Source of the DNA: Bdellovibrionales bacterium
Lineage (GTDB): Bacteria > Bdellovibrionota > Bdellovibrionia > Bdellovibrionales > UBA1609
NCBI GenBank assembly: GCA_965261545.1
Contig: CBDHDF010000002.1
Location: forward strand, 480,001-544,000
Reading direction: 5' to 3'
DNA: 64,000 nucleotides
Positions 1 to 64,000 of this stretch are shown in pieces. The position numbers and the translations under genes are program-made. Each line of letters opens with the position of its first letter. The stretch's first letter is position 1. Under the pieces are notes generated by a model. The model searched no databases. It was not told the origin of the DNA and saw only the letters and a list, made by a program, of their open reading frames with translations.

Positions 1-479
1 GTGGAGCGACAGCAAGCCTTGTGGAATCTCCTTCTGAGGGAACTTTAACCCTCAATTCAGATGGATCTTTTAATTACAAACCCAATGGAACCTATATAGG
101 AAGCGATAGTTTCTCCTATGTGCCTGTCGCGGGGACTCAAAAGGGGAGTCCTGCTCGAGTCGTTTTGCAAGTTCTACCGGCACCTCTTGATGATATACCA
201 ACATTATCCTATACGACCGTTCAAGGTGTGCCCTTGAGTTTTAGTGAACCTGTTTTGAAATCGAATATTATAGGTCTAGCACCATCATTTCCTCCCACTT
301 TTATTGCTATACCTCCCTCTGTCGGTGGAACAGTAAAAATAGCTCCAGCGGGGAGTTTTGCTTTTATACCAGACTCTAGTTTTACGGGAACGGCCTCTTT
401 TAAATATAGGGTGAGCAGTGCCTTACAAAGTGGTGTTGGAACAGTTAATATCAAGGTCACTGTGCCCCCAAAGAAGTAG
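1..479 (+). CDS. C-terminal part of a surface protein with tandem Ig-like/cadherin-like (Big_9-type) domains; runs off the window start
   Basis: Two repeats of G(T)l.l..(D)GSF.Y/F.P...f.G..SF.Y motif (GTLTLNSDGSFNYKPNGTYIGSDSFSY; GTVKIAPAGSFAFIPDSSFTGTASFKY). Confidence 0.75.
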   Translation, partial: GATASLVESPSEGTLTLNSDGSFNYKPNGTYIGSDSFSYVPVAGTQKGSPARVVLQVLPAPLDDIPTLSYTTVQGVPLSFSEPVLKSNIIGLAPSFPPTFIAIPPSVGGTVKIAPAGSFAFIPDSSFTGTASFKYRVSSALQSGVGTVNIKVTVPPKK

Positions 480-484
480 AGTTT

Positions 485-919
485 GTGTGGAATGTTGATA
501 CAAGTCTTTGCTTCCCGAACCAGCCACAGGAAGAAACGGAAGCATTTTATAATTTAGTGCCATGTGGAACTCAGCAATGGTCCACAGAGTTCCAGTCTGA
601 TGGGTCTTATCACATGATATCAAAGGCGACAAATCAATGCCTAGCATATATCTATAGTCAGCGGGGTGATACTCAAGCGACCATTGGTATCACAGATTGT
701 TTGAAGCCAGAATCAGATACTCTATTAAAATTTCGTTTTCTACCCTTGCCGCTGAGTCCAGGAGTGCTTCAAATAGCCACGGCTGAGCCACCACCAAACC
801 CGCAACCGGGGGAAACATTATATTGTGTAGGGCTCTATCGTGAGTCCCCGTTACCCAATAAAATATTTGCAGAGCCTTGTGGCAGCAATCCTGAAAGCGA
901 CTGGATGATAAAAAAATAA
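485..919 (+). CDS. Ricin-B-type beta-trefoil lectin-like domain, probably the frameshifted C-terminus of the preceding gene
   Basis: Three Cys-paired subrepeats with QQW/DW motifs (CGTQQW...ISKATNQCL...TDC...YCV...PC...DW); no RBS; frame is open back into the upstream ORF. Confidence 0.6.
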   Translation: MWNVDTSLCFPNQPQEETEAFYNLVPCGTQQWSTEFQSDGSYHMISKATNQCLAYIYSQRGDTQATIGITDCLKPESDTLLKFRFLPLPLSPGVLQIATAEPPPNPQPGETLYCVGLYRESPLPNKIFAEPCGSNPESDWMIKK

Positions 920-1018
920 AAAATATGGAATGACTTGTAGCAACATGACTACTCTCTCCAGTAAAGCTTTTCAGGGAGTTGAGCTAAATCGTCTGTCTAT
1001 GAGGCACCACTCATGGGG

Positions 1019-2435
1019 CAATGCCGTTTCCTTAAGCCACCACACCCCTCTGCCTCTGCGTTAAGCTATTTCTTTTAAAAGAACTCCCAGCGCTTTTGAT
1101 AGACCTTTCATAGCTTCTTTTGAAGTGCCTCCTCTTCTCCATTGAAATCTTCATCAGCAACTTTATCTGCTTCCTAAATTTCTGATAGAGCCCCGCAACA
1201 AAAAGAGGGATGCTATCCATTATGAAATCAAGAATCAGTTTAAAGTTAGGTTTTTTGTAGTCATTTTTTACCAACTGATTCACACTGTCTTCATCCTCAT
1301 TTATGCTCATTTGAATCTTTGTATAATTGAAGAGCCAAAAATAAGAATACAGCTCTTGCAATATTCCATTAAGGCTTGTTGAGTGCCACTGCTCCATTTT
1401 CATTGTCGATGTAAAATCACGAAATGTCGTTTCTATTTCCCAACGACGAGAGTAAAGAGCAACCATATCCTTCTTGTCCAAGGAGCCATGCGGAAGATTA
1501 GTGGCCAAAACAGAGAACTCCCCAGTCTTTGGGTTTTTATACTTATAGAGATGAATGACCACCCCCTCAATAACCATTCGTGAATACCAACCTGGGCCAT
1601 TAAATAAATTTACGATGGGGATAAAAGTAGAGCCTCGCTTACAACGCGCAATAAAGAAGTTACTGGCTTGAGCATGGGCCTTAATAATCTCTGTAGATAA
1701 ATAAAGCCTATCGTAGAGAGTTATGCTATTACTCTCAAAACTACCTATCATTTGAATAGCATTGGCGATTTCGTTGAGAGCGGGAGAAAAGCAAAGATTC
1801 TTTGTCACACCCGATAAAACGTCATAAGCATGAGATAGATACATACGTAAGAAATGAGTTTCCATCTCATTTGGGCAAGGGTACCCACAATAACCCTCCT
1901 TTAAAAGATCTTTAGAGCGAGGAAGTGCTAATTGGTCGCCATCTATGGCATAGATATAAAAACCATGAAACGTTTTTCTCAATGGTTCGTAGTCTGTAAT
2001 CAGAGATTCAAAGATATTTTTGAAAAATAGGTAAGAAATACTTTGACGTATCTTGCTGAGACTGCTTTTGACTGGCATGAGAAGCAGGTCACCAAAATGA
2101 GTCCATACCGTCTTAAGAGCGATTTGGTAGCCTTCGTAATTTGTTCCGGAAATAAGATAGATAATGGTAAAAAAGAAAATTTGAGGATTAAATTTTCGAT
2201 TCCTTTTTTGTTTTTCTGGATCGACAAGGTGCTCTGGCTTGAAGGAAGAATCAAGTTTTGGTAGAATAAAATGGTCATCTGTGACGCGAACTCGTCATTT
2301 GGGGGCTTTCGAGATCAATATTGGATTGCATGTGACTTACTCCTTGGTTGAGGGTTGGGTGTAAAATAAAACAAGTCTTATTCTTGTCGATTTATCTAAT
2401 GATTTCAAGAGATTTTTCTTAAGGAAACGGCATTG
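1019..2435 (-). mobile_element. IS4-family insertion sequence, copy A (1417 bp)
   Basis: Perfect 18-bp TIR CAATGCCGTTTCCTTAAG; 10-bp TSD ACTCATGGGG at 1009-1018 and 2436-2445. Confidence 0.95.
1032..2078 (-). CDS. IS4-family DDE transposase (reading frame stays open ~73 codons further upstream)
   Basis: AIDG, LYDRLY and Y-SR-R-WEIE (YREK) motifs. Confidence 0.9.
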   Translation of the reverse strand: MPVKSSLSKIRQSISYLFFKNIFESLITDYEPLRKTFHGFYIYAIDGDQLALPRSKDLLKEGYCGYPCPNEMETHFLRMYLSHAYDVLSGVTKNLCFSPALNEIANAIQMIGSFESNSITLYDRLYLSTEIIKAHAQASNFFIARCKRGSTFIPIVNLFNGPGWYSRMVIEGVVIHLYKYKNPKTGEFSVLATNLPHGSLDKKDMVALYSRRWEIETTFRDFTSTMKMEQWHSTSLNGILQELYSYFWLFNYTKIQMSINEDEDSVNQLVKNDYKKPNFKLILDFIMDSIPLFVAGLYQKFRKQIKLLMKISMEKRRHFKRSYERSIKSAGSSFKRNSLTQRQRGVVA

Positions 2436-3225
2436 ACTCATGGGGCTTAAGCGGGCCTTTAGGTTCTCAAGATGATGATGATAGAGTTCAATGATCTGAA
2501 TGTTTATTTGATCGAAACTTGTCACAGTTTCATTCCACAGGGACTCTCCAACAATAGCTTTAAGCTCCTTTTATTTATGAGACATATCCTGGTATTTTGA
2601 AGAAGCTCCAGCACTCTTCGGGTGTGAAGAGGTCACACCCGAGTTTGACAGAAGCAATCGCGTCAAACGTGTATTATCAGGAGCTTAACGCGCATAGTTG
2701 GTCTTGTCCCACCACAAACTGGGGGGATGGACTTAATGCGTCATTTTGTGGCTGCTTTTTTAGCCTACTTACATGAAGGAGTTTTTAGATCTGTGTCATT
2801 TGACAAAAGAAAAGATGGTCCTCCACTTGGTTGGCTCATTATTCCGACACCGAGTTCCCACTTTTCTCTTTTTGAGTCAAAAATGTGCGCGGTGAGGGTA
2901 CTCCCTCATTCAATAAGGCACCGATTGTTACGCCTTCTAAAACAGGTCAGCCGAGCTACCCCTTTGTGAAAACCTCAGAAGTGAATTGGCACCCTTGATC
3001 GGTATTGACAATATCAGGACAACCAAATGTTTCTATGGCTTCCTCAAAGACTTCTAAACAAAAAGTTGTCTCAAGGCTATTAGAAAGTCTCCAAGACAGC
3101 ACAAATCGGCTAAACCAATCTATCACAGCTACCAAGTAAGCAAAGCCACCAGACAACCTTATAAAAGTAATATCAGTAGCCCACACTTGGTTGGGGGAGC
3201 AGATATTAAGCCCCCTAAGTAGGTA

Positions 3226-5171
3226 CCTGAAATCCGCAAAATTATGACTAGGTGTTAGACTTAAGCCTAGATTTTCTCTTCAAATCGAACATAATGAGGT
3301 TTTATCTCTCCTAAACATTGACGATGCGACGCATCCATAGTCATAATTATGACTATGTCTTTCATATATGAGCAAAAAATCAAGGGTAAGGTCTACCTCT
3401 ATAAGTCCACGAGCTACTGGGATAAAGAGAAAAAGCAGCCTCGTCAAAAAAGGGTGTATCTTGGTAAAAAGGATGAGGCCACGGGGGAACTCATTCCTAC
3501 AACTCGGTGTTCCATTCCCACAGGCTCTTGGGATGTTGGCTCTCTTCACTTGTTAAAAAAGATTAGCAAAAAGCTAAATTTAGTACAAGCACTTAAAAAG
3601 ATTTTTCCCGAAGATTATGAAGAAATTCTTTATTTATCTTTTTTCAAAGTTATTAAGAAAGAGCCTTATTATTTGTATCCCCTCTGGTGCGAAGACTCTT
3701 ATGTTTCTGGTGAAAACTATTTAGATTCACGGTCAATAAGTAAATTCTTATTCACGGTTGGTCGTAATGAAGAAGCAATTGAGAATTTTTTTCTTGAATG
3801 GATTAAAAGGAATAAATCTGCTTCTCAAGCTGTGATGTTTGATATTACATCTATTTCTTCTTATGGTTCTGGCAATGATTTTTTAGAAAGAGGTTACAAT
3901 AGAGATGGCGATAACTTGGACCAAACCAACTTAGGAATTTTAAGTCAAGACATAAAAATAGATTCAAAGTCTAAGAGTGCGAGTCTTCCAATTAGTTACA
4001 GAGTATATCCTGGTAGCATCAATGATGTGACTACTTTGAATAATATTCTTACTTTAGCTAAGGAGTACAAAATCAATCTAAAATGTTTGGTTTTAGACAA
4101 AGGATTTTATAGCCAAAGCAATATCAAGGACTTGGATGATAAAGGACTATCTTATATTATCCCTATGAGCTTTGTGTCAAATCTTTCCAAAGAACTTGTA
4201 AATTCCTTATCTTCTAACCTTTCGTCTTCGGCTTCAGCATTTGGTTTCCAAGGAGATACCTATTGGTATTGTCAGAAAGAGATAAAAATAGGGAAGGTAG
4301 ATTGTGTAGCCCACCTATATTTGGACAAGAAAAAAAGAATTCAACAAGAGTCTAAATTTCTTGCAAAGATATATGAATTTGAAAATATTTTCTATCAGAA
4401 GACGTTTCAAGATGAATCTTCTTGTCGCACCTATATAAATGATACTTTCGGAGTTCAAAAGAAATTTTTTAAGATTAAAAAGGAGAATGAATATTTTGTT
4501 TTAGAAAGAAATGTGGATGATCTTGAGGTAGAAATCAATCGCATGGGGTGCGTCATCCTTCTAACAGATTCTAAGATAAATATCTCTAGGGATGAGGTAC
4601 TATCTTTGTATAGAAACAAAGATAGTATAGAAAAAATATTCTTCTCTTTAAAGCATAATCTTAATGAAAAAAGAAATAGAATGCATTCTCTTCAAAATAT
4701 GAAAGGAAGTCTTTTTATTAACTTTATAGCCTTGATTCTAATTTCATGGATCGATCATGTAATGAAAGAAAAGGAACTTTATAAAGATTTTTCAAAAGAT
4801 GAAGTCTATAAAATATTAGATCGCTTGAAATTTTATAAGTTAGCAACAGGTAAGGTCGTTTTGGGAGAAATATCAGGGAAGCAGAAGACTATTTACTCAG
4901 CCTTTAACATAGGAACTCATGTGGATCACAGGTTTAAAATATAGTGTATTCGTTGCTTTAGAGCCTGTCGAGCCTGTCCTCATAATGAAATTGTACTTCA
5001 GTTTCCATACCTTAATCCAGTCGAAAAGAAACAAAGGAGGCAAAGATTTATTTATTTTGAGTATACAAAAAAATAATGGCCACTATTCTTCTCATTGAAG
5101 GCAGGTCTTAGGTCTTGGTTTATGCAAGCCTTTGGTCCTGAAACCTAGTCATAACTGAAGGGGATTTCAGG
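3226..5171 (+). mobile_element. IS1634-family insertion sequence nested in IS3
   Basis: Imperfect TIR CCTGAAATCC..TTATGACTAGG; 6-bp TSD TAGGTA at 3220-3225 and 5172-5177. Confidence 0.92.
3349..4944 (+). CDS. IS1634-family transposase
   Basis: N-terminal YLYKSTSYWDKEKKQPRQKRVYLG; FDITSISSYG, GYNRDG, LDKGFYS, YRNKDSIEKIF motifs. Confidence 0.9.
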   Translation: MTMSFIYEQKIKGKVYLYKSTSYWDKEKKQPRQKRVYLGKKDEATGELIPTTRCSIPTGSWDVGSLHLLKKISKKLNLVQALKKIFPEDYEEILYLSFFKVIKKEPYYLYPLWCEDSYVSGENYLDSRSISKFLFTVGRNEEAIENFFLEWIKRNKSASQAVMFDITSISSYGSGNDFLERGYNRDGDNLDQTNLGILSQDIKIDSKSKSASLPISYRVYPGSINDVTTLNNILTLAKEYKINLKCLVLDKGFYSQSNIKDLDDKGLSYIIPMSFVSNLSKELVNSLSSNLSSSASAFGFQGDTYWYCQKEIKIGKVDCVAHLYLDKKKRIQQESKFLAKIYEFENIFYQKTFQDESSCRTYINDTFGVQKKFFKIKKENEYFVLERNVDDLEVEINRMGCVILLTDSKINISRDEVLSLYRNKDSIEKIFFSLKHNLNEKRNRMHSLQNMKGSLFINFIALILISWIDHVMKEKELYKDFSKDEVYKILDRLKFYKLATGKVVLGEISGKQKTIYSAFNIGTHVDHRFKI

Positions 5172-5421
5172 TAGGTAGGGATAAACCTTATGATGATGGT
5201 TTCGCTGACTGGTGTTTGGACCTGGGAAGATAGTGAAAAGACACATCTTTTCCATGAGCCGCTGAATCCTTTTGCGGTTGACCCCATGGCCATTAAGTCT
5301 TAAGCCCGGAGGGGAGGGCAAACCAGGCCATTTGTGGGCGGGCAAACCAGGCCATTTAAAATTTAATATCTGACAAGGCGTATTGTAAAATACCTTCTAG
5401 AAAACAACCTGGGAGGGAAGG

Positions 5422-7353
5422 ATGAACGTCTTGAATAAACAAAAACAAGAAGAGATATTAACATTAATTATAGCAGGTCACTCATTTCGTAAAATAGCGA
5501 AAAGGCTACATGTAGGTCGATCTACGGTTTCAGAGTATGCGAAAGCCCATAGGGTCATTGCCAAAAAGGGGCGTACAGGAGGTATAGAGCCAAAATCTCC
5601 AGCCTTTTCGGTGTGCTCAGAAGCAGAGTCATGTTCATCTTCATGTTCTCCTGAAATTTGCTCTGCGGAGCCTCCAAGCCTTCCTGTGGCCCAGTTCGAA
5701 AAGCCCAAGGAAGTTTCGGTCTCCTCCACAGAATTCAATCAGCAGGTTCTTCTAGGGGAAGCCACACCCCCCTTAGAAACGCCTCCATCTTCCCCTATAG
5801 GATCAGGCTCAGCATGTCTTGTCGTGTCTGATGGGGCTTCCATGCACTCCTCCGCCTGCCTCACGCGCCCATCCACAACCATGGTGGAACCGATGGCTGC
5901 TCCCACAGAAACTGGATCCACGGACTGTATAGAACCACCTGGATTGAAAAAATCTCTTAAAGATAAAACCTCTCAACGCCCCTTATGTCATCAGTCGGCT
6001 TGTGAGCCCCACAGGGCTTGGATTGAAAATCAGGCTTTGAACTTAGAGCGCAATCGAATGGCCATCTACCAAGATTTAGTGGAGAAATTTGGTTTTTCTC
6101 ACTCCTACGACAGCGTGAAAAAATTTGTAAGGAAGCTGAAGAAGAGTACTCCCAAACGCTATGATCGCTTGGATTTTCCCCCCGGAGAGGAAGCCCAAGT
6201 GGATTATGGCCAAGGGGCTCTGACTGTTCACCCCCGGACAGGCAAATATAGGCGGCCTCGCCTTTTTGTGATGACCCTCAAGTACTCTCGTGCCTCTTTT
6301 CGCAAGGTTGTTTGGAAGTCCAGCCAAGAGACGTGGAGCAGACTCCATGAGGAGGCTTTTCATTATTTTTTGGGCTGCCCTCAATATGTCGTCTTAGACA
6401 ATCTCAAGGAAGGTGTTATTAAGCCAGATATCTATGAGCCAACGCTGAACGCCGTTTATGGCGCTGTACTGACTCACTACGGGGTCGTTGCTGACCCGGC
6501 AAGAGTTCGTGATCCTGATAGGAAAGGAACCGTTGAGCACGCCATTCACCACACCCAAGACACAGCACTGAAGGGTCGTTCATTTAAAACCATTGAGGAG
6601 CAAAATGAGTGGCTCATGCACTGGGAGCACACTTGGGCTCGCCCTCGGGTCCATGGTCGCACCAAGCGAGTCGTTTCTGAGATGTTTGAAGAAGAGAGCC
6701 CCTTTCTCAAAAAGCTCCCCCAAAAGAAATTTGATTTTTTTAAACAAGAGATACGAACAGTTGCAGACGATGGGCTCATTCAAGTGGGAAACAGTTACTA
6801 TTGCGCCTACCCTTCTGATCTAAAGAGCCAAGTCATTGTGCGTATTTATGATAAAGACATAGAGATTATGGACCCTGCTACGATGAGTGTTATCCGCCGC
6901 CACCAAAAAGCCACTCTCCCGGGGAGTCTCTCTTTGCTAGACAAAGATCGTGTTTATAATCCATCTCGCCATGTAGAAAATATTTTAGCTGATGCGGGTC
7001 AGATTGGCCCTCAAACAAAAGCTTTTTGTCAGTCATTACTCAGGGTGGATGAGAGAGTTGGAAACAGGCAGATGCGTGGGGTGGTGTCCTTGGCTAAAAA
7101 ATATCACTCTGATCTTATTGAAAAAGCAGCCATTCAGGCTGTGAGCAGAGGGGTCTTATCTCTTAGGGTCTTTAAAAGGCTTGTTGAGGAACTACAGCCC
7201 CCTGTGGATGAGAAAAAGATGGAATCCCACCTCACCCAAGACCACGACATCATTCGAGCACCATCCGAGTATGCCATCTACTGGGATTTACATGCCAACA
7301 ACGAAATCTACCACTCACCCTTACACCCTCAGCCTAGCACCAACCTTACTTAA
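5422..7353 (+). CDS. istA: IS21 transposase IstA with a long Ser/Pro-rich insert after the HTH
   Basis: N-terminal HTH; PGEEAQVDYG, VVLDNLK, PDRKGTVE motifs. Confidence 0.92.
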   Translation: MNVLNKQKQEEILTLIIAGHSFRKIAKRLHVGRSTVSEYAKAHRVIAKKGRTGGIEPKSPAFSVCSEAESCSSSCSPEICSAEPPSLPVAQFEKPKEVSVSSTEFNQQVLLGEATPPLETPPSSPIGSGSACLVVSDGASMHSSACLTRPSTTMVEPMAAPTETGSTDCIEPPGLKKSLKDKTSQRPLCHQSACEPHRAWIENQALNLERNRMAIYQDLVEKFGFSHSYDSVKKFVRKLKKSTPKRYDRLDFPPGEEAQVDYGQGALTVHPRTGKYRRPRLFVMTLKYSRASFRKVVWKSSQETWSRLHEEAFHYFLGCPQYVVLDNLKEGVIKPDIYEPTLNAVYGAVLTHYGVVADPARVRDPDRKGTVEHAIHHTQDTALKGRSFKTIEEQNEWLMHWEHTWARPRVHGRTKRVVSEMFEEESPFLKKLPQKKFDFFKQEIRTVADDGLIQVGNSYYCAYPSDLKSQVIVRIYDKDIEIMDPATMSVIRRHQKATLPGSLSLLDKDRVYNPSRHVENILADAGQIGPQTKAFCQSLLRVDERVGNRQMRGVVSLAKKYHSDLIEKAAIQAVSRGVLSLRVFKRLVEELQPPVDEKKMESHLTQDHDIIRAPSEYAIYWDLHANNEIYHSPLHPQPSTNLT

Positions 7354-7396
7354 TCCACCCCCCCAACCCCTCTTCTAGAGGAAAGGAGCAATCACA

Positions 7397-8167
7397 ATGC
7401 CAATGTCACCTACAGAAATACAAGAGACTCTCAAAAGCCTTAAGCTTATAGGCATGTTTGAAACATTTGAGGCTCGAAGTTACCAACACACACAGAACCA
7501 ACAAAACTTCCAAGAGACCTTCTCATTGCTCTTACAGGATGAAAAGGATTTCAAGAAAAGCAAAAAATGTGAGAGACTCCTCAAAGCATCCAAGCTCACG
7601 GAAGAGTCCACCCTCACCGGCTTTGATTGGAATTTTAACCCAAAAATACCCAAGCCAATGATCTTGGAATTAATGAACTTGAAGTTCATCAAGCAGGGGG
7701 AGGGAGCCTTGCTTATTGGCTCCCCTGGAACTGGAAAAAGCCACATTGCAAAAGCTATAGCCACCAAGGTCTGTTCCATATCAAATTACAAGGTTTTGTA
7801 TCAAGAAGCTCACAAGCTCTTTGAAAATCTCTTTGAGGCCAGGCAGCTGGGGCGCAGAAAGAGGTTCTACACCCAACTCATCCATGTGGACCTGTTGATC
7901 ATTGATGATCTTTTTCTTAGAAAGCGCATTCCGCCAGAGGCTTGCGATGACTTCCAGGAAATCATTCTGGATCGATACTCAGCGAGAAAAAGCACTCTTA
8001 TTACCTCCAATCGCATTATTGAGGACTGGGGAAAGTGTTTGGGCGATAATACCGTGGCCTCTGCCATCCTGGATCGCCTTCTCCACTGCAGCCAACTATT
8101 AAAATTTGAGGGAAAAAGCTACCGATTGAAGGAAGCTTCAAACCGACTTGTCAAGATAAAAAATTAA
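7397..8167 (+). CDS. istB: IS21 helper AAA+ ATPase IstB
   Basis: Walker A GSPGTGKS, Walker B LLIIDD, AILDRLLH, GKSYRL. Confidence 0.95.
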   Translation: MPMSPTEIQETLKSLKLIGMFETFEARSYQHTQNQQNFQETFSLLLQDEKDFKKSKKCERLLKASKLTEESTLTGFDWNFNPKIPKPMILELMNLKFIKQGEGALLIGSPGTGKSHIAKAIATKVCSISNYKVLYQEAHKLFENLFEARQLGRRKRFYTQLIHVDLLIIDDLFLRKRIPPEACDDFQEIILDRYSARKSTLITSNRIIEDWGKCLGDNTVASAILDRLLHCSQLLKFEGKSYRLKEASNRLVKIKN

Positions 8168-8815
8168 AGGTAGGGTGAGCCCATCTTGTCAGATCGCCCT
8201 AAATGGCCTGGTTTGCCCGCCCACAAATGGCCTGGTTTAACCCGCCCATCGGGGTTAAGTGAGCTGTCATTTTACGGCTCCCATAAAAAGGGGTCCCAAG
8301 TACTGTTTGTCAATTAAACTCATCAGTTTCAAGTTGTAGGCACTCTCAGGTATGGGTTTGTAGTACAAGGCTCCCTTAGAGATTCCTAGCAACTCACATT
8401 GGCGAGTGACACAAATATTTGGATGGTTCCAATTGATAGCGGCTTTTTTCTCAGGCATTGAATCTCTCAGATTTTTTTTTAACCAATCGTTTTCAACCTT
8501 TAACTGCCCTATTTGCCGATACAACTCATCAATGGTTTTTCTTTGTTCTTCTACCTCGTTGTTGTCCTTTTTTTTGCTCGCTAAGGCCTTAGGAATGGCC
8601 TCAATAGCTTGCTTCTTCCAATCTTGGATTTGGATGCGGTGAACTCCATGCTTGGAGGCCAACTCTGCCATTGTGTCAGTCTCACGAATGGCGTCAAGTG
8701 CGACTCTGGCCTTAAATTGTGCGCTGTGTTTCTTTCTCATTATCCCCTCCTATGAGGGGCTTTTTACCCGCTGCGGTGTAACTTAGCAACCAGTCTGTTT
8801 TTGGGGTCCACTATA

Positions 8816-10380
8816 AAAAGAGAAACGGTAAAATTTACGTTTATGAGATACACGGCTATTGGGACTCAAAGAAAAAACAATCTCGCCAAAAAAGAACCTA
8901 TTTAGGGCGTAAAGATGAGGTCAGCGGTGAGATTAAAACTAAAAAGAAAAAAGTCCCTATAGGCTCCTATACTGTTGGATCTTTATATTTTCTGAAAGAA
9001 ATTTGTAAACAATCCAAACTACTTAAAGTTGTCAAACAAGTTTTTCCTGAGGAATATGAAAAGATTCTTCATTTGTCATGTTTTAAGATTATAAAGAAAG
9101 AGCCTTATTATTTTTATAAGTCTTGGTGTGAAGAGTCTTACGTTTCCAAAGAAATTTCTATGGGATCGACCAAAACTAGTAGACTTTTACACTCTATTGG
9201 TCAAGACGAGAAAAAAATAGATATTTTTTTTACAAATTGGATAAAAGAGCTTAAATCTACTGGCTCTATCCTATTTGATATTACATCTATTTCTTCTTAT
9301 GGGTCCAAAAATGAATTTTTGGAACGAGGTTACAATAGAGATGGCGAAAATTTAGAACAAGTAAATTTGGGTTTGATTGCACGAGCTTCCAGCACTAATT
9401 CAATAGGCTTACCTTTAGCTTACAGGGTATACCCTGGCAGTATTACGGATGTAACGACACTGAGGAATGTAACAGATCTTGTGGGTAGATATAAGTTAAA
9501 TCTTGATATTTTAGTGATGGACAAAGGGTTTTATAGTCAAGAAAACATAAAGAATATGAACAAACAAGGCTTGAGCTATATAGTTCCTATGAGCTTCAGC
9601 ACTCAGAAATCTAAAGAAATTTTATTTGACTTGCATGACAAGTTATTATCTCCTGGATCATTATTTGCTTTCTATGAGCAAGTATACTCCTACTCTAAGA
9701 AAGAAATAGAAATTGGAAGTGAAAGTTGTATGGCTCATGTTTTTTTAGAAGGTAAGAGGCGGTCTGATCAGGAGTCTATTTTTATAAGAAAGATATCAGA
9801 TTTAGAAAATCTTTTTTTAGAAAAAAATTTTTCAAGTAAGGATGATGCATCTCTTTATTTGAAAGAGACATTAAAAACTAAGAAAAATTTTTTTTTCATT
9901 GAAGAATCCGAGAATAAATTTGTAATTGAGAGAAACCTCAATGTTTTTCGAGATGAGATGATAAAGATGGGCTGCTTGATTCTCATCACTAATAACATTC
10001 AAATGGATCGGGATGAAATTTTAAGATTATATAGAAGAAAAGATTGTGTAGAAAAGGTTTTTCGTGCTTTTAAGCATGACATAGATGAGAAAAGAAATAG
10101 GACACATTCGTTGATCGCAATGAGAGGAAGTATTTTCATTAATTTTATCTCTTTAATTTTGATTACATGGGTTGATCATGTGATGAAGAAAAATGAGCTA
10201 TACAAAAAAATGACAAAAGCCGAACTTTATAAGATATTAGACCGTCTCAAGTTGTATGAGCTAGCCACAGGCACTCCCATACTTGGTGAAGTGTCAAAAA
10301 AGCAAAAAGATATTTTGAAGGCGTTCAATGTAAGTACAAATATTAATCCCAGCCGTCGCTTCACAATGTCAGGACCTTAG
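8816..10380 (+). pseudogene. Second, divergent IS1634-family transposase lacking its 5' end (abuts the IS3 end)
   Basis: Frame open from ~8818 (KRNGKIYVYEIHGYWDSKKKQSRQKRTYLG) through ORF 9073-10380; same motifs as 3349-4944; probable right end TCAGG at ~10373. Confidence 0.85.
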
Positions 10381-10411
10381 GCCAGAATCCTTGTTACCAT
10401 TTTTGTAGAAT

Positions 10412-10742
10412 TCAGGTTATAAGCAAAATCGGCCTAGAAAGCAAATTCCTGCCAACTCCACGGTAAAGTTTTATATCATGGATATTCAACAACTTACAAC
10501 GAAAATTGAGGATATTCTTCCCAAATTTTTGTCTTAAAACGGGAGTGAGCCCATCCAGAGAATCTTGAAAATTCAGGGGACCTCTCCAGTGTTTTTGTCG
10601 TCCGTGATAGACCAGTATGGGAATGACTGGATAATTCCAGCGATTGTAAACAAGGGTCTGGTACCTCAGAATCTGCTGGAGAACTTGAGAATCCTGATGA
10701 CTTTTGTGTTCGAGCAGAAAAAAAAGACGCACTCGTTTTTTG
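10412..10742 (-). pseudogene. Internal fragment of an Rpn-family (Transposase_31, PD-(D/E)XK) nuclease
   Basis: LFFLLEHKS..D, ILRYQ, PVIPILVYHG...W motifs; cut by a GGGTATATCC element end at 10743. Confidence 0.8.
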
Positions 10743-11070
10743 GGGTATATCCGAGTTTTCATCAATCCCTTAAGAGTTCAATAGAAAGCACTTGCAGAGT
10801 CAATCTTGTGGGTAGATTCTTCTTAAACTGATAGTATTAAGTTAGACTAAAGGACGGCAATTTCTACAGTATATTATTAGCACACCCTGAGAAATGAGAA
10901 ATGTGGTTTAGAGGCCACGACCTTGAGCAGGACTTCCTTTGATCCTCTTATTTATAAAGTCCATAAATCCAAGTCAGCGTTTTCACCTTAACCAGAGTGC
11001 GCATATAATATATATTACATATTCTTATATCAAGTTAAAAAGAAGAAAATATGAACGGAGGAGGTAAGCT

Positions 11071-14000
11071 TTGACTCCATTACAAACTTTTGCAAGATGC
11101 ACCCTACCTTTACTTACCATGGGTCTCTCTGTTGTCATCATGGCGAGTCTTTTAGGCTGTAGTGATACAAAACAAGCTTCTTCTGTGGCAGCTTCTCCCT
11201 TTATCTCTGTGTGGCGTTTGTCCAGTGAAAATGAGTCCATCACTCTTCCGTTGCGATCAGAGTATAATTATAATTTCACTGTGGACTGGGGTGATGGTGC
11301 CTCTAGTGAAATCACATCCCATGATGACAGCGATATCACTCATACCTATGCCGAGTCTGGAGACCACATCGTCACTATTACGGGGGAGCTTGAGGCTTGG
11401 TATTTCAACAACAGTGGGAGTAAAGACAAACTCATTTCTGTGACCGACTTAGGGAATATGGGGTGGATCAACTTAGAGGGAGCCTTTGAGGGTTGCAGCA
11501 ACCTTCGTCAAGTCGGAGGAGGAGACGTCTCCAATGTCACAAACATGGATCGCATGTTTAAAGGGGCGGCTTCTATAAAGAAAATAGACTTCAGTGGATG
11601 GAATTTTGCTCTTATGGCAAAGATGGATGAGACTTTCAGTGAAGTCACCCTTCCCACAGGGGTTTATAACACACTCCTTCAGCGACTTTATGAAACCTCC
11701 ACCCATGAAAATTTCACATTAGATGTGGGGAGCTCTAAGTACGACAGCCGTTCCGAAAATATCCGACAACTCTTAAAAGAACGAGGGTGGAGTATCAGTG
11801 ATGGAGGGTTCTCTTTCTTTGTCTCTGTTTGGAGAACTTCTCAAGCAAACGAAGCCATCGCTCTCCCCTTGCCCTCAGGATACAAGTATAATTTTACTGT
11901 GGATTGGGGGGATGATTCCTCCAGCGAAATCACGTCCCATGATGACAGCGATATCACTCATATCTACGCCGAAGCTGGAGATTACACTGTCACCATTTCG
12001 GGGACCCTTGAGGCTTGGAATTTCGATAACGAGGCGACAGCACATAGGTTAAAACTCATCTCTGTGAAAGATCTTGGTGATGTGGGGTGGCGGAGTTTAA
12101 AAGGAGCCTTTAGGCAATGCCGGGCCCTTGAGTATCTAAGTGGAGGAAATGTTTCTGGAGTTACAGACATGAGCAATATGTTTGGATATGCAAAATCTAT
12201 TCATCTCGACGTTGGAGGTTGGGATACGTTCAAGGTTACAGACATGAGTTCTATGTTTGATGGGGCAGGTGTTGCCAATCCCGATGCCAGCGGTTGGAAT
12301 GTCTCCAATGTCACAGACATGAGTTATATGTTTTATGAGGCAGATGTTGCTAATCCCGACGTCAGTGGTTGGGATGTCTCCAATGTCACAGATATGAGTT
12401 ATATGTTTAATGAGGTAGGTGTTGCCAATCCCGACGTCAGCGATTGGAATGTCTCCAATGTCACAGACATGAGTTATATGTTTTATGGGGCAAATGTTGC
12501 CGATCCCGACGTCAGCGATTGGAATGTCTCCAATGTCACAGACATGAGTTATATGTTTTATGGGGCAAATGTTGCCGATCCCGACGTCAGCGATTGGAAT
12601 GTCTCCAATGTCACAAGCATGAGTTCTATGTTTAGGCAAGCCTCAATGGCTCAACCCGACGTCAGCGATTGGAATGTCTCCAATGTCACAAGCATGAGTT
12701 CTATGTTTTATGCGGCAGAGGTTGCCGATCCCGACGTTAGCGATTGGAATGTCTCCAATGTCACAAGCATGAGTTCTATGTTTTATGCGGCAGAGGTTGC
12801 CGATCCCGACGTCAGCGATTGGAATGTCTCCAATGTCACAGACATGAGTTCTATGTTTTATGCGGCAGAGGTTGCCAATCCCGACGTCAGCGATTGGAAT
12901 GTCTCCAATGTCACAGACATGAGTTCTATGTTTTATGGGGCAGAGGTTGCCGATCCCGACGTCAGCGATTGGAATGTCTCCAATGTCACAGACATGAGTT
13001 CTATGTTTTATGGGGCAAATGTTGCCGATCCCGACGTCAGCGGTTGGAATGTCTCCAATGTCACAGACATGAGTTCTATGTTTTATGGGGCAAATGTTGC
13101 CGATCCCGACGTCAGCGGTTGGAATGTCTCCAATGTCACAGATATGAATCATATGTTTTCCGATGCAAATATGGCCGATCTCGATGTGAGTCTTTGGGAT
13201 ACATCCAAGGTCACAGACATGAGTTATATGTTTTATTTTGTAAAGGCCAACCCCGATGTCAGCGGTTGGGATGTCTCCAATGTCACAAGCATGAATGCTA
13301 TGTTTGATGGGGCAGATGTTGCCAATCCCGATGTCAGCGGTTGGGATGTCTCCAATGTCACAAGCATGAATGCTATGTTTTATGGGGCAAATGTTGCCAA
13401 TCCCGATGTCAGTGGTTGGGATGTCTCCAATGTCACAGACATGAGTTATATGTTTTATGGGGCAAATGTTGCCAATCCCGATGTCAGTGGTTGGGATGTC
13501 TCCAATATCACAGACATGAGTTATATGTTTTATGGGGCAAATGTTGCCAATCCCGATGTCAGTGGTTGGGATGTCTCCAATGTCACAAACATGGGTTCTA
13601 TGTTTTCTGATACATCTGCCGCCAATCCCGACGTCAGTGGTTGGGATGTCTCCAATGTCACAGACATGAGTTATATGTTTTATGGGGCAAATGTTGCCAA
13701 TCCCGATGTCAGTGGTTGGGATGTCTCCAATGTCACAAACATGGGTTCTATGTTTTCTGATACATCTGCCGTCAATCCCGACGTCAGCGGTTGGGATGTC
13801 TCCAATGTCACAAACATGAGTTATATGTTTTATGGGGCAAATGTTGCCGATCCCGACGTCAGCGATTGGAATGTCTCCAATGTCACAGACATGAGTTCTA
13901 TGTTTTATGGGGCAAATGTTGCCGATCCCGACGTCAGCGATTGGAATGTCTCCAATGTCACAGATATGAATCATATGTTTTCCGATGCAAATATGGACGA

Positions 14001-14541
14001 TCTCGATGTAAGTCGCTGGGATACATCCAAGGTCACAGACATGAGTTATATGTTTTATTTTGTAAAGGCCAACCCCGATGTCAGCGGTTGGGATGTCTCC
14101 AATGTCACAAACATGAGTTCTATGTTTCATTTGGCATATGTTGCCAATCCCGATGTCAGCCGTTGGGATGTTTCCAATGTCACAAATATGAGATTTATGT
14201 TTTATGGGGCAGATGTTGCCAATCCCGACGTCAGCGGTTGGGATGTCTCCAATGTCACAAACATGAGTTCTATGTTTAGGCAAGCTCCAATGGCTCAACC
14301 CGATATGACTCAATGGAATTTTCTTAGTGTTACAGACATGAGTAACATGCTTGAAGGACTCACCCTTCCCACGGGAATATACAGCAGCCTGCTCAACCAA
14401 ATCCACACCACCTCACAACAGAATAATATCTCATTTCATGGTGGAAATTCAAAATACAATAATAGTGCTATTGATGCACGGAGCGCCCTCATAGATCGTA
14501 GTTGGAGTATTAGTGACGGTGGACTCGATGATGGTGGTTAA
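11071..14541 (+). CDS. DUF285/BspA-like LRR surface lipoprotein, paralog 1 (two PKD-like domains plus 29 repeats)
   Basis: GGAGGAGG RBS plus TTG start; lipobox SLLGC; 2x FTVDWGD..THxY..G.Y/H.VTI.G; 25-aa repeat W(D/N)VSNVTxMxxMF. Confidence 0.92.
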   Translation: MTPLQTFARCTLPLLTMGLSVVIMASLLGCSDTKQASSVAASPFISVWRLSSENESITLPLRSEYNYNFTVDWGDGASSEITSHDDSDITHTYAESGDHIVTITGELEAWYFNNSGSKDKLISVTDLGNMGWINLEGAFEGCSNLRQVGGGDVSNVTNMDRMFKGAASIKKIDFSGWNFALMAKMDETFSEVTLPTGVYNTLLQRLYETSTHENFTLDVGSSKYDSRSENIRQLLKERGWSISDGGFSFFVSVWRTSQANEAIALPLPSGYKYNFTVDWGDDSSSEITSHDDSDITHIYAEAGDYTVTISGTLEAWNFDNEATAHRLKLISVKDLGDVGWRSLKGAFRQCRALEYLSGGNVSGVTDMSNMFGYAKSIHLDVGGWDTFKVTDMSSMFDGAGVANPDASGWNVSNVTDMSYMFYEADVANPDVSGWDVSNVTDMSYMFNEVGVANPDVSDWNVSNVTDMSYMFYGANVADPDVSDWNVSNVTDMSYMFYGANVADPDVSDWNVSNVTSMSSMFRQASMAQPDVSDWNVSNVTSMSSMFYAAEVADPDVSDWNVSNVTSMSSMFYAAEVADPDVSDWNVSNVTDMSSMFYAAEVANPDVSDWNVSNVTDMSSMFYGAEVADPDVSDWNVSNVTDMSSMFYGANVADPDVSGWNVSNVTDMSSMFYGANVADPDVSGWNVSNVTDMNHMFSDANMADLDVSLWDTSKVTDMSYMFYFVKANPDVSGWDVSNVTSMNAMFDGADVANPDVSGWDVSNVTSMNAMFYGANVANPDVSGWDVSNVTDMSYMFYGANVANPDVSGWDVSNITDMSYMFYGANVANPDVSGWDVSNVTNMGSMFSDTSAANPDVSGWDVSNVTDMSYMFYGANVANPDVSGWDVSNVTNMGSMFSDTSAVNPDVSGWDVSNVTNMSYMFYGANVADPDVSDWNVSNVTDMSSMFYGANVADPDVSDWNVSNVTDMNHMFSDANMDDLDVSRWDTSKVTDMSYMFYFVKANPDVSGWDVSNVTNMSSMFHLAYVANPDVSRWDVSNVTNMRFMFYGADVANPDVSGWDVSNVTNMSSMFRQAPMAQPDMTQWNFLSVTDMSNMLEGLTLPTGIYSSLLNQIHTTSQQNNISFHGGNSKYNNSAIDARSALIDRSWSISDGGLDDGG
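12148..14320 (+). repeat. Tandem array of 29 x 75-bp coding repeats (two units of 72 bp)
   Basis: Direct reading of DNA and protein; boundaries approximate. Confidence 0.92.
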
Positions 14542-14547
14542 AGTATT

Positions 14548-15079
14548 GGGTATATCCGAGTTTCTCAACAAAAAATGGGCCTAATTTCGACGTCGCAGAA
14601 TCGCATTAAAAACCAAGAAAATGTGTGCCACGAAGTCACGGAGGTGACAGTCGCGTCAAAACCGAAGGAAGGTTTTCTCCGTCGGGATAAGTCTAGAGGA
14701 AGCCTGATGACCGATCTAGACGGCGTGCGGTGTAGGGGGCATGAACCTAGTACAGGCTTCAGGCTTCGTATCGGAACGTGGGAACCTGCTGGTGGATGAT
14801 AAGGGAAACGCTATAAGGGAGACCCCCGAAGTGCTAAATACCGATGCCACCAACCAGGGGCAGTGGGGGAAGTTCCCACTGCCTACTCGACAATTCAATT
14901 TAATAGAGCGCAAGTTGACAGTTATTCCACAATAATATTAGTAGTTTACATAGAATGAACACATGATGTTAGGCGCCAATTAAAATTGGTCACTCTTAGG
15001 AGCCGTCGCCAATTAAAAGCGGCCATTCTGTGACATCGAAGTTGGACCCATTTTTTTGTTGAAAAACTCGGATTTACCC
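14548..15079. mobile_element. Non-autonomous TIR-bounded element filled with fragments of other elements
   Basis: ~35-bp inverted ends GGGTATATCCGAGTTTCTCAACAAAAAATGGGCC and (revcomp) GGGTAAATCCGAGTTTTTCAACAAAAAAATGGGTCC; no TSD seen. Confidence 0.75.
14623..14891 (+). ncRNA. Heavily deleted group II intron remnant (resembles RmInt1/class D)
   Basis: 5' GTGTG start; distal domain I/II-like text (GTCAAAACCG..GGGATAAGTC..GCCTGATGACCG..CGGAACGTGGGAACC..TACCGATGC); domain VI-like 3' end GGCAGTGGGGGAAGTTCCCACTGCCTACTCGAC; no domain V or RT. Confidence 0.72.
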
Positions 15080-15177
15080 AAAAAAGACCTTTTATCCTTG
15101 GAGCCAATTATACCCAAACTTGAAGGAGGAGTTATGACCCGGGACCCCGATGGCCTGGTTTAACCCGCCCATCGGGG

Positions 15178-15439
15178 CGAGCGGCTTTGGCGGTCTGTTA
15201 AGTACGAAGAGGTTTACTTGAAAGGCTATCAAGACAAATCAATGGTTCAAGCCAACAAAGGTTTTAAAACGTATTTTAATTTTTATAATAATAAAAGGCC
15301 ACACCAGTCTCTTCAGGATTGCACCCCTTATCAGGTGCATATGGAGAGGTGGATTTAACACATTAACACGGGGCTTCTTTGTGCGCTGTGGTGTAGCTTA
15401 AAAATCAAGTTTTTCAGTCTGACATTGGGGTCCACCTCA
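15178..15439 (+). mobile_element. 3'-terminal fragment of the IS3 element
   Basis: Near-identical to ~48897-49159 including the right IR; its terminal TCA supplies the stop codon of the minus-strand gene ending at 15437. Confidence 0.92.
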
Positions 15440-17665
15440 TTGTCGGAAAATACTTGAACCACCATCCTCGGGTCCACCGTCACTAATGCTCCAACCACGA
15501 TCACTCAGGGCGCTTCGTGCATCAGTGGCACTGCTATTGTATTTTGAATTTCCACCATGGAATGAAATATTATTCTGTTGTGAGGTGCTGTGGATTTGGT
15601 TGAGCAGGCTGCTGTATATTGCCGTGGGAAGGGTGAGCCCTTCAAGCATGTGACTCATGTTTGTGACACTAAGGAAATTCCATGGGGTCATATCGGGTTG
15701 AGCCATTGGGGCTTGCCTAAACATAGCACTCATGTTTGTGACATTGGAGACATCCCAACCGCTTACGTCGGGATTGGCAACAACTGCCCCATTAAACATA
15801 TTTCCCATGTATGTGACACTGGAGACATCCCAACCGCTTACGTCGGGATTGGCAACAACTGCCCCATTAAACATATTTCCCATGTTTGTGACATTGGAGA
15901 CATCCCAACCACTCACATCGGGATTGGCAACATATGCCCTAGAAAACATACTACTCATGTATGTGACATTGGAGACATCCCAGCCGCTGACATCGGGATT
16001 GGCAACAACTGCCCCATTAAACATAGTACTCATGTATGTGACATTGGAGACATCCCAACCGCTTACGTCGGGATTGGCAGCAGATGCCTCAAGAAACATA
16101 GAACCCATGTATGTGACATTGGAGACATCCCAACCGCTTACGTCGGGATTGACGGCCGTTGTCTGAGCAAACATAGAACCCATGTCTGTCACCTTGGATG
16201 TATCCCAACTGCTTACGTCGGGATTGGTGGCAGACGTATCATAAAACATAGCACTCATGTTTGTGACATTGGAGACATCCCAACCGCTTACGTCGGGATT
16301 GGCAACATATGCCCCAGAAAACATAGAATTCATGTTTGTGACCTTGGATGTATCCCAAAGGCTTACGTCGGGATTGGCAACATACGCATCGGAAAACATA
16401 TTGCTCATATCTGTGACCTTGGATGTATCCCAAAGGCTTACGTCGGGATTGGCGGCAGGTGCACGATAAAACATATTACTCATATCTGTGACCTTGGATG
16501 TATCCCAAAGGCTTACGTCGGGATTGGCAACACCTGCCTCAGAAAACATAGAACTCATGTCTGTGACCCTAGAAACATTTCCTCCCCCCAGATCAAGAGC
16601 CCGGGATTGCCTAAAGGCTCCTTTTAAACTCCGCCACCCCACATCGCCTAGGTCTTTCACAGAGATGAGTTTTAACCGATGGGCTGTCGCCTCTTGATCG
16701 AAATTCCAAGCCTCAAGGGTCCCCGAAATGGTGACAGTGTAGTCTCCAGCTGTTGCATAGGTATGTGTGACATCGCTGTCATCATGGGATGTGATCTCAC
16801 TGGAGGAGGAATCATCCCCCCAATCCACAGTAAAATTATACTTGTATCCTGAGGGCAAGGGGAGAGCGATGGCTTCGTTTGCTTGAGAAGTTCTCCAAAC
16901 AGAGACAAAGAAAGAAAACCCTCCATCGTTGATACTCCACCCTCGTTCTTTTAAGAGTTGTCGGATATTTTCGGAACGACTGTCGTACTTAGAACTCCCC
17001 CCATCCAATGTGAAATTTTCTTGGGTGGAGGTTTCATAAAGCCGCTGAAGGAGTGTGTTATAGGCCACTGTGGGAAGGGTGACTTCACTGAAAGTTTCAT
17101 CCATCTTTGCCAAAAGAGCAAAATTCCATCCACTGAAGTCTATTTTTTTTATAGAAGTCGCCCCTTTGAACATGCGATCCATGTTTGTGACATGGGAGAC
17201 GTCTCCTCCTCCGACTTGACGAAGGTTGCTGCAACCATTAAAGGCTCCCTCTAAGTTGATCCACCCCGTATTCCCTAAGTCGGTCACAGAAGTGAGTTTG
17301 TCTTTGCTCCCACTGTTGTTGAAATACCAAGCCTCAAGCTCCCCCGAAATAGTGACAGTATAATCTCCAGACTCGGCATAGGTATGAGTGATATCGCTGT
17401 CATCATGGGATGTGATCTCACTGGAGGAATCATCCCCCCAATCCACAGTGAAATTATATTGATATCCTGATCGCAGCGGAAGAGTGATGGACTCATTGTC
17501 ACTGGACAAACGCCACACAGAGATAAAGGGAGAAGCTGCCACAGAAGGAGCTTGTTTTGTATCACTACAGCCTAAAAGACTCGCCATGGTCAGGCCAACA
17601 AAGAGACCCATGGTAAGTAAAGGTAGGGGGAGGGGGACTCTTGCAAAAGTTTGTAATGGAGTCAA
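15437..17665 (-). CDS. DUF285/BspA-like LRR surface lipoprotein, paralog 2 (12 repeats)
   Basis: Same caps and lipobox as paralog 1; TTG at 17665 after GGAGGAGG preferred over GTG at 17701. Confidence 0.9.
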   Translation of the reverse strand: MTPLQTFARVPLPLPLLTMGLFVGLTMASLLGCSDTKQAPSVAASPFISVWRLSSDNESITLPLRSGYQYNFTVDWGDDSSSEITSHDDSDITHTYAESGDYTVTISGELEAWYFNNSGSKDKLTSVTDLGNTGWINLEGAFNGCSNLRQVGGGDVSHVTNMDRMFKGATSIKKIDFSGWNFALLAKMDETFSEVTLPTVAYNTLLQRLYETSTQENFTLDGGSSKYDSRSENIRQLLKERGWSINDGGFSFFVSVWRTSQANEAIALPLPSGYKYNFTVDWGDDSSSSEITSHDDSDVTHTYATAGDYTVTISGTLEAWNFDQEATAHRLKLISVKDLGDVGWRSLKGAFRQSRALDLGGGNVSRVTDMSSMFSEAGVANPDVSLWDTSKVTDMSNMFYRAPAANPDVSLWDTSKVTDMSNMFSDAYVANPDVSLWDTSKVTNMNSMFSGAYVANPDVSGWDVSNVTNMSAMFYDTSATNPDVSSWDTSKVTDMGSMFAQTTAVNPDVSGWDVSNVTYMGSMFLEASAANPDVSGWDVSNVTYMSTMFNGAVVANPDVSGWDVSNVTYMSSMFSRAYVANPDVSGWDVSNVTNMGNMFNGAVVANPDVSGWDVSSVTYMGNMFNGAVVANPDVSGWDVSNVTNMSAMFRQAPMAQPDMTPWNFLSVTNMSHMLEGLTLPTAIYSSLLNQIHSTSQQNNISFHGGNSKYNSSATDARSALSDRGWSISDGGPEDGGSSIFRQ

Positions 17666-18049
17666 AGCTGACCTCCTCCGCTCATATTTTTTTCTTCTCA
17701 CCTTTTCTTCTTCTCAACTCGATATAAGAATATATAATATATATTATATGTGCACTCTGGTTAAGGTGAAAACGCTGATTTAGATTTATAGACTTTATAA
17801 ATAAGAGGATCGAAGGAAGTCCTGCTCAAGGTCGTGGTTTTGGGTAGATTATTCTGGATAAAGTACCCGAGTTTGACAGCAGCAGGTGTGTTAAATGGCT
17901 AAAATTGGTCTGAGCTAAAATATATCCATAGTAGAGCGAATTTGCGGAAAAAAGTGTGGTAAACAAAATATGAAAAAAAATCATTCACATTACTGTTATC
18001 ACTTGATCTTATTCATTTTTAGTAGTCACATTTCCTTATGTTCATACGG

Positions 18050-18412
18050 CAATGCCGTTTCCTTAAGCCACCACACCCCTCTGCCTCTGCGTTAAGCTAT
18101 TTCTTTTAAAAGAACTCCCAGCCCTTTTGATAGACCTTTCATAGCTTCTTTTGAAGTGCCTCCTCTTCTCCATTGAAATCTTCATCAGCAACTTTATCTG
18201 CTTCCTAAATTTCTGATAGAGCCCCGCAACAAAAAGAGGGATGCTATCCATTATGAAATCAAGAATCAGTTTAAAGTTAGGTTTTTTGTAGTCATTTTTT
18301 ACCAACTGATTCACACTGTCTTCATCCTCATTTATGCTCATTTGAATCTTTGTATAATTGAAGAGCCAAAAATAAGAATACAGCTCTTGCAATATTCCAT
18401 TAAGGCTTGTTG
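18050..18412 (-). mobile_element. IS4 element 3'-terminal fragment
   Basis: Near-identical to 1019-1381 including the TIR; cut by the full copy starting at 18413. Confidence 0.92.
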
Positions 18413-19835
18413 CAATGCCGTTTCCTTAAGAAAAATCTCTTGAAATCATTAGATAAATCGACAAGAATAAGACTTGTTTTATTTTACACCCAACCCTCAA
18501 CCAAGGAGTAAGTCACATGCAATCCAATATTGATCTCGAAAGCCCCCAAATGACGAGTTCGCGTCACAGATGACCATTTTATTCTACCAAAACTTGATTC
18601 TTCCTTCAAGCCAGAGCACCTTGTCGATCCAGAAAAACAAAAAAGGAATCGAAAATTTAATCCTCAAATTTTCTTTTTTACCATTATCTATCTTATTTCC
18701 GGAACAAATTACGAAGGCTACCAAATCGCTCTTAAGACGGTATGGACTCATTTTGGTGACCTGCTTCTCATGCCAGTCAAAAGCAGTCTCAGCAAGATAC
18801 GTCAAAGTATTTCTTACCTATTTTTCAAAGATATCTTTGAATCTCTGATTACAGACTACGAACCATTGAGAAAAACGTTTCATGGTTTTTATATCTATGC
18901 CATAGATGGCGACCAATTAGCACTTCCTCGCTCTAAAGATCTTTTAAAGGAGGGTTATTGTGGGTACCCTTGCCCAAATGAGATGGAAACTCATTTCTTA
19001 CGTATGTATCTATCTCATGCTTATGACGTTTTATCGGGTGTGACAAAGAATCTTTGCTTTTCTCCCGCTCTCAACGAAATCGCCAATGCTATTCAAATGA
19101 TAGGTAGTTTTGAGAGTAATAGCATAACTCTCTACGATAGGCTTTATTTATCTACAGAGATTATTAAGGCCCATGCTCAAGCCAGTAACTTCTTTATTGC
19201 GCGTTGTAAGCGAGGCTCTACTTTTATCCCCATCGTAAATTTATTTAATGGCCCAGGTTGGTATTCACAAATGGTTATTGAGGGGGTGGTCATTCATCTC
19301 TATAAGTATAAAAACCCAAAGACTGGGGAGTTCTCTGTTTTGGCCACTAATCTTCCGCATGGCTCCTTGGACAAGAAGGATATGGTTGCTCTTTACTCTC
19401 GTCGTTGGGAAATAGAAACGACATTTCGTGATTTTACATCGACAATGAAAATGGAGCAGTGGCACTCAACAAGCCTTAATGGAATATTGCAAGAGCTGTA
19501 TTCTTATTTTTGGCTCTTCAATTATACAAAGATTCAAATGAGCATAAATGAGGATGAAGACAGTGTGAATCAGTTGGTAAAAAATGACTACAAAAAACCT
19601 AACTTTAAACTGATTCTTGATTTCATAATGGATAGCATCCCCCTTTTTGTTGCGGGGCTCTATCAGAAATTTAGGAAGCAGATAAAGTTGCTGATGAAGA
19701 TTTCAATGGAGAAGAGGAGGCACTTCAAAAGAAGCTATGAAAGGTCTATCAAAAGGGCTGGGAGTTCTTTTAAAAGAAATAGCTTAACGCAGAGGCAGAG
19801 GCAGAGGGGTGTGGTGGCTTAAGGAAACGGCATTG
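18413..19835 (+). mobile_element. IS4-family element, copy B (1423 bp; transposase ORF 18770-19822)
   Basis: Same 18-bp TIRs as copy A; extra GCAGAG near the 3' end; flanks share no TSD. Confidence 0.95.
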
Positions 19836-19899
19836 ACCCCAAGGGCCTACGCGTCGCGCTTCGGCCAGCCCCTTTGGCGACCTGGCTTCACCCTGATAT

Positions 19900-21542
19900 C
19901 AGCAATTCCCGTCGAAAAATAGTTTAGGCCACAGTAGTGGCTTCCAAAAGATTCGCCTCAAAAAGAGTTCGTAGACTTTTGCCTAAGTATCTGTTTGAAT
20001 ATTTGTTGTTGCACATCAGACCAAGGAGGGTTCGTCATGTCGCATCAACATTTTAGAAAAGGTCTATCCGCTTCAGGAATGTATTCCCTGTTACACAGTA
20101 AATCTCTTGCAGTTCCAGATATAAGATCGCAGCGTCCCCATAGGATTCCTCTGAGCGATGCCATTATGTCATCTGTGGCAATGTTTGCCTTGAAAGATCC
20201 ATCCATGCTTCAGTTTTGTGATCGTGTCCATGACCCAGTGGCAAAAAACAACCTACACCATTTGTTTCAAATAGGCCAAATTCCTAGTGATACGGCTATG
20301 CGAGAGATTTTAGATCCTGTTCCAACCCGTGAGTTTCAAAATTTTTTTAAATCTTTGTTTACCGTAGCTCAAAGAGGGAAGGTTTTGGAGGGTTACCCAT
20401 ATTTGGGTGGAAAATATCTTCTCAGCATTGATGGAACAGGTGCCTTTAGCTCCTCGACTATTCATTGTGAGAATTGTTGTATAAAGAATCATCGTGATGA
20501 GACGAAGACCTACTATCATCAAATGTTAGCAGGAGTGATTGTTCACCCCGATAAGAAACAGGTTATACCTATTGCTCCAGAGCCCATTTCAAACACAGAT
20601 GGATCGAGCAAAAATGATTGTGAGCGTAATGCAGCCAAACGACTCCTTGAAGATTTTCGCAGGGAACACCCTCACCTTCCAGTGATTGTTATTGAGGATG
20701 GATTGGCTTCCAATGCTCCTCACATCACTCTTCTTAACGAATTAAAATTAAGTTATATTTTAGGCTGTAAGATGGGGGACCACAAAGTTTTATTTGAGTT
20801 TGTAAATGGAGCAGATAGCTTAGGAACAGTTTCTCACTTCACCGTGGTAGAGAATGGAGTGACACATGAATTTCGATTCATAAATGATGTTTCACTCAAT
20901 GATTCAAATCCTGATTGTCGAGTGAATTTTATTGAATACAAAGAAACGAAAGCAAACGGTAAGGTTCAGCACTTTAGCTGGGTGACTGACATTGAGATCA
21001 ACGAAGACAACATAATGCAAATAATGAGGGGGGGAAGAGCACGCTGGAAGATAGAAAATGAAACATTTAATACGTTAAAGAATTTGGGTTACAACTTTGA
21101 GCACAATTTTGGCCACGGCAAGCAAAATTTGTCTAACAATTTAGCCGTGATTATGATGCTGGTATTTTTAGTGGACCAACTTCAACATTTGGCCTGTAAA
21201 TTGTTTCAAAAGGCGGTAGAAAAAGAGAGGAGACTATCTTATCTATGGGATCATATGAGGGGGTATTTCCATACCCTATACTTTAAAAATTGGCAGGAAC
21301 TCCTCGCCATAATGGCTTATGGGATTAAGCCTATTGCTGCCTCAGATGTTTTCGACACATCATGAGCAGCCATTTTTCTCAAAGTGCCCCAAAGAGTTTA
21401 ACGTATTTGCCCTAAACTAAAGTCTGGACATTCGCCTCTAAATGGCGAAGACGGGGAGGTTTACCTTATTCGATGCAGTGCAATTCTCACACTGAGATTT
21501 GGAGGAATTTCAATGTTTTTTCAAGCTCGGCGGGAATTTCTG
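19900..21542 (+). mobile_element. ISNCY-type DDE insertion sequence (ISMae2-like ends), copy A (1643 bp)
   Basis: TIR CAGCAATTCCCG / CGGGAATTTCTG; 9-bp TSD CCCTGATAT. Confidence 0.92.
20037..21365 (+). CDS. DDE transposase (ISNCY / DDE_Tnp_1-like)
   Basis: RBS AGGAGG before ATG at 20037; SIDGTG, EDGL, GRARWKIENETFNTLK motifs. Confidence 0.88.
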   Translation: MSHQHFRKGLSASGMYSLLHSKSLAVPDIRSQRPHRIPLSDAIMSSVAMFALKDPSMLQFCDRVHDPVAKNNLHHLFQIGQIPSDTAMREILDPVPTREFQNFFKSLFTVAQRGKVLEGYPYLGGKYLLSIDGTGAFSSSTIHCENCCIKNHRDETKTYYHQMLAGVIVHPDKKQVIPIAPEPISNTDGSSKNDCERNAAKRLLEDFRREHPHLPVIVIEDGLASNAPHITLLNELKLSYILGCKMGDHKVLFEFVNGADSLGTVSHFTVVENGVTHEFRFINDVSLNDSNPDCRVNFIEYKETKANGKVQHFSWVTDIEINEDNIMQIMRGGRARWKIENETFNTLKNLGYNFEHNFGHGKQNLSNNLAVIMMLVFLVDQLQHLACKLFQKAVEKERRLSYLWDHMRGYFHTLYFKNWQELLAIMAYGIKPIAASDVFDTS

Positions 21543-21592
21543 CCCTGATATTCATAGGGTAGCCTCTCTGTATGTTGTATGTTATGTTAAAA

Positions 21593-21936
21593 AAAAGGAA
21601 AAAATGTCAATTATATAACCTGACCTAATTATCGTGTGTTCATTCTGTGTAAACTACTAATATTATTGTGGAATAACTGTCAACTCGCGCTCTATTAATA
21701 TGAGATATACTGTTGTTCTATAATTTATAGAAAGTATCAATTAGGTCGGCTGTTGGGCAGTATCTCTTGATTAATGTACAGAGTTTAGACACTATGAACA
21801 CACGATAACTAGGTCAAGTTACAATTATACATTGACGAATAATATGGGGCTGTGCTTTTTACCAGGAGTGGAGCCACATAAGTGGCTTTAAGATTTAAGA
21901 AAAAAATTGCAGTTACACAATTATTTTTACAGTCCC
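21593..21936 (+). mobile_element. Isolated end fragment of the IS256 element, carrying a MITE insertion
   Basis: Reverse complement of ~24812-24938 once the MITE is removed. Confidence 0.85.
21616..21821. mobile_element. MITE, 206 bp
   Basis: 28-bp TIR TAAC(C/T)TGACCTA(A/G)TTATCGTGTGTTCAT; 8-bp TSD CAATTATA; empty site visible near 24920. Confidence 0.92.
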
Positions 21937-22245
21937 GACAGAACCAAGAACCCAGACGTCTTAAGCCATAGGTTTGTGCTTGCTGTCAAAGGTTCTCACA
22001 GCATTTAAAATGAATGAAGTAAAATTGCATCTGAATCTTTCCGATATAATGATATAATAATTGGTTCTGGCTTCGCCAGGTTAGTTTTATATGATCTAAC
22101 AACTTTACGTTTCGAGAGTACGAGAACAGATTTAGGAGATTTACGCCACTTTGGTTATAGCCCTTTATTTAAAGTCTAAAATTGTATCTGCCGAATGAAA
22201 ATAAAGGAGTCATAAGGTTTTTCTATCGCACCCTCTCCTTTTTTC

Positions 22246-22411
22246 GTAACTGCTCACCCCCTGGCGATCTGTTTCGTCACCTGCGGTAGCGACTTCCTTC
22301 GACGTACCCAAAAGTACGTCTCCAGTCGTCGCCGCCTTGGTTCCTCGCATCTCATCCAGGCTGTGAGTAGTTACCGTGCTTTAAAGCAAGACCAAGGGGG
22401 TGAGTAGTTAC
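22246..22411. mobile_element. IS66-derived MITE, 166 bp, with a doubled right end (22374 and 22411)
   Basis: GTAACTGCTCAC...GTGAGTAGTTAC termini; 8-bp TSD CTTTTTTC; matches the IS66 end at 27781-27792. Confidence 0.85.
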
Positions 22412-22451
22412 CTTTTTTCTTTATTAGAACAAGCCACCGGAGGTACGAAAG

Positions 22452-23879
22452 ATGATATATCCCATAAAAGAAAGAATAACCCGAAGATATCTTGCTTTAT
22501 TATTTTATGTTTTTTCTTTGACTCTTGTGGGTTGTCAATTTGGCGATAAAAAATCGACATCAAATGCAGGTAACAGTCAACAGGAGCAGAGCCAACAGAG
22601 TGAAGATATAGAAGGTGAAGGTGGTGAAGATGATGGAGAAGAAAATAAATTGGCATTTAATGACCTGGAGCTTCTCACGTTAGAAAATGTAGACTTTTAC
22701 CAAGTGGAAGGGAGATGTCTTTCAACCTTAGGACCAGTCACCATTGCTGTTGAGCACCCTCATGTGGAGCAAGTTGTAGATTGTAAAGTAGGGGATACTT
22801 TTTCAGGAATTTTTGATTTGAGAAGAATAACTTCAACCCCTCTTATCATCGTAGCAACCCAAGGTTCTAAAATTATCACAGATTCATCTGTAGAAAACAA
22901 CATTCAACACTTTATAAGTGAGTGGAATTTTGATCAAGAGGATTATCTTTTTGTCTTTCCCATTAAAGAGAACTTAAACTATAACTTTATTATTGATTGG
23001 GGCGATGGTAGCTATCAAGATGAAGTGACATCTTTTGATGATTCGGATAAGACTCACACCTATACTGAAACTGGAAATTATACGATCACTGTCATGGGAC
23101 TCTGTGAGGGTTTTGAGAATGCCCTAGGTGATGAGGTCGGAAACGATTCTCATCACCTTGTAAGAGTTTTAAATTTAGGTCATGTGGGTTGGAATGATTT
23201 ATCTTATGCTTTTTCAAAAAACAAGTATCTCACAGATTTTTCTGGAGGAAACGTCTCTCAGGTGACCGACATGTCTTATATGTTTTATGGGTCCTACAAA
23301 GTCACCCCAGAAGTGAGTGGTTGGGAGACATCTCAAGTGACAGATATGTCTAACATGTTTCATAGTGCTCTCAAAGCCAATCCAGAAGTGAGTGGTTGGG
23401 AGACATCTCAAGTAAAAAATATGTCTGGTATGTTTTCCAATGCCGATCGGGCCACTCCCGATGTGAGTGATTGGGATACGTCTCAAGTGACAGATATGTC
23501 GGGTATGTTTAGTGTTGCGACGATTATTAACCCCGATGTGAGTGATTGGGATACGTCTCAAGTGACCAATATGTCTTATATGTTTTATCGCTCTCGAGCT
23601 GCAAACCCTTATACAGCCACATGGGATTTAAGTCGCATCGATAGTATCGAAAATATTTTTGATAAAATAACAGGCTTATCTATTGAAAACTATTCCACAT
23701 TTCTTATGACGGCGGCTCAAACAGTGCCTGAGGAGACCTCTGGCTCTAAAAGCATAGGAGCTAAGTTTTCCATTGGAACTCAGTACAGTGCTCAGGCAGA
23801 ATCGGATCGATCGACCTTGTTGAGTCGAGGTTGGACGATCAATGATGGTGGCTTGGCTCCTGAAGACCTTGATGAGTGA
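22452..23879 (+). CDS. Divergent DUF285/BspA-like lipoprotein (one PKD-like domain, ~5 repeats)
   Basis: Lipobox LVGC; acidic linker; FIIDWGDG; W(E/D)TSQVTDMSxMF repeats; GWTINDGG C-cap. Confidence 0.88.
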   Translation: MIYPIKERITRRYLALLFYVFSLTLVGCQFGDKKSTSNAGNSQQEQSQQSEDIEGEGGEDDGEENKLAFNDLELLTLENVDFYQVEGRCLSTLGPVTIAVEHPHVEQVVDCKVGDTFSGIFDLRRITSTPLIIVATQGSKIITDSSVENNIQHFISEWNFDQEDYLFVFPIKENLNYNFIIDWGDGSYQDEVTSFDDSDKTHTYTETGNYTITVMGLCEGFENALGDEVGNDSHHLVRVLNLGHVGWNDLSYAFSKNKYLTDFSGGNVSQVTDMSYMFYGSYKVTPEVSGWETSQVTDMSNMFHSALKANPEVSGWETSQVKNMSGMFSNADRATPDVSDWDTSQVTDMSGMFSVATIINPDVSDWDTSQVTNMSYMFYRSRAANPYTATWDLSRIDSIENIFDKITGLSIENYSTFLMTAAQTVPEETSGSKSIGAKFSIGTQYSAQAESDRSTLLSRGWTINDGGLAPEDLDE

Positions 23880-24014
23880 GTCGCCGCCGCAGGTGACGAA
23901 GCAGTCGCCAGGGAGTGAGCAGTTAACCATGCTCTTTGCAATGCGCACCATTTAAGGGAGCTTCAAAGGGCTTGGGAGCAAGATGATCAAAAGAATTCGA
24001 TGAGTTTCTCAAGT

Positions 24015-24425
24015 CTTGAGGAACTTTCACTTTAATGCTTAGGGCCGGATTCTTGGCGAGAACCCCTTCCTCCACAGCCATTTCAAAGATTCGTTTCACC
24101 ATCTTTAAAAGATTGTTTTGGTAATGCTTTGCATATGGGGTCATAAGTAAACGACACCAACAGCTTCAAAAAGAAATTTACGGATATCTTGAACATTGAT
24201 ATCTTCAAGATATTTTTCCACAAACTCCTTGGGAAGCCATTTCTTGAGACCACCATCATAGCCCTGCACAGTGGAGGCTTTATAAGAAAGTGCCATCTGT
24301 TTAAGGCATTCTTGATGCCACTCCCTCCAAGTCCAACGAAGATATCCACCCTTAATAAGTTGATGAAGTTCGTTCGTAACTGCTCGCACCTTACATAGGA
24401 ATTTCTCCCTTGAGAGCCATATTGA
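24015..24425 (-). pseudogene. Frameshifted N-terminal fragment of a tyrosine integrase related to 31640-32806
   Basis: WTWREWHQECLKQM..STVQGYDGGLKKWLP and FEMAVEEG..NPALSIKVKVPQ align by eye with the intact integrase. Confidence 0.85.
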
Positions 24426-24811
24426 CTTGACTTCGTGGTCGTTTTTATACACAACACTCCTTAATTAAATTCTTATCTACAGATTTTAAAATTAGTTTTT
24501 GGCGTTTACTAAGAATGACTGTTCTAATAAATTGATGTTTTTTCCTTTTATCATATAAATAAACCCTATACATACTTTCTAAATCTTTAAGAGCCTTTAA
24601 AGGAGAAATATCCATATCTTTCAAGTGCATCCTCAGGATAGAAAGTATTAAATAAGATAAATAACAGATAAAAACATGTGCAACAACTCTATTTGAAAGC
24701 CAATGACGTACTGGACGCAAATTAGATACTCCCTTCAAAGTACGAAAAGATTTTTCTACTATATCTTTATCAAAGTATAGTTTTATCATTTCTTTGTTTT
24801 GAATATTTTTT
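24426..24811 (-). mobile_element. 3' fragment of an IS1634-family element
   Basis: LYFDKDIVEKSFRTLKG..LRPVRH..AHVFICYLSY, similar to the C-terminus of 60395-61915. Confidence 0.85.
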
Positions 24812-26503
24812 GGGACTGTAAAAATAATTGTGTAACTGCAATTTTTTTCTTAAATCTTAAAGCCACTTATGTGGCTCCACTCCTGGTAAAAAGCACAGCC
24901 CCATATTATTCGTCAATGTATAATTGACATTTTTTCCTTCAAGCGATTTTGTCAGTCACAATGCATTATAATTTAATGGGGAGATGGAGCCGTAATGGGA
25001 TCATATCAGAACTGGAAAGAACTCAAATAAATAATTATCATCTTGGTTGGAAAAAAATCAGCAATGGTTCTCTCAAAAAAATGGAAATTCCAATCTCATC
25101 AAAGGGTTCATGTGTTTAGGTTCCCATACTATATTACCCTAACCATAGTCTCGTATTCCAGCATTTCTGTCAACGCCTTAGAGGGCTTTTAAGCCCTCTT
25201 ATAAGGGGACCTTATTTATTAAAAAACTTAGTTGTCAAAACGGTCACCGTATTCAATGGCAAACCTGTTCATGGCTGGCTTCCAGTTGTGTAATGGTCGT
25301 GTCCATCGCTTAGAGGCCATTTTTATCGCTAAATATACAACTTTTAAAGCCGACCGATCACTGGGAAATATCTTACGATTTCTGATCGCCTTGCGGATCA
25401 CGCTATTTAACGACTCTATGGCGTTTGTGGTATAAAAAATCTTTCTGATTTCATCCGGATAATCGAAAATAGTGATGAGATTGTCCCAATTCCTACGCCA
25501 AGACTTTTCAATATTCGGATACTTTGAAGACCACTTGGTACAAAATTCCTCAAGGGCCTTTTCAGCTTCTGTCAGAGTCGTAGAGCCATAAATGGACTTG
25601 AGGTCTTGGGCGACAGCTTTCATATTCTTGGAAGGAACATAGCGAAGGGAATTGCGGACCATATGGACAATGCACAGTTGCACTTTAGACTTGGGAAAAG
25701 CCGCTGAAATGGCTTGAGGAAAACCTGTAAGACCATCTACAGAAAATATAAATACGTCTTTCAACCCTCGATTTTGCAGCTCAGTCAAAACACTCAACCA
25801 AAACTTTGAACCCTCATTTTCAGAAATCCATAGGCCCAACAAGTCTTTCTGACCCTCCTCTGTAATACCAAGAGCTAGGTAAATCGCCTTATTAATAACT
25901 CTCTTGTCTTGATGGACCTTCACCACGATACAGTCCAAAAATACGATAGGGTAAGTGCTATCCAAGGGGCGGTTCTGCCAAGCCGTAACTTCATCAATAA
26001 CAGCATCCGTCACGTTGGCTATCACTGAGTGGGATATCTCTGCACCATGGTAGAGGTCTTTGATAGCTCCTTGAATATCCCTGGTCGTCATTCCCCTCGC
26101 ATAGAGGGTCAGAATACTGTCTTCAAAGCCCTCAAGACGAGTCTTGCCTTTGGGAATGACTTGGGGCTCAAAGGAGGCACTTCGGTCACGGGGGACCTGA
26201 AGCTCCACCTCGCCTTTCTCTCCCTTTATGGTCTTTCTACTGTAACCATTGCGAGTGTTGGATTTGCGGGTCTCAGACTTCTCATGCCTCTCATAACCTA
26301 GGTGATCGTCCATTTCCGCATTAAGAGCTGTCTCTAAAACAACCTTCATCAGTTGATCCGTTATGTCGGATAAATCCTTTTGGGTCTTGACCTTCTTCGC
26401 TAGTTCCTTGCCTATTGTCTTGATATCCATTCTGCCTTCTCCTTTCAGGATGATAGTTCATCCTAATATGATTCGGCAGTTACACAAAATAGTTTACAGG
26501 CTC
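24812..26503 (-). mobile_element. IS256-family insertion sequence
   Basis: Imperfect TIRs GGGACTGTAAAAATAATTGTGTAACTGC / GAGCCTGTAAACTATTTTGTGTAACTGC; no TSD. Confidence 0.9.
25228..26430 (-). CDS. IS256-family (Mutator-like) transposase
   Basis: RNGY, VPRDR..FEPQ, YPIVFLD, DGLTGF, QLCIVH, TTNAIES motifs. Confidence 0.95.
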   Translation of the reverse strand: MDIKTIGKELAKKVKTQKDLSDITDQLMKVVLETALNAEMDDHLGYERHEKSETRKSNTRNGYSRKTIKGEKGEVELQVPRDRSASFEPQVIPKGKTRLEGFEDSILTLYARGMTTRDIQGAIKDLYHGAEISHSVIANVTDAVIDEVTAWQNRPLDSTYPIVFLDCIVVKVHQDKRVINKAIYLALGITEEGQKDLLGLWISENEGSKFWLSVLTELQNRGLKDVFIFSVDGLTGFPQAISAAFPKSKVQLCIVHMVRNSLRYVPSKNMKAVAQDLKSIYGSTTLTEAEKALEEFCTKWSSKYPNIEKSWRRNWDNLITIFDYPDEIRKIFYTTNAIESLNSVIRKAIRNRKIFPSDRSALKVVYLAIKMASKRWTRPLHNWKPAMNRFAIEYGDRFDN

Positions 26504-26836
26504 TAGAAAAATCTTTTCGTACTTTGAAGGGAGTATCTAATTTGCGTCCAGTACGTCATTGGCTTTCAAATAGAGTTGTTGCACATGTTTTTATCTGTTA
26601 TTTATCTTATTTAATACTTTCTATCCTGAGGATGCACTTGAAAGATATGGATATTTCTCCTTTAAAGGCTCTTAAAGATTTAGAAAGTATGTATAGGGTT
26701 TATTTATATGATAAAAGGAAAAAACATCAATTTATTAGAACAGTCATTCTTAGTAAACGCCAAAAACTAATTTTAAAATCTGTAGATAAGAATTTAATTA
26801 AGGAGTGTTGTGTATAAAAACGACCACGAAGTCAAG
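26504..26836 (+). mobile_element. Second IS1634 3' fragment, inverted copy of ~24426-24758
   Basis: Matches the reverse complement of the fragment left of IS256. Confidence 0.88.
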
Positions 26837-27792
26837 CCAAGATACCTCCATACCTGTCCAATATGCCAATATCTTTGATGGCATCTTTTCCACGGGAAGG
26901 ATGGATGAACTGCAATGTAAGATCACCACAGCTATAAGTATGAATCCAGTAGTTCTTCTTATTGACTCTCATGGAGGTTTCGTCAACATGAATGACCACA
27001 GACTCAAGGATTTGTTGTTTTGCCCATTGTTCCCACTCTTGAAGAGATTCGCTCAGTTGAGAAATATACTTCAACATGGTTGAGGGTGAGATAAAGCGGC
27101 CAACGAGACCCTTGTAGTGTTCACCAACACGCTGGAGAGACATCATTTGAATGACAATAAAATTAATAATTGAGGCCCTAATGCCAATACCATATTGGAT
27201 CGGTCCATCTATGCCCTCTGGGAATGGGCCTTTGTTTTCTGTACCACATTCATGGCACTCTTTGATTTCAGAGGTGACAGTGTGGGTGTTTATCTCATAG
27301 AGAATATCAATTTTTTTACGCTCTTCGGAGCCTTTCATCTCAGTTTCCTTCAAATCGGCCCCACATTTAGAGCAATTTGAGGAGACACTGTTTCCTTGCT
27401 CTCTGTGTCCTTACTGTTATCGAGCCTTGATCCTTTCTTGCTGTCTTCCTCAGCCCCTTCCTTATTACGGTTCCCATTGCTACCAGAGTTCTGAGAAGGG
27501 GGCAGCCCACTATTGCTGGAGTTTTTACGAGTCTTTTTTTCCAAAAATAAAGTCACTACAACTGTGAGAATGGTCAGCATGGACTGAATAAATAGTTTAG
27601 TCTCTCGTGGGATACTCTTGTCAGAAAGAATCTTCTTAGATTCCTTCTGGAGGTTTTCAATTTCGCTTCGTAAGGATTGTTTTCTTGTATTCACGAAAGA
27701 ATTATTAAATGGGGAGGCTTGAGAATCAATACTTTAGTATAAAAATGGTCTTTAGGCTAAAAGTCTGGTGTAGAAGGGGTGCGAGTAGTTAC
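26837..27792 (-). pseudogene. IS66-family (single-ORF, ISBst12-like) transposase, frameshifted and 3'-truncated, with left end
   Basis: KNSSNSGLPPS, zinc-finger Cys pairs, VIHVDETS..W motifs in ORFs 27350-27694 and 26832-27353; GTAACTACTCGC end at 27792. Confidence 0.88.
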
Positions 27793-27863
27793 AAATTAAA
27801 AAGAAATGTAAGCAAGAAATGTAAACCCATTTTTACTAAAGATTAAGATAAGGAGAAATATTT

Positions 27864-28379
27864 ATGAAAAAGATGTTGTACCTCATAACTTTGTGTCTAA
27901 GCATGTGGCCTTTTGCGAAATCAAAAGCCGACTCAACCAACATTGGGAATATCTTTGGAAATATTGATGAAAAACGAAGAGTCGTAGGTTATGGGGGAGA
28001 ATTTTTACCACCCAGACCTGTGTATCCCATGGTTTCGCCGAAAACATTCATAGTCACTCCCTCTTTAAAGGAAAGGTTTTTGAAACGACTTCCATCGTAT
28101 AACTCGAACTACTCGAATGATTACCAACGAGATGATGGAGAAGGTGCTCAAGTACCGCAAGCTCTAATTGCGGAGGCTTGTGAAAATTTCTATGAACAGG
28201 GGCTCGTGGATGAAGTCCAACTATGTTTAGAAAATCTAGAAGTAGAGAGCCTAGAAAATTTAGAGAGTTTAGATAATACACAAGTTATTGAAGAACTTAT
28301 GAGCCATGGAATATTAGATGAAGCAGTTATTTCTGAAAGTGTTCAATGTTTCGACCCAAGTTTTGATCCAACGAAATAA
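27864..28379 (+). CDS. Secreted hypothetical protein (171 aa)
   Basis: RBS AAGGAG; Sec signal MKKMLYLITLCLSMWPFAKSKA; acidic C-terminal half. Confidence 0.8.
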   Translation: MKKMLYLITLCLSMWPFAKSKADSTNIGNIFGNIDEKRRVVGYGGEFLPPRPVYPMVSPKTFIVTPSLKERFLKRLPSYNSNYSNDYQRDDGEGAQVPQALIAEACENFYEQGLVDEVQLCLENLEVESLENLESLDNTQVIEELMSHGILDEAVISESVQCFDPSFDPTK

Positions 28380-28384
28380 TAAGA

Positions 28385-28582
28385 ATGTCAGAGCGAGTTT
28401 GTAGGTTTCTTATTCTTATCTGTACCTTATTAGCCACATTTCTTTATATAGGATTTAATATGAAGGATACCAGTATAAATTTAAAAGTTTTAAGGGTAGC
28501 TTTTCCTCAATACCATTCGGTTAAGGCCAGTGGCAAGGAGATATTTACTGAACGGCATGGTGTCCTTCCTGAGACATCCTGA
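28385..28582 (+). pseudogene. Probable truncated N-terminus of a membrane-anchored solute-binding protein
   Basis: TM helix then KVLRVAFP, resembling ILKVGYP of the SBP at 63142; degenerates after ~28526. Confidence 0.5.
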
Positions 28583-28619
28583 AAAAATGAAGGATGTCTC
28601 CAGAATGAGCCGACCTCAT

Positions 28620-28823
28620 TTACTTATGATCTAATACGCCTTGTTTTTCTCTTGGCCCTTTCGAGTTGCTGAGTAGAGCATCTGTAAACTTAGTTGTTGG
28701 AGTCAAGCCACGAAGAATTTGCTTCGTAGCTACTTCTTGGAAGAATTGAAAAACCTCCACGGCAGAAAAATACATAAAGACCCAAAATAAAGTGCCTACA
28801 ATTAAATCAGTTAATGCTTTCAT
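28620..28823 (-). CDS. Small membrane protein, hypothetical
   Basis: RBS GGAGG; N-terminal hydrophobic helix. Confidence 0.6.
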   Translation of the reverse strand: MKALTDLIVGTLFWVFMYFSAVEVFQFFQEVATKQILRGLTPTTKFTDALLSNSKGPREKQGVLDHK

Positions 28824-28909
28824 GATATACCTCCATTTATGGTTTGAGTTTGACCCTCACTCTTTGGTGAGGGTGTTTATTTCACTTTTTCAAGCTCCAA
28901 TTCTAGATA

Positions 28910-31057
28910 GTTCCTGTCCAGGGAAGAAAGTTAAGTAGTTTTAAGTATTTACATGCCTTCCCTTTAGATTTTATGCTTTAAAATGGAGTCCATCAAACAT
29001 AATCCGTGTAAATTCAGTTACTTACATAAAACGGAAAAATAAAATAAGTTCCCCCCCCCCCTCTCTTGACGAACCTTTCACAGCCCCTCCCTTTCAGTGA
29101 CTTATGTGGCTATCAACTGGTTACTTGATATGAGAGGAAGAGTTGGATCAACCTGTGTTTCCACCGTGGTGATTTCAAACCTCCTTCAGGGAAATAACAT
29201 TACGTTGCGCATCAACTTCAAAAAATACTTGACGTGTTTTTTCAGAGAAATAATTTTTGATATTTTATTCTTCATTTATTTTTTATGTAGGTTTTAGGAG
29301 GCGTGGGAACCTCTCTATGAGGTAGAATTCTTATCCATGTTCTCCGAGAACCTCTCTGATTTTTTTCTTCTTAAAAGACATCCTTGCTCACTTTTTTCCC
29401 TCAAAAAAACGTATGTTAATATAAAAATTAAAGAGAAACTTTCACCAAAGGGGGGACTATGCGCCATTTGAAGAAGACACAGTTGGGACTCTTTTCCCAA
29501 TATCCTAACCACCAACTCAGTACAGAATTGCAGCAAATTAATAACATCATTGATCGCCATCCAGAGTTTGCCCATATGGTTCATGAAGACCTTGTTAAAG
29601 AAAAGAAAGATTCTGGTGATATTGGTATGACATCGGAGCAAGTTCTCAAGGTGGCTATTCTTAAATCCATAAGAGGTCTTTCCTATCGTGCGTTAGCCTT
29701 TAATCTTGTCGATTCAGTATCCACCAGAGCTTTTCTGGGCCTTGAATTGGAAGAAAATTACGCTCACTCCACCTTACAGGACTTGATTGTTCAAATAAGT
29801 GAAGAAACTTGGGGAATTATTAGCGCCTCTTTAGTTTCAGATGCAAGAGATCAAAAGATTGAGCCGTGTAAGAAAATGAGATTGGACAGTACAGTGACGA
29901 AATCAAATATTCATCATCCAACGGATGCATCGCTTTTATATGACTGCATAAGAGTTACAGAAAGAGAATTTAAAAAAGTTCGTAAAAATGTCATGAAAGA
30001 TTTTTGGCGACTTATTTCAAGAGAAGATCTTAAGAGAGCAAAAACCTTGCTTTACAAAATTAATAATTCCAAAAATGATGCGGAAAGACTACCTTGCTAT
30101 AAGGAGCTTTTAAAAATCGCTACCAAATTGAACAAAGGATTACCTGATACCATCAGAAAGATAAAAAAAGAACAAAAATGTGTGAAGATGAATGCTTTGA
30201 AAAAGAGTCTAAAACAGTTAGAAAATGTTGCCTTCTACCTGGAAAAAATCATCTTTCAAACTCAAAAAAGAGTTATTGAGGGGAAAAAAGTATCTTCTGA
30301 AAAAAAGGTCCTATCCATCTTTGAACCGCATACAGACATTATTGTAAAGGGGCAAAGAGAAGTCGAGTTTGGGCATAAAATCTTTCTGACCTCAGGGCAA
30401 AGCAACATGATTTTAGATTGTCAGATCCCTGATGGCAACCCCGCAGACTCTGATATGTTTTTAAAAGTTATGAATTCAGTGACACAAACCTATGGGGCTT
30501 GCCCTGTAAAAGTAAGTGCAGATGGTGGGTTTGCTTCAAAAGAAAATCTTGAAGAGGCCAAAGAGATGGGGGCTAAAGATGTTTGCTTCCCAGAAAAAAA
30601 AGGAATGAAAATATTAAAGATGGTTAAAAGTGCTTGGGTCTTTAAAAATCTTCTCAATTGGAGAGCCGGAATAGAGGCTGTTATTTCATTCCTTAAGAGA
30701 TGTTTTGGTATGAGAGTTGCTTACTGGAAAGGGCATGATGGTTTTAAGAGGTATGTAAAGAATGCCGTTTGTGCCTATAATTTTGTTGTCTTGGCAAGAC
30801 ATGAATTATCAACTGTCACCTAAATTTATCCATTAGGAATAACAGCAATGGACCAGGTCGAAGGTGCTAAAATCTTCCAAAGGTAGGGGTGCGTCTTCAA
30901 ATCGAAAAAACTAGGGCGCAAGTCGCTTAAAGACCTTTTTCCCCTTAATCTGTAGAGTTTGTGTGGCAAATCTCCAACTCTCACTCCCCCATTGAGGCAT
31001 TGGGAGGCTCAATGGGGAGTGTCAGAGAACAAAAAATGGGCCTTTCTGGACAGAAAC
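28910..31057 (+). mobile_element. IS5-like/ISNCY (ISDol1-like) insertion sequence, copy A
   Basis: TIR GTTCCTGTCCAG / CTGGACAGAAAC; 6-bp TSD TAGATA. Confidence 0.92.
29459..30823 (+). CDS. IS5-like DDE transposase
   Basis: RLDSTV..NIHHPTD..LL, SIFEPHT, EFGHK, ADGGF, RAGIEAVIS.LKR motifs. Confidence 0.9.
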   Translation: MRHLKKTQLGLFSQYPNHQLSTELQQINNIIDRHPEFAHMVHEDLVKEKKDSGDIGMTSEQVLKVAILKSIRGLSYRALAFNLVDSVSTRAFLGLELEENYAHSTLQDLIVQISEETWGIISASLVSDARDQKIEPCKKMRLDSTVTKSNIHHPTDASLLYDCIRVTEREFKKVRKNVMKDFWRLISREDLKRAKTLLYKINNSKNDAERLPCYKELLKIATKLNKGLPDTIRKIKKEQKCVKMNALKKSLKQLENVAFYLEKIIFQTQKRVIEGKKVSSEKKVLSIFEPHTDIIVKGQREVEFGHKIFLTSGQSNMILDCQIPDGNPADSDMFLKVMNSVTQTYGACPVKVSADGGFASKENLEEAKEMGAKDVCFPEKKGMKILKMVKSAWVFKNLLNWRAGIEAVISFLKRCFGMRVAYWKGHDGFKRYVKNAVCAYNFVVLARHELSTVT

Positions 31058-31364
31058 TAGATATTCAGAGAGTCCGTAAGACAATTCCAAAATGGCCTAG
31101 AAATGGGTCAGTCTGCTCTTTGAAACCCCCAGCTTAGAACTCAGAGGGGGTGGTAAAACGGGGGATAAGGAAAGAGAAGGTCGCCACAATGCGCAGCGTA
31201 AAGCTTTGTACAATCTGTGAAGCAATAGCTGTGGGGCAGCCATTGCACCGAATCAAACACCGGGCAAAGCACCAACTCCAACCCCTCAGCCTGACCAGTT
31301 CCAATCCCGTCCGTCCGTTTTGGCCTCCTGTTAGGACAGCACCTCAAAAATCCAAGATGGGATC

Positions 31365-31594
31365 GGTCACCCAAAGGTCACCCAAAAGTCACCCAACTTT
31401 GAAATAGTCTGAAATTCTCACAAATACAAAGACCCAGAGAGTTTCTCACTTGTGTATTATTAAGTACTTAGAACGATTGAGGAATTAAGAATGTAGCGAA
31501 AAGAGGTGTCGCAGCTTGGTCAGCCCGACTGTAATTGATGTAAGTATTTGTAATCACTAACTTCTCTAAAGCCAATGTCAACAATGGTCAACAC
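31365..31594. other. Putative att region with integrase arm-type repeats
   Basis: 3x GTCACCCAA at 11-bp spacing (31366-31396) and 2x GTCAACA at 11-bp spacing (31577-31594), immediately downstream of the integrase. Confidence 0.5.
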
Positions 31595-31639
31595 CCTTTT
31601 TAAGGGATGTCTTCTGAAATAGTGCCTTAATCGTGCCCT

Positions 31640-32806
31640 CTAAGATGGTGCCTTAGATGCCTTATAGGCAAGGGAAAGAACATTCCCACCTATGTTTTTC
31701 TTGGGCAAACGATAGCCCACTTTGTTAGTCACTCCCTGCACATTGACTCCAGCAAGCCTCAAATACTCATCTGTGGTAGACATTTTGCGATGCCCCACCA
31801 CAGACATCACTTGCACCAAGGGAGCCCCTTGAGCCAACATGTTGGTGATAAATGTGGCTCGCAAGTCATGGAACCGGATGGCAGTAATGTCAATGGTTCG
31901 GCAAAATTCTCTTAGAACCTGAGCCTGTTCGCCATTCTGCCATTCCCTCAACCTAGGAAGCAGTAGATCGTTCATCGCCACCATTTTCTTTAAGCGACTG
32001 TCCCAAAGTTTTTGAGAATAATTTTCCTTCCTTGCCTTAAGCTCCTTAAGAAACTCCCTTAAGTCATCGTTGATGGGAATGGTTCGATTCTCCCGATTCT
32101 TCGGTGAAGCTATACCATCCTTAGATGTCCATTGCTTGTTGACTGAAATAAGGCCAAAATCAAGGTCCACATCCTGCCAGCGCAGGGCAAACATTTCTCC
32201 CGACCTCATCCCTGTCATCAGAGCAAAAGCCCAAACCTTATAAAACCGATGATTGCACTTAAAGGCTTCTTCCAAAAGAAAATCTACCTCTTTAGAGTTC
32301 AAAACCTGTTGTTGAGCTTGGGGAACTTTGACATGAATACCTAGGGCCGGGTTTCTAACAATGATTCCTTCCTCTAGGGCCATCTGAAGGATTCGACTTA
32401 TCATCTTCAAGATATTCCTTTGGGAACGAGGTGAAACCTTGTCACCAATCTCAGCAAACACAAGCTCATGAACATCTTGAGGCTTGATCTTATCAAGAAG
32501 CTTCTCCACAAAACATTGGGGAAGCCACTTTTTGAGCCCTCCATCGTAACCTTTTACAGTGGATGTCTTTAAAGAAAGTTTCATGCGCTTAAGGCACTCT
32601 TCATGCCAATCACTCCATGTCCAATAAATAGGACCACCACCAAAACGTTGATAGAGTTCATTCTTCAATTTAAATTCAAGCTCTTTAGCCTTTCTTTCTG
32701 ATGTGATGCCACGCTTTTTTCGGAAATGTTGCTTTTTCCGAGAATCCCTTAAATGAGCAATCACTTCATAAAGTTTTTTGCCATCTTTAAAATAAGATTT
32801 AATCAT
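31640..32806 (-). CDS. Tyrosine recombinase / phage-type integrase
   Basis: TGMRSGE, K, FHDLRATF, GH and Y catalytic motifs; N-terminal arm-binding-like region. Confidence 0.95.
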   Translation of the reverse strand: MIKSYFKDGKKLYEVIAHLRDSRKKQHFRKKRGITSERKAKELEFKLKNELYQRFGGGPIYWTWSDWHEECLKRMKLSLKTSTVKGYDGGLKKWLPQCFVEKLLDKIKPQDVHELVFAEIGDKVSPRSQRNILKMISRILQMALEEGIIVRNPALGIHVKVPQAQQQVLNSKEVDFLLEEAFKCNHRFYKVWAFALMTGMRSGEMFALRWQDVDLDFGLISVNKQWTSKDGIASPKNRENRTIPINDDLREFLKELKARKENYSQKLWDSRLKKMVAMNDLLLPRLREWQNGEQAQVLREFCRTIDITAIRFHDLRATFITNMLAQGAPLVQVMSVVGHRKMSTTDEYLRLAGVNVQGVTNKVGYRLPKKNIGGNVLSLAYKASKAPS

Positions 32807-33041
32807 ATAAAACTCCTTTCTGTTGGAGAATATGATTTAAATCTGTGAGCCTGAATCTCAAGTGACTTCCAAGCTTATAAGCTCTGATCTTTCCACGACA
32901 CACCCAAATACGAAGAGCATTGGGAGTGATGCGAAGATACTCAGCAGCTTCTTTTGTTGATAGCCACTTTTGCTGTCCTATTGATCGTCCTATTGAATTT
33001 TCAAAGAGCTTTTTCTTTCTACAAGAAACAATATGCGACAT
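32799..33041 (-). CDS. Excisionase-like HTH_17 DNA-binding protein
   Basis: WLSTKEAAEYLRIT..LRIWV..GKIRAYKLG..LRF; RBS AAAGGAG; overlaps the integrase start. Confidence 0.88.
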   Translation of the reverse strand: MSHIVSCRKKKLFENSIGRSIGQQKWLSTKEAAEYLRITPNALRIWVCRGKIRAYKLGSHLRFRLTDLNHILQQKGVLYD

Positions 33042-33423
33042 AACAACTCCTTTGGCAATAACAGGCAATACACAAGGGGCAAATAGGAGGGCCGCTCCAT
33101 TTTATATATAGGAAATCCACCCCATCTTGAGGGTCTAAAGATATTTATTGTTTCATTAAGAGACTAGATGGGAAGACCCATTTGAAAGGGTATGCCCAGA
33201 AACTTCACTTTCCCCATCCCCCTCGGAAAGTCAGTCTTGCGTGATGCGGCGTAGTTGAGCCACCCAAGTCCTACATATGACTATGGAGACTGCTATAAAA
33301 TAATCTTCTCCCTTTTTCGATCCCCTTCTTCGATGAAGAGAAGAAGATGAGGGAAATAATGTATCTTGTAGTCTCCTATAGGATGTGATATTTTATATAT
33401 AAATTAAGCTAAAACTGCATTAT

Positions 33424-33511
33424 GGGCTTGTCCAAAAATAAGTTGAACAATTCTAAGTTTTAAGTCGAAGATAAAAGATTTAAACTGTCCAATTTATTTA
33501 TGGACAAGCCC
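33424..33511. mobile_element. 88-bp mini-MITE
   Basis: ~29-bp imperfect TIR GGGCTTGTCCA(A/T)AAATAA(G/A)TTG; TAT on both flanks. Confidence 0.7.
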
Positions 33512-33561
33512 TATACTAAAATTTTATCTTAAGCTTAGTGGAGTCGTTGGGAGTTATAAGG

Positions 33562-33867
33562 ATGAAAAATCAGAAAAAAGACATCACTGATAACAACACC
33601 AATACAGATCATTTGGTATCCGCTTCAGAGGATGAGAAATATGGTTATACCTTGTGGAATATGCCCCATGATAAGTGGAAAAAGTGGGTAGATTCGATTC
33701 AGTGGGAAGAAATTGTAAAAAGCATAGAAGATATTTCCATTGATCAAGTAAAAATTGATCAAGTAAGAGAAGAGTTTAACAAAAGTGAAGCCAAAAAGAT
33801 TCTAGACAAAGAAAATGAAAAAAGAAATCAATTCAATCCTGACGTCTTAAATATATATCTTGACTAA
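33562..33867 (+). CDS. Hypothetical acidic protein (101 aa) overlapping the peptidase gene start
   Basis: ATG at 33562 after GGAG; low GC like the downstream gene; 8-nt overlap. Confidence 0.65.
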   Translation: MKNQKKDITDNNTNTDHLVSASEDEKYGYTLWNMPHDKWKKWVDSIQWEEIVKSIEDISIDQVKIDQVREEFNKSEAKKILDKENEKRNQFNPDVLNIYLD

Positions 33868-36800
33868 AATGACAATGCACCAACCGCTTAGTTTTAATCT
33901 ATTAGATTTCGACCCCAATACATTCCTAGATGAATATACTACATCAAATCAAATTATTTATCTTCGGAAATATCTCTTTGAAATTGGTGCACAAACTCTC
34001 TTAGAGGAACCCAATTACTTTGACCGAGATTATCTCAGCGAATTTTCTAGCTTCTATGGACACTCTGCCAGAGGGTATAAGAACATATGTAAAAGAATCC
34101 ATTTTTTTAGCGAAAAAATATCTGAAGAAACCTTTAAGAAAGCAATAGGTGGCGAATCAAAAGAATTGAGTCTTTTTCAGAAGGAATATTTAGGATTTAT
34201 TGTCATTCGACCCATTCAAAAAGCTCCCTTGGGAAAAACAGTTTTGAAATGGTATCCAGAGGAACGTCCACAATATCCTAGAATTACAAAACCCTCAAGG
34301 GAGTATAAGGTTGATATTTGTGGAATGGAATTAAAAATCAATGGATTGGCTTGGCAACAACAAGACCAGGGAGTTGCATCATGTGCCACCGTAGCTTTGT
34401 GGAGTATGCTTCAATCTTCAGCTCTTGATGATTATCACTTTATTCCGACGACCTCAGAAATTACAGAGGCCGCACATAAGACAGCATCATTAGGTAGCCG
34501 TATTTATCCAACAAAAGGTTTAACTATATCTCAAATATGTGAGGTACTAAAAGAAGTAGGATTTGCTCCTTGCCTCATAGAAGGTGACATCAAACTACCA
34601 AATGGCTCAAAAGGATTTTCTTTAGAGAAATTTATTAGGACTTGTACCTCATTTATTAGATCCGGTTATCCTGTATTATTGGCTGGTCAATTGGGTATAC
34701 CAGGTTATAGTTATGGTTATCATGCCATATGTGCAGTTGGTTTTAGAGAAAATACTTCTACACCTCCAAAAGGTCAAACAAAAGGTCAAATATTTATTCA
34801 TGACAAGAATATTCATCATTTGTATATACATGATGATAACCTTGGACCTAGTGTAAGATTTCAGATTTTTTATAATCCGAGAGCATCTAATATAGTAACT
34901 AGTTCCTGTCCAGGGAAGAAAGTTAAGTAGTTTTAAGTATTTACATGCCTTCCCTTTAGATTTTATGCTTTAAAATGGAGTCCATCAAACATAATCCGTG
35001 TAAATTCAGTTACTTACATAAAACGGAAAAATAAAATAAGTTCCCCCCCCCCTCTCTTGACGAACCTTTCACAGCCCCTCCCTTTCAGTGACTTATGTGG
35101 CTATCAACTGGTTACTTGATATGAGAGGAAGAGTTGGATCAACCTGTGTTTCCACCGTGGTGATTTCAAACCTCCTTCAGGGAAATAACATTACGTTGCG
35201 CATCAACTTCAAAAAATACTTGACGTGTTTTTTCAGAGAAATAATTTTTGATATTTTATTCTTCATTTATTTTTTATGTAGGTTTTAGGAGGCGTGGGAA
35301 CCTCTCTATGAGGTAGAATTCTTATCCATGTTCTCCGAGAACCTCTCTGATTTTTTTCTTCTTAAAAGACATCCTTGCTCACTTTTTTCCCTCAAAAAAA
35401 CGTATGTTAATATAAAAATTAAAGAGAAACTTTCACCAAAGGGGGGACTATGCGCCATTTGAAGAAGACACAGTTGGGACTCTTTTCCCAATATCCTAAC
35501 CACCAACTCAGTACAGAATTGCAGCAAATTAATAACATCATTGATCGCCATCCAGAGTTTGCCCATATGGTTCATGAAGACCTTGTTAAAGAAAAGAAAG
35601 ATTCTGGTGATATTGGTATGACATCGGAGCAAGTTCTCAAGGTGGCTATTCTTAAATCCATAAGAGGTCTTTCCTATCGTGCGTTAGCCTTTAATCTTGT
35701 CGATTCAGTATCCACCAGAGCTTTTCTGGGCCTTGAATTGGAAGAAAATTACGCTCACTCCACCTTACAGGACTTGATTGTTCAAATAAGTGAAGAAACT
35801 TGGGGAATTATTAGCGCCTCTTTAGTTTCAGATGCAAGAGATCAAAAGATTGAGCCGTGTAAGAAAATGAGATTGGACAGTACAGTGACGAAATCAAATA
35901 TTCATCATCCAACGGATGCATCGCTTTTATATGACTGCATAAGAGTTACAGAAAGAGAATTTAAAAAAGTTCGTAAAAATGTCATGAAAGATTTTTGGCG
36001 ACTTATTTCAAGAGAAGATCTTAAGAGAGCAAAAACCTTTCTTTACAAAATTAATAATTCCAAAAATGATGCGGAAAGACTACCTTGCTATAAGGAGCTT
36101 TTAAAAATCGCTACCAAATTGAACAAAGGATTACCTGATACCATCAGAAAGATAAAAAAAGAACAAAAATGTGTGAAGATGAATGCTTTGAAAAAGAGTC
36201 TAAAACAGTTAGAAAATGTTGCCTTCTACCTGGAAAAAATCATCTTTCAAACTCAAAAAAGAGTTATTGAGGGGAAAAAAGTATCTTCTGAAAAAAAGGT
36301 CCTATCCATCTTTGAACCGCATACAGACATTATTGTAAAGGGGCAAAGAGAAGTCGAGTTTGGGCATAAAATCTTTCTGACCTCAGGGCAAAGCAACATG
36401 ATTTTAGATTGTCAGATCCCTGATGGCAACCCCGCAGACTCTGATATGTTTTTAAAAGTTATGAATTCAGTGACACAAACCTATGGGGCTTGCCCTGTAA
36501 AAGTAAGTGCAGATGGTGGGTTTGCTTCAAAAGAAAATCTTGAAGAGGCCAAAGAGATGGGGGCTAAAGATGTTTGCTTCCCAGAAAAAAAAGGAATGAA
36601 AATATTAAAGATGGTTAAAAGTGCTTGGGTCTTTAAAAATCTTCTCAATTGGAGAGCCGGAATAGAGGCTGTTATTTCATTCCTTAAGAGATGTTTTGGT
36701 ATGAGAGTTGCTTACTGGAAAGGGCATGATGGTTTTAAGAGGTATGTAAAGAATGCCGTTTGTGCCTATAATTTTGTTGTCTTGGCAAGACATGAATTAT

Positions 36801-37590
36801 CAACTGTCACCTAAATTTATCCATTAGGAATAACAGCAATGGACCAGGTCGAAGGTGCTAAAATCTTCCAAAGGTAGGGGTGCGTCTTCAAATCGAAAAA
36901 ACTAGGGCGCAAGTCGCTTAAAGACCTTTTTCCCCTTAATCTGTAGAGTTTGTGTGGCAAATCTCCAACTCTCACTCCCCCATTGAGGCATTGGGAGGCT
37001 CAATGGGGAGTGTCAGAGAACAAAAAATGGGCCTTTCTGGACAGAAACTAACTATTAAACCTGACCGACCAGATCTTATGACCGGAATTGATTTAATGGC
37101 AACAGTTCCAGGGATTGATCCAAATATTGGTTATAGTTTCATGCCTGATGTAATTCTGGCGGCAGTTAACAAAAATCTCCGAGCAGATCCAGATGAGTTA
37201 CACAACAGAGGACTCAACATTGTAACGCATTTAAACACTCTTCTATCTCAGACAAGTTTTCAAGAAAGTTTGAATTTCAGCACCCGATTTATTAAGAAAA
37301 CAGATTACATAAGAGGTGAACTATCCCAATTATTGAGAACTCGTCCTGATGAACTTTCAAAAATCCGACTGGAATTGGTTGAAAAGGTAAGACCGATGTC
37401 CAAGCACATTGGTCTCCTCCGTATTGGCTCTGGCCCATACCCTTTTTTTGATATATTATTTGATACCTCAGATAGTTACATTGAAGCCGTGGCAACTGTA
37501 AGTTATCTCGCTAACATGAAAACACTCATTGTAGAATCCCAAAAATTATCTGGTGTGAATTTTGGGCATTATATTGAGGTCACAAAATAG
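33860..37590 (+). pseudogene. Papain-fold (C39-like) cysteine peptidase domain protein split by IS insertion
   Basis: QQQDQGVASCATVALW, SGYPVLL, YHAICAVG, IHDDNLGP give Q-C-H-D; removing the IS and one TAACTA restores the frame SNIVTIKPDRP. Confidence 0.78.
34902..37048 (+). mobile_element. IS5-like/ISNCY element, copy B (transposase 35450-36814)
   Basis: Near-identical to copy A; 6-bp TSD TAACTA. Confidence 0.93.
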
Positions 37591-37825
37591 CTTTACTTGG
37601 GTCAAGTTAAACTTCTTTGCTCTCAAGGCTGGGAAGATCCATTTGAAAGACAATTTCTAGAAACCTCTCCTTTGTGATATTTCCATGAATCTTACAATAC
37701 TCCCTATACTTCAAATTCAAGAGATCATCGCCTGAGTAGGTTGATCTTTTTACCTCTCCAGATGCTCATCTCTGAGCAGGCTCACAGCCTTAGAGAGGAC
37801 ATCATCAGCAAGAACCTTCCTTCCC

Positions 37826-38165
37826 CATGAACATCTTGAGGCTTGATCTTATCAAGAAGCTTCTCCACAAAACATTGGGGAAGCCACTTTTTGAGCCCTC
37901 CATCGTAACCTTTTACAGTGGATGTCTTTAAAGAAAGTTTCATGCGCTTAAGGCACTCTTCATGCCAATCACTCCATGTCCAATAAATAGAACCACCACC
38001 AAAACGTTGATAGAGTTCATTCTTCAATTTAAATTTAAGCTCTTTAGCCTTTCTTTCTGATGTGATGCCACGCTTTTTTCGGAAATGTTGCTTTTTCCGA
38101 GAATCCCTTAAATGAGCAATCACTTCATAAAGTTTTTTGCCATCTTTAAAATAAGATTTAATCAT
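37826..38165 (-). pseudogene. Duplicated 5' part of the integrase
   Basis: Near-identical to the first ~113 codons of 31640-32806, then diverges. Confidence 0.9.
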
Positions 38166-38400
38166 ATAAAACTCCTTTCTGTTGGAGAATATGATTTAAA
38201 TCTGTGAGCCTGAATCTCAAGTGACTTCCAAGCTTATAAGCTCTGATCTTTCCACGACACACCCAAATACGAAGAGCATTGGGAGTGATGCGAAGATACT
38301 CAGCAGCTTCTTTTGTTGATAGCCACTTTTGCTGTCCTATTGATCGTCCTATTGAATTTTCAAAGAGCTTTTTCTTTCTACAAGAAACAATATGCGACAT
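38158..38400 (-). CDS. Second copy of the excisionase-like HTH protein
   Basis: Protein identical to 32799-33041. Confidence 0.88.
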   Translation of the reverse strand: MSHIVSCRKKKLFENSIGRSIGQQKWLSTKEAAEYLRITPNALRIWVCRGKIRAYKLGSHLRFRLTDLNHILQQKGVLYD

Positions 38401-38775
38401 AACAACTCCTTTGGCAATAACAGGCAATACACAAGGGGCAAATAGGAGGGCCGCTCCATTTTATATATATAAACAGGATCAGTAAGTAACTGATATAACT
38501 AAGCTTTTAGATCAAAGATCCAAAACCATGCCAAAAACACACCCCCACACAAGACCTAAGACCCCAACCATGACGCTTTTTACCAAATGTCAAAAAAAAT
38601 CAAAAATAAAACTTGACTCTTAAATAAAAGGTGGTAAACGAGATTGGACACGATGCGTCTATTCCTGTGCGTTGATTTGGCCCTAGGAACAAAAGCACTT
38701 GAAACTAAATAAAAAAACATAAACAACAACTAAGAGATAAAAAATGAAACGATTGAAACGATAAGGAGTCATTCT

Positions 38776-39651
38776 ATGAAAAATCAAATAAAAATCATCA
38801 TTGTAAGTTTAGGAATTCTTCTAGGAACAGTCCAAGTGGCTTGGTCTGATGAAACCACACACGAATGCAATGAGACAAACTTTAAGGAGTATGTATTTTC
38901 CAAAGAGAAAATCGATGATCTCATTAAAAGAACTCAAAAAGGTTGCTACCTTAGAGGGGCTGATCTCACAGGGGCTAATCTCTATAAGGCTGATCTCACA
39001 ATGGCTAATCTCATAGGGGCTAATCTCAAAGGGGCTTATCTCAGACGGGCTAATCTCAATAAGGCTAATCTCTATAAGGCTGATCTCTATAAGGCTGATC
39101 TCACATGGGCTAATCTCAGACGGGCTAATCTCTATAAGGCTGATCTCACATGGGCTAATCTCACAGAGGCTGATCTCACAGGGGCTTATCTCAGAGGGGC
39201 TTATCTCAAATGGGCTTATCTCACAGGGGCTAATCTCTATAAGGCTAATCTCACATGGGCTAATCTCAATGGGGCTGATCTCACAGGGGCTAATCTCACA
39301 GGGGCTGATCTCTATGGGGCTGATCTCTATGGGGCTTATCTCAATGGGGCTAATCTCTATAAGGCTAATCTCACATGGGCTTATCTCTATGGGGCTTATC
39401 TCAGAGGGGCTTATCTCACAGGGGCTAATCTCTATAAGGCTAATCTCACATGGGCTAATCTCAATGGGGCTGATCTCAAAGGGGCTAATCTCACAGAGGC
39501 TGATCTCAAAGGGGCTTATCTCAGAGGGGCTTATCTCACAGGGGCTTATCTCTATAAGGCTAAGTTCGTCAAAGATGGTCCAGACAAAACCATCTTTCCA
39601 AAAAACTTTGGTGATCCTATAGACCGAAGAATGGTGGAAATTCAACCTTAA
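38776..39651 (+). CDS. Secreted pentapeptide-repeat protein (40 repeats)
   Basis: RBS AAGGAG; Sec signal ending VAWS; xA(N/D/Y)Lx repeats. Confidence 0.93.
   Translation: MKNQIKIIIVSLGILLGTVQVAWSDETTHECNETNFKEYVFSKEKIDDLIKRTQKGCYLRGADLTGANLYKADLTMANLIGANLKGAYLRRANLNKANLYKADLYKADLTWANLRRANLYKADLTWANLTEADLTGAYLRGAYLKWAYLTGANLYKANLTWANLNGADLTGANLTGADLYGADLYGAYLNGANLYKANLTWAYLYGAYLRGAYLTGANLYKANLTWANLNGADLKGANLTEADLKGAYLRGAYLTGAYLYKAKFVKDGPDKTIFPKNFGDPIDRRMVEIQP
38956..39555 (+). repeat. 40 x 15-bp tandem repeat NNG GCT NAT CTC NNN
   Basis: Read directly; perfect 15-bp period. Confidence 0.95.
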
Positions 39652-39735
39652 GATAAAAGGAAGTACGCAAATTCCAATCTTCCTGCCGCCAAGGCTTTGA
39701 AAGTCTTCCAGTCTTGGCAAGCTTGACACCTTTCG

Positions 39736-39760
39736 GCCCCCTTTTTATGAGGGGGCGCTT
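39736..39760 (+). terminator. Possible hairpin terminator between the pentapeptide genes
   Basis: GCCCCCT...AGGGGGC stem; no strong U-tract. Confidence 0.35.
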
Positions 39761-39808
39761 CAGGTATTTGCTTGCAATAAAACGATTGAAACGATAAGGA
39801 GTTATTCT

Positions 39809-40225
39809 ATGAAAAATCAAATAAAAATCATCATTGTAAGTTTAGGAATTCTTCTAGGAACAGTCCAAGTGGCTTGGTCTTCTGAAACCACACACGAATG
39901 CAATGAGACAAACTTTAAGGAGTATGTATTTTCCAAAGAGAAAATCGATGATCTCATTAAAAGAACTCAAAAAGGTTGCGACCTTAGAGGGGCTGATCTC
40001 ACAGGGGCTTATCTCTATGGGGCTTATCTCTATGGGGCTTATCTCACAGAGGCTGATCTCACAGGGGCTTATCTCAAAGGGGCTGATCTCAGACGGGCTA
40101 ATCTCACAGGGGCTAATCTCAATGGGGCTAATCTCTATGGGGCTAATCTCACAGGGGCTGTGATCCAATACTTTATTTTGACGGACTTTTCATGGGTTCC
40201 TTTGACCTCGAAGCAATTTTTATGA
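39809..40225 (+). pseudogene. Tandem paralog of the pentapeptide-repeat protein, truncated after 11 repeats
   Basis: Near-identical RBS and N-terminus; array 39989-40153 breaks at ~40160 and lacks the C-cap of the first copy. Confidence 0.85.
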
Positions 40226-40685
40226 TTTTATCCTGACTGAGTTTAAGTTGTTGAGAGTGATATTTTGATTAGCAAGGTGTGTCGAGGTGAAGTGAGTGAG
40301 AAAAGGATGACTGATTCTCTCTGTTTGGTTTGCTCTCCCGCCTGGTGGCTCAAGAAATTAAGAGCACTTGAGATTTCCAAGTTCTCTTGGAAGGATAATT
40401 TCGCTGTATCTGATTTGATGGATTATTTTTGGAAGCCTAGTTCCTGGCATTTAAAGCAGGAGATCCTCCCACAGGTGGTGGCTACTTGCTTGAATCGAAC
40501 GCAACATCCTGTTGCGGATCTTTCAGTCTCGGGCTCCTGCCCTCGCCCCTCAGCCCCAGGGGGCTTTCGGGTACGACTGAAAGATTCTTAGTCTCGATTC
40601 CACATTGAGAGGAGATTGAGAGGAGCCTCCTATCCAGTGGGACTTTATTTGGCCCCTCAGGGAGAATAACTACCGACCATGTAGT

Positions 40686-41069
40686 TTAAATAAGTTCTGT
40701 GGCGGCTTGGCGAACATGTTCTTCTGTAATTTGTTCTTCAGAAGCTTTCATACATGCAATCAATGAACCTCTGGCAATCAAATTGGCTTTTCTTAGCAAG
40801 CCTCCAGAGCCCTGCCAAATGGCTGTGACAGCATTATCTGTCATGAGTTTATTCTTGATTCCAGAGATTTTAAGGTGATGATCTAGATAATTTCTCATAT
40901 TTTCTTCATTAAGAGCTGGTAGGTGAGCGTGGGTCATCACACGAGAAGCCAAGGGCAGAGAAGTTCTATACTTCAATTTATCAAGAAGGTTATTCTGTCC
41001 CACCAAAATAAGTGAGAATCTTTTTTCAGAATCAAAGTTGAATTGGTTAATCGTATGCAATTCAGCAAA
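40686..41069 (-). pseudogene. C-terminal half of an ExeA-like AAA ATPase (transposon-associated type), cut by IS21
   Basis: LILVGQ..L, PLASRV, YLDHHL, SGGLLRKANLIA..L motifs. Confidence 0.8.
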
Positions 41070-41499
41070 TGTTAGGCGCCAATTAAAATTGGCCATTTTT
41101 AGAAGCCGTCGCCAATGAAAAACGGCCAGTTGATGATGTACTGATTTAGTTATTCTTCGTTCAGAGTTTAGTCAAGTGTCTTTATTTTGCTCATCATTTA
41201 ACTCGGACTATGCCACAAGATTCTGAGGAATGATTTTCTGCCCACCACTTTTGGCATGACCCCAAATGCATCCTTCAGCCCTATGGCAGAGGTAAATGGA
41301 GTATTTTTCAGGATTCCTTGGCGCAGCTAATGTCTAAAGCTCCGCGAGAGTGACGAGCAAATAGTACGGTAAAAGCCAGTTATCCATAAATTTATCCATG
41401 GCGACACTGCGGCTGTGACCCCGATGTCTAGCAACGCAGTGCTGCTGTGGATAAATTTTGTGGATAACTGGCGAGTTCCTTCCCCAAAAGTGGGGATCT

Positions 41500-42282
41500 C
41501 TAATGAACTTCTTTGGTTGAACTTTCCTCTTTGCTCTGTTTAGACTTGGCTTTTGCCGATTCGGTTCTCCAACTTTCTTTTCCTTCAATGTTGAGGGTTT
41601 CACAGTTGTGAATAATTCGATCAACAGCAGCAGCGGTGGTAATAGGGTTAAGAAACACCTTATCCCATTCAGAGTAAGTTAAGTTTGTAGTGATCATGAG
41701 ACTTTTCCTTTCATATCGCTGAGATATGAATTGAAAGAAAAGATCAGCACCCTCTGTGCAGGAAGCTGTATAGCCAAGTTCATCACAAGCAATAAGATCA
41801 AAACGGTCTAATTTCTTAAAAAGAGCATTCAATGAGAGTTCTTTCTTGCTTTCACGCATTGTTTCAATAAGTTCATGAGTGGTGACCCATAAACATCGAT
41901 AGCCTTGTTCACAGAGTGAACGAACTAGGGACATGGCCAAATGACTTTTCCCCATTCCAAAGCTTCCGTAAAACACAACATTACAGGCTTTTCTGACCCA
42001 CTCTCCCTCTGCCATCCAATTAATTTGCTGAGCTGTCACTCCCGTTCTTTTCTGGAAGTTATAAGTTTGGAGTGATTTAAGTTGAGGAAGCTTGGCCCCC
42101 TTAAGCAATCTTTTCACTCTCTGGGAATGCTTGTCAGCAAGCTCATTTTGAACGAGTATACCTAAATACTGTTCATACGTCTTTTTTGTTTTTTCGGCAA
42201 CTCTAGCCGTTGCAACATATTCATCCGCCATCGCTGGAAGTCGGAGTTTTTTAAGAGAACCTATAAGTTCTTCGTGATTCAT
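41500..42282 (-). CDS. istB: IstB ATPase
   Basis: GSFGMGKS, CDELGY, ITTNL, AAVDRIIH. Confidence 0.93.
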   Translation of the reverse strand: MNHEELIGSLKKLRLPAMADEYVATARVAEKTKKTYEQYLGILVQNELADKHSQRVKRLLKGAKLPQLKSLQTYNFQKRTGVTAQQINWMAEGEWVRKACNVVFYGSFGMGKSHLAMSLVRSLCEQGYRCLWVTTHELIETMRESKKELSLNALFKKLDRFDLIACDELGYTASCTEGADLFFQFISQRYERKSLMITTNLTYSEWDKVFLNPITTAAAVDRIIHNCETLNIEGKESWRTESAKAKSKQSKEESSTKEVH

Positions 42283-43748
42283 TAAGAACCTCCTATGTTT
42301 GGAACAAGACTGTCATATTGAGACAATCTAGGTTGAAGTGGTTTTTGTTGGTCATTCAAATTAATTTTGGTGGGATTGCCTAAGAGCAAATCTTTTATGG
42401 ATTTAAAGTCGAAAATCTCACGACTTTCTAATTGAAGCTCCATGGCTGTAGATAAGTCCTGCCAACTCACATGCTGAATCAAGTTGATAACTCTTAAATA
42501 TTCATGCTCGGCACGGCTTGAATCTTGTTGCTTGAGGTATTGATAAAAATTTTCAAACACATTTGTTGGAAAAAGAATGGATCGGTGAGCCCATCTTACC
42601 ATGGCTTGCGGCTTACGAACTAAAGAGGGAAGGATATGTTCAAGAAGAAGACTATGCTCCCCATCAGGTTTTCTTTGATGGCGAGCGACAATTTCTTGCT
42701 TCCCTCCTGCACGATAGATCGTGACATGATAGGGACCCTGTACGGTTTTACAGGGAGCTTGGATCACCTCATCAGGTATGGAATATGTGGTTTTACCTAT
42801 TCTCAAAGTCCCATAACCATTACTTTGACAAATATTCACCTTACAGAGAATATCTTCATCTCGTGGAGGCAAAGGCTTAAGAACTTTGGCCTCCTCCTCA
42901 AAGCGAGATTTGGTGGAGTCACTCTGATGCTGATCCATATAAGACTCTAAAAACTGATTCAAATGATCCCAGTCTTTAAAAACAATTCCTTTGTTTCTAA
43001 CAATATTTTTTATCCGAGAACTGAAGGTTCGAATATCACGCTCCACATCTCCCTTGTCAGAGCCCTTCCCTGCGCGGCAGGGAAGAACCTTAAATCCATA
43101 GTATTGGATGGCTCGATCAAAAGATTGGGTGTAAATTCGCTGATTTCCTTTAAGAACTTTCTTCACACAGGGAGATAAATTATCAATACGGATGTTCGCA
43201 CTCATCCCACCTATCTTTTCAAAAAAAGCATGCACCCCATCGATGAAACACTCATAGACAAGAAAGGGGTAGGCACGAACCCAACAGGTGCCACTACAAG
43301 GCAATGTTCCAAAATGGAGATGAACGATCTGAACACCATCGGCAAATGGTAAAGCAACCTTCTCCTTAAAATCAAACTGAGCCTGTTCTCCAGGATCATA
43401 TCTTTGGCTGAAAAAACGCTCCTTGGGGCGAGAACCAAGAATCTCACAAACTCTTCTCTGAACCGTTCTCTCACTCCCACGATAACCCTCCTCAACTAAT
43501 AGCTCATATATTTCACGGGCGGTGTTACTTGGGTTCAACTTCAAAAAGTACTTCACCCGATCCATATATCCATTAAGGGGATCTGGGCGAGTTCTTTTGG
43601 ACCTCGCCTTGTACTTCGGTGGGGTGTTGGACTCACAGTACTTGCGCACCGTCTTACGATTGATCCCTAATTCACGAGATATTTCTGTCTTATTTTTACC
43701 ACTGTGACTCAGGTCACGAATGCGGCCGAAAGTGTATTGACTAATCAT
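42282..43748 (-). CDS. istA: IstA transposase
   Basis: Start MISQY after GAGGAGG; HTH; PGEQAQFDF, RIDNL, DKGDVE. Confidence 0.9.
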   Translation of the reverse strand: MISQYTFGRIRDLSHSGKNKTEISRELGINRKTVRKYCESNTPPKYKARSKRTRPDPLNGYMDRVKYFLKLNPSNTAREIYELLVEEGYRGSERTVQRRVCEILGSRPKERFFSQRYDPGEQAQFDFKEKVALPFADGVQIVHLHFGTLPCSGTCWVRAYPFLVYECFIDGVHAFFEKIGGMSANIRIDNLSPCVKKVLKGNQRIYTQSFDRAIQYYGFKVLPCRAGKGSDKGDVERDIRTFSSRIKNIVRNKGIVFKDWDHLNQFLESYMDQHQSDSTKSRFEEEAKVLKPLPPRDEDILCKVNICQSNGYGTLRIGKTTYSIPDEVIQAPCKTVQGPYHVTIYRAGGKQEIVARHQRKPDGEHSLLLEHILPSLVRKPQAMVRWAHRSILFPTNVFENFYQYLKQQDSSRAEHEYLRVINLIQHVSWQDLSTAMELQLESREIFDFKSIKDLLLGNPTKINLNDQQKPLQPRLSQYDSLVPNIGGS

Positions 43749-44446
43749 AAGATCCTCCTCATTGCTAACCTTTTGAGTTGCAAGAGGGAGGCACTCTGTG
43801 AGCTTAGTATCTATATCAGAAGAAGAGACTTCATTGTCTAGTATTTGAACACTCCCTGAAGATTGGTCACTTTTCATTGGCGACAACCTCCATATTGAAA
43901 GTGGGACATTTTAATTGGCGACGGCTTTAAGGGAAGCCTGTCTTTAGAAAGAAATTCCATGAAAATTGAGGCAAATGTTGGAATCTTGTGGAATTTAAAT
44001 ACTTTAGAAAATGGGCACAGCCTAAACAGGCTTTTCTTGACTATATATTTAACCTCATTGAAATCCAGAAACAGTCTACAAATGACAAATATGGAACCTG
44101 AATAGGCTGTCATGGAAGGACTCTCCAACACGGAGCCCCTTTCCAGGTCGACAAGAACCCAAAAGGAGTTCTTATCAGCTCGGAGCCTTTTTATGAGTAA
44201 TATCAATTGATTATATGCGTCTCGGTTGACAATGCCAAAAATCACCATAGGTCCTCCTCTGAAAAGTGGCCACTTTTCATTGGCGACGGTGGGGCATTTT
44301 AATTGTCAGCTAACAAGAGTAACTAAAAGAGGCCAATTATATAGACCAGCGAAGCTGTCCACCGAGTTGCTTCGTGCAAAGAAGTGGGGGCCTAGATAAG
44401 ATTCATGGGCGTGGGTGGGGAAGCAAGGCGCCCCCATGAATGTTAC

Positions 44447-44828
44447 AATAAATGAAGAATAAAATATCAAAAATCATTTCTCTGAAAAAACCCGTCAAGT
44501 ATTTTTTTAAATTAACACGCAATGCAATGTTGCTTTCCTGAAGGAGGTTGGAAATCAGCACCGGTGGAATAGGGTTGACTCAACTCTTCCATGCTCACAT
44601 CAAGCAACGAGCATTCGATGGCTATGTGGAATAGTCACTGAATGAAGGGGAGGGACTGTGAAGGGTTCGTAACGGGGGGGAGATGTTCACTTATTTTATT
44701 TTTCCGTTTTATGTAAGTGGTTGATTTTACATGGATTATGTTTGAGAGCCTCCATTTTAAAGCATAAAATCTAAAGGGAAGGCGTGTAAATACTTAAAAC
44801 TACTTAACTTTCTTCCCTGGACAGGAAC
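44447..44828 (-). mobile_element. Diverged left-end fragment of the IS5-like element
   Basis: Reverse-complement similarity to ~28910-29280; ends GGACAGGAAC followed by TAGATA. Confidence 0.85.
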
Positions 44829-44834
44829 TAGATA

Positions 44835-45465
44835 GCAAGAAAGAAGGGCCGTAAGCCGCAAGGTTGAAGTGATTGAGCCTCGAAAGCCATTCCATGTGTG
44901 GTGGTCGACACTGTGAGTAAGGTGGAAGACAATCACCCTTTGTAACTGAGGAGAACAAGGGTGGCGCCGCGGGGTCTGAGAGCATGGCACTTCTTGAAGG
45001 TGTATTTGTGAACGTGAGACCCTCATGTTCCCCTAGGATGGGGTATTGCCAAACAAGCCTAAACAGCGAGAATGGTGAAATGAACGAACATGAGGGAGTC
45101 AGCGAGTCCATGTACCGATGAAGCGAGTAACGACCGTGGAGGGAAGGGGCTTAGGTAACTCTAACCTTTGAAGAGAAACGTAAATGGGATTAACAAAGTC
45201 CAATAACATTACGGAAACGAAACTGAAGAGGGTAGTTCATCTATCTGGTGAGGATCCCAAGATGGTTTTTTCATGGGGTTAATGCCCCATGTGAACAGGG
45301 AGTCACTCGCTGGGTATTTCCATGAGTTGGATGGGATGAAGACTGTGGGAATAGATCGATATTGATATAGTTGAGTGAGTGGAGTTATCGTCCGCCTATT
45401 GCCTTAATTGGGCACGATGCGGTGGGAACGGGGGTTGGGCCGGGTAACCGGCCCTTCTACCCAAT
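44835..45465 (+). ncRNA. Group II intron remnant with the RT ORF almost entirely deleted
   Basis: Domain III-like GTACCGATGAAGCGAGTAACGACCGTGGAGGGAAGGG; decayed IEP start ETKLKRVVHLSGEDPKMVF/LMPHVNRESLAGYFHELDGMKTVGID; domain V-like CCGCC..GGGCACGATGCGGTGG; domain VI end GGGCCGGGTAACCGGCCCTTCTACCCAAT. Confidence 0.78.
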
Positions 45466-45582
45466 ATTGCCTACTGTTTAAGAAATAGGAAACCTAGAAT
45501 CCAAGCTAGTGAGCATGAGGAAGCCTTCTAAAGGCTTTCTAAAAAAAACAAAACTGGGTTTAAGCTATCATCGGAAAATACT

Positions 45583-47637
45583 TTAACCACCATCATCGAG
45601 TCCATCGTCACTAATACTCCAACTACGATCTATGAGGGCGCTCCGTGCATCAATAGCACTATTATTGTATTTTGAATTTCCACCATGGAATGAGATATTA
45701 TTCTGTTGTGAGGTGGTGTGGATTTGGTTGAGCAGGCTGCTGTATATTCCCGTGGGAAGGGTGAGTCCTTCAAGCATGCTACTCATGTCTGTGACACTAA
45801 GGAAATTCCATTGAGTCATATCGGGTTGAGCCATTGGGGCTTGCCTAAACATAGAACTCATGTTTGTGACATTGGAGACATCCCAACCGCTGACGTCGGG
45901 ATTGGCAACATCTGCCCCATCAAACATATAACTCATGTTTGTGACATTGGAGACATCCCAACCGCTGACGTCGGGATTGACAACATCTGCCTCATCAAAC
46001 ATATGACCCATGTTTGTGACATTGGAGACATCCCAATCGCTGACATCGGGATTGGCAACATCTGCCAAATAAAACATATAACTCATATTTGTGACCTTGG
46101 ATGTATCCCAGCGACTCACATCGAGATCGGCCATATTTGCATCGGAAAACATAAAGTTCATATTTGTGACCTTGGATGTATCCCAGCGACTCACATCGAG
46201 ATCGGCCATATTTGCATCGTAAAACATATAACTCATATTTGTGACCTTGGATGTATCCCAACCGCTGACGTCGGGACTAGCAACATCTGCCCCACCAAAC
46301 ATATAACTCATATTTGTGACCTTGGATGTATCCCAACCGCTGACGTCGGGATTGGCAACATCTGCCTCATAAAACATATAACTCATATTTGTGACCTTGG
46401 ATGTATCCCAACCGCTTACGTCGGGATTGGCAACAGATGCCTCAGAAAACATAGAGTTCATGTTTGTGACCTTGGAGACATCCCAATCGCTGACATCGGG
46501 ATTGGCAGCTTCTGCATCATAAAACATGCTACTCATATCTGTAACCCCAGAAACATTTCCTCCACTTAGATACTCAAGGGCTTCGCATTGCCTAAAGGCT
46601 CCTTTTAAACTCCGCCACCCCACATCACCAAGATCTTTCACAAAGATGAGTTTTAACCTATGTGCTGTAGCCTCGCTATCGAAATTCCAAGCCTCAAGGG
46701 TCCCCGAAATGGTGACAGTGTAATCTCCAGCTTCGGCGTAAATATGAGTGATATCGCTGTCATCATGGGACGTGATCTCACTGGAGGAATCATCCCCCCA
46801 ATCCACAGTAAAATTATACTTGTATCCTGAGGGCAAGGGGAGAGCGATGGCTTCACTTGTTTGAGAAGTTCTCCAAACAGAGACAAAGAAAGAGAACCCT
46901 CCATCACTGATACTCCACCCTCGTTCTTTTAAGAGTTGTCGGATATTTTCGGAACGGCTGTCGTACTTAGAGCTCCCCATATCCAATGTGAAATTTTCCT
47001 GGCTGGAGGTTTCATAAAGTCGCTGAAGGAGTGTGTTATAGACCCCTGTGGGAAGGGTGACTTCACTGAAAGTCTCATCCATCTTTGCCAAAAGAGCAAA
47101 ATTCCATCCACTGAAGTCTATTTTCTTTATAGAAGTCACTCCTTTAAACATGCGATCCATGTTTGTGACATTGGAGATGTCTCCTCCTCCTACTTGGCGA
47201 AGGTTGCTGCAACCCTCAAAGGCTCCCTCTAAGTTGATCCACCCCATATTCCCTAAGTCGGTCACAGAAATGAGTTTGTCTTTGCTCCCACTGTTGTTGA
47301 AATACCAAGCCTCAAGCTCCCCCGAAATAGTGACGGTGTAGTCTCCAGACTCGGCATAGGTATGAGTGATATCGCTGTCATCATGGGATGTGATTTCACT
47401 AGAGGCACCATCACCCCAGTCCACAGTGAAATTATAATTATACCCTGATCGCAACGGAAGAGTGATGGACTCATTTTCACTGGACAAACGCCACACAGAG
47501 ATAAAGGAAGAAGCTGTCACAGAAGGAGCTTGCTTTGTATCACCACAGCCTAAAAGACTCGCCATGGTCAGGCCAACAGAGAGACCCATGGTGAGTAAAG
47601 GTAGGGTGCATCTTGTAAAAGTTTGTAATGGAGTCAA
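45583..47637 (-). CDS. DUF285/BspA-like LRR surface lipoprotein, paralog 3 (10 repeats)
   Basis: Same caps, lipobox SLLGC, TTG start and ~175-bp upstream region as paralog 1. Confidence 0.92.
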   Translation of the reverse strand: MTPLQTFTRCTLPLLTMGLSVGLTMASLLGCGDTKQAPSVTASSFISVWRLSSENESITLPLRSGYNYNFTVDWGDGASSEITSHDDSDITHTYAESGDYTVTISGELEAWYFNNSGSKDKLISVTDLGNMGWINLEGAFEGCSNLRQVGGGDISNVTNMDRMFKGVTSIKKIDFSGWNFALLAKMDETFSEVTLPTGVYNTLLQRLYETSSQENFTLDMGSSKYDSRSENIRQLLKERGWSISDGGFSFFVSVWRTSQTSEAIALPLPSGYKYNFTVDWGDDSSSEITSHDDSDITHIYAEAGDYTVTISGTLEAWNFDSEATAHRLKLIFVKDLGDVGWRSLKGAFRQCEALEYLSGGNVSGVTDMSSMFYDAEAANPDVSDWDVSKVTNMNSMFSEASVANPDVSGWDTSKVTNMSYMFYEADVANPDVSGWDTSKVTNMSYMFGGADVASPDVSGWDTSKVTNMSYMFYDANMADLDVSRWDTSKVTNMNFMFSDANMADLDVSRWDTSKVTNMSYMFYLADVANPDVSDWDVSNVTNMGHMFDEADVVNPDVSGWDVSNVTNMSYMFDGADVANPDVSGWDVSNVTNMSSMFRQAPMAQPDMTQWNFLSVTDMSSMLEGLTLPTGIYSSLLNQIHTTSQQNNISFHGGNSKYNNSAIDARSALIDRSWSISDDGLDDGG

Positions 47638-47954
47638 AGCTTACCTCCTTCGCTCATATTTTCTTCTTTTCACCTTTTTTCTTCTCAACTTGATATAAAA
47701 AGATGTAATATATATTATATGTGCACTCTGGTTAAGGTGAAAACGCTGACTTGGATTTATGGACTTTATAAATAAGAAGATCGAAGGAAATCCTGCTCAA
47801 GGTCGTGGCCTCTAACCCACATTTCTCACAAAGATATACTGGAATTCTGACTGGATATACCCATAAAATTTACTGGAAATATAGTGGACCCCAAAAACAG
47901 ACTGGTTGCTAAGTTACACCGCAGCGGGTAAAAAGCCCCTCATAGGAGGGGATA

Positions 47955-48245
47955 ATGAGAAAGAAACACAGCGCACAATTTAAGGCCAGAGTCGCACTTG
48001 ACGCCATTCGTGAGACTGACACAATGGCAGAGTTGGCCTCCAAGCATGGAGTTCACCGCATCCAAATCCAAGATTGGAAGAAGCAAGCTATTGAAGCCAT
48101 TCCTAAGGCCTTAGCGAGCAAAAAAAAGGACAACAACGAGGTAGAAGAACAAAGAAAAACCATTGATGAATTGTATCGGCAAATAGGGCAGTTAAAGGTT
48201 GAAAATGATTGGTTAAAAAAAAAATCTGAGAGCTTCAATGCCTGA
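47955..48245 (+). CDS. IS3 OrfA
   Basis: [36 protein letters not shown]10 tract. Confidence 0.92.
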
Positions 48246-49086
48246 GAAAAAAGCCGCTATCAATTGGAAACATCCAAATATTTGTGTCACTCGCCAATGT
48301 GAGTTGCTAGGACTCTCTAAGGGAGCCTTGTACTACAAGCCCATACCTGAGAGTGCCTACAACTTAAAACTGATGAGTTTAATTGACAAACAGTACTTGG
48401 AGACCCCTTTTTATGGGAGCCGTAAAATGGCAGCTCACTTAAGACTTAATGGCCATGGGGTCAACCGCAAGAGGATTCAGCGGCTCATGGAAAAGATGTG
48501 TCTTTTCGCTATCTTCCCAGGTCCAAACACCAGTCAGCGAAACCATCAGCATAAGGTTTATCCCTACCTACTTAAGGGGCTTAATATCTGCTCCCCCAAC
48601 CAAGTGTGGGCTACTGATATTACTTTTATAAGGTTGTCTGGTGGCTTTGCTTACTTGGTAGCTGTGATAGATTGGTTTAGCCGATTTGTTCTGTCTTGGA
48701 GACTTTCTAATAGCCTTGAGACAACTTTTTGTTTAGAAGTCTTTGAGGAAGCCATAGAAACATTTGGTTGCCCTGATATCGTCAATACTGATCAAGGGTG
48801 CCAATTCACTTCTGAGGTTTTCACAAAATTATTGAAAAATCATGGAATCTCGATCAGTATGGACGGCAAAGGCAGGTGTTTAGACAACATTATGATCGAG
48901 CGGCTTTGGCGGTCTGTTAAGTACGAAGAGGTTTACTTGAAAGGCTATCAAGACAAATCAATGGTTCAAGCCAACAAAGGTTTTAAAACGTATTTTAATT
49001 TTTATAATAATAAAAGGCCACACCAGTCTCTTCAGGATTGCACCCCTTATCAGGTGCATATGGGAGAGGTGGATTTAACACATTAA
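48238..49086 (+). CDS. IS3 OrfB (rve integrase core)
   Basis: [29 protein letters not shown]. Confidence 0.93.
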
Positions 49087-49359
49087 CACGGGGCTTCTTT
49101 GTGCGCTGTGGTGTAGCTTAAAAATCAAGTTTTTCAGTCTGACATTGGGGTCCACCTCAAAAGGCACTAGGGATGTAATATGATTGATTCCGATTGTATA
49201 ATCGTAAATTCAGAAAAAGAGATAATCGATTTTGGGGTGGATAATACTCTCATCTTGATAGATCCAGTAATAATTTCCGTCACTTTCTTATTCTGAATAG
49301 CATCAATTAAAGAGACCACTATGCTATTTTATGATAAAAGAAAGAATGAAGCCCCTTAC

Positions 49360-49743
49360 TTATTTCTTATATGTTGTAGATCTTTTTTTGATAAGCCCCC
49401 AGCGAACTCTCAGAAACTTCGCTAAACGCACAAATTCAACTCTTTCTTGTGATGTAATCTTCTGACCAAACTTAATCCATTCAAGCTCAGAGCCACCTAC
49501 CTTGGGGGTTTCTAAATAAGGAAGGTTTGAAAGAAGGTTTGGATTGACTCCACGTGCTATAAGAAGGCGAACCAAAGTGTCGGCATTAACGGACTTTCTT
49601 CCAGACATGGTGCGTAGTGTTTCCGGACTCAGGCCAGCCTTTTTGGCAACCTCAGACCTTTCTTTAGGTTCCATGCCCTTTGGAACAACAAACTCCATAA
49701 GGCTTTCAGTAATAGATTTAACTTGCTTGTCCAAGATGGCCAT
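49360..49743 (-). CDS. Putative Xre/Cro-like HTH regulator, copy 1
   Basis: RSEVAKKAGLSPETLRTM..RKSVNADTLVRLL; near-identical paralog at 51568. Confidence 0.65.
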   Translation of the reverse strand: MAILDKQVKSITESLMEFVVPKGMEPKERSEVAKKAGLSPETLRTMSGRKSVNADTLVRLLIARGVNPNLLSNLPYLETPKVGGSELEWIKFGQKITSQERVEFVRLAKFLRVRWGLIKKRSTTYKK

Positions 49744-49933
49744 AGAACTCCCCCTTCCAATAGATTATCTCTCCAAGGGTTATTCTTTGTTATAAAATAA
49801 TTGTTACAAAAATATTGATTTAGATATGATATTTGGTAATGTGACTCTGTAGCTTTTTTCCTCTGAGTGACTCCAAGTCACATGAAAATTCCTAAAGAGG
49901 AATAAAGAGGACAACTTTACAAAGGACAGTAGT

Positions 49934-50302
49934 GTGGCTGAAGTAAGCAAGTACAGGATTCAAGATATATTTGACTCATACGAAGACTATATATTGTATC
50001 TCAAAAAGACATATTCTCTTTTTCAAGATTTAAAGCAAAGTAAAGACCCATCATTCTCAAAGATTGTTCCAGAGTACCTCGAAATTGAGTTCATCCAAAC
50101 TCTTAAGGCTCCAAGACTCTATTATCCGAGAAATAAGGGGGTCATCATTGTACAATTACCTTTGGGAAAAAGTGCAGGATTAAAACAGAAGGAAGCTCTA
50201 CGCTCCAAGGCTCTCATTACTTTTTCGGCTATTGTAAAAATAAACGAAAAAGCCATGGCTGAAGAATTTGCCATGAGCCTCAAGTTGTTTGAATCAGAAT
50301 AG
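49934..50302 (+). pseudogene. Internally deleted or diverged paralog of 50540-51367
   Basis: First ~49 aa homologous; short later patches (IEFI, LKAP) echo the long paralog. Confidence 0.6.
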
Positions 50303-50539
50303 CCATTTGAGGGCCTGCGAAGGATGAAATGAATATTTATCAGAAAGTCTTAGGGCTTATAAAAAATAAATTGAACTAAAATTGTACTGTTTTACTTTAA
50401 GATCTAATTGAATAAGCTCAATTTATTTTTTTACAAGCTCTTAGTTCATTGGTAATGGACCAAAAAAATGATACTTGATCTACTCAATTTAATGGCACTA
50501 CCTCTTTAAATCAATTATAATTGTCAGCTAACAGCAGGG

Positions 50540-51367
50540 CTAGGAACTTAACCAATTGTGAGTAGGAAAGTAAACTTGGACTTGATTCCCATGGTTTTTC
50601 AGGCTTCTTGCAATCACTCTTCCTCCATGCAACTCAATAAAACATCTTGCGAAATAAAGACCTAGACCACTTCTTTTCTCCAAACTCTGGCACTTTGAAG
50701 ATTTACGAAATTCTTTAAAGGCTCTATTGCATTCTTCGAGACCTATATGAGTTCCTTTTTTAATGAACTCAATCCTAACTTCACCTTGTATTCTTTGCGT
50801 TTTAATCAATATGTACCCACCCATCGGTGAAGACTTTATGGCACTTAGGATAACCTCGGCCATAGCTTCATAGAAGAGGACTCCATCTACCCCTATCATA
50901 GATATGGGATCAAGCTGTCTTTGAATAGTGATTTTTTTCTTTTGTGCACAGAAGCTGGAATCTTGGATGATATTTTCGATAATTTCACTTATATCTATGG
51001 AAATCTTAAGAGATTTGATATATTTGAGTTTAATTGTTTTCAACATGCGATCTATATTTTGATTGATCTCACAGGCTTCGTAGTGTAGGCATCTGGCTTT
51101 AGCTGTAGACTTGGGAGGTAAGTCTCCAGAAGATGAACGAGCACAAATGGACTGAATTTCAAGCATAGGTGCTTTTAAGTCTTGGGCCATAAAACTTAAA
51201 TCGTCTTCTAACTCCTTTTTTAGATACTCTGAAATAATTCCTGGAAATGATGGACCTTGACTCTGCTTTAAATCTTGAAAAAGAGAATATGTTTTTTTGA
51301 AATACGATATATAGTCTTCGTATAAATCAAAGATGTCTTGATCCCTATATTTGCTTATCTCAACCAC
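50540..51367 (-). CDS. Histidine-kinase-like protein with degenerate catalytic boxes
   Basis: H-box-like LSFMAQDLKAPM; G2 SGLGLYFA..IELHGG intact; N and G1 boxes altered. Confidence 0.78.
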   Translation of the reverse strand: MVEISKYRDQDIFDLYEDYISYFKKTYSLFQDLKQSQGPSFPGIISEYLKKELEDDLSFMAQDLKAPMLEIQSICARSSSGDLPPKSTAKARCLHYEACEINQNIDRMLKTIKLKYIKSLKISIDISEIIENIIQDSSFCAQKKKITIQRQLDPISMIGVDGVLFYEAMAEVILSAIKSSPMGGYILIKTQRIQGEVRIEFIKKGTHIGLEECNRAFKEFRKSSKCQSLEKRSGLGLYFARCFIELHGGRVIARSLKNHGNQVQVYFPTHNWLSS

Positions 51368-51567
51368 ACGACCCTTCCTTTGTAAAAGTTGCTCTCCTTC
51401 TTTCCTCTTTGAAGTTTTCCATGTGGTTTGGAGTCACCCAAAAGGAAAAAACGAAAGGCTATAGGGGCACAATACCAAATATCATATCTAAATCAATATT
51501 TTTGTAACAATAATTGTATAGCAAGGCATAAACCTTGGGGAGATAATCTACTAGACGGAGGGGTTCT

Positions 51568-51951
51568 ATGGTCATCTTGGACAAGCAAGTTAAATTCATT
51601 ATTGAAAGCCTTATGGAGTTTGCTGTTCCAAAGGGCATGGAACCTAAAGAAAGAGCTGGAGTTGCCAAAAAGGCTGGCCTGAGCCCTGAAACACTACGCA
51701 CCATGTCTGGAAGAAAATCTGTCAATGCTGATACTTTGGTGCGCCTTCTTATAGCCCGTGGAGTCAATCCAAAACTTCTTTTAAATCTTCCTTATTTAGA
51801 AACCCCCCAGGTAGATGGTTCTGAGCTTGAGTGGATCAAGTTTGGTCAGAAGATGAAATCACAAGAAAAGGTTGAGTTTGTGCGTTTAGCGAAGTTTCTG
51901 AGAGTTCGCTGGGGGCTTATCAAAAAAAAATCTATAGCATATAAGAAATAA
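51568..51951 (+). CDS. Putative Xre/Cro-like HTH regulator, copy 2
   Basis: Paralog of 49360-49743; RBS GGAGG. Confidence 0.65.
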   Translation: MVILDKQVKFIIESLMEFAVPKGMEPKERAGVAKKAGLSPETLRTMSGRKSVNADTLVRLLIARGVNPKLLLNLPYLETPQVDGSELEWIKFGQKMKSQEKVEFVRLAKFLRVRWGLIKKKSIAYKK

Positions 51952-52229
51952 ATAGGGGGACTTTAATTGGCTCCCGATGGAATGCCAAAGCTAGAAAAGA
52001 AGCGACTTCGAGAGTCTGCTTCTTGGGAATATCAGCCACAACGCATGGCGGCGTTAGGGATTCACTGTCGACACTGATGCTTGGCATGAGATGGCCCAAA
52101 GGTATTGTGAATTTACCAATAACCAAGCCTTCAAGTGAACCTCATAACTATAAACACCATAATGGTTATTGAAGGAGCCTTTATGCACCCTGTAAACCAC
52201 GAAGATGCGCCTCCAGTGTTTCTCAGTGC

Positions 52230-53872
52230 CAGCAATTCCCGTCGAAAAATAGTTTAGGCCACAGTAGCGGCTTCCAAAAGATTCGCCTCAAAAAGAGTTC
52301 GTAGACTTTTGCCTAAGTATCTGTTTGAATATTTGTTGTTGCACATCAGACCAAGGAGGGTTCGTCATGTCGCATCAACATTTTAGAAAAGGTCTATCCG
52401 CTTCAGGAATGTATTCCCTGCTACACAGTAAATCTCTTGCAGTTCCAGATATAAGATCGCAGCGTCCCCATAGGATTCCTCTGAGCGATGCCATTATGTC
52501 ATCTGTGGCAATGTTTGCCTTGAAAGATCCATCCATGCTTCAGTTTTGTGATCGTGTCCATGACCCAGTGGCAAAAAACAACCTACACCATTTGTTTCAA
52601 ATAGGCCAAATTCCTAGTGATACGGCTATGCGAGAGATTTTAGATCCTGTTCCAACCCGTGAGTTTCAAAATTTTTTTAAATCTTTGTTTACCGTAGCTC
52701 AAAGAGGGAAGGTTTTGGAGGGTTACCCATATTTGGGTGGAAAATATCTTCTCAGCATTGATGGAACAGGTGCCTTTAGCTCCTCGACTATTCATTGTGA
52801 GAATTGTTGTATAAAGAATCATCGTGATGAGACGAAGACCTACTATCATCAAATGTTAGCAGGAGTGATTGTTCACCCCGATAAGAAACAGGTTATACCT
52901 ATTGCTCCAGAGCCCATTTCAAACACAGATGGATCGAGCAAAAATGATTGTGAGCGTAATGCAGCCAAACGACTCCTTGAAGATTTTCGCAGGGAACACC
53001 CTCACCTTCCAGTGATTGTTATTGAGGATGGATTGGCTTCCAATGCTCCTCACATCACTCTTCTTAACGAATTAAAATTAAGTTATATTTTAGGCTGTAA
53101 GATGGGGGACCACAAAGTTTTATTTGAGTTTGTAAATGGAGCAGATAGCTTAGGAACAGTTTCTCACTTCACCGTGGTAGAGAATGGAGTGACACATGAA
53201 TTTCGATTCATAAATGATGTTTCACTCAATGATTCAAATCCTGATTGTCGAGTGAATTTTATTGAATACAAAGAAACGAAAGCAAACGGTAAGGTTCAGC
53301 ACTTTAGCTGGGTGACTGACATTGAGATCAACGAAGACAACATAATGCAAATAATGAGGGGGGGAAGAGCACGCTGGAAGATAGAAAATGAAACATTTAA
53401 TACGTTAAAGAATTTGGGTTACAACTTTGAGCACAATTTTGGCCACGGCAAGCAAAATTTGTGTAACAATTTAGCCGTGATTATGATGCTGGTATTTTTA
53501 GTGGACCAACTTCAACATTTGGCCTGTAAATTGTTTCAAAAGGCGGTAGAAAAAGAGAGGAGACTATCTTATCTATGGGATCATATGAGGGGGTATTTCC
53601 ATACCCTATACTTTAAAAATTGGCAGGAACTCCTCGCCATAATGGCTTATGGGATTAAGCCTATTGCTGCCTCAGATGTTTTCGACACATCATGAGCAGC
53701 CATTTTTCTCAAAGTGCCCCAAAGAGTTTAACGTATTTGCCCTAAACTAAAGTCTGGACATTCGCCTCTAAATGGCGAAGACGGGGAGGTTTACCTTATT
53801 CGATGCAGTGCAATTCTCACACTGAGATTTGGAGGAATTTCAATGTTTTTTCAAGCTCGGCGGGAATTTCTG
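52230..53872 (+). mobile_element. ISNCY-type element, copy B (transposase 52367-53695)
   Basis: Near-identical to 19900-21542; 9-bp TSD TCTCAGTGC. Confidence 0.94.
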
Positions 53873-54234
53873 TCTCAGTGCCCATTGGGTTGACTTAGTT
53901 TTCATAAGCTTTGAAGTAGATCCTAAAATTTTAGCACCTCATTTACCTTATGGAACAACACTGGATTTCTTTCATGGAAAAACCTATATCAGCCTCGTAG
54001 CATTTCTATTTAAAGATACCAAATTGGTAGGAAGAATTCCTGCCATCTTTCATCGAAACTTTGAAGAGATTAATCTAAGATTCTATGTTCTCAGGCAAGA
54101 AGGGCAGAATTTAAAAAGAGGGGTTGTTTTCATCAAAGAGTTTGTACCCAAGCCACTTCTTGCTTGGGTGGCACGGACCTTTTATCATGAAAATTATGCC
54201 AGTCTCCCCATATATAGCAAAATCAAAAGGGGAG

Positions 54235-57200
54235 TGTTAGGCGCCAATTAAAATTGGCCATTTTTAGAAGCCGTCGCCAATGAAAAACGGCCAGTTGATG
54301 ATGTACTGATTTAGTTATTCTTCGTTCAGAGTTTAGTCAAGTGTCTTTATTTTGCTCATCATTTAACTCGGACTATGCCACAAGATTCTGAGGAATGATT
54401 TTCTGCCCACCACTTTTGGCATGACCCCAAATGCATCCTTCAGCCCTATGGCAGAGGTAAATGGAGTATTTTTCAGGATTCCTTGGCGCAGCTAATGTCT
54501 AAAGCTCCGCGAGAGTGACGAGCAAATAGTACGGTAAAAGCCAGTTATCCATAAATTTATCCATGGCGACACTGCGGCTGTGACCCCGATGTCTAGCAAC
54601 GCAGTGCTGCTGTGGATAAATTTTGTGGATAACTGGCGAGTTCCTTCCCCAAAAGTGGGGATCTCTAATGAACTTCTTTGGTTGAACTTTCCTCTTTGCT
54701 CTGTTTAGACTTGGCTTTTGCCGATTCGGTTCTCCAACTTTCTTTTCCTTCAATGTTGAGGGTTTCACAGTTGTGAATGATTCGATCAACAGCAGCAGCG
54801 GTGGTAATAGGGTTAAGAAACACCTTATCCCATTCAGAGTATGTTAAGTTTGTAGTGATCATGAGACTTTTCCTTTCATATCGCTGAGATATGAATTGAA
54901 AGAAAAGATCTGCCCCCTCTGTGCAGGAAGCTGTATAGCCAAGTTCATCACAAGCAATAAGATCAAAACGGTCTAATTTCTTAAAAAGAGCATTCAATGA
55001 GAGTTCTTTCTTGCTTTCACGCATTGTTTCAATAAGTTCATGAGTGGTGACCCATAAACATCGATAGCCTTGTTCACAGAGTGAACGAACTAGGGACATG
55101 GCCAAATGACTTTTCCCCATTCCAAAGCTTCCGTAAAACACAACATTACAGGCTTTTCTGACCCACTCTCCCTCTGCCATCCAATTAATTTGCTGAGCTG
55201 TCACTCCCGTTCTTTTCTGGAAGTTATAAGTTTGGAGTGATTTAAGTTGAGGAAGCTTGGCCCCCTTAAGCAATCTTTTCACTCTCTGGGAATGCTTGTC
55301 AGCAAGCTCATTTTGAACGAGTATACCTAAATACTGTTCATACGTCTTTTTTGTTTTTTCGGCAACTCTAGCCGTTGCAACATATTCATCCGCCATCGCT
55401 GGAAGTCGGAGTTTTTTAAGAGAACCTATAAGTTCTTCGTGATTCATTAAGAACCTCCTATGTTTGGAACAAGACTGTCATATTGAGACAATCTAGGTTG
55501 AAGTGGTTTTTGTTGGTCATTCAAATTAATTTTGGTGGGATTGCCTAAGAGCAAATCTTTTATGGATTTAAAGTCGAAAATCTCACGACTTTCTAATTGA
55601 AGCTCCATGGCTGTAGATAAGTCCTGCCAACTCACATGCTGAATCAAGTTGATAACTCTTAAATATTCATGCTCGGCACGGCTTGAATCTTGTTGCTTGA
55701 GGTATTGATAAAAATTTTCAAACACATTTGTTGGAAAAAGAATGGATCGGTGAGCCCATCTTACCATGGCTTGCGGCTTACGAACTAAAGAGGGAAGGAT
55801 ATGTTCAAGAAGAAGACTATGCTCCCCATCAGGTTTTCTTTGATGGCGAGCGACAATTTCTTGCTTCCCTCCTGCACGATAGATCGTGACATGATAGGGA
55901 CCCTGTACGGTTTTACAGGGAGATTGGATCACCTCATCAGGTATGGAATATGTGGTTTTACCTATTCTCAAAGTCCCATAACCATTACTTTGACAAATAT
56001 TCACCTTACAGAGAATATCTTCATCTCGTGGAGGCAAAGGCTTAAGAACTTTGGCCTCCTCCTCAAAGCGAGATTTGGTGGAGTCACTCTGATGCTGATC
56101 CATATAAGACTCTAAAAACTGATTCAAATGATCCCAGTCTTTAAAAACAATTCCTTTGTTTCTAACAATATTTTTTATCCGAGAACTGAAGGTTCGAATA
56201 TCACGCTCCACATCTCCCTTGTCAGAGCCCTTCCCTGCGCGGCAGGGAAGAACCTTAAATCCATAGTATTGGATGGCTCGATCAAAAGATTGGGTGTAAA
56301 TTCGCTGATTTCCTTTAAGAACTTTCTTCACACAGGGAGATAAATTATCAATACGGATGTTCGCACTCATCCCACCTATCTTTTCAAAAAAAGCATGCAC
56401 CCCATCGATGAAACACTCATAGACAAGAAAGGGGTAGGCACGAACCCAACAGGTGCCACTACAAGGCAATGTTCCAAAATGGAGATGAACGATCTGAACA
56501 CCATCGGCAAATGGTAAAGCAACCTTCTCCTTAAAATCAAACTGAGCCTGTTCTCCAGGATCATATCTTTGGCTGAAAAAACGCTCCTTGGGGCGAGAAC
56601 CAAGAATCTCACAAACTCTTCTCTGAACCGTTCTCTCACTCCCACGATAACCCTCCTCAACTAATAGCTCATATATTTCACGGGCGGTGTTACTTGGGTT
56701 CAACTTCAAAAAGTACTTCACCCGATCCATATATCCATTAAGGGGATCTGGGCGAGTTCTTTTGGACCTCGCCTTGTACTTCGGTGGGGTGTTGGACTCA
56801 CAGTACTTGCGCACCGTCTTACGATTGATCCCTAATTCACGAGATATTTCTGTCTTATTTTTACCACTGTGACTCAGGTCACGAATGCGGCCGAAAGTGT
56901 ATTGACTAATCATAAGATCCTCCTCATTGCTAACCTTTTGAGTTGCAAGAGGGAGGGACTCTGTGAGCTTAGTATCTATATCAGAAGAAGAGACTTCATT
57001 GTCTAGTATTTGAACACTCCCTGAAGATTGGTCACTTTTCATTGGCGACAACCTCCATATTGAAAGTGGGACATTTTAATTGGCGACGGCTTTAAGGGAA
57101 GCCTGTCTTTAGAAAGAAATTCCATGAAAATTGAGGCAAATGTTGGAATCTTGTGGAATTTAAATACTTTAGAAAATGGGCACAGCCTAAACAGGCTTTT

Positions 57201-57480
57201 CTTGACTATATATTTAACCTCATTGAAATCCAGAAACAGTCTACAAATGACAAATATGGAACCTGAATAGGCTGTCATGGAAGGACTCTCCAACACGGAG
57301 CCCCTTTCCAGGTCGACAAGAACCCAAAAGGAGTTCTTATCAGCTCGGAGCCTTTTTATGAGTAATATCAATTGATTATATGCGTCTCGGTTGACAATGC
57401 CAAAAATCACCATAGGTCCTCCTCTGAAAAGTGGCCACTTTTCATTGGCGACGGTGGGGCATTTTAATTGTCAGCTAACA
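54235..57480 (-). mobile_element. IS21-family element type 2, copy B (istB 54665-55447, istA 55447-56913)
   Basis: Near-identical to 41070-44315; 5-bp TSD GGGAG. Confidence 0.95.
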
Positions 57481-58213
57481 GGGAGAACACTACAAGTACC
57501 AGTGGAGTTCTCACAGTGTAACCGTTCATTCCAGTGGCAAACTACTAAAGGCCACAGAGCAATCCCTGGATCGATGGATTACAGAGCACTACTGGGGTTA
57601 CACTCGCATAGGAGGACCCCATAAAACATGGGAGTACAAAGTTCAACACCCCGTGTGGGACCTCTACGTAGTCACTGGTCACCATTTAGATGTAAACTTT
57701 GAAGCACTTTATGGACAAGAATTTGAAACTTGTACAGCAACTCAGCCCTCCTCTGTAATTTTAGCCCAAGGCTCTGAAGTAAATGTCCACTGGCCTAAGC
57801 ATATCAAAGCAACAGGTCTCCATTCATGAAGGAGAGCCTTAGTCTCTGCCTGAATACTCTAATGACAGGTGCCCTTTTACGTCACTTATGTTGAAAAGAT
57901 TGATAGTTTTTGCCGCCACCCCCTTTCATGCAACCTCATTCACTTTAAAGCCTCTCAGGTCGAACCTCAAGAAATCAAATAGCATAAATAGCGTTGTCCC
58001 AAAAATGGCCTCGTTTAAATAGGAGGTCGCCTTAAATGGACCATGGGTGGTCCATTGAAGATATTTAAATATTTCAGAAAAAAAGTGTGTCATTTCATAA
58101 TGATAAATACTTTTCTTTTGCACACACCTCATATCTTGACCCAAACTTTGGTCAATGGAATGACAGTGAGATGGTGTGAGTTCCTTGAAACCCACTTAGG
58201 TTTGAATACAGAT

Positions 58214-58230
58214 TTGGCATGATTTATGCT
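58214..58230 (+). promoter_or_regulatory. Sigma54 (-24/-12) promoter candidate
   Basis: TTGGCATGATTTATGCT = GG-N10-GC, upstream of a bEBP-led operon; palindromes at 58035-58056 and 58136-58155. Confidence 0.68.
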
Positions 58231-58532
58231 TATAAAAATCTATGAAAGCATTTTTTAATTTACATCATTTGAACTTACATCATAAAGGCTCATATATTTT
58301 TAGGTCTATATTAGAAACCACATCTTTTGATTTACTCCCCATCATAGCCTCTAAATATTACAGGAAAGAAAAGAACTAAGAGGAATTAAGAATAAGGTGT
58401 CACGCCCACCTATATATGAAAGACATGTTCATAACATGAAAGACATGCTCATATAGTTCATATAGATATATAGGTCGTATAAAGGGCTGTAGGCAATAGA
58501 TTCGATTCTACAATAGTGGGAGGTATCAATCA

Positions 58533-59963
58533 ATGAACTATAAAATTCTTATCGCCGATGACCAAGAATCTGTTCTTGATAATTTTCGAGAAATGTTCAA
58601 AAACCATTTGGACATTGAGCCCACCCTGACCCAACAATCCTTGGATGCCTTAAAGCTTATCCAAGAAAACCCCTATGATTATGCCGTTGTTGTTCTGGAC
58701 TATCATTTTGAAGGTCAAAAACTCAATGGAGCGCAGGTGGCTCAAGAGATTCTTAAGATCAACCCCAAGCTGATTGTTCTTATTTGCACAGGGGACATGG
58801 GGCGAGAAGCTCCTATTTCTTGTCTCAAGGCCGGAGTGAGTGACTTCATTCAAAAAGACGAACCCCTTGATAAGATTATTGCTAGAATTAGATCCAATTT
58901 TAGGAAGTTTGATGAACTCTCACGAGTGGTGACAAGCAAATCCACCCAATGTCAGTCCCACCAAAAAGAATTTGAAGATGCATCTCTGATTTCAAAATTG
59001 GGTATGGTCGGTTGCTCTGCATCTATGGCTTCAGTGGCACAAAAGGTCTTGACCTTGAGTAAAAATGGAGGGGATAAATCGACAATACTTATTCGTGGTG
59101 AGTCGGGAACAGGAAAAGAGCTTGTTGCAAGAGCCATTCATGAAAACTCATCTCGAAAGGCAAAGCTTCGCATTGATATCAATTGTGCTTCTATTCCAGA
59201 GGGTCTTTTAGAATCAGAGCTTTTTGGCCATGAAAAGGGAGCCTTTACGGGAGCGGATAAAAAGCGACTTGGTAAGTTTCAGGTGGCCACAGGTGGTACA
59301 ATTTTTCTTGATGAAATTGGTGAAATGCCCAAAGAACTTCAGGCTAAACTTCTTCGAGTCTTACAAGAAAAAACCATTGAACCCATTGGCTCCAACTCTC
59401 CCATACCTGTGGACGTTCGAGTGATTGCCGCAACACATGTGAACCTTGAGGAAAAGGTTGAATCTGGGGAATTTAGGGAAGACCTCTTTTATCGACTGAA
59501 CCAAATACCCCTCTTTATTCCCTCCCTAAGAGAGCGTCCCGAAGACGTTGCCCCCTTGGTCACCCACTTTATGGACAAGCACTCTGGGAGAGAAAAGAAA
59601 AAACTTATGTATAAGACCTTGCAATACTTAAAATCTTACCAGTGGAATGGCAATATTCGTGAACTCGAAAACACCATCAAGCAATTGGTTGTTTTAACCC
59701 CCAGTGATGAGATTCGTCCAGAGCATCTTGATGCTAAGATATTTGAAGCCAACAGCAGGGCGGCCACAATGTCGTATCCAGAGTTTAAAAATATTGTGAA
59801 TAAAAAAGTCGAAGAGGAAGAAAAAGAATTTCTTGTCTCAAGAATAAGAGCTTATCCCTCCTTAAGGGCTGCGGCAAAAGCTCTATCTATACCAAAAACT
59901 TCACTCCAGAGAAAACTCTCTGAATGGGGATATTCTTCAAAGGGCGAGGGGGTGTTGGTATGA
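58533..59963 (+). CDS. Sigma54-dependent response regulator (NtrC/AtoC-like bEBP)
   Basis: Receiver (ILIADD, VVVLD), GESGTGKE, GAFTGA, FLDEIGE, FREDLFYRL, C-terminal Fis-type HTH. Confidence 0.95.
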   Translation: MNYKILIADDQESVLDNFREMFKNHLDIEPTLTQQSLDALKLIQENPYDYAVVVLDYHFEGQKLNGAQVAQEILKINPKLIVLICTGDMGREAPISCLKAGVSDFIQKDEPLDKIIARIRSNFRKFDELSRVVTSKSTQCQSHQKEFEDASLISKLGMVGCSASMASVAQKVLTLSKNGGDKSTILIRGESGTGKELVARAIHENSSRKAKLRIDINCASIPEGLLESELFGHEKGAFTGADKKRLGKFQVATGGTIFLDEIGEMPKELQAKLLRVLQEKTIEPIGSNSPIPVDVRVIAATHVNLEEKVESGEFREDLFYRLNQIPLFIPSLRERPEDVAPLVTHFMDKHSGREKKKLMYKTLQYLKSYQWNGNIRELENTIKQLVVLTPSDEIRPEHLDAKIFEANSRAATMSYPEFKNIVNKKVEEEEKEFLVSRIRAYPSLRAAAKALSIPKTSLQRKLSEWGYSSKGEGVLV

Positions 59964-62774
59964 GTTTCTTAAAAACAATGGAAGACTATCTACTCAAAAA
60001 GGCTATAAAGCATATTGGAGGCCAAAAAAACATGGCCATTCAACTGGACATTACAAATGCCTGCAATCTTAAATGTTCCCACTGTTACCATTCCAATCAT
60101 AAAAATACGGGAGCTTTAAACCTTGAAGGCTGGCTTGAGATTCTTGACCAGTACGACAAGATGCTTCAAACTCTCAAGCTACAACCCTATATTGTGATTT
60201 GCGGTGGGGAACCCACATTAAGCCCCCTGAATTCATGGTTAAAAATATACACCAGGATTATTCTTCTTCAAAAATTTTGAAAAAATCTCATTTTCAAAGG
60301 GAAAATTCAATTTTTTCTTAGATTTTAATAAAAAATCTATTTTCATTTTCTCAAAAATGGTGTATAAAATATACACCATGACAAAGGGGGTGAAATGAGT
60401 TTTATAAGAAGAATAAAGAAAAAGAACGGTCAAGTTTATTTAGCTGAGGTTGAAAATAAGTGGATTGATGGTAAGTCTGTGCAAAAACACATTCGTTATC
60501 TTGGCAAAGAAGTCGACGGTGAAACAGTAATTTCTCTTTCATCAAAAGATCTTCAAGTTGATAGTGTAAAAATTTATGGCCCACTTCTTGTATTTCATAG
60601 TATTGCGAAGAAGATTAATCTTCCAGATATTCTAGGAGAATATTCTAATGAAATATTAAGTATGGTTTATGCTCATTGTATGGATTATAAGAGTGTTCAC
60701 AAAATGCCATCATGGTATAAGCGTACAGATTTAAATCTTCTTTTAGGTTTAGACAAGCTAACAGAAAATCGTTTAGTCTCAGCCATGGATAATCTAAATG
60801 AATCTAAGATACATGAATATCAAAGAAATATCTTTAACAATGTAAAGAAGATATATAAATTAAATTCAAAAGGAATTGTTTACGATGTAACAAATACTTA
60901 TTTTCATGGAAAAACATGTGGTTTTGGAGAGAAAGGAAAGAGTAAAGATGGCAAACGTCAAAATGACCTCATACAAATAGGTTTAGCAACAACTCAAAAA
61001 GAAGGCATCCCAGTTTTTCATAAAAGTTTCAAGGGAAATATTCATGACAGTAGAACCTTAATGTCTCTTTCAGATAGTTTTAGTGAGTACCGATTGAATT
61101 CAGGTTTATTTGTATATGACCGAGGCATCACCTCTGAAAAAAACCTAAATTCTATAGGTAAAATGGGCTGGAAAACACTTTGTGGATTAACAATGAGAGA
61201 AAAAGAAAAGAATGCCATTAGAAAATTGTTGAAGAAGGGGTCTATGGATCAATTTTCTAACATGGTTCAAATAAATGGAAATGTTATTTATGTCAAAGGA
61301 ATTCCACACAAATTTGGATCGATTAAAGGAAAATTAGCCATTTGTTATAATGAGACTAAGAGAATAGAGATTAAAGAATCTAGAAGAAACAAAATTGTGG
61401 AAGCTCAGAAATTAATAAATGAAAATAAAGAAATTTTGATCGGTCTTGATAAATATTTAACTTCTACAGGAAGATTAAGAGAATTCGTACTTCAAAATGC
61501 TGAAGAATTTGATGGATACTCATGTATTTTTTGTACTAAAAATATACCTGATGAAGATATGGTAAGACTTTATTATGATAAAGATATTATAGAAAAAGCA
61601 TTTCGTACTCTTAAGGGAGTATCAAAGTTAAGGCCTATTCGATTTAGATTAAAAAAACGTGTGGAGACTCACGTGTTTATATGCTATTTATCTTATCTTA
61701 TACTATCAATTTTAAAATTAAACTTAAAATCTAAAGGCATAGATATATCGTCAGAAAAAGCAATTGAAGATTTAGAGGATATGTACAATGTTTATTTTTG
61801 TGATAATAAAAAGAAAAATAAATTTATTAGATCTGTGACTTTAAGTAAACATCAAGAAAGAATATTACGATCAGTAGACTCAAATGTTCTCAAAAACCAT
61901 GTGATACGCCCTTAAGAAACCTGGTGTATACTTCTGGGCAGAAATTCAGGTAAGCCCTTATCTCTTTTCTATTCTAAAAAGAGCCAATGAGCTTTGGGAA
62001 AGTCCCACCATTACGATTCTCACCAATGGCACAAGGCTTACGGACAAACTACTGTCTTCCCTCAGTGAGTACAATATGCGGTTTCAAGTCTCTTTAGATG
62101 GCCCTGATGCTAAGAGGCATGATGCTCTTCGTGGTAAAGGGAATTTCCAAAAGGCACTGGAGGGAGCCAAACGGGCAAAGCAGTACGGCATTGAGACAAA
62201 CATTTTAAGTATTTTATCAAAGAAGACCTCCCATTGGATTCCAGAGTTCTTTCAAATGGCCAAGGAAAACAGCCTTGATTCCATGAGTTTTACAAGATTT
62301 ATCCCACAGGGTTTTGGCGCAGAACTTGTCGAAACGGGTGGGGATGATTCCTTATATGGTTTTGAGTTAAGAGATGCCATGCAGTCCATCATCCATTTTT
62401 CAGAAAAATATGAAGTTCCAACTTCAACAGACCACCCCTTATATCACCTCATTGACCCCACGCTTGGTCATAATGGCCGTTTTGGATTTCAGGGCCTTGT
62501 TGTGGATTACAAAGGTAACTTGAAGGTCTCCAGCAGAGCCGACTACATACTTGGAAATATACTCGACGAAGGTCTTCAAAATTTATTTTTACACCATCCT
62601 TTGATGAAGGATTTGAGAACCCCCCAAAAGATCAATGGGTGCGGTGCTTGTATGTATTATACCCGATGTGGTGGAAATAGAAATATAAGCTATGCCACAA
62701 CAGGAAGTTTCTTAGAAAAAGATAAAGGATGTTGGATTCCGTCAGCATCTACAAAGAAAGGAGTTGTCGCATGA
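59960..62774 (+). pseudogene. Radical SAM/SPASM-like enzyme split by an IS1634 insertion
   Basis: CNLKCSHC, GGEP; removing the IS and one TAAGCCC restores GGEPTLSPYLFSIL..TNGT..QVSLDG; C-terminal Cx2Cx5Cx20C. Confidence 0.92.
60226..61950 (+). mobile_element. IS1634-family element (transposase 60395-61915)
   Basis: TIR CCTGAATT..TATACACCAGG; TSD TAAGCC(C), 6-7 bp; YDVTNTYF, YDRG, IEKAFRTLK motifs. Confidence 0.93.
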
Positions 62775-63145
62775 AGAAGTTAATAAGAAAAAGTATTTTA
62801 GGAATTATATCTCTTATGCCAATACAAGCATTAGGATTTGCTTCAGATTTTTCCTCAATTTTTTTATCAGACATATATGAAGATAGTGCTCCAAATACTG
62901 CAAACCAAGAATATGAAAAAGAACTTGTGAGACGACTTGAAGAGGGAACACTGTCTCATAAATATTATGATTTCATGGAAAAGCATAGAATACATAGCAC
63001 GGATGATCTATTGTCTTCTCGATCTCAGAATCATTTAAAGAAGCTCACAAGAGAATTTATTAAAGATATCCATGAACCACTTCTTGCAAGTAAAAATGTG
63101 ATATTATCAGAAAATCTAAGCGACGCATGGCCAAAGAAAAAATGA
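62771..63145 (+). CDS. Secreted small protein (124 aa), candidate peptide precursor
   Basis: RBS AAAGGAG; ATGA overlap with the rSAM stop; signal MKKLIRKSILGIISLMPIQALGFA; ends SDAWPKKK. Confidence 0.8.
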   Translation: MKKLIRKSILGIISLMPIQALGFASDFSSIFLSDIYEDSAPNTANQEYEKELVRRLEEGTLSHKYYDFMEKHRIHSTDDLLSSRSQNHLKKLTREFIKDIHEPLLASKNVILSENLSDAWPKKK

Positions 63146-64000
63146 AAAATAAAAAGGATTTTTGTATAATGAAGAAAATATTATTTTTAACTACCTTAAT
63201 TATGGCTATATCTTTTATTTATTGGATAGGTAGCCAAAAGGAGAAAGGTGAGATGATCTTAAAAGTAGGATATCCTGGCAATTGGCATGACCTTATACCA
63301 TCACTTCAACATACGGCTTATGCTGACGATATCATGCATAACCAATTTGAAACATTAGTTGTTATTGGCAGAAATGGAAAATCTGAAAGCATGGCCGCCA
63401 AATCGTGGTCCATCAGTGATGACAAAAGATCATTTACTTTCAATATTGATACAACTCGTAAATTCTCCAATGGAGTTTCGTTATCAGCAACTCACTTCAA
63501 GGAGGCATGGGAGTATAGTCTCACCATTGATCCAAAATCTTCAAATAATAGCTTACTCGATGTTCTTTATAAAATTAAAGGATTTGAAGACTATGAAAAA
63601 AATGGAGAAATATCTGGAATTAAGGTTATTGATGACTCTACTTTAAGAATTGACTTTCAGAATACTTTTCGCATAGGTCTCAATCATTTGGCTGGAACAA
63701 GAATGGCTGCCTTCATAAGGGAAGGAAATAAGTTTCTTGGCACAGGACCCTATGTCATCAACCCAATAAGCAGTGAAGAGCTTCTTCTTACTAAAAATAA
63801 TTTCTATGAAGAGTCGATACCTTTTGACAAGGTGAGCGTCAAAGTTGTTCCTCCTCAGCATTCTCGTGATGCGCTAGGAAGAGGTGAAATTGATCTTTAT
63901 AAATTTGCTGAGATTGGTTATATTGATTCTTGCTTTGATAAAAATGTAGAATGTATTTCTGGCTCTGAAAATCGCCATATAGCTATAGCACTTAACGGAA
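63142..64000 (+). CDS. Family-5 (OppA/DppA-like) solute-binding protein, runs off the window end; absent from the ORF track
   Basis: Hand translation: N-terminal TM, NQFETLV..G..MAAKSWSISDDKRSFTF.I...KFSNG, GIKVIDDSTLRI, LGTGPY; ATGA overlap with the upstream stop. Confidence 0.88.
   Translation, partial: MKNKKDFCIMKKILFLTTLIMAISFIYWIGSQKEKGEMILKVGYPGNWHDLIPSLQHTAYADDIMHNQFETLVVIGRNGKSESMAAKSWSISDDKRSFTFNIDTTRKFSNGVSLSATHFKEAWEYSLTIDPKSSNNSLLDVLYKIKGFEDYEKNGEISGIKVIDDSTLRIDFQNTFRIGLNHLAGTRMAAFIREGNKFLGTGPYVINPISSEELLLTKNNFYEESIPFDKVSVKVVPPQHSRDALGRGEIDLYKFAEIGYIDSCFDKNVECISGSENRHIAIALNG

Follow-up and report, generated by a model that had tools for sequence, protein, structure and literature searches.

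At one end of the window (i.e. the whole 64,000-nt stretch of DNA that was analysed) lie forward-strand genes for an NtrC-type sigma-54 activator, a radical SAM enzyme, a small secreted protein (hereafter the precursor) and a family-5 solute-binding protein (Table 1). The preliminary description had chained these four genes by three ATGA overlaps. All three overlaps are in the sequence, but the last (63142) is probably not the true start of the binding-protein gene, as the binding-protein genes at four related loci have starts that line up with the ATG at 63169. The reported precursor terminus is real in this copy. A kinase had been predicted beyond the window edge, and a hybrid histidine kinase gene, with no oppBCDF or permease genes, directly follows the binding-protein gene; its product has two membrane helices, a periplasmic loop of ~105 aa, His225, a HATPase domain and a receiver Asp517.

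Table 1. Features of the cassette, with positions in the window unless a contig is named
Feature	Position	Strand	Remarks
Distal enhancer-like palindrome, candidate bEBP site	58037..58054	.	178 bp upstream of sigma-54 site
Proximal enhancer-like palindrome	58137..58154	.	78 bp upstream of sigma-54 site
Sigma-54 (-24/-12) promoter candidate	58215..58230	+	Upstream of activator gene
NtrC-type sigma-54 activator, 476 aa	58533..59963	+	Response_reg + Sigma54_activat; AAA+ with GAFTGA; HTH
Radical SAM gene, 5' part	59960..60225	+	CxxxCxxC motif; gene (59960-62774) interrupted in this copy
IS1634-family insertion sequence, 1725 bp	60226..61950	+	7-bp target duplication; transposase 60395-61915
Radical SAM gene, 3' part	61951..62774	+	SPASM-like domain with four AuxII Cys only
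Secreted precursor, 124 aa	62771..63145	+	Hydrophobic N-terminus; ends SDAWPKKK
Codon of precursor tail Ser117	63119-63121		
Family-5 solute-binding protein (SBP_bac_5)	63169..64000	+	Hydrophobic anchor at N-terminus; frame open from 63142; continues past window end up to G000:C2:544698
Hybrid histidine kinase, 571 aa	G000:C2:544698-546413		Outside window, directly after binding-protein gene
Intact cassette copy	G000:C11:301572-307723		Another contig, same genome
Intact radical SAM allele, 360 aa	G000:C11:302999-304081		

A core of radical SAM enzyme, precursor, binding protein and kinase recurs across Bdellovibrionota, and the gene order is conserved among related loci. Where enough sequence was available, the precursor was present in 40/41 loci, the binding protein in 33/34, and binding protein and kinase together in 29/30, in which an orphan binding protein adjoins an intact membrane kinase. 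The kinase His is kept in 30/30 and the two membrane helices in 24/24. Distant radical SAM loci (< about 40% identity; 66/80 and 77/80 of two listings) and duplicate fetches of one locus were excluded from every count. No Opp permease was found near the cassette (0/28 loci) with this genome's four Opp permeases as queries, nor any match to PF00528 near cassettes; Opp systems encoded elsewhere may nevertheless provide import. The cassette holds no gene for a processing peptidase or for outer-membrane export, and no conserved pathway genes were seen beside it.

The element that splits the radical SAM gene has imperfect 37-bp inverted ends, and other full, near-identical copies occur in the same genome. 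This insertion had been thought to make the strain signal-negative, a claim contradicted by the intact cassette copy on another contig; the strain is therefore probably not signal-negative. Assembly artefact was considered as a source of the two copies and is disfavoured, as both the flanks and the IS insertions differ and as contigs from sequencing runs X1 and X2, made on a single sample that may be the source, read across the IS. Co-binned strains possibly lie behind the two copies.

The precursor comprises a signal-like region (residues 1-24, with an invariant Pro17), a helical pro-domain (about 41-100) and a C-terminal tail; the window precursor has no Cys. No Pfam family over cut-off, NCBIfam family or usable Atlas match was obtained, and no fold match exceeded Z 4.6, which proves neither novelty nor absence. 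What is conserved in the tail is a serine (Ser117 in the window), present at -10 to -2 in 34/35 tails as compared to a background of 43% and invariant in 17/17 sequences of alignment A2. It also occurs in 103/110 further homologs, a count biased by the Pro-Ser contained in the search profile. Five of the 35 tails are without the usual residue-Ser context, and apart from the serine the tail varies too much to point to one chemistry. On balance this serine is somewhat favoured as the modification site. One record (P0142), which may be a sequence error, joins enzyme and precursor in a natural fusion.

The enzyme has the hallmarks of the radical SAM superfamily (i.e. C35/C39/C42 in 101/102 enzymes and, in a model with pLDDT 90.6, a partial TIM barrel), with top Foldseek matches of E 1e-13 to 1e-15 and TM values of about 0.65-0.70 to SuiB, ChlB and anSME. 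A canonical SPASM domain holds two auxiliary clusters by means of seven to eight Cys, whereas here only the AuxII Cys (317/320/326/347) are kept, in 101/102 enzymes; the positions matching the AuxI Cys of anSME are non-Cys, and residues 245-316 contain no Cys at all in 90/102. Cys81 stands beside GGE in 92/102. The enzyme has no RRE, its radical SAM motif starting at residue 35. Among solved structures, anSME gives the best full-length sequence match, at about 20% identity, and the subfamily, which is unnamed, numbers 305 sequence clusters at E <= 1e-20.

It had been proposed that this enzyme crosslinks the W-P-K of the tail as triceptide and darobactin maturases do. The window tail does read W-P-K, 8/35 tails carry a W within their final 10 residues, and the structural neighbours include SuiB and ChlB. 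However, W-x-K is found in only 1/35 tails and 3/110 homolog tails, W/F/Y/H at -8 to -3 in 10/35, the closest relatives have Pro at the position of W120, and the paralogous precursor in this genome, whose enzyme is 92% identical, ends in WP-stop; neither a conserved aromatic-x-x core nor conservation of the W-x-K tail is thus upheld. Scores of the four intact enzymes against DynA, GrrM (GrrM/OscB), YhhB and WgkB models were 58-92 bits as compared to cut-offs of 310-650 (at best, 91.6 vs 650 for WgkB and 68.6 vs 450 for DynA). AuxI, the reported oxidant of SuiB (PMC10114670), is without ligands here, and such a crosslink is extremely improbable. Loss of AuxI was considered as a feature unique to this enzyme and this was rejected, as AuxII-only SPASM domains are described in AhbD of non-methanogenic archaea (PMC10452713), which weakens the argument that an enzyme without AuxI must be redox-neutral.

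Precursor and binding protein appear, from substitution rates, to be exchanged together as a block. Between loci L211 and L213, dS was 1.30 for the precursor and 1.99 for the binding protein as compared to 0.32-0.47 for flanking genes; between this genome's paralogs the values were 1.08 and 1.47, as compared to 0.10 and 0.32. Trees of the enzyme and of the binding protein have their main clades in common, and the binding protein varies along with the precursor and not with the enzyme. The L211 and L213 precursors share 98% identity over their first 40 residues and about 70% over the remainder, and the binding proteins of the two loci share 82%, indicating that the binding protein follows the mature region of the precursor. 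This finding bears on whether the signal is the signal peptide itself (i.e. its conserved Pro-x-S-S-x-A-F-A stretch). Enterococcal pheromones derive from signal peptides and bind PrgZ, a family-5 homolog. The signal region is, moreover, the best conserved part of the precursor, with Pro at -8 in 34/40 precursors as compared to 2/63 other signal-like N-termini in the genome by a rough heuristic. Yet this reading runs against the L211/L213 pattern, leaves the tail serine unexplained, and is very unlikely. A complex prediction for binding protein 40-518 with precursor 25-124 gave no usable answer (score 0.00, controls not folded) and speaks neither for nor against binding.

Sister cassettes in the same genome have the same layout with YcaO, another class of peptide-modifying enzyme, in the radical SAM slot. 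This substitution helps to weigh the proposal that the enzyme produces or modifies, in the manner of AhbD/NirJ, a small molecule or cofactor that the binding protein senses, the secreted protein being an unmodified partner or inhibitor. The enzyme's highest family scores are indeed to TIGR04053, ACGX, AhbD and NirJ, an AuxII-only AhbD exists (PMC10452713), nickel chelates, heme and opines are also among the ligands of family-5 proteins, and an RRE is missing. But every score is far below its cut-off (top 128.7 vs 395; AhbD 92-127 bits vs 500), so the enzyme does not classify as an AhbD/NirJ heme synthase; no pathway genes travel with it, YcaO takes its place in the sister cassettes, and the binding protein follows the precursor. 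This alternative is unlikely, and the precursor is very probably the substrate of the enzyme.

The activator combines a receiver domain and a GAFTGA AAA+ domain with rpoN in the host genome and a -24/-12 target, as expected of a sigma-54 bEBP. In 12/16 loci a sigma-54 site falls within the 400 bp that precede the activator, comprising 12/13 loci whose activator has G[AST]FTGA as compared to 0/3 with GAFTDA. The proximal palindrome recurs at -66 to -78 in 13/16 loci and the distal one at -154 to -178 in 11/16. Palindromes occur in 13/16 loci as compared to 0.08 in shuffles, the motif having been defined on the same sequences in which it was counted. These elements support the earlier proposal that the activator closes the loop, and autoregulation of the operon is, on this promoter architecture, highly probable. 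The loop is not universal, since the activator gene adjoins the enzyme gene in only 20/45 loci; some of the others lack upstream sequence or have another response regulator.

A VirB4-like gene lies within 25 kb of 8/24 loci, with none near this copy. No convincing sigma-54/enhancer sites were found ahead of tra operons in eight loci and three downstream regions of this genome; conjugation as the output is a tentative suggestion. TIR, caspase and OLD-like genes were observed as defence-like neighbours at mobile-element locations. Such surroundings would suit a modified product acting as an effector (i.e. an antagonistic peptide or mating-exclusion factor), with binding protein and kinase as self-protection or induction sensor, and block exchange also fits effector-immunity pairs. 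Against this, exporter, immunity membrane protein and peptidase are all missing, the tails are short and mostly neutral, and the only enhancer plus sigma-54 targets found in the genome are the three cassette promoters. An effector role is improbable, and a self-activating modified-peptide signalling cassette of five genes, found on mobile elements, is the probable reading.

From gene content, synteny, motifs, promoter elements and block exchange, we infer a circuit of four steps. The radical SAM enzyme would modify the precursor tail in the cytoplasm, at or beside Ser117, with the conserved signal/leader and its invariant Pro as the probable recognition element; serine oxidation or epimerisation would be likeliest, not an aromatic crosslink. 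The precursor would then be exported on its own signal peptide, the signal being the tail, either cleaved off or still attached to the pro-domain, with specificity set by the residues that surround the serine. The membrane-anchored family-5 protein, which likely senses the precursor product, would bind the tail and switch its partner kinase, which itself has only a small periplasmic loop. The kinase would phosphorylate the activator, which would bind the two palindromes and so switch on its own operon from the sigma-54 promoter. Integrative mobile elements would carry the unit, which most likely reports how dense the carriers of the same element type are. Cytoplasmic modification of signal-peptide precursors and binding-protein-controlled kinases have precedents in PMC13056109 and PMC9602780, respectively. 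The overall circuit proposed in the preliminary description is supported by the kinase, gene order, sigma-54 elements and precursor/binding-protein covariation; its W-x-K crosslink and signal-negative strain are not supported. More speculatively, mobile elements of Bdellovibrionota might carry modular peptide autoinducer circuits of this kind, in which an exported mini-protein bears a new radical-SAM serine (or YcaO) modification, an orphan family-5 protein acts with the kinase under sigma-54 feedback, precursor-receptor block swaps create specificity groups, and conjugative transfer is timed.

Most known peptide autoinducer circuits come from monoderms, and the diderm binding-protein/kinase circuits known to us sense small molecules. 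The agr-type AIP system comprises the AgrB peptidase, a Cys-thiolactone precursor and a LytTR regulator in an AgrB/D/C/A circuit. The cassette is alike in uniting modifying enzyme, precursor, kinase and response regulator in one operon with positive feedback, predicted here from the sigma-54 site and palindromes, and in having a variable precursor-receptor block between conserved flanks. It differs in sharing no homologous parts: a radical SAM enzyme replaces AgrB (for whose thiolactone chemistry see PMC13056109), the tail has no conserved Cys, the receptor is a separate binding protein, the output is a sigma-54 activator and the host is a diderm. Pfam and NCBIfam assign families other than AgrB and LytTR, and none to the precursor.

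In LuxP-LuxQ-LuxU-LuxO the output is, as in this cassette, a sigma-54 activator (LuxO). Vibrio LuxP-LuxQ, CBP-ChiS and BctC-BctE likewise control a hybrid kinase by a periplasmic binding protein (10.1101/2020.01.10.902320, PMC9602780), but their ligands are AI-2, chitin oligomers and citrate, and none of these units is known to encode a modifying enzyme or a precursor of a peptide. The conjugation-control peptides of pCF10 (cCF10/iCF10-PrgZ-PrgX), ICEBs1 (RapI-PhrI) and pLS20 (PMC6540685) are also element-encoded and secreted, with family-5 PrgZ and signalling genes adjoining the transfer region; they are unmodified, permease-imported and sensed inside monoderms by RRNPP proteins, whereas the cassette has a membrane kinase and modifying enzyme, no permease and only putative control of transfer.

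Among modifying enzymes, the maturases of triceptides, darobactin and streptide (DarE, DynA, GrrM, SuiB) resemble the cassette in having a radical SAM/SPASM fold beside a small precursor (PMC10705402, PMC10114670), but differ in their aromatic-x-x core and AuxI ligands. Published accounts describe anSME/AtsB as acting on a protein Ser (Ser/Cys to formylglycine; PMC10114670), though anSME has both auxiliary clusters; the epimerase EpeE as using a non-cluster Cys as quencher (PMC13012085), comparable to Cys81, although its Cys223 lies elsewhere in the chain; and some AhbD as keeping only the CX2CX5CX20-38C cluster (PMC10452713), with a porphyrin as substrate. MNIO RiPPs (ChrA, MelA1, DybA; PMC13056109) share an N-terminal secretion signal, a variable body and a C-terminal motif modified in the cytoplasm before export, but involve another enzyme class and motif, and the accessible text reports no sensor module. 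The enzyme, which has a single auxiliary cluster and probably targets a serine, may add to RiPP chemistry.

No description of this cassette was found in a literature search at abstract level, with subscription papers largely outside its coverage, and the cassette appears to be an undescribed form of peptide signalling, a modified-peptide autoinducer circuit in relatives of predatory Gram-negative bacteria. Such a circuit in diderms would, if confirmed, extend the known classes of signalling and open a way to study how lineages of predatory bacteria, and the mobile elements they carry, communicate. The same genome encodes two precursor-receptor pairs, 38% and 56% identical, with enzymes that are 92% identical, and so offers a ready test.

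The cassette beginning in the window, which spans C2:480001-544000, comprises genes for an activator, a radical SAM enzyme, a secreted precursor, a family-5 binding protein and a hybrid kinase. The three ATGA overlaps reported in the preliminary description were all found in the sequence, and a more likely start of the binding protein is a downstream ATG that aligns with those of four relatives. A kinase rather than oppBCDF had been predicted past the window edge and was found there; no permease or ATPase gene occurs beyond the window at the binding protein and kinase, the next gene being an unrelated FRG-TPR gene (an FRG-domain protein with ~23 TPR repeats). This gene is followed by a single enhancer-like palindrome without a sigma-54 site and then by tRNA-Pro, 4.4 kb beyond the end of the cassette.

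Coordinates of the cassette, its copies and neighbouring features (window numbering, or host contig or related locus with position)
Feature	Position	Remarks
Sigma-54 activator	window 58533-59963	receiver and AAA+ with GAFTGA
Radical SAM gene	window 59960-62774	interrupted by IS
IS1634 element in radical SAM gene	window 60226-61950	1725 bp; 7-bp target duplication
Precursor ORF	window 62771-63145	124 aa
Family-5 binding protein	likely start window 63169	runs past window end
Hybrid kinase	64698-66413 (window numbering)	571 aa; outside window
Direct repeats, activator leader	window 58416-58453	two of 18 nt, 20 apart
FRG-TPR gene	C2:546536-550045	after kinase
Lone palindrome	C2:550491-550508
tRNA-Pro	C2:550841-550917
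Second cassette copy	C11:301572-307723	intact
Third cassette copy	C10:140515-149894	IS in activator
Remnant activator	C2:221.4-222.1 kb; C2:221321-222126 (L004)	beside tRNA-Pro
Other IS examples	window 54235-57480, 52229-53872
Disrupted DUF2071 gene	window 53829-57830	intact version C11:300067-300858
HTH-like pair/HATPase group	window ~49350-51951
DUF285/PKD surface-protein genes	window 10895-17837, 45494-47879	75-bp repeats
YcaO sister cassettes	C2:29382-35648 (L241); C11:476837-482758 (L242); C11:224656-230524 (L243)	L241 duplicate C11:438665-444946
68-73-aa ORF	L022:6781-6987; L080:6771-6992; C2:30759-30977
TIR (ThsB-like) and caspase genes	L251:15714-17633; L014:223-1016	Pfam; by eye
OLD-like nuclease	L248:3338-5128

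The cassette quite probably encodes a signalling circuit, each biochemical step of which we infer: the enzyme would modify the precursor tail at or near a serine in the cytoplasm, with export to follow (precedent in an excerpt of PMC13056109), the binding protein would recognise the modified tail and switch the kinase (precedents in excerpts of PMC9602780 and 10.1101/2020.01.10.902320), and the phosphorylated activator would drive its own operon. No description of the cassette was found in the open-access literature searched. The layout resembles agr, but with a LuxPQ-type receptor; by their membership tests, the cassette falls outside agr, triceptide/darobactin and Opp systems, and its enzyme outside canonical SPASM enzymes and AhbD.

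The unnamed enzyme subfamily contained 305 clusters at E <= 1e-20 and was found in 23/390 genomes of the class and 15/401 of the phylum sample. Named loci were from Bdellovibrionales, Bacteriovoracaceae, Oligoflexia, Silvanigrella, one Elusimicrobiales and one short Bacteroidia contig, lineages from which we infer the host to be a Bdellovibrionota diderm. Synteny was examined in 45 distinct loci (~40% identity or more, distant matches and duplicates removed), whose counts are not independent as the loci are related by descent. Gene order was conserved as proposed: a precursor ORF lay 3' of the enzyme gene in 40 of the 41 loci with room (the remaining locus has one beyond an N gap), the binding protein was present in 33/34 and binding protein plus kinase in 29/30, with no Opp-permease match in 28 loci; the activator adjoined the enzyme gene in 20/45. 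The main clades were common to the enzyme and binding-protein trees, and members from one host family were spread over several clades, which fits a moving unit.

Precursors ranged from 49 to ~130 aa and are conserved at their two ends: the N-terminal region is signal-like and includes an invariant Pro, and a serine lies close to the C-terminus. By a rough heuristic, a Pro eight residues ahead of a cut after Ala occurred in 34/40 precursors versus 2/63 other signal-like starts; the invariant Pro was also seen in candidates chosen on hydrophobicity alone. The middle is a predicted helical pro-domain (pLDDT >90 at residues 51-100), absent from short members. Of the 35 precursors kept as complete (five more, truncated or open, were removed), 34 carried Ser at -10 to -2 (background 43%). 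The serine was also present in 103/110 further homologs, a count biased by the search profile. Conservation of the W-x-K tail, proposed earlier as a crosslink site, was not borne out (1/35 and 3/110, respectively). The closest tails were LSDAWPKKK, MSDFLWP, LSAIPPN, LSAIPPE and LSGIPPQ, and only M1, P17, Y65 and S117 were invariant in the window's clade (17 sequences). A single homolog record, P0142, is an enzyme-precursor fusion with the inner start kept and may be an error. At locus L016, the precursor is cut short ahead of the tail, with a transposase next.

Synonymous divergence (dS) for activator, enzyme, precursor, binding protein and kinase was 0.32, 0.40, 1.30, 1.99 and 0.47 between loci L211 and L213, and 0.10, 0.32, 1.08, 1.47 and saturated between the C11 and C10 copies. 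These peaks on the two middle genes point to precursor and receptor having been swapped together, as one block, on the sequences of two pairs, two further pairs being saturated or incomplete.

The intact enzyme allele was predicted to adopt a radical SAM/SPASM fold (pLDDT 90.6), with SkfB, SuiB, anSME and ChlB as nearest structures (17-21% identity); no NCBIfam cut-off was reached (best 128.7 of 395). Compared with anSME, the four AuxII cysteines were kept in 101/102 enzymes and none was present at the AuxI positions. The ligand assignment used for anSME agrees with PMC10452713. In the Lys-Trp crosslinker SuiB, AuxI is reported as oxidant (PMC10114670, in part), and in darobactin the C-C bond runs between core residues W3 and K5 (PMC10705402, in part). 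AhbDs with AuxII only exist, so that AuxI loss is not unique and does not fix the chemistry. Cys81, directly ahead of GGE, was Cys in 92/102 and Ser in 10/102; a Cys serves as quencher in the epimerase EpeE (PMC13012085, in part). The chemistry may be an anSME-like serine oxidation or an EpeE-like epimerisation.

Structural matches of the binding protein, which has a single hydrophobic helix at its N-terminus, were of the peptide, nickel and PrgZ types. In the kinase, two membrane helices flank ~105 residues (24/24), with the His present in 30/30 and the receiver Asp in 22/30. Of 13 loci whose activator has G[AST]FTGA, 12 had a -24/-12 site <=400 bp upstream of that gene and the 13th had a one-base variant, versus 0/3 loci with a GAFTDA activator; ~0.1 sites were expected over all loci. 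Palindromes (TG[AT]C[CG]-N7-9-[CG]G[AT]CA) lay upstream at fixed distances in 13/16 loci versus 0.08 in shuffles, the motif being derived from the same locus set. In the host genome, rpoN is present and sigma-54 sites with the palindrome occurred only at the three cassette promoters, with no wider targets found. The sites, palindromes and rpoN make activator autoregulation well supported at the sequence level, in keeping with the loop first proposed. The leader between promoter and activator (300 bp) is ~250 bp longer than those of relatives and carries direct repeats, at which contigs of runs X1 and X2 have a 10-nt insertion. Some cassettes with either enzyme have, between the regulator and the genes that follow it, a 68-73-aa ORF that by eye resembles an isolated kinase His helix. 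At locus L223, the region 1.1-2.5 kb ahead of the enzyme gene holds a divergent 481-aa gene, binding-protein-like by eye, and an opposite-strand sigma-54 site.

The IS in the radical SAM gene had been taken to render the strain signal-negative. The second cassette copy, 98.3-99.9% identical with promoter and all five genes intact, speaks against this; in the third copy, an IS sits in the activator instead. An origin of the copies in co-binned strains is less likely (assembly 96.8% complete, 3.7% contamination). Contigs from two runs of one sample join across the IS and, with the intact copy, indicate that the strain is probably not signal-negative. A remnant activator with a ~500 bp internal deletion abuts a tRNA-Pro; a run X5 contig, obtained in a separate study, shows the same deletion (508 bp). 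The genome is in an IS burst: a 3.2-kb IS21-like element is present in >20 near-identical copies, alongside several IS1634/IS4-type elements, and separate cassette copies carry IS in different genes. An IS21-like element also disrupts the DUF2071 gene. An inverted pair of 127-aa HTH-like genes around a HATPase-only 275-aa gene and its 122-aa fragment is duplicated alongside the cassette on C11, with none noticed at other genomes' loci. Several DUF285/PKD surface-protein genes lie alongside islands.

A VirB4-like gene lay <=25 kb from the radical SAM cassette in 8/24 loci on contigs >=36 kb, all eight belonging to the 16 with an adjacent activator. The distance to such a gene is 20 kb for the C10 copy and 40 kb for the C11 copy, with none located around the window copy. 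A scan of eight loci gave no sigma-54 site upstream of any tra operon, and control of transfer by the cassette is thus a hypothesis by analogy to the PhrI/iCF10 peptides (PMC6540685, in part). The genome has four further orphan family-5 genes, all within units made up of a regulator, a small secreted ORF, the binding protein, YcaO and a kinase; the three units examined are divergent from pilin and VirB4-like genes, and no strict sigma-54 site was found in their regions. In these sister cassettes, a 336-346-aa YcaO replaces the radical SAM enzyme and each heads a conjugation gene cluster. A compact cluster (sigma70-region-4 protein, TrbC pilin, VirB3-like, VirB4-like, FtsK-type coupling protein, Replic_Relax-like protein and serine recombinase) recurs at loci L241, L242, L243, L244, L245, L246, L252 and L254-L258, its VirB4-like component being two genes in the window's clade. 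TIR and caspase genes at two loci, and an OLD-like nuclease at a third, are directly upstream of cassettes.
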